Source of the DNA: Acaryochloris marina S15 | GTDB taxonomy: Bacteria > Cyanobacteriota > Cyanobacteriia > Thermosynechococcales > Thermosynechococcaceae | Assembly: GCF_018336915.1 (NCBI RefSeq) | Contig: NZ_CP064926.1 | Coordinates: forward strand, 210,001-242,000 | Length of the DNA stretch: 32,000 nt | Direction: 5' to 3' | Part shown: positions 1-32,000 of the stretch, piece after piece | Position numbering within the stretch: the first letter of the stretch is position 1 | Layout of the letters: each line of letters starts with the position of its first letter | Notes under the pieces: model-generated | What the model saw: the letters and a program-made list of their open reading frames with translations, nothing else | Told to the model about the DNA's origin: nothing | The model's database searches: none | Made by a program: the position numbers and the translations under genes

Positions 1-1306
1 ACGGCTGAAACTGAGGTTGTTGCAGCACTTCACGCACTCGACGACCTCGCTCTAAAGATTGCTGAGTGGATTCTTCTAAACGGGTCCCAAACCGAGCAAA
101 AGACTCCAATTCTTCAAATTGCGTGTAGGACAGTCGTAGATCCCCTGCAACGGTTCGGTAAGCAGGAAGCTGGGCTTTGCCCCCGACGCGGGAAACCGAT
201 TTGCCCACATCAACAGCAGGAAATATTCCCTTTTGGAACAGATCAGGGGTGAGATAGATTTGCCCATCTGTAATCGAGACTAAATTGGTGGGGATATAGG
301 CCGATAGATTTTGAGCTTCCGTCTCCACAATGGGCAAAGCTGTTAGAGAGCCTCCCCCTAACTCAGGCCGCAGACACGTCGACCGCTCCAGCAGCCGAGC
401 ATGAATATAAAAAATATCACCTGGAAATGCTTCCCGTCCTGGCGGGCGGCGCAATAGCAGCGATAGCTCACGATAGGCACGGGCATGTTGAATCAGATCG
501 TCATAAACAATCAACACATCTTGCCCTTGCTCCATAAAGTACTCTGCCATCGTGGTCGCAGCATAGGGGGTGATATATTGCAGGCCAGGTGAGGCTTCCC
601 CCCCTGCTACCACGACAATGCAGTAGTCCATCGCCCCCCGATTGCGAAGCTCAGCGATCAGCTTGGCCACAGCAGAACTGCGCTGACCAATGGCGCAATA
701 CACACAAATCACACCCTGATCTTTTTGGTTGAGGATAGTATCGATAGCAATCGCTGTTTTTCCCGTTTGGCGATCGCCCACAATTAGTTCTCGCTGTCCC
801 CGACCAATGGGGATAAGGGAATCAATCGCCTTAATGCCTGTCTGAAGAGGCACGGTTACAGGAGCCCGGTCCATGATGGCAGGGGCCTCCCGTTCAACGG
901 GGCGTCGTTCACTTTCAGTCACTAATCCGCGTTGATCCAACGGGCGACCTGTTGCATCAACGACTCGGCCAAGCAACCCCTCTCCTACAGGGACATCTAG
1001 AACCCGGCCTGTTCGCTGGACTTCACACCCTGCCCTCAGAGAATGTCCATCATCCAGCAAAATCAAACCCACCTCATCCGGATCTAAATTAAAGGCCAGC
1101 CCCATCCGATCGCCGGGAAATCTGACTAACTCCTCAGATTGCACCTGTAAAAGACCAGTCGCTCGGGCAATACCATGGCCTAAATAAGTTACAGTTCCGA
1201 TTTCTTGGCTCTGCAACTCGAATGGATACTGGCCTTCCACCTGATCAAATGCAGCAAAAATTTGATGCAGTACTGGCTTCAAAATGTCGAGTTTTGGGGC
1301 CTCCAT
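1..1306 (-). CDS. atpA: N-type ATPase alpha subunit (partial, C-terminus beyond window start)
   Basis: Manual minus-strand translation from the ATG at 1304-1306 gives [12 protein letters not shown]... and stays open to base 1. That is why it is missing from the ORF track. Walker [12 protein letters not shown] and typical alpha blocks are present ([35 protein letters not shown]). It starts 3 nt after the atpF stop. Confidence 0.92.
770..777. repeat. HIP1 palindrome GCGATCGC
   Basis: Exact octamer read in the sequence. Confidence 0.95.
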
Positions 1307-1309
1307 GGT

Positions 1310-2101
1310 CTACCCCTGCTCAACTGATTCTTTTTCCATGCCATCCCATACCTGATTTAACTTCATCTCCAGCTGCTGAAGATATTGCTCTACCGTCCAA
1401 GCCAGCTTATATCCTGGAATCTTGAGTTCAATTCCACACATTAAGTCTGGAGCCGTCGTAAATTGGTACGCACTAGGGTCTACTCCACGGGCTTGCTTAA
1501 GGAGTACCTCAAGTATGCGATTTCTGCTTTCTTGAGGTATGGGAAATGTACTGGATATCATCAGTTTCTGTTCCCTGACGTTGGATAAAGCAACTCGTAA
1601 CACCGCTTGTTCTGAAGCGGGTAGATGATTAAGACGAGTCAGAAAAGCTTCAATGATTTGCTGCTCTAAATCAGCATTCGCCAAATCTTGAAGGAGATAC
1701 CGAACGGTGGTCGTTAACTGCTGTCCTGCCAACTTCTGTAGAGTCCCTAGAAATACTTGCCGCTCATGTTTGACTGCCTCTTTCCATTGAGCTTGTGTAC
1801 TATCGACTTCGTCCCGAATTTGTTGCAACAACTGATGTCGATGCTCTTCTGCTGCTGCTTGCGCTTGGGTCAAAAACGAGGCTTGTCGATGTTCTAAAGA
1901 TTGCTGCATCTGACGCCAACGCTCAGCTTCTTGCTGAGCAACTTCTTGCTGATGAGCAGCTTCCTTTAACTGCTGAGCAATCAGCCGTTCCCGCTTTTTC
2001 ATTACTTGAGTGATCGGAGCATAGAGGAACCGTCTCAGTAAGGCCACTAGAATCAGAAAATTAATGATTTGGGCCACCACGGTGAGTGGATCAATCAACA
2101 T
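1310..2101 (-). CDS. atpF: N-type ATPase b subunit, long form with delta-like C-terminal extension
   Basis: One N-terminal TM helix (LIDPLTVVAQIINFLILVALL) is followed by a long charged coiled coil and about 100 extra C-terminal residues. The preferred start is M16 of the track ORF (ATG at 2101), 2 nt after the atpE stop and preceded by GGAGGA. There is no separate delta gene in the operon. Confidence 0.8.
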   Translation of the reverse strand: MLIDPLTVVAQIINFLILVALLRRFLYAPITQVMKKRERLIAQQLKEAAHQQEVAQQEAERWRQMQQSLEHRQASFLTQAQAAAEEHRHQLLQQIRDEVDSTQAQWKEAVKHERQVFLGTLQKLAGQQLTTTVRYLLQDLANADLEQQIIEAFLTRLNHLPASEQAVLRVALSNVREQKLMISSTFPIPQESRNRILEVLLKQARGVDPSAYQFTTAPDLMCGIELKIPGYKLAWTVEQYLQQLEMKLNQVWDGMEKESVEQG

Positions 2102-2103
2102 GG

Positions 2104-2391
2104 CTATCCTCCATTTGTGCTGGCCTGCTCCACAACATAGGTCCAAAATGGATTGGCAAAAATCAGAATTAATGTAATCACAAAGCAGTAAATGGCCGTT
2201 GATTCTACCAATGCCATTCCCACAAAAAGCACTCTGGTGATGGTATTGGCTTCGTCGGGTTGCTGCGCCAGAGCACTTAATGCTTGGGATAAGGCTCGAC
2301 CTTCCCCCAGCGCTGGGCCTATGGAGCCTATGGCAATGGTGAGTCCAGAGATCACAATCGAAGCCATGCCTACAAGGGCAATATTATCCAT
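2104..2391 (-). CDS. atpE: N-type ATPase c subunit (rotor ring proteolipid)
   Basis: 95 aa helical hairpin: GSIGPALGEGRA...AQQPDEA...MALVESTAIYCFVITLILIFANP. It is collinear with the Ilyobacter tartaricus c subunit. The start is taken at M20 of the track ORF (ATG 2391, preceded by GAGG). Confidence 0.9.
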   Translation of the reverse strand: MDNIALVGMASIVISGLTIAIGSIGPALGEGRALSQALSALAQQPDEANTITRVLFVGMALVESTAIYCFVITLILIFANPFWTYVVEQASTNGG

Positions 2392-3088
2392 GGAAGACCT
2401 CACTGTCTGTTTGAGGGTTGTGTTGATCCACTTGACTCGCCGCTGCAATGAAAACCATGGCTAAAATGGCGAAAATATAGGCTTGAATCATGCCTGTTAA
2501 GAGCCCCAAGACCTGCATCATGACTGGGAAGAGTAAAGGAGCTACCGATAGTAGGATGCCAACGATCATTGTTCCACTCATGACATTGCCAAATAGGCGA
2601 ACAGCTAGGGCCACAATTCTGGAGAAATCCCCAATGATATTGAACGGCAGCATAATGGGGTTAGGCTGCAAGTACTGCTGTAGGTAACCCCGCACTCCCT
2701 TCTTCCGAACGCCATAGAGGGGGACCGCGAAAAAGACACAGAGGGCAAGAGCCGTTGTGGTGGATAAAGACCCCGTCGGTGGTTGGTAACCGGGGATAAC
2801 ACTCAGCAGATTCGATAGGGCGATAAAGATAAACAAGGTGCCTATAAACGGTAAGTATGGGCCTGCAGGTTGGTCAATGATTTCCTGAATCTGATCTCTA
2901 ATGCCCAACACAATTACCTCCAACAAGTTTTGTCCCCGCGAGATCTGAGTCGAGGCAGAGAGGTGTCGGGTCACTAACCATGAGCCAACCACCAGCACCT
3001 CCATGACTAGCCAGGTGAAGATCAGTGTCGCGTTGAGAGAGAACATCCCCCATTGCCAAAAAATGGTTTGATCTGGCGTTAGATGCAT
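2384..3088 (-). CDS. atpB: N-type ATPase a subunit
   Basis: Polytopic membrane protein with the conserved stator arginine block LAVRLFGNVMSG. The start is taken at M30 of the track ORF (MHLTPDQTIFWQWG). Its position between atpR and atpE matches the N-ATPase gene order. Confidence 0.85.
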   Translation of the reverse strand: MHLTPDQTIFWQWGMFSLNATLIFTWLVMEVLVVGSWLVTRHLSASTQISRGQNLLEVIVLGIRDQIQEIIDQPAGPYLPFIGTLFIFIALSNLLSVIPGYQPPTGSLSTTTALALCVFFAVPLYGVRKKGVRGYLQQYLQPNPIMLPFNIIGDFSRIVALAVRLFGNVMSGTMIVGILLSVAPLLFPVMMQVLGLLTGMIQAYIFAILAMVFIAAASQVDQHNPQTDSEVFHG

Positions 3089-3182
3089 TACATTTGTGCT
3101 CCATTCCAAGTGATAACAACAATGAATTTTGAGTTTTGTAATACTGAGAGCACAGTATTTGAGCCTTTTAGCCAAAATTCTT

Positions 3183-3194
3183 TTCTATATAGAA
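3183..3194. promoter_or_regulatory. Perfect 12-bp palindrome TTCTATATAGAA in the 136-bp AT-rich spacer between atpR and atpB
   Basis: Read directly from the sequence. It lies in the only long non-coding gap inside the ATPase operon, next to a T8 run. A 7-bp stem hairpin is at 3140-3159 (AATACTG/CAGTATT). Confidence 0.3.
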
Positions 3195-3224
3195 TTTTTT
3201 TTAATAAAGTCTTTGATTCAGAAC

Positions 3225-3560
3225 TTATAAATCACAATTCACAACTTCTCTCCGCCTTTTCTTTATCTTCTGGGGTTGGGGAATAATGCTGCTAATCAAA
3301 ACATTTCGAGCCCAAAGAAATCCCAGAAATGTAAGGAGTAGAGGTCCTAGTAGATGATCGCTCACTCCCTTCTGAAGGATGAGGTGAAACACACCTAGAA
3401 CTGCCCCAAGACGGAGTATGAAACTACTCCACATCAGCAGGATGGGTTGAGTGGTTCGGTTAAACCGGAGAATCGTGATCCATAATCCACCGAAGTAAAG
3501 GAGTCCTAGTCCACTCCCCAAAATTAAGGAGGTGAATAGGGCGAGGGAATAACTATTCAT
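3225..3560 (-). CDS. atpR: N-ATPase accessory membrane protein AtpR
   Basis: 111 aa with three hydrophobic segments and an YFGGLWITI motif that resembles the AtpR family FGGLWWT block. It sits directly upstream of atpB, as in atpDCQRBEFAG operons. Confidence 0.65.
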   Translation of the reverse strand: MNSYSLALFTSLILGSGLGLLYFGGLWITILRFNRTTQPILLMWSSFILRLGAVLGVFHLILQKGVSDHLLGPLLLTFLGFLWARNVLISSIIPQPQKIKKRRREVVNCDL

Positions 3561-4786
3561 GCTTCAGCCTCTTGTAGTTGGGGCCATTGCTTGAGTAATG
3601 GATATAGCAGCATCGGAGCGATGATACAGGTTGAGATCGCAACCAGCGTCATGCCAGTAAAAATCTGGGAAGAGACAGCCCAATCCCCCAATTCACGACC
3701 TCGCTGAAGAATCACCATGGTAATTTCAGCTCGAGGCATCATACTAATCCCTAGTAAAGTGGAACTGGAAACATCTCTTTGGCTCAAGAGCATCAAACCC
3801 CCAATACCGATGAGTTTGCCAAGCAAGGCTGCACTCAGGAGCAATAAACTCAAGCCTAGGGTGGTTGCTAGAGTTGAAACTTGAATCTGTAGGCCAATAT
3901 GGATAAAAAAGAACGGAACAAAAAATTCGTAGAGAGTTCCGAAAGATGCATCAATTTTGACAGCGTGGGGATCACGGCTAAATGCCAGTCCTGCAAAGAA
4001 GGCCCCAACGGCAACTGAGAAACCTAAAAGCCCTGCTACAGCAGCAATAACGAAGCCTGTTCCTACAACCATCAACATCGGATCGGGGGCCGGTTCTATT
4101 CGCTCAAAAAATTGAGTTAAGGGCTGTTCAATATAGCGAAAAAAGATCAAGCAGAAGGTGCTAAAAATCATCACCTTTAAGCAAAAAGGGCCAATGATTG
4201 TTTCCAAAAGCGGCAGAAACTTAATTGCGGTTCCTTGCTGCCAGGAAGGAGCAAGTGAAAATAATAAAGACATCAGGATAATGGCCGCAATATCATCCAT
4301 TTCCGCAATATCTAGTAGCAGCTCTCCATTCTTGGAATTAAGTGCTTGGGAATCTTGCCAAACGCTAATTGAAATCCCCACACTGGTTGCCACCAAGGCA
4401 ATGCCAATAAATAGGCTGGCAACAAGAGATAAATTTAAGAAGAAATAGGCAGTGATAAACCCTATTGAACCACTACAGATCACATCACCGATGAGGAGCA
4501 AACAAGCTTGAGGTAACTGACGCAATAATCCAGTGAAATTGCATTCTAATCCCACGCGGAACAGTAGAGAAATAATGCCTAGCTCAGCTAAAAAACTAAA
4601 GATCTCCAACACCACCTCGGAGGCTAGAAAACCACGAACATCAAGAAGTTGTAAAATAAAACCAAGCAATAAATATCCCACTAAGGGAGGGATGCCCAAC
4701 CGTTCGGCCCCTGCTTTAAAGAGGATAGCTAAAACAATTGTTGTCCCTACGAGTAAAACTAAATACAGGAGGATCGTTTCACTCAT
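3557..4786 (-). CDS. CPA2-family monovalent cation/proton antiporter (Na_H_exchanger fold) embedded in the ATPase operon
   Basis: 409 aa and highly hydrophobic, with roughly 11-13 predicted TM helices. It carries the unwound-helix motif VATSVGISI and the paired aspartates AEMDDIAAI typical of electrogenic CPA2/NapA-like antiporters. The ATG at 4786 overlaps the atpQ stop by 8 nt. Its TGA overlaps the atpR ATG (ATGA at 3557-3560). Confidence 0.8.
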   Translation of the reverse strand: MSETILLYLVLLVGTTIVLAILFKAGAERLGIPPLVGYLLLGFILQLLDVRGFLASEVVLEIFSFLAELGIISLLFRVGLECNFTGLLRQLPQACLLLIGDVICSGSIGFITAYFFLNLSLVASLFIGIALVATSVGISISVWQDSQALNSKNGELLLDIAEMDDIAAIILMSLLFSLAPSWQQGTAIKFLPLLETIIGPFCLKVMIFSTFCLIFFRYIEQPLTQFFERIEPAPDPMLMVVGTGFVIAAVAGLLGFSVAVGAFFAGLAFSRDPHAVKIDASFGTLYEFFVPFFFIHIGLQIQVSTLATTLGLSLLLLSAALLGKLIGIGGLMLLSQRDVSSSTLLGISMMPRAEITMVILQRGRELGDWAVSSQIFTGMTLVAISTCIIAPMLLYPLLKQWPQLQEAEA

Positions 4787-5093
4787 GATGACTTTCCTTT
4801 TTGATCCAATACCAGGCATTGAGGCAACCTAAAATCACCCCCACAACCAGCATGGTTAAGGTCCAAGAATAGCGGCTAGGGACATGATTATCTAGCCAAA
4901 CCCCGATGGCAATCCCCAATAGCGTTGGAATTGCCACTGACCACCCCACTAACCCGAACAGTCCTAGACCAAACCAGACGCTCTTTTTCTGGTGTCGAGC
5001 CTTTAGTTTGCGGTTAACTTTATCCTTAACTTGATGTTGAAAACCATGCTTGTCCGCTTGGCCTAAGTCCTTCGGTAGTGGTGAATTCTCCAT
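4779..5093 (-). CDS. atpQ: N-ATPase accessory membrane protein AtpQ (ATPase_gene1-like)
   Basis: 104 aa with a basic N-terminus followed by two TM helices (VWFGLGLFGLVGWSVAIPTLLGIAIGVWLD ... WTLTMLVVGVILGCLNAWYW). It sits directly after atpC. Confidence 0.65.
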   Translation of the reverse strand: MENSPLPKDLGQADKHGFQHQVKDKVNRKLKARHQKKSVWFGLGLFGLVGWSVAIPTLLGIAIGVWLDNHVPSRYSWTLTMLVVGVILGCLNAWYWIKKESHHE

Positions 5094-5107
5094 CCATAAC
5101 TCCGTTT

Positions 5108-6944
<1,837 letters not shown>

Positions 6945-6995
6945 CTACTACCTGCTATGTGTCCGATAGAAGAGAAGACACCATTGATTCGAGTT

Positions 6996-7061
6996 TTAGT
7001 GCTGAATCTTGAGGAAAATGTGAGGGCACCCGGAATGAATCAACGCTCCATGACATCGCAT
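6996..7061 (-). other. Candidate 21-codon upstream mini-ORF (MRCHGALIHSGCPHIFLKIQH) behind a perfect Shine-Dalgarno
   Basis: The minus strand reads TAAGGAGGTGATGTC-ATG, with 7 nt between GGAGG and the ATG. The ORF ends 54 nt before the atpD ATG. Coding status is unproven. Confidence 0.2.
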
Positions 7062-7103
7062 GACATCACCTCCTTACTTTCTGGTACTGGCCAGCATTTA
7101 AGG

Positions 7104-9620
7104 TTAGAGGGTAGCTTTCATCTGGGCTTCAACTTGGGCAATGGCCAACCGAGTTTTGAGTACCGTATCTGGGTTGAGGCTGATGGAATCAATCCCTTCC
7201 TCCACCAAGAACTGGGCAAACTCAGGATAGTCACTGGGGGCCTGACCACAGATACCAATTTTTCGACCTTTGGCCTTGGCAACGGTAATCACTTGCCGCA
7301 CCAAATTCTTCACGGCCGTATTGCGCTCATCAAAGATATGGGCAACTAAGGCAGAGTCCCGATCTAGTCCTAGAGTGAGCTGGGTTAAGTCATTAGAGCC
7401 AATGGAGAAACCATCAAATACCTCTGCAAATTCCTCTGCCAGCACCACATTGCTAGGCACTTCGCACATCACATAAACCTGCAGACCATTCTCACCCCGT
7501 TTTAGACCATGTTGAGCCATTTCATCAAGAACCTGTTGGCCTTCTTCGGGGGTGCGACAGAAGGGAATCATGGGAATGAGATTCTGCAACCCCATATCAT
7601 CGCGAACCCGTTTCAGGGCATGACATTCCAGAGCGTAGGCTTGGCGATAGTTGGGGTCGTAATAGCGAGAGGCCCCCCGCCAACCAATCATCGGGTTTTC
7701 TTCCGTCGGTTCAAACTGGCGACCCCCGATTAAATTGGCATATTCATTACTCTTAAAGTCGGACATGCGAACGATCACGGGATTAGGATAGAAAGCCGCC
7801 GCAATCATACCCACCCCTTGGGCCAGCCGATCGACAAAGAAATCAGGTTTGTAATCATAATCAGCGGTCAGTTGAGCAATCGCCAGCTTGGCCTCCATAT
7901 CCGTTAACTCGTCATACTTCAGAAGTGCCAATGGATGAGTCTTAATTTGGTTGGCGATAATAAACTCCAATCGCGCTAGTCCTACCCCATCGCAGGGAAT
8001 GGCCGCCAGCCCAAAGGCTTCATCAGGATTACCCACATTCATCAGAATTTGGGTTTGGGTGGGGGGTAGTTCATCTAAGGCGGTTTCTTCCACCACAAAG
8101 GGCAGCAGTCCGGGATAGACCTGCCCCGTTTCACCTTCGGCACAGGAAATGGTGATGTTCTGCCCCGTTTGCAAAACTTCGGTGGCGTTGCCACAACCGA
8201 CAATGGCGGGAATACCCATCTCCCGCGCGATAATAGCTGCATGGCAGGTGCGTCCCCCTTGATTGGTGACAATGGCACTGGCCCTTTTCATAATCGGCTC
8301 CCAGTCGGGGTCTGTGCGGTTGGTTACCAAGACTTCACCAGCCTGGAATTCCTTAATCCCTTGGACCGAGGCAATCACCCGAGCTGCTCCCTGGCCAATG
8401 CGATCACCGACGGCTCGGCCCTGAATAAACGGTTTGGGTAAGGTATCCACTGTCATCCGATAGGAGGAGAGTCGATTTGCCACCTTCTGGGATTGAACGG
8501 TTTCTGGGCGGGCTTGGACAATAAATAGCTCCCCCGTTTGGCCGTCCTTGGCCCATTCGATATCCATGGGTGTGTCCACACCCCGAACCTGGGAATAGTG
8601 GTCTTCAATAATGCAAGCCCACTGGGCTAAGGTGAGGATTTCCTCATCACTGACGGAAAACTTAGCTCGGTCAGCCTCTGGAACGGCAATATTTTTGGTA
8701 AGTTTGCTGCCTCCCAGGTCGTAGATCATTTTGATCTCTTTACTGCCCAGATGTTTGTTCAAAATGGGACGAAAGCCGTCGCGCAAAGTCGGTTTAAAGA
8801 CCAGAAATTCGTCAGGATTGACGGCACCTTGGACGACATTTTCCCCTAGACCATAGGCAGCGGTGACTAAGGCTGCATTCTTAAACCCAGTTTCCGTATC
8901 GATGGAAAACATTACTCCAGAAGAGGCCAGATCCGAGCGCACCATTTTTTGCACTCCCACGGATAGAGCCACCTCGAAATGGTCAAAGCCTTTGAGGGTA
9001 CGATAGGAAATCGCCCGATCCGTGAAGATGGAGGCAAAGCATTTGTGGCAGGATTCCAAAACCTGCTTGACGCCATGGACATTTAGGTAGGTTTCCTGTT
9101 GTCCAGCAAAGCTCGCATCGGGCAGGTCTTCTGCCGTTGCACTGGAGCGCACGGCGACGTCGACGTTGTAGTGATAGGCTTGCAGTCGTTCTTGAACTTT
9201 GGAGTCTTGTCCCTCTGGAGCGGTACTGCCCACACCATATTGTTCACACAGTTGACAATAGGCGGTGGAAATCGCTAATTCTAGATCCTTGGGGAAAGGA
9301 GTGTGGAGAATCAGCGATCGTGCTTGTCGTCCTCGCTGACGTAGATTATCGACATCCTCAACATCTAGATCGGCAAAAATCTGTCGTAGTTGGACCTCAA
9401 TCCCTGCCTGTTGAATAAAATACCGATAGGCATAGGCTGTGGTGGCAAAGCCATTGGGCACATTCACGCCCAGGGGAACCAAATGCTGGATCATTTCACC
9501 TAGGGAAGCATTTTTGCCGCCAACCAGGGGAATATCCGCAATGCCCACCTCATCAAAACCTAAGATCAATACTTGCTTACGGCTGGTTTCCGAGAAAAGG
9601 CGGGGTTCTGTGTGAATCAT
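7104..9620 (-). CDS. ppsA: Phosphoenolpyruvate synthase (pyruvate, water dikinase)
   Basis: 838 aa and collinear with E. coli PpsA. Matching blocks include VGGKNASLGEMI, VRSSATAEDLPDASFAGQQETYLNV, the phosphohistidine swivel GGRTCHAAIIAREMGIPAIVG, and the C-terminal PEP-utilising barrel SIGSNDLTQ. Confidence 0.95.
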   Translation of the reverse strand: MIHTEPRLFSETSRKQVLILGFDEVGIADIPLVGGKNASLGEMIQHLVPLGVNVPNGFATTAYAYRYFIQQAGIEVQLRQIFADLDVEDVDNLRQRGRQARSLILHTPFPKDLELAISTAYCQLCEQYGVGSTAPEGQDSKVQERLQAYHYNVDVAVRSSATAEDLPDASFAGQQETYLNVHGVKQVLESCHKCFASIFTDRAISYRTLKGFDHFEVALSVGVQKMVRSDLASSGVMFSIDTETGFKNAALVTAAYGLGENVVQGAVNPDEFLVFKPTLRDGFRPILNKHLGSKEIKMIYDLGGSKLTKNIAVPEADRAKFSVSDEEILTLAQWACIIEDHYSQVRGVDTPMDIEWAKDGQTGELFIVQARPETVQSQKVANRLSSYRMTVDTLPKPFIQGRAVGDRIGQGAARVIASVQGIKEFQAGEVLVTNRTDPDWEPIMKRASAIVTNQGGRTCHAAIIAREMGIPAIVGCGNATEVLQTGQNITISCAEGETGQVYPGLLPFVVEETALDELPPTQTQILMNVGNPDEAFGLAAIPCDGVGLARLEFIIANQIKTHPLALLKYDELTDMEAKLAIAQLTADYDYKPDFFVDRLAQGVGMIAAAFYPNPVIVRMSDFKSNEYANLIGGRQFEPTEENPMIGWRGASRYYDPNYRQAYALECHALKRVRDDMGLQNLIPMIPFCRTPEEGQQVLDEMAQHGLKRGENGLQVYVMCEVPSNVVLAEEFAEVFDGFSIGSNDLTQLTLGLDRDSALVAHIFDERNTAVKNLVRQVITVAKAKGRKIGICGQAPSDYPEFAQFLVEEGIDSISLNPDTVLKTRLAIAQVEAQMKATL

Positions 9621-9706
9621 GAATTTAAGCTCCAGGAACCTCGAATTTGGCTTGAGATAAAAGTGTGAATTAAAGGCGCTCTATCACTTACATCAGAATC
9701 TTTAAG

Positions 9707-9726
9707 GCGCTAACTATAGTTAGCGC
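9707..9726. promoter_or_regulatory. Perfect 20-bp palindrome GCGCTAACTATAGTTAGCGC (terminator hairpin or operator)
   Basis: Read directly. It lies 74 nt after the kinase stop codon (9800-9802) and 87 nt upstream of the ppsA ATG. The octamer AAGGCGCT recurs at 9673-9680. No U-tract follows it. Confidence 0.35.
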
Positions 9727-9799
9727 TTGAATTGTGAAGATTTCCTGAGCTTCCGTCTTTAAAGCAGATATGAATTTTTATGGGACTATTTTAGTAGCT

Positions 9800-10918
9800 T
9801 CAATCTTGCTCTTGGATGGCCAAGGTAAAGTAAACGTCGGTGCCAATACCTAACTTCGATTCAATCCAAATCTTTCCTTGATGACGTTCAACGACTTTTT
9901 TACAGGTTGCAAGACCGATTCCTGTACCAGGATAGTTCTGGGGCATGAGTTGTTGAAAAGCTTGAAAAATATGGTCAAATTGCGATGACTCGATGCCAAT
10001 ACCGTTGTCATGCACTCCAAAACACCATTCTTGATCCTGACGTTCTACCGAAATCTTCAATTGACTCAACTCGTCCGGACGGTGAAATTTGATGGCATTA
10101 CTAATCAAGTTCTGAAATAGTTGGGCCAATTGCACTTTATCGGCAAGAACCGTCGGCAGGTGATCGGCAGTGATGGTGGCTCTTTGCTTCGAAATCTCAA
10201 CCTCTAAATCTGCCAGTACCTGATTTAAGACCATATTGCAGTCTGTTGATTCCAAGGTCATTGCCTTGCTGCCTACTTGACTGTAGGTCAGTAAATCCTC
10301 AATCAGTTCGTCCATGTGGGATGCTACGTCGACAATCCGACTCACTAACTTCATCCCTTCTTCACCAAGAGTTTGTTGGCATTTGAATCCCAACAGTTTT
10401 GCAAAGCCCAAAACACCCTGCAATGGCTGCCTTAAATCATGGGAGACGATGGATGTGAACTGTTCTAATGCTTGGTTAGAGCGCAATAATTCTTCATTTT
10501 GAGCAATTAACTTTTTGCGGAGACGAGTAATGGTCAGTTGATTTGCCACCCGTACTAAAACTTCCTCAGTTTGGAAGGGTTTCGTAATATAATCAACCCC
10601 TCCGACAGTAAAAGCTTTGATCTTGTCGGACGTATCGTCTAGGGCACTGAGGAAGATCACGGGGATATCGTAGGTTTTTACGTCAGTCTTCAACTGTTGA
10701 CAGACCTCATAACCATCCATTTCTGGCATTTTGATATCCAGCAATACAAGATCTGGCGGATCTGTCTGGGCGACTGACAGCGCCATCGTTCCATTCGTGA
10801 CTGCCCGAACTTCATACCCCTGATTCGTTAATGTATTGGATAACAAGCGAAGATTTTCTGGGGTATCATCTACAATCAAAATATCGCCTTTATACTCATC
10901 TTCAAGTGGGTTACTCAT
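9800..10918 (-). CDS. Hybrid response-regulator/histidine kinase (REC-HisKA-HATPase_c)
   Basis: N-terminal receiver domain (DLVLLDIKMPEMDGYEV, K at ITKPF), H-box SIVSHDLRQPL, N-box LISNAIKF, and G-boxes HDNGIGI and GTGIGLA. Confidence 0.9.
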   Translation of the reverse strand: MSNPLEDEYKGDILIVDDTPENLRLLSNTLTNQGYEVRAVTNGTMALSVAQTDPPDLVLLDIKMPEMDGYEVCQQLKTDVKTYDIPVIFLSALDDTSDKIKAFTVGGVDYITKPFQTEEVLVRVANQLTITRLRKKLIAQNEELLRSNQALEQFTSIVSHDLRQPLQGVLGFAKLLGFKCQQTLGEEGMKLVSRIVDVASHMDELIEDLLTYSQVGSKAMTLESTDCNMVLNQVLADLEVEISKQRATITADHLPTVLADKVQLAQLFQNLISNAIKFHRPDELSQLKISVERQDQEWCFGVHDNGIGIESSQFDHIFQAFQQLMPQNYPGTGIGLATCKKVVERHQGKIWIESKLGIGTDVYFTLAIQEQD

Positions 10919-10964
10919 AACAACGTTTACTCAGGTTTAAGTTTCAGAACGAACTAGGCTGGAG

Positions 10965-13169
10965 TCAGGGTTGGGTCAGAGTTAGAATTTTTTCGTAATT
11001 AAAATTACTGACCAAATCAGTGAGTCCTTCGGCGAGAATGCTATGTTCTTCTGGAATCTCTTGAATGAGGGTTTCAATTCGTGTGCTGCGCGCACTCATT
11101 GCCGCTTGATGTAGTTCAGCAAGCCATTCTGTCGGCATCACGGATAGTTGGGATGCGGTCACCTCCATTGCGGGTTGCGGTGAAAGGGGTTGAGGCTTTT
11201 CAAAGATATAGCGAACCCCCAGATACTCGGTCATCTTCTCGAAGATGGTGTCTTCAAGAAAAGGTTTTCGAACAAAATCATCACATCCGGTGGCGAGGAT
11301 TTGGGCTCTCTCTTCGTCAAGGGCACTGGCGGTGAGCGCAATGATTACAGTTGCTTGCCCTTTAATATGGGCTTTAATATATTGCGTTGCCTCATAACCG
11401 TCCATCACTGGCATTCGCATGTCCATCCAGATCAGATGAGGTCGCCAACGGTCACATTCTTCTATGGCCACTTTGCCATTTTCGGCTTCTCGGACTTCAA
11501 ATCCCAAGGGTTGCAAAAGATTGACCATCAGCTTGCGATTTTCCATCCGATCTTCAACAATCAAGATCCGATAAGCTGGCTGGTCTGGAGCAAGTCCGAT
11601 AACGCGTTGAGCCATCGGCTGAGGTTTATGATCTACCTCATTGCCCAAAGTCACTTGCAGATAAAACTGAAATGTCGTTCCCTGCCCAACAACACTCTTA
11701 ACGGTAAGGTCTCCTCCCATTAACTTTACAAAGCGGTGGCTAATGGGTAAGCCGAGTCCAGTCCCTTGCTGAGACTTTCGACCCGTTTCTGTTTGGGTGA
11801 AGGCGGCAAACAACTGTTTGATTTCACTGGGATCAATTCCAGGACCTGTGTCTTCGATTTCAAAAAATAAACATAATTGAGGAGCTTCGCTTGCCGCTTG
11901 AGCCTGAATCGGCCCAGCGTGAACCCTCAAATTAATGTGGCCTGATTCTGTGAATTTGATGGCGTTACCCAGCAAATTAATCAAGACTTGACGGAGTTTT
12001 CCTTCATCTGCGCGAATAAATTGGGGAGTATCAGGCGCGCGATCGCAAGTGAGCTGCAATCCCTTCGTTTTTGCTCGTAAATCGAGCATTTGTATCAACG
12101 TCTCTAGAAGATTATAGAGATCGAAGTTTGTTTTATGAAGGGTGACTCGACCGGCTTCGATTTTGGACATTTCGAGAATGTCATTAATCAATTCCAGTAA
12201 GTGCTCACCACTGCGGTTAATGATGTCGAGATGCTCTTTTTGAGCAGATGTGAGTGCAGGATCTCGATGCATCAATTGGGAAAACCCCAGAATCGCATTG
12301 AGAGGAGTCCGAAGTTCATGGCTCATGTTAGCCAAGAAACCGCTCTTAGCCTGATTGGCCACTTCAGCAGCTTCTTTGGCCTGCTGAAGCTCAGTTTCTG
12401 CTCTTTTGCGATCGCTACTATCCCGTAAAATTGCAGTGAAGACTTTTTCGTCTCCTAACTGTAACTGCGAAATCGAAGCTTCCGCCGGAAATTCTGTACC
12501 GTCCTTGCGTCGACCAAAAACCTCGCTGCGATCCCCCATCATTCTGGCGGTAGATCGAGAGGCACCAAATTTTTGAATATGCTTGTGATGAATAGATATT
12601 GCCCGTTTGGGTAACAGGAGATCCAGCGATTGACCTAGAACTTCATCAGCCTGATAACCAAAGACTTTCTCAGCGCCTTTATTAAACTGGTTGATCCGTT
12701 GGCTTGCATCCACGGAGATAATGGGGTCGTTGGCAATATCGAGAATCCCTAATAACATGGCTTCCGAACCGTCCCCTACAGCCTGGTTCAATGGCTCACT
12801 GAAGTGATTGTCTTGACGGACCCCAATTAATAAGGCTGCTGCAATCGTTCCCAAAAGGTTCAGGCTGAGTGCTCCCTGGAGGGTAATAGCATCGGAGATA
12901 ACTAGGATTTTATAGAGGGTGTAGGCAGACAGGACGCCGGAACTGAATATGCCTCCCCAAAGTCCAAGCCAATGGGCAGACAGGACTGCGCCGAGCATCA
13001 GTAAAGGATATAGGGTGGATGGCTCTGCACCGAAGGGGGGTAACAACTCCAACCCAAAAGCAAGAAATAGTATAGCAACGCCACCTGACCAGAAGGGGAA
13101 TAGGCGTTGACGTTGGATAGAGTTATCGAACGTGTCGGCTTGATGCTGACATGAGCCTGGGGAAGTCAT
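10965..13169 (-). CDS. Membrane hybrid sensor histidine kinase (TM region-PAS-HisKA-HATPase_c-REC-unassigned C-terminal domain)
   Basis: About 4 N-terminal TM helices, then a PAS-like segment (NDPIISVDASQRINQFNKGAEKVFGY). H-box MSHELRTPLN, N-box LLGNAIKFT, and G-boxes DTGPGI and GTGLGL. The receiver carries LIWMDMRMPVMDGYE. An 85-aa tail follows. Confidence 0.9.
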   Translation of the reverse strand: MTSPGSCQHQADTFDNSIQRQRLFPFWSGGVAILFLAFGLELLPPFGAEPSTLYPLLMLGAVLSAHWLGLWGGIFSSGVLSAYTLYKILVISDAITLQGALSLNLLGTIAAALLIGVRQDNHFSEPLNQAVGDGSEAMLLGILDIANDPIISVDASQRINQFNKGAEKVFGYQADEVLGQSLDLLLPKRAISIHHKHIQKFGASRSTARMMGDRSEVFGRRKDGTEFPAEASISQLQLGDEKVFTAILRDSSDRKRAETELQQAKEAAEVANQAKSGFLANMSHELRTPLNAILGFSQLMHRDPALTSAQKEHLDIINRSGEHLLELINDILEMSKIEAGRVTLHKTNFDLYNLLETLIQMLDLRAKTKGLQLTCDRAPDTPQFIRADEGKLRQVLINLLGNAIKFTESGHINLRVHAGPIQAQAASEAPQLCLFFEIEDTGPGIDPSEIKQLFAAFTQTETGRKSQQGTGLGLPISHRFVKLMGGDLTVKSVVGQGTTFQFYLQVTLGNEVDHKPQPMAQRVIGLAPDQPAYRILIVEDRMENRKLMVNLLQPLGFEVREAENGKVAIEECDRWRPHLIWMDMRMPVMDGYEATQYIKAHIKGQATVIIALTASALDEERAQILATGCDDFVRKPFLEDTIFEKMTEYLGVRYIFEKPQPLSPQPAMEVTASQLSVMPTEWLAELHQAAMSARSTRIETLIQEIPEEHSILAEGLTDLVSNFNYEKILTLTQP
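12039..12046. repeat. HIP1 palindrome GCGATCGC
   Basis: Exact octamer read in the sequence. Confidence 0.95.
12408..12415. repeat. HIP1 palindrome GCGATCGC
   Basis: Exact octamer read in the sequence. Confidence 0.95.
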
Positions 13170-13387
13170 AACTCTAATGCAGGATCAATAGAGAGAACAT
13201 GAACCATCCACAGTGGCCTTAATCCAGTCATGGGACCTTTTGACGGTGAGTCCCCCATCTAACTTGCCTGACTTCGATAGACAAAAACCACTTGTGTTTA
13301 ATCATAGGACCAATACTAAAAACGAATGGCTTCCGAGAGAGGAATATTCGATTGTTTTAATACTCTGTGTTAACTCGGCTCAATCAC

Positions 13388-14500
13388 CTAGCAAATTCGA
13401 GGGAGTTGCTCCCCACTTAAGAAATTAACGATTCTCTCCACACCAATTCGGTTGGTTAGGGTCACCCGAGGGAATGCGGCTGTTGTGACTTGACCAATCA
13501 CCCGTGCTGGATACCGATGTTTCATTTGAGGATTGGTATTGCTCTGCCCAGATAAGGGGAAGGATAGTGGGGCATTCAGTCTGGCAAGGGCTAAATCTAC
13601 AGATTGTGGTGGCACGAAGGCGATGAAACGACCTTCATTTGCCACATACAAGGGATCAAAGCCTAGAATTTCACAGGCACCCTGGACGTCTTCTCGGATG
13701 GGAATACAGGTTTCATCCAGTGTGATGGCCAAAGACCGACCGGAGGTCATCGTAACCCAAGCCGCCAAAGCGATCTCATTTAAGGCACTCGCTAATCCCC
13801 CTCGGGTTAAATCCCGCATACAGTGCAGCTCAACACCATGGGCGATTAGATCCAACACCACATGATTCAGGGGAGCTGAATCGCTCTTGATTTCACTCTC
13901 AAATTCCAATCCTTCTCGTTCCGCCAAAACAGCCATACCATGACGGCCTAAGTCACCATTCAGGATGACAAGATCACCTGGCTGGATCGATTGAGGATGG
14001 ATAGTCTGGAGGTGTTCAATTACCCCCACCCCTGCCGTATTAATGAACACACCGTCCCCTTTGCCTCGTTCCACTACTTTTGTATCGCCCGTGACGATCT
14101 GGACATCAGCTTGGTGGGCGGCCTGTTGCATGGATTGCACCACTTGCCAAAGGGTCGTCATGGGCAGTCCCTCTTCCAGAATAAAGCTGGTGCTGAGGTA
14201 AAGGGGACGAGCCCCTGCCATTGCCAGATCATTCACGGTGCCGTAGACCGCTAGCGAACCAATATCCCCTCCTGGGAAAAATAGGGGATGGACCACATAG
14301 GAGTCGGTCGTCAACGCAAGTCGCCCCGGTGGAAAATCGAGGGCCGCAGCATCATGGTGGTGACGATATTCCGATTGGAACAGACACCCAAACATCTGCT
14401 CAATCAGCTGATGCATCAGCTTCCCCCCTCCACCATGAGCTAACAAAACTTGGGGATATTGCTCAATGGGAATCGGGCAAGAGATCGAATCGATTGGCAT
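13388..14500 (-). CDS. hypE: [NiFe]-hydrogenase maturation protein HypE (AIR-synthase-like)
   Basis: PurM/AIR-synthase-like fold with [15 protein letters not shown] near the N-terminus. It has the diagnostic HypE C-terminal PRIC motif (ends ...GEQLPRIC). The start is taken at M24 of the track ORF. Confidence 0.85.
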
Positions 14501-14532
14501 GGGCGATTTCCAGTAGTTGTAACAAGAACAGG

Positions 14533-14973
14533 CTAGGCGGGCATCATCGCATCGCCTTGTCCCAGCCAAAAGAGGAGTGCTAGGGCCTTTTGGATTTGGG
14601 TCTTGAGCTTATCCTGGCCAAACACGTTGAGTCTCAACTCCTCTTCAATCAGTATTTGAGAGAGTTGGCAGATGGATGCCTGCCACATGAGAAGGGCCAA
14701 GGCATCCCGGAGTCCAGCAACCGAATGATCGGTGGGGGAAAGTTTCAAACCCCATCGAAGTAAAAATTGTACCGTAGGGCTTTTCTTACGCATACCAGCC
14801 GATAAAGCCGCAGCATCAGGAATGCTAACCGGGCTCAGAATTGGCGGTAATCCCAATGAAAAGGTCAGCGTCTCAGATGGGTGCTGGGGTATCGGTTGCG
14901 CCAGGGCACCCTGCCAAGGATCCGTGACTGGCTGAAATGGTTCTGGGTATTGATTGAGCTTAATATTTACCAT
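14533..14973 (-). CDS. Hypothetical protein (146 aa), Pro-rich N-terminal half and helical C-terminal half
   Basis: Long ORF co-oriented with its neighbours. The start is chosen at MVNIKLNQ because GGGAGGAAAC lies 6 nt upstream. No recognisable motif. Confidence 0.5.
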
Positions 14974-14998
14974 CACACTGTTTCCTCCCTCATGTTTC

Positions 14999-15433
14999 CT
15001 ACCGCAGACTTTTGGGATAAGTGCCTGACCGTAGGATAAACTGCTGTTGAAAGGCTTCAATCTCTTCTCGACTCGGTTGACCATGGGTAACGACGGCAAT
15101 GCGATAACGCTGCATCACGGCTGCTGGTGTTTGCCCATCCATCAGACTTTTCAACGCAGCCATCATCGCTGGGGAAGGCATACAAGTATATCCAAACTCA
15201 TCCATGACGGCCCGAAGGTTCATTGCTGTTTTGGGATCGAGCCGTTCTTTGAACTTGATCCGCATCAACCATCCACCGGACAAATAAATAACGGTTACAA
15301 CGTCTAACGACAACCCTCTGCATTGCTGCAGATACTCGATCACCTGGATCGTCAGACTGGCATTATCAAAGAAGTAGAGATATTCCATGACTTCATTGAT
15401 TCCTAGACAAGGCAGCGCTTCAGGGTTGAACAT
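14999..15433 (-). CDS. Hypothetical protein (144 aa)
   Basis: ORF co-oriented with its neighbours. The start is taken at the first ATG after the HlyD stop (MFNPEALPCLG). No SD and no recognisable motif. Confidence 0.45.
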   Translation of the reverse strand: MFNPEALPCLGINEVMEYLYFFDNASLTIQVIEYLQQCRGLSLDVVTVIYLSGGWLMRIKFKERLDPKTAMNLRAVMDEFGYTCMPSPAMMAALKSLMDGQTPAAVMQRYRIAVVTHGQPSREEIEAFQQQFILRSGTYPKSLR

Positions 15434-15494
15434 AACGCTGAAAAACTCTATTTCAAAGGTATAAAATTCCCTTGAAGAAGTCGTGAGGGAAACG

Positions 15495-16985
15495 CTAGCT
15501 TCTACTATGAATGCGTTGGTTCGCCTCGATCTGCTCCGTGGGATGAAGGATGACTTGTTCCCCAACTTTTAGTCCTTTCTTCACTGCAGCTTCAAGCTGA
15601 CTACGTTGGCTGATCACCACTTGACGTCGCTGGGCCTTTCCCTGTTCCGCCACAAAGGTACACCATTTCTGATTCTCACATCTAAATAATGCACTTAGGG
15701 GCACCTTGAGAGTATCCTTATCCTCCCAGACAACAATACGAGCTTCGACCCGATAGCCATCCCCCAGGGATAGAGGAGGGGAAATAAAATCAGCAATAAC
15801 GTTGACGCGTTGTTCCTCTACTCCCAAAGCAGACACTTCTGTAAAGGCTGAGGGCTCAACATAGCGCACTCGGGCTTGGAGGGGGTGGGGGCCACCCCAA
15901 TGGTCAATTTGAATAGTAGCACCGGGTTTGACTTTAACGGCATCCGTGGAGAGGACATCAATTACCAGTTCCAATTGTTTGGCATCTCCCAACTCTAGGA
16001 GAGGTTCACCGGCTGAAATAAAGCGCGCACTTTCTTGCATCACGCGAAAGACATTGCCTCCAACGGGGGCTCGAACAACGGTTCGACGTGCTTCATCCGC
16101 AAGGTTAACCAAGGTGGATTCTGTACTGGAAATTTGGGCTCGATAGACATCTAATAAATAATCGGGATCTTGCTGTTCGGCCTTTAAGACAGAAAACGCT
16201 TTTTGAGCGGCAGCAACAGTTGAGATCGCACCTTGGACTTGTTTGTTAGCCACTTCCAATTCTTGCTGCCGTTGGGTTGCCGCTAACTCAGCATCCTCAC
16301 GGACCTTTCGAGTTTGGGCCCCAGCTACTTCCAAGTCCTGGGCACGTTTGCGATCTCGAATGGCTTGAGCTAAGGTCGCTTTGGCATCCGCTAGCCGAGC
16401 CTCTGCTTGTTGTTGGGTAGCGATCGCAGCTCGAACCTGAGCTTGGGCTTGAGCTAAGGCTGCGGATTTAGGGCGTTGGGTCTCTACCCCTGCCAGTTGC
16501 GCCCGCAGTTCTCGCAAGTGCGCTTGGGTTTCTTCGACCTTGGTCGTCAGCGGAAGGGGATCTATCCGAGCCACGATGGCTCCGGGCTGAACTGGATCGC
16601 CTGGATCCAGGCCAATGCGAGCCAGACGTCCCGCCACAGGTGCTGCAATCGTAAAGCGATTTTGCACCCTCGTTTTGCCCTCAGCATCAACGGTGACTTG
16701 GAGCTGACCGCGTTGAACTTGGCCTAAATCCACTGCAATTGGCGTGGGTCGAAAGGCAAGGGCCACGAGGGTCGCAACGCCCAATCCCAACAGCCAATAG
16801 GGAAGGCGACGGGGGAGATGCTTCCAGGAAGGCAGGCGCGTTTTGGGATTTGGGGTTTGGGATTTAAGTTTGGTTGAAGGGGGAGAATGCCCATCATCTG
16901 ACGGGTAAGGGGGGGAGGGCACCGTGGGCTTTTGTTGCGGCTTGCGCAACCACGGGATTAAGGGGCGATGTTGTTTGTGTTGCAT
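15495..16985 (-). CDS. HlyD/MacA/DevB-family periplasmic adaptor (membrane fusion protein)
   Basis: One TM helix (YWLLGLGVATLVALAF), a lipoyl/barrel segment, a long Ala/Gln-rich coiled coil and a C-terminal beta-barrel. About 70 aa of Pro/Lys-rich cytoplasmic extension precede the TM helix. The start ATG at 16985 sits behind GGAGGA. Confidence 0.85.
   Translation of the reverse strand: MQHKQHRPLIPWLRKPQQKPTVPSPPYPSDDGHSPPSTKLKSQTPNPKTRLPSWKHLPRRLPYWLLGLGVATLVALAFRPTPIAVDLGQVQRGQLQVTVDAEGKTRVQNRFTIAAPVAGRLARIGLDPGDPVQPGAIVARIDPLPLTTKVEETQAHLRELRAQLAGVETQRPKSAALAQAQAQVRAAIATQQQAEARLADAKATLAQAIRDRKRAQDLEVAGAQTRKVREDAELAATQRQQELEVANKQVQGAISTVAAAQKAFSVLKAEQQDPDYLLDVYRAQISSTESTLVNLADEARRTVVRAPVGGNVFRVMQESARFISAGEPLLELGDAKQLELVIDVLSTDAVKVKPGATIQIDHWGGPHPLQARVRYVEPSAFTEVSALGVEEQRVNVIADFISPPLSLGDGYRVEARIVVWEDKDTLKVPLSALFRCENQKWCTFVAEQGKAQRRQVVISQRSQLEAAVKKGLKVGEQVILHPTEQIEANQRIHSRS
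16420..16427. repeat. HIP1 palindrome GCGATCGC
   Basis: Exact octamer read in the sequence. Confidence 0.95.
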
Positions 16986-16998
16986 CGGATCTTCCTCC

Positions 16999-19362
16999 TT
17001 ATTCGCGGGTTTTGAGCACAGCAATTAAGTCCAGATGATTGAGCTGACGACGAATCAATCCGCCAGAACCCAGAGCTGCTAGAAAAATAATGACAAAGGC
17101 AAAGGCGTAGCTAGCGGGCGTGACAATTAAGGGGAACCGAAATAATTCCCAGTCATAGGCCCGAGTAATCAGAGCCGCTAAGCCAAATCCCAAGGCAAAG
17201 CCGAAGGGAATCGCCACAACGGTGACAATGGCTTGCTCACCGAGCAAGATGACGGCAATTTCTCCTTGGGTAAACCCAATGATACGTAAGGTTGCAAGTT
17301 CGCGGTCGCGCTCCGACAGTGCAATCCGGGCAACGTTATAGACCACCCCAAAGGCAATCACACTTGAAAAAATAACTAACACAGTCGTAAATATTGCAAA
17401 ACTGCCACCAATGGTCTTTTCAAACTCAGTAATCACCCGTTCCCGCAAGGCTACGCTAGCCACAGCAGGGGTTTGTTTAAGTTGGGTATAGAGCTGCTCC
17501 GAGTGGTGGGCATCCACGGTTAGGTAAGCCCCTGATAGTGTTGGCCCTTCTCGCATTAACTGATTGAGGGCATAAATATCCATATAAGCCCCCAAACCAA
17601 TCAATTCATCGACGAACCCCACTACTGGCACTGTCCGGGTGGGACGTTCTCCCTCTAATACTTCCACCGTCAGCGGGTCACCGAGCGTGACGCCTAGGAT
17701 CTCAGCCAACTTTGTGGTTAAGACCACACCCTGGTCAGGGAGAGGGACAGGGTAGAAGTCTTGGTCTAATAGACGACGTAATTCCCCTTGAGGCTCCAAT
17801 CCTGTCAACCCACTCAGGTGGGTTTGATGCTGAAATCGTAAGCGAGCAGGCACGGCTCGGAAGGGCTCAGCTTGCATGACTCCCGGTAAATGGGTTAATT
17901 CATAACGGGCCCGACCGGACAGCGGTTCATTAAATACGAGGGTGACATCTTCTCGCTGCACCTGCCGAAACTGGGCTTCGACCATGTAGGTGGTGGCATC
18001 CTCGAAATAGCGACCAATGACGAGGATGGCCACTGCAGCAGCAATTCCCAGAATGGAAAGACTCGCTTGTAGCGATCGTCGTTCTAGATTCCGCAGAATA
18101 ATCTGCCCCACAGGCGGGATAAACTGTTGCATGCCTAACCGCTCTAGAATCGTCCGTCGAAAAGAGGCTGGAGGCTCGGGCCGCATGGCCTCTGCAGGTG
18201 GTAAAGAGACTGCCTGTTTCACTGCCGTGAAAGTCCCCAGTACAGCCGCCCCTCCACTCACGACAATGGCAGTAATCATGATCTGAAGGCTGGCGTGATA
18301 CCGCAGCACCGGAAAGTGATAGAAGCGGGCATAGTTCTCAGTAATAACGGCCCCCAAACCCATGCCAACAATGGTCCCTAACCCAGCTCCAAGCAGCGTA
18401 ATCACCAAGACGAGCTTTAAGTAATGCCAACCCACAGCAAGATTGTCGTAACCAAAGGCTTTCAAAACGGCAATTTGATCTCGCTGGGTACTCACTAGTC
18501 GAGCGAGCACAAGATTCAGCAAAAACGCTGCAATCCCCAGAAAGACGAAGGGCACCATCACCGCTGTGGCGGCCAAGCTCTCGATTTCGCTGTTGATAAA
18601 CTGATGGGATATCTGATCAGCCCGTTCGTATGCCCCCAGTCCTCCATAGGGTTTCAATACCTGATCAAGCCGAAAAATGACACTGGCTGGATTAGCGTCT
18701 GGCATCAAAGACAGGGCGACATCATTAAACGCTCCATCCAGATCAAAGGCTGTTGCCAACGCTTCACGCCCCATCCAGATCACCCCAAAGCGCTGATTGT
18801 CTGGGAACAGCTCCACTCCCCTAATTTCATAAACATATTCTGGCGACAGGGCAATTCCGACAATCCGTAATTGCTGCCACCGTTCGTTGATCACGGCGCC
18901 CAGGGTATCCCCCAGCTCCAAATGATTTGCTTGCGCAAACACCTCACTGACTAAAACCTGATCTCGTCGTCCAGGCTCAATATATTGGCCTTGACGAATG
19001 AACAGATCGTTTAACATCGGGGTCCGCTGCTCAGGAATGGCAATCAACCGACCGGTTGCTGGTTCCGGCAGGGAGGGCACATCTAAATTCACATCCACGA
19101 CCACCCGTGTCTGCACTTGTTGCACACCTGGTAGTTCAGCAATCCGCTCTATCAGGGAATCCGGTGCCCGCTTCAGCTGTGCAAACACATCCGCAAATTG
19201 ATAGCGATCATAGTAGGTCTGCTGTGAAAGCTGCAGGGAATCGTAGGCACTCAGCATGGTCACCAAACAAGCAATCCCACAGGCGACGATCAAGGCGATC
19301 GCAATTACCTGTCCACGGAGATGACGGAGATCTCGAAGGAGTTTTTGGTCAAGGGCTACCAC
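16999..19362 (-). CDS. ABC transporter permease with duplicated FtsX/MacB-type domains
   Basis: 787 aa built from two repeats, each a TM helix, a large periplasmic domain and a 3-TM FtsX bundle. The GTG start overlaps the ATPase stop (GTGGTAG). Confidence 0.85.
19295..19302. repeat. HIP1 palindrome GCGATCGC
   Basis: Exact octamer read in the sequence. Confidence 0.95.
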
Positions 19363-20117
19363 TCCAACTCTCCCGGTTTCAATTTGTGTTCATTCTCTCG
19401 AACAGCCACTATCTCGCCACTCCGCATGGTAATCACCCGATCGGCCATGGCGGCAATCCCAGCATTGTGGGTAATGACAGCTGTCGTTGTCCCTAACTCT
19501 CGATTGACTTGGGCGAGGGCTTCCAGGACAAGCTTACCGGTTTGGTAATCTAAGGCTCCCGTGGGTTCATCGCAGAGAAGCACTTGGGGGCGTTTGGCAA
19601 TCGCTCGTGCGATCGCAACCCGCTGCTGTTCTCCACCGGATAGTTGAGCCGGAAAGTGATTGATCCGATCACCGAGATGAACCCGTTCTAGCGCTTCGCG
19701 GGGATGCATGGGCTGGGGAGCTATCTCGGTAACGAGAGCGACATTCTCCCGAGCAGTAAGACTAGGAATCAGGTTATAGAACTGAAAAACAAAACCCACA
19801 CTCTGGCGACGAAAGCGAGTGAGAGTGCGATCACTAGCGGCGGTTAGATCTTGCCCCTGAAATATCACCTGTCCACTGGAAGGAACATCTAATCCCCCGA
19901 GAATATTGAGCAGAGTGGATTTTCCGCTGCCAGAAGGACCGAGTAAAACGATAAATTCACCGGTAAAAAGCTCCAAATCCACCGATCTGAGAGCCTCAAC
20001 CGTCACCTCTCCCATCACATAGGTTTTGGTCACACCCCTCACCTGAAAAAGACTCGGACTGGCGAGAGTTATCCTGGAATTGCCTTTGTTGTTAGAGATT
20101 TGTGAAGGCTGAGACAT
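19356..20117 (-). CDS. ABC transporter ATP-binding protein (MacB/LolD/DevA family)
   Basis: Walker [11 protein letters not shown]-loop, signature [14 protein letters not shown], Walker [12 protein letters not shown], and H-loop ITHN. Confidence 0.93.
19609..19616. repeat. HIP1 palindrome GCGATCGC
   Basis: Exact octamer read in the sequence. Confidence 0.95.
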
Positions 20118-20256
20118 GGGCTAAAACCATCGTCACGACAAGACTTATTTCCGTAATCTCCCCGGTTCGGCACGTAAAAACTCTTTGGCACATTAGTTTG
20201 AACTTAGTTTCCAAGCTTGAGAAACTTGTGAAGTAGCAAGGACGCTCACAACTTTC

Positions 20257-20466
20257 TCAATGAATACCCAGTTCAATCACTGTGCCCACAATTTGATGTC
20301 CCAAAATAAGTGGTAGTTTTGGGTCTGGCAGCTCGCCATCAACAATATGTAAATCGGTTCGACAAACCTCACAAACATGAACCTGCAATAGAAGTTGGTG
20401 AGAATTGGGGTTGGGAATGGGGCGTTCTATACACTGGAGAAGTTGACCAGGGGCATCTAGTTGCAT
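20257..20466 (-). pseudogene. Zn-dependent alcohol dehydrogenase (MDR family), N-terminal remnant only
   Basis: The sequence MQLDAPGQLL...VHVCEVCRTDLHIVDGELP...PLILGHQIVGTVIELG matches the GroES-like ADH N-domain. It stops after about 70 codons with no continuation in any frame. Its first codons and RBS lie on the far side of the IS4 element (21960-21985). Confidence 0.8.
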
Positions 20467-21950
20467 CAATGTCACTGACTTAAGAAAGTAGAAAAGGGCT
20501 GTAAGTCTTGATAGATATAGAATCAAGACTTGCAATCCATCAATAATCTGCCTTCTACTATGTCTGAGTCAGCCGAAATTCTCAAGCACCAGTTTTCCCA
20601 AAGCCTGGGATTGCCCTGGACGGATATTCTTCCTGCTTCAATGCTGACCGACATCCTAGCAGAGGAATCAATCTCTTATCGCAACCGTGTGTATACGCCC
20701 ATCGTTACGTTGTGGGCCATGCTCTACCAAGCATTATCTGCAGACAAAAGCTTGCGCAACACGGTCAAATGCATCACCACCTGGCTCACTGCCGCAGGAA
20801 TCCAACCCCCATCATCAGATACAGGAGCCTACAGTAAAGCCCGAGGAAGATTACCTGAGTCCCTGCTGCAACGGTTAATTCCCGAAACCGCTAACCACCT
20901 AGAGCAAAGCATTCCCCAAGAACACCACTGGTGTGATCGAACAGTGAAAGTCTATGACGGCACGACAGTGCTGATGGCTGATAGTGCGGCGAACCAAGGG
21001 GAGTATCCTCAACATGGCAATCAGGCTCCTAGCTGTGGATTCCCCATTGCCCGTTTAGTGGTGTTTTTTTGCTTAATCACAGGGGCAGTGGTCTCAGCCT
21101 GCATTGCCCCCTGGAGCATGAGTGAAATCGTCATCAGTCAGCTGCTTTATGAGGATCTGGAGGTTGATGATGTGGCCATAGCAGATCAAGCCTATGGCAG
21201 CTATGTTGATCTAGCCCTGATTCAACAACAAGGAGCCGATGGGGTTTTACGTAAACATCATGCCCGTCATACAGACTTCCGTAAAGGACGTAAGAACGGG
21301 ATAGGAGACCACCAAGTTCAATGGCAAAAGCCCACACGGTGTCCCGCCCACATGAGTGCAACGGAGTTTGCAGAGATTCCCAAAACATTGACAGTCAGGG
21401 AGGTATCGCTACGTCTATCGCGTCGAGGCTTTCGAGACCAGTTCATTATCGTCGTCACGACTTTACTGGATGCTCAGCGCTATAGTGCTAAACAATTGAC
21501 TCGCTTGTACGGATGGCGATGGCAGGCGGCTGAAGTCAATTTGAGACACCTCAAAACCACCTTAAAGATGGAAATGCTCACGGCAAAGACACCTGAAATG
21601 GTGCGCAAGGATATTTGGTCTCATTTGCTAGGCTACAACTTATTGAGAAGTCTCATGGAACAGGCTGCCCCATGGGCAGAATATGACCGCTCTCGACTCT
21701 CTTTACAAGGGGCTCGACAACACTTTAATCAGATGCTGGTTTTGTTAGCAACGGCGACACAAGCGATACGTCAACGGTTGTATGCTCATCTGCTTGAAAA
21801 TATTGCTACTGACCTTCTGCCGGTTCGACCCCATCGGCTCGAACCCAGGGTCGTTAAACGAAGACCTAAGCCCTTCCCCAGAATGCGACAACCGCGCTCT
21901 GTCCTCAAAGCCAATCTGGCTGCTTGATTAAGCTTATCTCAGTGCCATTG
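20467..21950 (+). mobile_element. IS4-family insertion sequence (1484 bp)
   Basis: Terminal inverted repeats are CAATGTCACTGACTTAAG (20467-20484) and CAATGGCACTGAGATAAG (complement of 21933-21950), matching at 15/18. They are flanked by a perfect 12-bp direct repeat ATCTAGTTGCAT at 20455-20466 and 21951-21962. Confidence 0.9.
20560..21927 (+). CDS. IS4-family DDE transposase
   Basis: 455 aa from the first ATG (the track ORF begins at a TTG at 20530). The C-terminal signature YGWRWQAAEVNLRHLK is the Y-R-E-K block of IS4-type transposases. Confidence 0.88.
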   Translation: MSESAEILKHQFSQSLGLPWTDILPASMLTDILAEESISYRNRVYTPIVTLWAMLYQALSADKSLRNTVKCITTWLTAAGIQPPSSDTGAYSKARGRLPESLLQRLIPETANHLEQSIPQEHHWCDRTVKVYDGTTVLMADSAANQGEYPQHGNQAPSCGFPIARLVVFFCLITGAVVSACIAPWSMSEIVISQLLYEDLEVDDVAIADQAYGSYVDLALIQQQGADGVLRKHHARHTDFRKGRKNGIGDHQVQWQKPTRCPAHMSATEFAEIPKTLTVREVSLRLSRRGFRDQFIIVVTTLLDAQRYSAKQLTRLYGWRWQAAEVNLRHLKTTLKMEMLTAKTPEMVRKDIWSHLLGYNLLRSLMEQAAPWAEYDRSRLSLQGARQHFNQMLVLLATATQAIRQRLYAHLLENIATDLLPVRPHRLEPRVVKRRPKPFPRMRQPRSVLKANLAA

Positions 21951-22164
21951 ATCTAGTTGCATTGCTCGCATTGCTGATTCCTCCAAGGCTAGATGTAGAT
22001 CGCTCAATACTTTTGGGGCAGGGGATCTCCTCACAAATTCATCAAGTTTATTTCTTAAAGTCAAAGTAGAAGGAGATGACTCCCCAACCATTTCAAACAT
22101 AACGGTGCTTTATAAAACTTCTGTGGGGAGCATCCCAAACCAGTTGTGACAGCGAGGAGGCGTA

Positions 22165-22653
22165 ATGATGTCTATTGTCCTTCGTGATCCGTTCCGTAGT
22201 TTTGAACGCATGTATCCATTAGGTTGGGAACCTTTTCAAGAACTGGAAAGCTGGCAACGAGAGATGGATCGGATGTTTGGACGGTTAATGCCAATTTCTA
22301 AAGGGGATGGAGAAAAGAGTCTTACCTTTATGCCATCTGCGGAAATGGACGAAACCGATCAAGAAATCCATCTCAAATTTGAACTTCCTGGTCTTGATGC
22401 TAAGGATCTTGACATTGAAGTCACCAAAGATGCCGTTTTCATCCGAGGAGAACGCAAGACTGAAATTGAAGCAGAGTCAGAAGGGACCGTTCGATCTGAA
22501 TTCCACTATGGAAAATTTGAACGCGTTATCCCCATGCCCAGCCCCATTAAGACCGATAACGTTCAAGCAGAATTCAACAATGGGGTCTTGAGTCTCACCT
22601 TAGCGAAGTCTGAGGAGGATATGAAAAAGTCCGTTAAAGTAGCAATTAGCTAG
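22165..22653 (+). CDS. hspA: Small heat-shock protein, Hsp20/alpha-crystallin family
   Basis: 162 aa with alpha-crystallin domain blocks (DETDQEIHLKFELPGLDAKDLDIEV, FERVIPMP, AEFNNGVLSLTLAK). GAGGAGG lies 5 nt upstream of the ATG. Confidence 0.9.
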   Translation: MMSIVLRDPFRSFERMYPLGWEPFQELESWQREMDRMFGRLMPISKGDGEKSLTFMPSAEMDETDQEIHLKFELPGLDAKDLDIEVTKDAVFIRGERKTEIEAESEGTVRSEFHYGKFERVIPMPSPIKTDNVQAEFNNGVLSLTLAKSEEDMKKSVKVAIS

Positions 22654-22677
22654 ATTCTTAATTACTGTTTCGTGAGG

Positions 22678-22714
22678 CTGTGATCGCACCTTGAATATGA
22701 AGATGCGATCACAG
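22678..22714 (+). terminator. Hairpin after hspA (11-bp perfect stem CTGTGATCGCA/TGCGATCACAG, 15-nt loop)
   Basis: Read directly. It starts 25 nt after the hspA stop. No clear U-tract follows, so its terminator function is uncertain. Confidence 0.45.
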
Positions 22715-22907
22715 TGCTAATTGCTGGATTAATTTACAGATCACTGTCTTGTGACCCATGCTCTAGCCCCGAGAAAAAAACCGTGAGGTATTGCGAACCA
22801 GTCATGAGAAGTACTTGGCTATGTCCGACTCTGATGTTCCTGATACCAATTTGTGTTTTGGGATGTAATTTAGATAGGATCTAATCCTATGTTCATTCCA
22901 TAAGTAT

Positions 22908-23441
22908 ATGAGTCGAGTTAGTACAGTTAAACCGCATCTAACAGTGGATGAGGTGAAAGACAAAATTGCTACGGCTCCGACTGCCCGCTGTCAGCAAAAA
23001 TGGATGATTATTTATAACGCCCTGGTAGATCCTCGCCCAGCTATCGAAATAGCCACGCATACTGCTACTAGTCTTCGAACGGTCCATCAGGTGATTTCCG
23101 CTTACAATCGCCTAGGAGCAGCAGCAATTGCTCCTAGGGCTAAACGGAAGAAGAATCCCGGTGCTTATCTGAGTATCGAAGAAGAGATTGAATTTTTAGA
23201 ATCGTTTATTGAACGTGCTCAACAAGGTCATTTAACAACGGTTCAAGAGATCCAAACGGCCTTTGAGACTAAAGTGGAGACGTCAGTGGCACCCAGTACT
23301 ATCTATCGTTTGCTAGACCGACACGGATGGCGCAAACTCATGCCTCGTCCGTCCCATCCCAATGGAAACAAAGCGGCACGAGAGGCTTTTAAAAAACTTT
23401 CGGGGGCTGGTCCAAACCGCTGTAGCAGATCGCTCAGCTGA
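22908..23441 (+). CDS. IS630-family transposase, N-terminal HTH part (orfA)
   Basis: Helix-turn-helix-like N-terminus. It ends ...NKAAREAFKK just before the frame change at the A6 run (23390-23395). Confidence 0.8.
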   Translation: MSRVSTVKPHLTVDEVKDKIATAPTARCQQKWMIIYNALVDPRPAIEIATHTATSLRTVHQVISAYNRLGAAAIAPRAKRKKNPGAYLSIEEEIEFLESFIERAQQGHLTTVQEIQTAFETKVETSVAPSTIYRLLDRHGWRKLMPRPSHPNGNKAAREAFKKLSGAGPNRCSRSLS

Positions 23442-23970
23442 AGACCAACGTCCCATTGTGATCATGGCAGCAGACGAAGGGCGCTTTGGTCGTCTAGGGC
23501 AAGTAAGAAGAGCTTGGTGTGCTCCTGGAATTCGACCCGAAAGTGGGCAGCAGCTTGTCCGTGAATATCTCTATGGCTATGTTGCTGTTGCTCCTGCGTT
23601 AGGAAAGATGAGTGCTTTAGTCTTACCCTTTTCCAATACTCAGATGATGAACTTATTCCTAGCACAAGTGGCGGATGAATTTTCAGACTATTTTGTGGTG
23701 ATGCAGGTCGATGGAGCGTCTTACCACACCGGAAAGAAGCTCGTCATTCCAGACAATATACGCTTGATTGTTCAGCCTCCTCGAAGTCCACAACTCAATG
23801 CTGTAGAGCATATCTGGGAGGAGGTGAAAGAAAAGCACTTCTACAATCAGGTTTTTGATTCTTTAGATGAGGTATCCGATACCTTGTGCAAGGGACTCAA
23901 AGAACTCATGGATTTACCCGATAGGCTGACTTCTATGACCAATTTTCCTCATATGAGAATTACGATTTAA
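23362..23970 (+). CDS. IS630-family transposase, DDE catalytic part (orfB, +1 frame relative to orfA)
   Basis: DDE_3 blocks are present: IMAADEGRFG, MQVDGASYH, and PPRSPQLNAVEHIWEEVK. No plausible independent start is visible. The sequence NFRGLVQTAV continues the orfA protein if one A is skipped. Confidence 0.8.
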   Translation: METKRHERLLKNFRGLVQTAVADRSAEDQRPIVIMAADEGRFGRLGQVRRAWCAPGIRPESGQQLVREYLYGYVAVAPALGKMSALVLPFSNTQMMNLFLAQVADEFSDYFVVMQVDGASYHTGKKLVIPDNIRLIVQPPRSPQLNAVEHIWEEVKEKHFYNQVFDSLDEVSDTLCKGLKELMDLPDRLTSMTNFPHMRITI

Positions 23971-24146
23971 AACGCAAATTGGTATGACACCTTTTTCGAC
24001 ATAGTTCATACCTTGTTCTAAGGTGCTCCATAAGCTATTCGCTAAAATGGCACTATCTTACAGGTCTCTTGCTAAGCGCAAACTTGGCCTTTTCCTGCAG
24101 CCTTAAGTGGATGGTGTTATTGACGCATAAAGGCAGGAATTTTCAC

Positions 24147-24199
24147 ATGAATACTAAATCAGGTTATTTGTTCGGAGCAAAGCAGCACAGGCTCTACTA
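24147..24199 (+). pseudogene. 5' fragment (17 codons + 2 nt) of the alpha/beta hydrolase gene split by IS630 copy 2
   Basis: ATG AAT ACT ... CTC TAC TA reads MNTKSGYLFGAKQHRLY(Y). It joins in frame to the sequence after the IS. Confidence 0.8.
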
Positions 24200-25432
24200 T
24201 AGATCTACAGATAAAGATCCGTGATTAGCTAGGCAGCTTGTGTACCCAAGGTTTTGCAATATTTGCCCATTAAGACAGTAATTTCATTGGGAGTCTGACT
24301 AAAGTACAGTAGCCCCTCATCGACCTGCTGAACTAAGTCATCAAATTGCTTGAAGAACCGTAGGTGTGTGCTGCGTTTTTTGAGTTTCTTCCACAAGAAT
24401 TCAATTGGGTTGAAGTCAGGAGAATATGTGGGTAATTGGAAAGGAGTAAGGCGAGCGGATTGCTGGTCAAAGAACTGCTTAGTTGCTTTACTGGTGTGAT
24501 ATCTAGCCCCGTCCTGAATGAGAATAATATGCTTGTGAGTCTGCTGGAGTACTTGAGTTAGAAAAGCAGTATACCCTTCAGAATTGAAGCGTCCCGTCTG
24601 ACCTTGATAGAAGAACTGACCAGAATGATAATCAATTAATCCAAACACCTTGTAAGCCTTCCGTTTACCACTGGTGGGCAATGTTGGCTGGTCTCCACGA
24701 AGACTCCAGGTGTAGCTTAACGACCCCCACTGCGCAAAACTGGCCTCATCCCCAAATAAAATTAGGGCATCTTTGGCTGCTGATAAACGCAAAATCTCAG
24801 GCCATTTGTGTGTCATCCATTCTTGTCGCTTGGCTTCATTGAGATGAGCTGCAACAAACCGTGCTCTTTGAAATGAAAAGCCTAAGTTCCTCAGTAGAGT
24901 ACTCACATAATGGGGATGATAGGAAACATTGAAGCGTTTCGCAATCAGGTCTTGAACCATTAATGCACTCCAACAACCACACTCGTATCCAGCTTTGAGC
25001 GGACCTGCTTTAATCCATGACTTGAGCTGTTGTCGTTGCCGTGGAGTGAGTTTGCTGCGACGTCCTTGAGACGCTTTGTATCTAAAGCTAGCGATACCTC
25101 GTTTTAGAAATGCATGCAGATAATCCCTGATCGTTTGTTCGCCTAGTGCCAATGTTTCAGCTACCTGTGCCACTGAACCACCTTGACCAAGCTGCAATAA
25201 AGCACTAATACGTTTGACCAGACGTAAATTCTGACTCCCGTATGCCTGGCGCAGTTTAGCTTCAATCTTTTGCGTGTTGATTGGGTAAAGCGCAGTTTGA
25301 ATTGTGCGAGCATACTGGATGACCTCTGATAATCTTGAAATCCTTGCCAGAGCTAAGAGTATCAGGAGCTAGTTACTATATTTAATGAAGATGTAGTGTC
25401 GCTAAAACCACGGATGCTTTTCTGAAGATCTA
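24200..25432 (-). mobile_element. Second, unrelated IS630-family insertion sequence (1233 bp)
   Basis: Inverted ends of about 30 bp: TAGATCTACAGATAAAGATCCGTGATTAGC versus the complement TAGATCTTCAGAAAAGCATCCGTGGTTTTAGC. TA flanks both sides at 24198-24199 and 25433-25434. Confidence 0.88.
24229..25197 (-). CDS. IS630-family DDE transposase
   Basis: HTH region (SVAQVAETLALGEQTIRDY) and DDE_3 blocks (ILFGDEASF, LIQDGARYH, YSPDFNPIEFLWKKLK). The track start is a TTG. The frame stays open upstream to 25368 and encodes homologous-looking sequence (EAKLRQAYGSQNLRLVKRISALL) but contains no ATG. Confidence 0.85.
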   Translation of the reverse strand: MQLGQGGSVAQVAETLALGEQTIRDYLHAFLKRGIASFRYKASQGRRSKLTPRQRQQLKSWIKAGPLKAGYECGCWSALMVQDLIAKRFNVSYHPHYVSTLLRNLGFSFQRARFVAAHLNEAKRQEWMTHKWPEILRLSAAKDALILFGDEASFAQWGSLSYTWSLRGDQPTLPTSGKRKAYKVFGLIDYHSGQFFYQGQTGRFNSEGYTAFLTQVLQQTHKHIILIQDGARYHTSKATKQFFDQQSARLTPFQLPTYSPDFNPIEFLWKKLKKRSTHLRFFKQFDDLVQQVDEGLLYFSQTPNEITVLMGKYCKTLGTQAA

Positions 25433-26284
25433 TATCGAGCTTGGTTTCACGAACATCCTCCTCAAGCTGCGGTGGCAATCATCCACGGCCTCGGTAGCCA
25501 TGGCAGTACTTTTATAAATGCGGTCAATACCTTTGTTCCTCAGGATTATGCGGTCTATGTCTTAGATCTACGGGGGCATGGTCGCTCTTCTGGAGAGCGA
25601 GGCTATATCAACCACTGGTCAGAGTTTAGAGCCGATTTTCACATGTTTCTGCAGTTAGTTGAGTACCAACAGCCTAACGTTCCTCTCTTTGCCTGGGGAC
25701 ATAGTCTAGGCGGTGTAATTGTTCTGGATTACGTCCTACATTATTCCCATCAGCTGTTGGGCATCATTGTATCCGGTCTACCCATGGGAGCTGTTGGTGT
25801 TTTACCCTGGAAGTTAGCAATCGCTAGTCTTCTATCACAGCTATGGCCTCGATTTTCTCTCAATACGGGCATCGATCTAGCCAGTAATTCTAGCGATCCA
25901 GCCATCCTTCTAGACTATTCTCAGGATCCCCTGCAGCACACTCAAGGAACAGCTCGGTTAGCCACTGAGTTTCTCCGCACTCAAGCCGAATTACAAGCCC
26001 AGGCAACAAATATCCGTCTACCGCTGTTGATGCTCCATGGCAGCAACGATCAGACCGCTTCTCTCACCGAGAGCATAGCCTTTTTTCAAAAGGTCGGTAG
26101 CAAGACTAAACAACATCTAGAATATCCAGGAGCCTTTCACGACTTACACGCTGATCTGGATGCCCAAACAGTACTCGCTGATATAAGCCAATGGCTTCGT
26201 CAGCAGCTCACAACCTTTCAGAAGACCAAGGAACGACAGCTTAGTATAGTCAGCCTTTTGTGGTCTCTTCCAAAGAGCGAATGA
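25433..26284 (+). pseudogene. 3' part of IS-disrupted alpha/beta hydrolase (lysophospholipase / monoacylglycerol-lipase-like)
   Basis: The frame is open from the TA duplication (YRAWFHEHPPQAAVAIIHGLGSHG). It carries the nucleophile elbow GHSLGG, the acid LHGSNDQ and the histidine GAFHDL. Confidence 0.85.
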
Positions 26285-26390
26285 ATTCACGAATGATATC
26301 GGTCTTGGTCCGATGTGTTTTTTTCGCATAGCGGTCCAATATTTTTAGTTCATACTCTGGAACTCTTATGCAAAGCTGATTCTGGGCCAT
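26250..26390 (-). CDS. Ribbon-helix-helix (CopG/Arc/MetJ-like) DNA-binding protein, 46 aa
   Basis: Not on the ORF track because it is under 60 aa. Manual translation gives MAQNQLCIRVPEYELKILDRYAKKTHRTKTDIIREFIRSLEETTKG. The pattern is a beta-strand followed by two helices, with the typical R-[ST]-K-[ST]-x-[IL]IRE block. It overlaps the hydrolase 3' end convergently by 35 nt. Confidence 0.6.
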   Translation of the reverse strand: MAQNQLCIRVPEYELKILDRYAKKTHRTKTDIIREFIRSLEETTKG

Positions 26391-26392
26391 AT

Positions 26393-26411
26393 GTATAGAT
26401 ATATGCTATAC
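26393..26411. promoter_or_regulatory. Inverted repeat GTATAG-N7-CTATAC immediately upstream of the RHH start codon
   Basis: Read directly. It abuts the ATG of the RHH gene and may be an autoregulatory operator. Confidence 0.3.
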
Positions 26412-26673
26412 TGCGATTGTACCTTAAAAATTGTCATTCAACGCTACTGAGCATCTTTTAAGGTTCCAATTCAATGACCACGCTGTATTGATGCTATTCA
26501 AAATTATTCAAGCAGTGCTTCGGCATCGCTAATGCTCCTTATTGTTGTAGAAATAAGAAATTAGATCGCGTAGCTTTGCCAGAAGCCATCTCACATCAAT
26601 GAAAGCGCGGAATGGTTGAGGAGACCTAGCACCGTTTGTGGAAGAGAGTCGCAAGTAGTGGCTCAAGCGGATC

Positions 26674-28713
26674 ATGTTTACACCCAACGAGATTTACTGC
26701 CCACCCCCGCAGCCCGAGCATGAGGTCTTAGGGCGAACCCTACCATCACTGCTCGATGAAGCCTGCAAGAGCCATCCGAACGCCCAGGCATTTAATCATT
26801 GGACGAGAGAAGGCTGGGAACCCGTCTCATCACGGGCGTTCTGTACAACCACAGAGGAAATCGCTTTGGGCCTAAAAGAACTTGGGCTAGAGACGGGCGA
26901 TCGCATTGCCTTACTGATGCACAGTGATGTCAACTTCTGCCTAGCCGATATGGGCAGCTTGCTGGCACGCCTGATCAACGTCCCTGTTTATATGGGTGAA
27001 ACACCCGAAAACATGGTGTTTATTTTGCAGCACAGTGGTGCAACAGCCCTGATGTTGTCTGATCTGCAGGTGTTGAAGCAAGTTGCCCCTTGCCTACATG
27101 AAGTATCTACTCTGAAATTTGTTTTTATTGCTAATGGCCTTAACTCTTCGACTACTGAGGATGCTTTAACAAAACTTCGCGTCGATATTCCAGAGAGTAT
27201 CCAGCTAATTTCTTTGTCTACCGTGCGGGCGTGGGGGATAGAGCAATGGTCAGATCAATCCCGGAAGAATTTAAGGGCCGAGATTTCACCTGAAGATGTG
27301 GCCACGATTGTCTATGTTGCTGGTGCGACGGGACGTTGTCAGGCATTTAGAAGCCAGGTATTGCCTATCTTTCAGGCAGTGACGGCCCTTAGACAGCGAC
27401 TACAGCACGGTGCCCCCTACCTGTGTGAACTTCCAAAAGGGGTCATGCTTACCCATGAAAATCTGGCAGGGAATGCGCTGGCAGCGTTTAGCATTATGCC
27501 GGGTCTTCGAACCGGTCCCCAGGAAACGGTCCTTTCTTTTCTGCCGCTCACCCACGTTTTTGCTCGAGTAATGCTGTACGGGCATCTGAGTTATGGTCAT
27601 ACGATTTATTTCACGACGCCCCAGCGGATCGTTAAACATTTACGGGAAATCCAGCCTACCATTTTATCCACAGTGCCGCGTCTTTTAGAAAAGGTCTATC
27701 AAAAGATTCAGGAGCGAGGCCAACCATTGCCCCGTTTCAAACAGATAATCCTCAAGTGGGCGATCGATCTAGCTCAGCGATACCAGCTGGGACGTCAGTC
27801 TCACGGGCTCTATACCTTGCAGCTAAAACTAGCCGATCAGTTCGTGTATCGCCAATGGCGTCAAGGATTTGGGGGCGTCTCAGGTTCCTCCTTTGTGGCG
27901 GTGCTGCCCTCAAACCAGAGTTAGCCACGGTCTTCTCTGCTGCCGGAATTCCAGTCCTTCAAGGGTATGGTCTCACTCAAACGAGTGCTGTGCTGTGCGT
28001 GAATCGAGGGGAACTGAATCGAGCTGGAACAGTAGGGGTGCCTATCCCTGGTGTTGAAATTGAGATCGCACCCGATGACGAAATCTTGGCCAAAGCCCCT
28101 ACGTGATGAAAGGCTATTACAATAATCCAGTTGCAACCCAAGAAGCCATTGACGCGAAGGGCTGGTTCCATACTGGCGACTATGGAGAGATAACTGATGA
28201 TGGATTCTTGACCATTACCGGCCAGAAAAAAGTCTCTTTAAACTATCAACCGGTAAGTATGTAGCCCCTGAGCGCATTGAGCATCATCTTGTTCAATCCC
28301 CGTTAGTGGATTGGGCTTTGGCTGTGGGTAATCAGCGCCCTTACTGTGGTCTGCTCATTTTTCCCAATCGACGGAGACTGCAAAGATTGGCCAAGAAGCT
28401 GGGGTTACATCTTCCCCTTAACGAGATCGTAGACCATCCGCAGATTGTTGCTGAATATCAGTTACTGATCGATGCGGCTAATCAGAAACTCCCGGCGTGG
28501 TCAAGGATAAAACGCATTCGCCTAATACTTGAAACACTCACCGTTACCCATGGATTACTGACACCCTCCCGACGACTCGATCGGGAATCAACCTGCACAG
28601 CCTTCGCTGAAGAGATTGAGGATCTGTATAGCACGGTTGTGCCTTCTAGGATCCAGTCAGTTACTTCCCCTATCCTACCAGCATCTGCATCGCTGACGTT
28701 GGAAGCTTCTTAG
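26674..28713 (+). pseudogene. Long-chain acyl-CoA ligase (AMP-forming, FAA1/FadD-like), disrupted
   Basis: Homologous sequence runs through four successive frame segments: 26674-27870, 27870-28100, 28100-28240 and 28240-28713. Recognisable blocks are [53 protein letters not shown] and [14 protein letters not shown] 96-bp insertion sits in the P-loop. Confidence 0.85.
26897..26904. repeat. HIP1 palindrome GCGATCGC
   Basis: Exact octamer read in the sequence. Confidence 0.95.
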
Positions 28714-28750
28714 GGCTTCATTCCTGCTGAATTTATTGAGGTTTGTTGTT

Positions 28751-31131
28751 ATGTTGAAACCATTTCGGACCGCTGCTATTCTCGGTGCAGGTGTGATGGG
28801 CACTCAAATTGCGGCCCACCTCGCTAATGCAGGCTTGGTGGTTTATCTCTTAGATCTGCCTGCACCTGGAGTCCATAAAAACGCGATTGTTGAAGCTGCT
28901 TTCCAGAGAGGGCTCCAGCAAAAGCCTCCGATTTTCTTTACTGAAAAAACAGCCCGCCGCATTATTCTGGGTAATTTTGACGATGACTGGCATCGCTTAA
29001 CCCATGTGGATTGGGTGATTGAGGCTGTAGTCGAGAAGCTAGAGGTTAAGCAACAGCTGATGGCTCGTTTAGAGGGTCACATTCGCGATGATGCAGTGGT
29101 GTCAACGAATACGAGTGGGTTGTCTATTCAAGCGATCACTGCAGATTGCTCTGATGCTTTCCGGCAGCGATTTCTGGGAACACACTTCTTCAATCCCCGC
29201 GCTACCTGAAGCTGTTGGAACTGATTCCTACTGCTGAAACGGATCCACAAATTGTGGATCAACTAAAGTGGTTTGGACATCTCTATCTAGGTAAAGGGGT
29301 GGTAGTCGCGAAGGACACCCCCAACTTTATCGGCAATCGAATTGGCGTTTTTATCAGTATGCTCGGTATCCAAGCCTTTACAGAACAGGGATACACCATT
29401 GAAGAGATTGATACTCTCACGGGGACGTTGACGGGGCGTCCCAAATCTGCAACTTTCCGCACGGCAGATATTGTGGGTCTCGATACGTTACTGTATGTGG
29501 CTGAAAATCTATATCCTGCCATCCCTGACGATGAAAGTCGTGATGTTTTTCAGGTGCCAAGGATTCTGAGACGCTTAGTAGAGGCAGGACAACTAGGGGC
29601 CAAAATGGGTCGGGGCTTTTATCAAAAGTGGGTAAAAATATTCTCTCCGTCAACCCGCAGACACTAGCATACGAAAAGGCTCAGTCCATGCATCTAGGGA
29701 ACTGGAAAGCCATTGCTAAAATTAAATCTCTTCCTGAACGTTTGCGAAAACTCTATCAAGATGACGGTCGAGCGGGAACATTGTTTCGGCAAACGATACT
29801 GAGAATCTTAAGTTACAGTGCCCATCGGATTCCTGAAATTGCCGATAGCCCCCTCAACATTGATCAAGCCATGCGTTGGGGATTTGGCTGGCAGCTCGGC
29901 CCTTTTGAAATTTGGCAGGAACTTGGCTTTGCTAGAGTCCTGAAAGATATGCAAGAGTCTGGGATGACGGTGCCCAGCTGGATTGAGTCCATGCAGCTTG
30001 CAGGCATTGACCGCTTCTATCAAAGGGCTAGCGAACATAGAGCAGCGTTTGTCTACCAACCCTACATGGCTACCATCCAACAGAAACACCACGGGATGAA
30101 CTGACTGTTGCTCAGATTAAGACTGATCCGAGGCACACGCTGTGGTCAAGTGCTGAAGCCGCGCTGATTGATATGGGGATCGCGTTGCCCTATTTGAGTT
30201 TCGTTCGAAGGGGAATACCCTTGGACAGGTTGTGGTGGATGGTTTCTCAGAAGCATTGGACATCGTCGAAGTTGGGGACTATCGCGGTCTAGTCATTGGA
30301 AATGATGGGGAGCATTTTTCTGCCGGGGCTAACCTGGCAGACATGATCAAGTTCTCACACCAAGACAAGGTCAATGTCTTCACAGATTGTGAGCATGGTG
30401 CAATTGCCCATCTCCTCGATCAGTTTCAGGCTCTGATGCTGCGAATTCACTACTTCCCCAAGCCAATTGTGGCAGCTATTCGGGGGCGAATCTTAGGGGG
30501 TGGCTGCGAATTGGTGATGGCCTCTCCCCACGTGGTGGCAGCGGCTGAAACCTACATTGGTTTGGTGGAACTGAGTGTGGGGCTCATTCCTGGTGCAGGC
30601 GGCATTATGACCATGGCTAACTGGGCTGCTGAGCATGCTGCCAGTGATTCCCCCAGCGATATTCAGCCGTTTTTAAAACAGGCTTTTGAGCATATAGGGA
30701 TGGCGAAGGTAGCTGGCAGCGCCTATGAAGCTCAAGAGTGGGGATATTTACCGCCTACTGCCCAGATTGTCATGAATAGCAATCGTCGTCTCTTCGTAGC
30801 CAAGGAAGAAGTGCTTCGCCTAGCTGGTGAGGGCTATGTTCCGCCACCCAAACGCAATGCGATCAAGGTGTTGGGCCAACCGGCCCGTGCCATGTTTGAA
30901 GCAGCGGCCTATCTGATGGAACAGGGAGGCTATATCTCTGAATATGATCGCTTTCTTGCAAACCGATTGGCCTTTGTCATCACAGGGGGGGATCTGTCAG
31001 CACCAACGTTAGTCTCCGATGATTACCTACTGGGACTAGAACGCGACATGTTTTTACCCCTGTTTACAAAGCAAAAAACTCAGGAACGGATTATGCATAC
31101 GTTGAGAACTAAAAAGCCTCTACGAAATTAG
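28751..31131 (+). pseudogene. fadN: FadN-type bifunctional 3-hydroxyacyl-CoA dehydrogenase / enoyl-CoA hydratase, disrupted
   Basis: An N-terminal Rossmann fold (AILGAGVMGTQIAAHLANAG, HFFNP) is followed by 3HCDH C-domains and a C-terminal crotonase fold (FSAGANL, GGGCELVMA). Homology continues across four frame changes near 29195, 29625, 30090 and 30176. Confidence 0.85.
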
Positions 31132-31172
31132 TAGGCTCCACCTTAACCCTCACAAAAGACGAGGTCAATGAC

Positions 31173-32000
31173 ATGAATAACGCATATATCGTCAGTAGCG
31201 TTCGCACTGCTGTTGGAAAATCCCCCCGAGGTACTTTGCGGAATAGTCGACCCGATGATTTGGGTGCCGCTGCTGTTAAGGGCGCACTCGATAATGTTCC
31301 CAAACTTGAGTTCGATCAAGTCGAGGATCTGATATTCGGTTGTTCCTTCCCTGAAGCCGAGCAGGGGTTCAACTTGGGGCGCGTGATTGCCCTGCGGGCG
31401 GGTCTTCCTCACTCCACTGCTGGTTGTACAGTGAACCGTTTTTGTTCATCGGGTTTACAAACCATTGCCATGGCAACCCAAGCAATCATGACAGGTCAGG
31501 CAGAGGTGATCGTGGCTGGGGGGGCCGAATCTATGAGTCTGATTCCGATGGGGGGACATTACCTAACGCCTAATCCAGTCTTACTGTCTGAAGTTCCTGA
31601 AGCTTATCTTTCGATGGGACTAACAGCAGAAAATGTGGCAGAAGAATTCCAAATTTCTAGGCATGATCAGGATGTTTTTGCGTTGCAATCGCATCTCAAA
31701 GCCCTGGCTGCCCTTGAGAAGGGACGGTTTAAAGACGAGGTTATTCCCTTTATGGTCAAGGAAACCACTTTAGTAGAGGGACAATCTCAAACCACTCAAA
31801 CCAGGTTCGACGTAGATGAAGGCCCTCGTGCTGACACCAGCCTTGAAGCCTTAGCTCAGCTCAAACCTGTCTTTAAGGTCGAGGGTACCGTTACGGCAGG
31901 CACGTCTTCCCAAATGTCGGATGGGGCAGCAGCAACGGTTGTGATGAGTGAGCGTAAGCTCAGAGAGCTTGCCCTTGCACCACTAGGCCGAATGCTGGGC
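31173..32000 (+). CDS. fadA: 3-ketoacyl-CoA thiolase (degradative type), partial, continues past window end
   Basis: Manual translation gives MNNAYIVSSVRTAVGKSPRGTLRNSRPDDLGA... with the active-site block CTVNRFCSSGLQTIA. The frame is open for 276 codons to the window end. GAGG lies 8 nt upstream of the ATG. Confidence 0.9.
   Translation, partial: MNNAYIVSSVRTAVGKSPRGTLRNSRPDDLGAAAVKGALDNVPKLEFDQVEDLIFGCSFPEAEQGFNLGRVIALRAGLPHSTAGCTVNRFCSSGLQTIAMATQAIMTGQAEVIVAGGAESMSLIPMGGHYLTPNPVLLSEVPEAYLSMGLTAENVAEEFQISRHDQDVFALQSHLKALAALEKGRFKDEVIPFMVKETTLVEGQSQTTQTRFDVDEGPRADTSLEALAQLKPVFKVEGTVTAGTSSQMSDGAAATVVMSERKLRELALAPLGRMLG

Follow-up and report, generated by a model that had tools for sequence, protein, structure and literature searches.

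What is a gene for a cation/proton antiporter doing in the middle of an operon for an N-type ATPase, and do the two products work together? The window analyzed here (the whole stretch of 32,000 nucleotides) carries this arrangement on its minus strand, on plasmid pMB02 of Acaryochloris sp. 'Moss Beach'. The insertion as such is already known, from one sentence in Dibrova et al. (2010), which explicitly gives Acaryochloris as an exception in gene order, and from the RefSeq annotation, which names the gene cation:proton antiporter. The initial annotation of this DNA had treated the succession of atpQ directly by atpR as a published rule, which overstates a paper that makes no claim of universality and itself lists the Acaryochloris exception. 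The main text of that paper gives the inserted gene neither a name nor an interpretation, and the single non-cyanobacterial exception that it gives is Persephonella marina. Our literature search found no further paper on an antiporter in the operon, and no transport, expression or genetic data on this antiporter from any organism. The present analysis adds the NapA-like identity of the protein, its wide spread, a conserved coupling junction and its occurrence outside cyanobacteria. The reading that we prefer, to which we assign about even confidence, is that the antiporter gene has long belonged, as a translationally coupled cistron, to a Na+-N-ATPase operon with the order atpD-C-Q-antiporter-R-B-E-F-A-G, and that pump and antiporter would jointly drive an ATP-powered exchange of Na+ (out) for H+ (in).

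The setting of the gene is that of an N-ATPase operon in which Q and R are separated by one additional gene. The minus-strand order in the window is atpD-atpC-atpQ-[409-aa antiporter]-atpR-atpB-atpE-atpF-atpA, and atpG, which lies past the window end, is present in the gene table of the full record. The first gene of the operon, atpD (5493..6941, minus strand, as are all features below; RefSeq HRE53_RS29540), encodes the N-ATPase beta subunit (TIGR03305 alt_F1F0_F1_bet, 795.7 bits against a cutoff of 752; PF00006) and is followed by atpC for the epsilon subunit (5108..5503; TIGR03166, 136 bits, cutoff 100; NF004871, 174 bits, cutoff 135) and by atpQ (4779..5093), whose product is a small AtpZ/AtpI-like membrane protein found specifically in N-ATPase operons (PF09527, 57.3 bits, E 1.6e-15; TIGR02230, 140.9 bits, cutoff 46.7). 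Beyond the antiporter gene (3557..4786) come atpR (3225..3560), for another N-ATPase-specific small membrane protein (PF12966, 76.3 bits, cutoff 26; TIGR03165, 48.6 bits, below its cutoff of 55.5), atpB for the a subunit (2384..3088; TIGR03306 altF1_A, 347.5 bits, cutoff 302), atpE for the c subunit (2104..2391; TIGR03322, 147.8 bits, cutoff 130.9) and atpF for a long b subunit of 263 aa (1310..2101; NF011044, 362.7 bits, cutoff 339; TIGR03321, 215.8 bits, just under its cutoff of 224.7). Thus, the beta, a, c and epsilon subunits all exceed the curated cutoffs for the "alternate F1F0" clade, the b subunit is borderline with TIGR03321 but passes NF011044, and both markers of an N-type (alternate F1Fo) ATPase, AtpQ and AtpR, are present. 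No delta gene (atpH) is found between atpF and atpA in the gene tables of this record and of A. marina. The locus resembles the operons of Dibrova et al. (2010) in gene order, in the N-specific atpQ and atpR, in a Na+-type c subunit, in the lack of delta and in being plasmid-borne.

Two features at the margins of the operon deserve a comment. The alpha-subunit gene atpA (1..1306, cut by the left end of the window) shows, in comparison with A. marina, two +1 frameshifts (~885 and ~604) and so appears to be frameshifted in the Moss Beach strain, which counts against the preferred reading; it is split into three ORFs in this locus (L002), the indels fall in homopolymers (C5 and G8), and the locus tag RS29580 is absent from the gene table in the atpA region. 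An N-ATPase is expected to accompany an ordinary F-ATPase of the same genome as a second enzyme, and a chromosomal set of F-type ATPase genes has indeed been reported in A. marina (PMC9324425). Directly upstream of the operon and on the same strand lies ppsA (PEP synthase, 7104..9620), which we list as context, its membership in the operon not being shown; PpsA homologues adjoin N-ATPase operons at several other loci.

The initial annotation placed a polytopic protein of 409 codons exactly between atpQ and atpR, and every coordinate of that description is correct. By sequence and by structural model, the protein is a NapA-type exchanger of the CPA2 superfamily with a predicted transport activity. 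Its PF00999 Na_H_Exchanger domain spans residues 18-399 (163.8 bits, E 7e-48), and its closest solved relative is NapA of Thermus thermophilus (PDB 4BWZ, 5BZ2, 5BZ3), an electrogenic CPA2 member, which aligns over the full length (E 2e-24) with an identical ALVATSVGI segment and with the ATS, DD, Lys and PR-x-E elements in register, at ~25% identity in the structural alignment. The motifs picked out earlier as CPA2 hallmarks, VATSVG (residues 132-137) and AEMDDIAAI (residues 161-169), do coincide with functional positions of NapA: T134/S135 (codons 4387-4382) align with T126/S127, D164/D165 (4297-4292) with D156/D157, and K324 (3817-3815) with K305; R352 is encoded at 3733-3731. These key residues are invariant in 33/33 homologues. 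An AlphaFold model of the protein (pLDDT 83, pTM 0.84) finds 5BZ2 as its top Foldseek match (TM 0.80/0.85), with modelled helix breaks in TM4 and TM11 at residues 133-136 (ATS) and 349-352 (PR), and neither protein has a regulatory domain. The Asp-Asp pair of TM5 together with the Lys of TM10 is the signature of electrogenic members, which upholds and extends the earlier assignment to a NapA-like class from the paired aspartates; the antiporter is presumably electrogenic (2H+:1Na+), electrogenicity and the choice of Na+ vs. K+ not being readable from sequence with certainty. Thermus NapA is encoded by a stand-alone gene, in contrast to the Acaryochloris gene embedded in an ATPase operon, which is known here by sequence and model.

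A different substrate would change the biology, and a role in K+ handling has to be weighed at this point: a Kef/GerN-like K+/H+ or Na+/H+-K+ exchanger could balance K+ while the ATPase expels Na+, comparable to NtpJ/KtrB. Automatic naming by sources has produced, among others, "Kef-type K+ transport system" and "GerN", the glutathione-gated K+ efflux proteins KefC/KefB of E. coli share the CPA2 superfamily and a similar fold (TM ~0.73), and a K+ transporter in a Na+-ATPase operon has a precedent (PMC12604602). However, the match to KefC is far weaker than that to NapA (E 5e-9 vs. 2e-24), the scores with the KefB/KefC equivalog models (~45 bits) are far from their cutoffs of more than 750, and domain search and model reveal no C-terminal KTN/RCK domain, the chain ending past its final TM helix at residue 409. 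KefC has Gln-Asp in TM5, where the antiporter and NapA have Asp-Asp. The CPA2 subfamily model TIGR00932 matches at 121.3 bits, below the curated cutoff of 238.3 that serves as the NCBI naming threshold. Kef-type K+ efflux was rejected on the absent KTN domain, the better NapA match and the low equivalog scores, and K+ handling in general we consider improbable.

How tightly is the antiporter tied to its neighbors? Both overlaps described in the initial annotation can be read directly from the sequence: the antiporter ATG (4786-4784) precedes the atpQ TGA (4781-4779) to give an 8-nt overlap, and the atpR ATG (3560-3558) shares an ATGA (3557..3560) with the antiporter TGA (3559-3557). Within the coupling junction between atpQ and the antiporter (4779..4799), a Shine-Dalgarno-like AAGGAAAG lies at 4799-4792, inside the K-E-S codons of atpQ. 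An alternative start for the antiporter at an upstream ATG (4819) was rejected, as A. marina, like many others, lacks this codon, whereas the -8 start is conserved. Indeed, an ATG or GTG stands 8 nt before the end of atpQ in 24/30 atpQ-antiporter loci from several phyla, which bears out the earlier suggestion of translational coupling; an SD-like GGAG/GGAA precedes this start in the 27 junctions printed. The -8 junction extends to a Syntrophobacteria MAG and to non-cyanobacterial contigs of 60% GC, in which the antiporter is only 48% identical. In all 30 loci, for which adjacency to atpQ was the selection criterion, the antiporter directly follows atpQ, with ~260 nt between them in two (L016 and L017). 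On the other side, the -4 overlap with atpR recurs in A. marina, L004, L005, L009, L108 and L125, and is replaced by a -1 overlap in L023 and L026. No terminator-like site was seen at either junction in a promoter/terminator scan of the operon, which returned fewer matches than shuffled sequence and is not informative. Because the coding overlaps are deeply conserved, the antiporter is very likely co-produced with the ATPase.

The arrangement is old, and the antiporter is under purifying selection. It is found in 20/40 genome loci holding close homologues and in 7/70 classifiable metagenomic atpQ loci (the other 63 being without an antiporter), and one Syntrophobacteria MAG places it outside cyanobacteria. 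The initial annotation had reasoned that absence from close relatives would point to a recent neutral insertion; the antiporter is instead present in A. marina, whose pREB4 operon has it at the same place at 88.8% DNA identity, as well as in other Acaryochloris MAGs and in many more distant operons. A recent insertion devoid of functional consequence might have been suspected in an operon that is plasmid-borne and mobile, but the same junction is kept with antiporters that are 83-91% identical in other Acaryochloris and 45-65% identical beyond them, across orders and phyla, and the antiporter dN/dS of 0.10 is within the range of the atp genes (0.07-0.20). This explanation, contradicted by the comparative data, was rejected on conservation and dN/dS, and its probability is close to nil.

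A more serious competitor is that the antiporter is co-regulated cargo only, that is, a salt-stress gene lodged where a mobile operon tolerates insertion, sharing its promoter and having no energetic interplay with the ATPase beyond the removal of Na+ by both. Most operons do without it: it is absent from the Picosynechococcus N-ATPase operon, and the nine-gene operon of Halothece/Aphanothece, also without antiporter, has been reported to contribute to salt tolerance (PMC9374696), so the antiporter is not required for the function of the pump. Free-standing paralogues are nested among the operon copies and derive from them with 100% bootstrap; therefore, the protein can work alone. Moreover, unrelated genes pile up at the antiporter/atpR junction in other genomes (TnpB, a PIN toxin, GmrSD with HEPN, a P-type ATPase), a site that may simply tolerate insertions, and NtpJ of Enterococcus hirae has been described as functionally independent of its ATPase (PMC12604602). 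Against mere cargo, however, all these other genes lie after the antiporter and none before it, the antiporter keeps its place directly after atpQ and, for the most part, its -8 start, the arrangement persists across phyla at substantial sequence divergence, and it is restricted to operons of the Na+ type (see below). On balance, we regard the cargo explanation as possible, though rather unlikely. As to history, the deep nodes of the antiporter tree, on which the question of a single origin of all operon-embedded antiporters turns, have 16-33% bootstrap. A tblastn search of plasmids with AtpR matched two Acaryochloris records only, AtpR being too divergent, and the a subunit was used instead; the a-subunit tree is an NJ tree without support values.

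The next question is which ion the ATPase moves. The c subunit, 100% identical to the A. marina protein, combines E30 (2304-2302) with E63-S64-T65-A-I-Y68 (2205-2188) in a two-carboxylate Na+ site, and its GEG...ESTxxY pattern aligns with the Na+ c-ring of Fusobacterium nucleatum (3ZK1; E32/E65/S66/T67/Y70). By this ligand set the N-ATPase of the operon would be Na+-translocating; the related enzyme of Aphanothece halophytica is reported to be a Na+ pump and to confer salt tolerance (PMC8949462; PMC5376962). The initial annotation had offered, as its first model, ATP-driven H+ export that generates a proton motive force for Na+/H+ exchange, and N-ATPases of that kind do exist: the Burkholderia pseudomallei enzyme is H+-coupled (PMC5376962), and about half of all N-ATPases are predicted to be H+-specific (PMC11738941). 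Yet ESTxxY occurs in each of the 22 antiporter-bearing operons whose c subunit is visible, vs. 26/45 canonical operons (p 1e-4 by Fisher's test, without phylogenetic correction), and each c subunit found with the non-Na+ motif ES[ILM]xxY belongs to an operon without antiporter. An H+-pumping ATPase as the energizer was rejected on these grounds, and we hold it to be very improbable.

A Na+ pump and a Na+/H+ exchanger can nevertheless be combined in a simple energetic scheme, which is the preferred reading introduced above; the substrates, stoichiometry, direction and electrical coupling that it assumes are inferred. The ATPase and the antiporter would be separate proteins of one membrane, made together from one transcript. 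Hydrolyzing ATP, the N-ATPase would carry Na+ out as net positive charge and build up a membrane potential (inside negative), which, left undischarged, would soon stall it. The antiporter would spend this potential by moving more Na+ out and two H+ back in, thereby discharging the potential and acidifying the cytoplasm, for a net, nearly electroneutral exchange of Na+ (out) for H+ (in) powered by ATP. Such an exchange would be of benefit in saline, mildly alkaline seawater to cells with a weak proton motive force at the plasma membrane. The second model of the initial annotation, a valve through which the exchanger recycles the pumped ion, finds no support, because the exchanger would then need to run backwards, which is probably energetically disfavored for a 2H+:1Na+ antiporter at seawater pH.

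Coupling of the two might also be physical: the antiporter could bind AtpQ or the N-ATPase membrane sector and act within a single complex, or else serve in assembly or regulation. Its constant, translationally coupled position beside atpQ fits this idea, as such coupling often serves stoichiometric co-assembly, and in split operons the antiporter remains with the atpD-C-Q half. The descent of free-standing paralogues from operon copies, the canonical operons that lack the antiporter and the retention of all catalytic residues, as expected of an autonomous transporter, argue the other way and make a physical partnership quite improbable. A broader form of the charge-balance scheme, which we put forward tentatively and think unlikely in its full extent, would make the antiporter-bearing operons a distinct, multi-phylum subclass of Na+-N-ATPases, with rotary pump and electrogenic NapA-type antiporter made in fixed proportion through translational coupling and acting as one charge-balanced, ATP-driven module for Na+ (out) and H+ (in), possibly touching AtpQ or the membrane sector.

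Known systems provide partial parallels. In the ntp operon of E. hirae, a Na+-pumping rotary ATPase is co-transcribed with a secondary cation transporter, NtpJ, which is a separate protein linked to the pump via the ion circuit (PMC12604602); that ATPase is V-type rather than N-type, the transporter belongs to Ktr K+ uptake rather than to CPA2, and ntpJ/ktrB is the last cistron at the 3' end, in contrast to the mid-operon position and overlapping codons of the Acaryochloris antiporter. Among free-standing cyanobacterial proteins, we take NhaS4 (410 aa) to be the likeliest counterpart of the antiporter, as a lead only. Synechocystis NhaS3/NhaS4 and Aphanothece ApNapA1-1/1-2, compared by description only, are CPA2 Na+/H+ antiporters to which a part in the tolerance of salt and of alkaline conditions is ascribed (PMC9374696).

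What N-ATPases do in the cell is still mostly a matter of conjecture, and AtpQ is a protein without an assigned function. Here, a predicted Na+/H+ exchanger is tied by overlapping codons into Na+-type operons, both in many marine cyanobacteria and in some bacteria that are Desulfobacterota-like, an arrangement that amounts to a natural experiment on the way in which ATP-driven Na+ extrusion is integrated with pH and membrane-potential homeostasis. Detection of N-ATPases may profit as well: the ProAD rule allows for exactly two genes separating epsilon from a (PMC11738941), and detection of this type could miss or misclassify antiporter-bearing operons. As a candidate cassette, the operon may also be of use in engineering salt tolerance. 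The greatest relevance is to the cyanobacterial plasma membrane, the energization of which is poorly understood, and, if the module reading is true, it would open a first functional approach to AtpQ and to the reason why N-ATPases exist beside F-ATPases.

The stretch matches plasmid pMB02 of Acaryochloris sp. 'Moss Beach' (NZ_CP071719.1) at 100% identity; over the operon, the A. marina MBIC11017 plasmid pREB4 is 88.8% identical in DNA. Open reading frames combined with Pfam/NCBIfam matches yielded, all on the minus strand, the order atpD (6941-5493), atpC (5503-5108), atpQ (5093-4779), a 409-aa PF00999 antiporter (4786-3557), atpR (3560-3225), atpB (3088-2384), atpE (2391-2104), atpF (2101-1310) and atpA (1-1306, running past the left window end). 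The RefSeq gene set is identical in both strains (Moss Beach and A. marina), with the extra gene named 'cation:proton antiporter'. The initial annotation, which had placed an antiporter inside the operon and asked whether this had been described before, is thus confirmed and answered: the insertion as a fact is not new, a gene insertion in the Acaryochloris N-ATPase operon having been noted by Dibrova et al. (2010) and being publicly annotated. The ProAD database paper takes two genes separating epsilon from a as its definition of the N-ATPase, and later Acaryochloris genome and transcriptome literature that treats the plasmid Na+-ATPase leaves the antiporter unmentioned. Full-text literature searches returned no functional discussion of the antiporter in the operon, and no analysis of the identity, breadth or meaning of the insertion was found in the accessible literature.

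The antiporter ATG (4786-4784) and the atpQ TGA (4781-4779) form an 8-nt overlap, and the atpR ATG (3560-3558) and the antiporter TGA (3559-3557) a 4-nt overlap, exactly as initially reported. In 24 of 30 atpQ-antiporter loci an ATG or GTG is placed at exactly -8 nt relative to the end of the atpQ stop codon, and a motif ...A/G-GGAGAG-(T/C)C-nnn-RTG-AnTGA is recognisable in the 27 junctions compared, common to cyanobacteria and the high-GC contigs L108, L125 and L060 (L-numbers denote our comparison loci). Its Shine-Dalgarno-like GGAG, replaced by GGAA in Acaryochloris and L021, is part of the K/R-E-S codons of the AtpQ C-terminus. The atpQ/antiporter junction is therefore conserved rather than accidental. 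At the other end, Acaryochloris, L009, L108 and L125 retain the ATGA overlap (-4) with atpR, L023 and L026 have a -1 overlap, and short gaps or insertions take its place elsewhere. An in-frame ATG at 4819-4817, 33 nt upstream of 4786 (-41 from the atpQ stop), was considered as an alternative start; it occurs in the window strain and about nine other loci, is absent from A. marina and is thus unconserved, so the start is placed at 4786. The upstream ATG probably arises incidentally from the conserved sequence that encodes the AtpQ C-terminus.

Among solved structures, the closest to the antiporter by sequence is Thermus thermophilus NapA (E 2e-24, residues 12-405 aligned), with a KefC match at E 5e-9. 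NapA has the ALVATSVGI stretch unchanged; in the alignment D164/D165 correspond to its D156/D157, K324 to K305, and P351-R352-A-E354 to the PRGE motif. An AlphaFold model built from 55 homologues (pLDDT 83, pTM 0.84) breaks its helices exactly at ATS (133-136) and PR (349-352), and Foldseek ranks NapA 5BZ2 first (TM-scores 0.80/0.85), ahead of NHA2 and then KefC. The ATS, Asp-Asp, Lys and PR-x-E residues do not vary across 33 homologues from the studied loci, and no KTN/RCK domain was found in the 409-aa protein. On predicted fold and site residues we assign it as a NapA-like CPA2 exchanger, in agreement with the earlier proposal of a CPA2 protein with paired aspartates; this filing does not rest on the TIGR00932 CPA2 model because the score of 121 bits is below its curated cutoff of 238 bits. 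With a dN/dS between window and A. marina of 0.10 (atp genes, 0.07-0.20), the exchanger is under purifying selection.

For the ATPase, the 'alternate F1F0 ATPase' models match beta, a, c and epsilon, each with a score above the curated cutoff. The operon encodes AtpQ, AtpR and a long b subunit and lacks a delta gene. In the c subunit, helix 1 carries E30 and helix 2 carries E63-S64-T65-A-I-Y68, the same two-carboxylate Na+ site as in the c-ring of Fusobacterium nucleatum (3ZK1). By the criteria of Dibrova et al. (2010) the enzyme is predicted to be a Na+-translocating N-ATPase, the same conclusion as that of Miller et al. (2022) for Acaryochloris. All 22 antiporter-bearing operons with a visible c subunit have ESTxxY, vs. 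26 of 45 canonical operons (atpQ directly followed by atpR) with a complete c subunit, the remainder having ES[I/L/M]xxY. The Fisher p of 1.2e-4 overstates this association because the loci share phylogeny; nevertheless, its direction is clear, the antiporter going with predicted Na+-type c subunits. The model offered initially, in which the ATPase pumps H+ to energise the exchanger, is contradicted by these 22 operons and is accordingly less likely; the joint production of ATPase and exchanger, also proposed initially, is borne out by the overlaps and the conserved junction.

The arrangement extends beyond cyanobacteria. A genome scan with the antiporter as query (one genome per species) returned 40 loci, of which 20 have an atpQ homologue as the next gene upstream, in most cases with atpC/atpD preceding atpQ and atpR-atpB-atpE-atpF following the antiporter; hosts include Acaryochloris, Leptolyngbyaceae, Spirulina, Prochloraceae, Xenococcus sp. 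PCC 7305, Waterburya, Pleurocapsa and other Pleurocapsales. An independent metagenome scan, for which an AtpQ alignment served as seed, recovered 80 loci (63 canonical, 7 with the antiporter after atpQ, 7 too short, 3 unclear). Antiporter-bearing contigs far from Acaryochloris have a GC content of 60-63%, with 32-49% identity in the antiporter and ~60% in the a subunit, and homologue look-ups located the full D-C-Q-antiporter-R-B-E-F order in the Syntrophobacteria-named MAG GCA_046538315.1 and in GCA_029573755.1. The antiporter is absent from the canonical operons of Picosynechococcus PCC 7002 pAQ7 and Polymorphobacter. In a bootstrapped neighbour-joining tree, cyanobacterial operon copies form a single clade (92%) with free-standing copies nested within it, the second Waterburya-type copies pairing with the Waterburya operon copy (100%); a second clade (97%) unites operon copies L108, L126 and L095 with one free-standing Desulfobacteraceae copy, and deeper nodes have bootstraps of 16-33%. 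A tree of a subunits, built without bootstraps, spreads the antiporter-bearing operons over three or more positions, each within the Na+-type c-subunit part; the canonical operon L046 branches inside the Pleurocapsales clade, suggesting that L046 lost the antiporter.

Other genes also occupy this region. A type IIA-like P-type cation ATPase (918-931 aa) lies between antiporter and atpR in Waterburya agarophytonicola (L016, 3386-6181) and L020 (8224-10980), giving the order atpD-C-Q-antiporter-P-ATPase-R-B-E-F; among solved structures it comes closest to the Listeria Ca2+-ATPase LMCA1, and its scores stay below NCBIfam equivalog cutoffs. It probably corresponds to the second gene in the 'two-gene insertion' reported in 2010 for Cyanothece. 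Mobile or defence genes follow the antiporter in L028 (3053-4204), L011 (8601-9056) and L020 (11100-12652), comprising an IS605-type TnpB, a PIN toxin and GmrSD with a HEPN protein. The presence of such unrelated genes at the same junction favors the main alternative, plain co-regulation of antiporter and ATPase with no energetic interplay, as do the free-standing paralogues and the fact that most operons lack the antiporter, among them the nine-gene Halothece operon, which according to the literature lacks it and takes part in salt tolerance. We regard this alternative as rather unlikely.

Further observations concern the surroundings. Two Xenococcaceae operons have a small membrane protein (130-139 aa) after the antiporter (L028, 2527-2946; L017, 8312-8704) with a weak DUF6163 match near or below cutoff, ~4.6 kb of ORFs separate atpD from atpC in L008 (1700-6300), and the operon apparently stops after the antiporter in at least four genomes (L006, L010, L012, L017). 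In Acaryochloris, ppsA (PEP synthase; 7104-9620, minus strand) is the gene immediately preceding atpD, in the same orientation, and PpsA homologues 50-73% identical adjoin N-ATPase operons in several unrelated contigs, the Syntrophobacteria MAG included (L056, 742-3126; L126, 795-2180; L026, 6206-7150; L102). Just upstream of ppsA, a response regulator whose C-terminus resembles a histidine kinase (9800-10918, minus strand) and a hybrid sensor kinase of PAS type (10965-13190, minus strand), oriented like ppsA and the operon, are possible regulators of the cluster, whereas in A. marina hypE is immediately upstream of ppsA.

In the Moss Beach record atpA (1-1306, minus strand) is broken into three ORFs by +1 insertions relative to A. 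marina at ~885 and ~604, in C5 and G8 runs, and locus tag HRE53_RS29580 is missing from the gene table. The public record also lists an AMP-binding protein as two adjacent CDSs and has two stretches of 2-2.5 kb with no listed gene (split or gene-less stretches at window ~24317-26360, 26360-28825 and 20139-22190). Taken with atpA, this points to frameshifts in several genes of the plasmid, or to assembly indels. Because other window genes also look split or unannotated, long-read homopolymer errors and true decay are equally likely explanations for atpA. Should the frameshifts prove genuine, Moss Beach would have a dead pump and an intact antiporter.

Overall, the operon is established, at the level of prediction, to combine a Na+-type rotary ATPase with an Asp-Asp/Lys NapA-type exchanger, their translation being coupled. 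NapA-type exchangers with a TM10 lysine are electrogenic, moving 2H+ per Na+. N-ATPases are thought to work as ATP-driven pumps (Dibrova et al., 2010, and later literature), and the title of PMC2928168 describes the A. halophytica enzyme as moving Na+ by a uniport mechanism. The closest conceptual precedent is the E. hirae ntp operon, where a Na+-V-ATPase is co-transcribed with NtpJ/KtrB, a transporter physically independent of its ATPase (PMC12604602); a physical complex of the antiporter with AtpQ is among the less likely readings here, as is a K+ role for the exchanger. In the reading that we prefer, drawn from family knowledge and given about an even chance of being correct, the exchanger would consume the charge exported by the pump, expelling a second Na+ and bringing protons back, which would ease the back-pressure on the pump and counter cytoplasmic alkalinisation. 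That the operon is a functional module is a reasonable and testable proposal, backed by conservation, the fixed coupling junction, occurrence outside cyanobacteria and confinement to Na+-type operons.

Follow-up and report, generated by a model that had tools for sequence, protein, structure and literature searches.

Does the lipid-catabolism gene cluster in a 32,000-nucleotide stretch of Acaryochloris marina S15 DNA (NZ_CP064926.1, positions 210,001 to 242,000; hereafter the window) represent an acquired β-oxidation pathway that is being lost? The earlier note, made from the letters alone, read it as such: three of four genes damaged by independent mechanisms and the set probably taken up from elsewhere. 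The reading we prefer, with a probability of about 0.85, is that the cluster is a conserved cyanobacterial module with one real IS lesion, that its frameshifts are most likely leftover assembly errors and that the insert in its ligase is a kept loop.

Genes of the cluster

The cluster runs on the plus strand in the order hydrolase, acyl-CoA ligase, FadN-type dehydrogenase/hydratase and FadA thiolase (Table 1), and the Pfam and NCBIfam domains agree with the β-oxidation-like identities first proposed for these four genes. The acyl-CoA dehydrogenase that the earlier note suggested looking for downstream is found directly after the thiolase, past the window end, as an intact 809 aa FadE-type gene. 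Scored as the version of sister strain L037 (no DNA difference from the gene on S15 contig C4, which holds the window, was found over that stretch), FadE reaches 1027 bits against NF007000/PRK09463 (cut-off 600) and contains the Pfam domains Acyl-CoA_dh_N, Acyl-CoA_dh_M, Acyl-CoA_dh_1 and ACDH_C. The thiolase, previously described as intact, is indeed complete; it belongs to TIGR01930 (455 bits, cut-off 241) and all three catalytic motifs, NRFCSSG, GHPLGCTG and MCVGGGMG, are present in its 393-aa translation. In intact sister-strain orthologues FadN carries 3HCDH_N, 3HCDH and ECH in that order in one polypeptide of 794 aa; the window has these domains scattered over five frame segments. The ligase has the AMP-binding (PF00501) and C-terminal (PF23562) domains of an ANL-superfamily fatty acyl-CoA ligase, and its AlphaFold2 model is ANL-like and confident overall (mean pLDDT 85, pTM 0.84). 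The 46-aa ribbon-helix-helix ORF gives a weak match to PF01402 (scored as the L036 gene) and no match in an NCBIfam search; it is a possible candidate regulator.

Table 1. Coordinates of the features of the cluster and its surroundings (position 1 is the first letter of the window; extended coordinates continue the same numbering past its end).
Feature	Position	Strand	Remarks
IS630-family element, copy 1	22844..23984	+	HTH and DDE_3 ORFs; intergenic, upstream of hydrolase gene
α/β-hydrolase (lysophospholipase/monoglyceride-lipase family), codons 1-18	24147..24199	+	interrupted by IS copy 2
IS630-family element, copy 2, 1.24 kb	24198-25434	-	DDE_3; TA duplication; within hydrolase gene
α/β-hydrolase remainder, residues 18-300	25433..26284	+	PF12146, E = 1e-59; GHSLGG nucleophile motif
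Ribbon-helix-helix ORF, 46 aa	26250..26390	-	between hydrolase and ligase; same gene called in sister strain L036
Acyl-CoA ligase, 680 codons when intact	26674..28713	+	AMP-binding
Stretch near-identical to the C5 copy	26896..32000, on to 32684		5.79 kb; encloses all seven frame breaks
In-frame insert in A3/P-loop motif of ligase, 96 bp/32 codons	27334-27429	+	conserved in genus
FadN-type 3-hydroxyacyl-CoA dehydrogenase/enoyl-CoA hydratase, 794 codons when intact	28751..31131	+	3HCDH_N, 3HCDH, ECH
FadA-type thiolase, 393 aa, intact	31173..32000, on to 32354 (extended coordinates)	+	NRFCSSG
FadE-type acyl-CoA dehydrogenase, 809 aa, intact	32395-34824 (extended coordinates)		outside window; after thiolase

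An IS630 element interrupts the hydrolase gene

Two IS elements lie at the start of the cluster. Their assignment to the IS630 family is given by a DDE_3 transposase with HTH domains, terminal inverted repeats and a TA target duplication, and the genome contains 16 full copies. Copy 1 is missing from the sister-strain contigs, and L037 has the empty site. The insertion of copy 2 in the hydrolase gene is real, because it has a TA duplication, the site is empty in sister strains and joining the flanks without the IS restores an exact 300-codon ORF, the start of which agrees with the L037 orthologue; the segment downstream of the element (25433 to 26284) is 100% identical to that orthologue. The transposase frame of copy 2 is itself split by a one-base deletion in a T run, which the other 15 copies do not have. 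This recent insertion is the window's one real lesion. The proposal of three damaged genes thus holds for the hydrolase; the P-loop insert in the ligase is conserved, the frame breaks bear the signature of assembly error, and with no credible lesion besides the IS insertion the description of the cluster as being in the process of inactivation is not supported.

The frame breaks lie in duplicated DNA

The frame breaks of the ligase (27870 in a G run, 28095 in a C run, 28225 in an A run) and of FadN (29194, 29623, 30059 and 30174) are all one-base homopolymer deletions, all seven shift the frame in the same direction, and the broken runs are all short, with 3 to 6 bases left in the assembly. 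The cluster occurs a second time on contig C5 which, like C4, is a plasmid-like replicon, and there the runs at the seven sites broken in the window are intact, with the lengths (base and run length) G6, C5, A7, C5, A5, C4 and G5. Over the 5.79 kb in which the copies are near-identical they differ by 10 substitutions and 11 one-base indels, the C5 copy having four one-base homopolymer deletions at sites other than the seven of C4. Each of the 11 is a one-base deletion in a run of at least four bases, with an intact frame in the opposite copy, and the comparison of the two stretches contains no nonsense substitution and no longer deletion. Eleven one-base deletions against 10 substitutions, all in a duplicated stretch, is not the natural mutation spectrum of a genuine pseudogene, in which substitutions would be more numerous than indels, indels would vary in size and direction, and lesions would fall regardless of repeat boundaries.

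Eight contigs of sister strains, assembled from short reads and 99.3-99.9% identical to one or other cluster copy, have the longer run at all seven C4 sites and all four C5 sites; since they are other strains, they report the ancestral state and not that of S15. The ligase is 680 aa on every contig that reaches it, FadN (794 aa) and the thiolase (393 aa) are found on all eight, and FadE is 809 to 821 aa with the exception of L044, whose contig ends inside the gene. The survey of related strains recommended in the earlier note has therefore returned intact ligase, FadN and thiolase wherever these were reached. Across about 11.7 kb of unique flank, comparison with the same contigs gives zero indels.

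Other repeats of the genome carry the same signature. The internal differences of the 16 IS copies are five homopolymer deletions and zero substitutions, an 8.5 kb repeat common to contigs C1 and C3 aligns with 15 one-base gaps and 0 mismatches, and a 13 kb repeat inside C3 with 55 such gaps and 2 mismatches. Unique sequence is clean: the N-ATPase and exporter genes of the window are whole and 85 of the 87 chromosomal ORFs with close orthologues in A. marina MBIC11017 are unbroken, which rules out an assembly that is poor throughout. One-base indels in homopolymers that occur only in multi-copy sequence and at the ends of contigs are the mark of residual long-read errors in repeats, a known assembly artefact; the present case differs in that the errors of the two copies lie in separate blocks.

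As judged from the error pattern and the sister-strain comparison, the seven ligase and FadN frameshifts thus most probably stem from a long-read assembly in which one-base homopolymer deletions were left uncorrected. With the module on two plasmid-like replicons and its central 5.8 kb homogenised, reads over an error in one copy would align better to the other copy and polishing would never repair the error; the error pattern suggests that the errors survive because the sequence is duplicated. Sequencing error had been named in the earlier note as what would overturn the frame shifts as damage, and the assembly comparisons point that way.

The frameshifts could instead be real, the two plasmid copies decaying in a complementary manner after duplication and gene conversion (C4 losing ligase and FadN, C5 losing FadN and thiolase) while the pathway is lost from the strain. 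The breaks do stand in the deposited sequence, neither copy has an unbroken FadN, the hydrolase has truly been struck by an IS in an IS-rich genome, and several non-synonymous substitutions, two of them in the thiolase, are private to the C5 copy. Homopolymer slippage is moreover the commonest natural frameshift, which counts against an artefact, as does the arrangement of the lesions: the last of the seven C4 deletions precedes the first of the four C5 deletions, and such separate blocks have a chance of about 0.6% under random placement by our count. We nevertheless consider decay unlikely. Natural bacterial indel to substitution ratios are near 1 to 10, against 11 indels to 10 substitutions here; decay would have to proceed by deletions of exactly one base, 11 times, with neither nonsense substitutions nor longer deletions, and leave the DNA outside the duplicated stretch free of indels. 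The lesions are missing from all eight sister-strain contigs, and the same pattern, with zero substitutions, recurs in the IS copies and in other repeats, where decay is no explanation.

Apparent pseudogene clusters in the duplicated DNA of long-read assemblies may accordingly be artefacts and call for caution; a simple test here is to set the copies side by side and against contigs assembled from short reads of sister strains.

The ligase insert is a conserved loop

In the A3 motif of the ligase, 32 residues separate AGATGR from PKG, in place of the contiguous canonical P-loop (T/S)SGTTGxPKG. The same insert is kept in the genus and in three other cyanobacterial orthologues, which are intact. 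In many cyanobacterial orthologues the PKG lysine itself is replaced, the P-loop being degenerate in this ligase family. Within its domain, residues 220-251, which are the insert, are the only disordered part of the AlphaFold2 model. A mobile element was rejected as its source: the 96 bp are found only in the two cluster copies, and across genomes the insert varies like protein under selection. By its conservation, the insert is an old lineage-specific loop kept under selection and not a lesion.

Distribution and origin of the module

The five-gene module is conserved in cyanobacteria in both gene content and synteny. The order ligase-FadN-thiolase-FadE is the same in 60 of the 61 cyanobacterial loci with enough flank, and in 36 loci the hydrolase lies upstream of it. 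The cluster is present in six of eight genomes of the genus and is syntenic in MBIC11017 (NC_009925, about 2.137-2.147 Mb), where all five genes are intact and in unchanged order (77-94% protein identity), with the same 32-residue P-loop insert and a hydrolase that, unlike that of S15, carries no IS. There the module is single-copy and chromosomal, directly 3' of tRNA-Ser(CGA), whereas that of S15 is on two plasmid-like replicons and the equivalent chromosomal site is empty; within the genus the module thus moves from replicon to replicon. The best 80 relatives of FadE among 185,579 species are all cyanobacterial, at 62-90% identity. Across the phylum FadE-type genes were found in 10 of 401 sampled cyanobacterial genomes, in agreement with the earlier statement that such gene sets are unusual in cyanobacteria.

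Recent plasmid-borne acquisition from a non-cyanobacterial donor would suit the plasmid-like replicons on which the cluster sits, its rare and patchy distribution in the phylum, and the tRNA-Ser neighbourhood in MBIC11017 with its empty counterpart in S15. The density of HIP1, confirmed as a feature of this genome (0.34 sites per kb of chromosome), is lower on the plasmid-like replicons; the GC content of the cluster, however, agrees with the genome and the ligase gene contains one HIP1 site, although both comparisons are uninformative at the scale of a cluster. A non-photosynthetic sister class has homologues of 46-49% identity, and the gene order is kept across many cyanobacterial orders. 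A foreign donor is hence quite improbable and was rejected, on sequence matches and synteny, and 'probably acquired' gives way to a module shared among cyanobacteria.

That the breaks are real but bypassed by programmed ribosomal frameshifting or transcriptional slippage is barely credible and was rejected, for although every break is at a homopolymer run and shifts the frame the same way, seven separate sites in two genes would be required, in runs this short, when the orthologues of at least 60 species and of all sister strains are single uninterrupted ORFs.

Predicted pathway and comparison with known systems

Family membership suggests what the module would do. The α/β-hydrolase would release a fatty acid from lipid and the ligase would activate it; the membrane-anchored FadE-type dehydrogenase would desaturate the acyl-CoA, the FadN-type enzyme would hydrate and then oxidise it, and the FadA thiolase would cleave off acetyl-CoA. 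A search for the alpha subunit (PF00766) of ETF, which would be the electron acceptor of FadE in a complete cycle, gave no match in the 99%-complete genome and was positive in 10 of 14 control genomes; this counts against the pathway, as does the degenerate P-loop of the ligase family.

Figueiredo et al. (2021) found fadE, fadN and fadA missing from most, not all, cyanobacterial strains, and published labelling results speak against fatty-acid degradation in most cyanobacteria, which counts against a pathway here (PMC8252387). A co-occurrence module of the fadE, fadN and fadA genes has been described (PMC5862535). The biological point is to this extent modest and partly published; the syntenic hydrolase-ligase-FadN-FadA-FadE module nonetheless occurs in dozens of species, despite a review stating that such gene sets have never been reported in cyanobacteria (PMC10114076). 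We tentatively propose, at somewhat less than even odds, that a small part of the cyanobacteria (about 2-3% of the species sampled, but half of the family of S15) keeps a working five-gene module from lipid to acetyl-CoA, with a re-modelled ligase P-loop and an ETF-less, membrane-anchored FadE that perhaps feeds the quinone pool directly, and that the module as a whole moves between plasmids and a chromosomal site next to a tRNA gene. If true, this would contradict the usual view that β-oxidation is absent from the phylum.

Compared with the Bacillus subtilis-type FadN-FadA-FadE β-oxidation genes and with E. coli FadE, the S15 cluster differs in that no ETF was found in the genome and in the non-canonical P-loop of its ligase. 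FadN is below the cut-off of the nearest named curated model, NF052272 (Staph FadB; 639 against 999 bits), and yet has the B. subtilis-type arrangement of an N-terminal dehydrogenase and a C-terminal hydratase. Shared features are also the long form of FadE, with about 810 aa and an ACDH_C domain, and the degradative-type NRFCSSG of the thiolase; a further difference is the lipase-like hydrolase attached to the S15 cluster.

Gene content and genomic setting

The window covers bases 210001-242000 of C4, a 251.8 kb contig in an assembly of 7.11 Mb and seven contigs, the chromosome C1 (5.88 Mb) and six smaller ones; HIP1 sites (GCGATCGC) number 0.34 per kb on C1 and 0.07-0.15 per kb on the other six. 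The identities given in the earlier note to the plus-strand gene set are borne out by the domain matches and by the NRFCSSG motif. Read beyond the window end, the thiolase of the C4 copy is whole (393 aa, all three catalytic motifs present). The acyl-CoA dehydrogenase that the note had suggested looking for downstream follows directly outside the window, an unbroken FadE-type protein of 809 aa that scores 1027 bits on NF007000 (cut-off 600) and carries hydrophobic segments at its N-terminus.

Features of the window and of the C5 copy (window coordinates)
Feature	Position	Strand	Remarks
alpha/beta-hydrolase	window	+	PF12146, E = 1e-59
AMP-binding ligase	window	+	domain match
FadN-type gene	window	+	3HCDH_N, 3HCDH, ECH (FadN-type order)
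Thiolase	window, runs past its end	+	NRFCSSG
Ribbon-helix-helix ORF	26250-26390	-	46 aa, overlaps hydrolase 3' end
F-type ATPase operon	1-9620	-	includes ATPase_gene1 (AtpI-like) protein
Second IS630-type element	22844-23984		upstream of hydrolase, also missing from sister strains
Transposase of hydrolase-borne IS	25161-25371		split
C4 breaks (n = 7)	27870, 28095, 28225, 29194, 29623, 30059, 30174
C5 breaks (n = 4)	opposite 30482, 30496, 30985, 31439

The small ribbon-helix-helix ORF, which is also called in the sister plasmid record CP071719.1, there with a weak PF01402 match, may be a regulator of the cluster. The ATPase_gene1 protein points to an N-type (sodium) ATPase for the additional operon, a kind known from Acaryochloris plasmids. 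Past the window, C4 (L001 13346-19808) has HypD-, phosphofructokinase-, dihydroorotate-dehydrogenase-, MreB- and PsbU-like genes by domain matches from the sister record. Such genes are normally chromosomal, and C4 is plasmid-like.

Frame breaks in the two copies

A second copy of the cluster lies on contig C5 of this genome (109496-118157). The two copies are 94% identical overall, distributed as a mosaic: near-identical from window position 26896 to 32684 and 65-92% identical beyond that stretch. The C5 copy has an unbroken ligase (680 aa), an unbroken FadE (817 aa) and broken genes for FadN and thiolase. Over the 5.79 kb of near-identity there are 10 substitutions and 11 indels; all 11 indels are one base long and lie within runs of at least four identical bases, and at each the frame-breaking copy is the one with the shorter run. 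The breaks in the C4 FadN gene shift the frame in one direction at every site. All seven C4 sites lie to the left of all four C5 sites, an arrangement with an estimated chance of about 0.6% if errors were random.

Exact-sequence look-up of the thiolase returned the NCBI plasmid record CP071719.1 and, from sister strains, eight contigs built from short reads (Logan). Three of the Logan contigs are C4-like (99.7-99.9%), four are C5-like (99.3%) and one of 4.2 kb covers the shared stretch only. The related strains, whose survey for intact versions had been proposed, do carry them: gene calls give a 680-aa ligase on every contig extending to it, a 794-aa FadN and a 393-aa thiolase on all eight, a FadE of 809, 817 or 821 aa (L044, one of these contigs, ends within it) and a 300-aa hydrolase wherever it is entirely spanned. 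Length differences between C4 and the C4-type contigs are limited to the seven break sites and one gap at the IS junction, and those between C5 and the C5-type contigs to the four C5 sites; about 11.7 kb of unique flank contains no indels between the sister contigs and this genome. CP071719.1 has other homopolymer changes in the same cluster, an extra C at window position 27412 and another at 29194; the record has its ligase split over two gene calls and no call for FadN. In the assembly of another Acaryochloris species (locus L013), a single-copy ligase is split by a single one-base gap at a G-run, which may be either an error or a real change.

The same pattern recurs in repeats across the assembly. 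The IS in the hydrolase has 16 full copies, whose internal differences amount to five one-base homopolymer deletions and zero substitutions, with the remaining differences limited to one base at each extreme alignment end. An 8.5 kb repeat (C3 end and C1 3233601-3242154) has no mismatches and 15 one-base gaps, a 13 kb repeat (C3 1-13057 versus 275048-288077) has two mismatches and 55 one-base gaps, and each end of C2 repeats its internal segment 101617-129319 in inverted orientation with 45-52 one-base gaps; all repeats of 1 kb or longer together contain 1096 one-base gaps and 29 longer ones. The listed repeats on C1, C2 and C3 are signs of an untrimmed or chimeric assembly. Unique DNA is clean: the upstream genes of the window are whole, and 85 of 87 chromosomal ORFs (300 aa or longer, each closely matched by an orthologue in A. 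marina MBIC11017) are unbroken, the single frame-split one in this set having its halves about 1.4 kb apart.

Natural divergence is not known to produce indels as often as substitutions with every indel a one-base deletion, and it cannot account for 15 indels without substitutions. The frameshifts are therefore most likely errors of the consensus that persist in multi-copy DNA alone. Reads over an error in one copy would probably align better to the other copy, and polishing would miss the error. The earlier reading of the frame shifts as damage is not supported: the breaks are one-base homopolymer deletions found only in duplicated DNA and not in the sister Logan contigs.

IS630 insertion in the hydrolase

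The hydrolase in the window is interrupted by a 1.24 kb IS630-family element flanked by two TA copies, and the vacant site is seen in the sister contig L037 (...GGCTCTACTATCGAGC...). When the flanks were joined by script, an ORF of 300 codons resulted; it begins like the L037 protein, and its segment downstream of the IS is 100% identical to that protein. The insertion is real and recent. The transposase frame of the element is split because of a one-base deletion in a T-run that is full in the other 15 copies. Of the three mechanisms of damage put forward previously, this insertion stands; the frame shifts probably do not, and the P-loop insertion does not.

The P-loop insert of the ligase

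The stretch of 32 residues that separates AGATGR from PKG, regarded earlier as a lesion, recurs in all intact orthologues identified within the genus (six genomes) and in one further genus of the family. Its sequence varies between them, and no frame break falls inside it. Two more distant ligases, from a Prochloraceae MAG and a Leptolyngbyaceae MAG, also carry an insert at this position, with a motif in common. Within the genome the 96 bp are confined to the two cluster copies. An AlphaFold2 model of the ligase (53-sequence alignment) is confident (mean pLDDT 85, pTM 0.84) except for the insert (residues 220-251) and both termini. On these grounds the insert is a loop that is tolerated and maintained, not damage.

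In most members of the cyanobacterial ligase family to which this enzyme belongs, the A3 motif is degenerate, PKG being replaced by PQG, LQG, LLG and others (alignment A2, columns around residues 206-266 of L037:2373-4412), and the lysine is often substituted across the wider ligase family. A degenerate A3 motif is out of the ordinary for adenylate-forming enzymes.

Distribution and mobility of the cluster

FadE-type genes occur in six of eight genomes of the genus, 12 of 24 of the family and 10 of 401 sampled across the phylum, this genome included. Every one of the 80 best FadE matches in 185,579 species genomes is cyanobacterial, with many orders represented, and the gene order ligase-FadN-thiolase-FadE is the same in 60 of 61 loci whose upstream flank is long enough, the hydrolase lying upstream in 36. 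The matches and the kept order argue against the view that the cluster was probably acquired and for a long-standing cyanobacterial module of patchy distribution, not a recent import. In MBIC11017 (NC_009925) the whole module lies directly 3' of tRNA-Ser(CGA) (L046 1273-1361 and about 1690-11433), and in the present genome the flanks of that site are about 33 bp apart (C1 4846883-4846916) with the module absent. By these comparisons, the module moves as a unit between chromosome and plasmids within the genus.

Predicted pathway and relation to known gene sets

Gene content, domain sets, catalytic motifs and conserved order are direct observations, and the enzyme roles are predicted: the hydrolase would free a fatty acid, the ligase would form the acyl-CoA, and FadE, FadN and FadA would run the beta-oxidation cycle. 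The ETF alpha subunit (PF00766) was not found in the whole genome, despite two FadE-type dehydrogenase genes; speculatively, FadE may deliver its electrons to the quinone pool of the membrane. The observation in the earlier note is thus partly confirmed, and a pathway caught in decay has no support beyond the one IS hit in the hydrolase.

A 2023 review (PMC10114076) states that such gene sets have never been reported in cyanobacteria. Among 129 KEGG genomes, fadB/fadJ are missing from all and fadE, fadN and fadA from most (Figueiredo et al., 2021; PMC8252387), so a minority of cyanobacteria has the latter genes, and a pan-genome study (PMC5862535) describes a thiolase-centred co-occurrence module with acyl-CoA dehydrogenase and 3-hydroxyacyl-CoA dehydrogenase. 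Because these two studies report such genes, the presence of the cluster in cyanobacteria is already known, with its function predicted.
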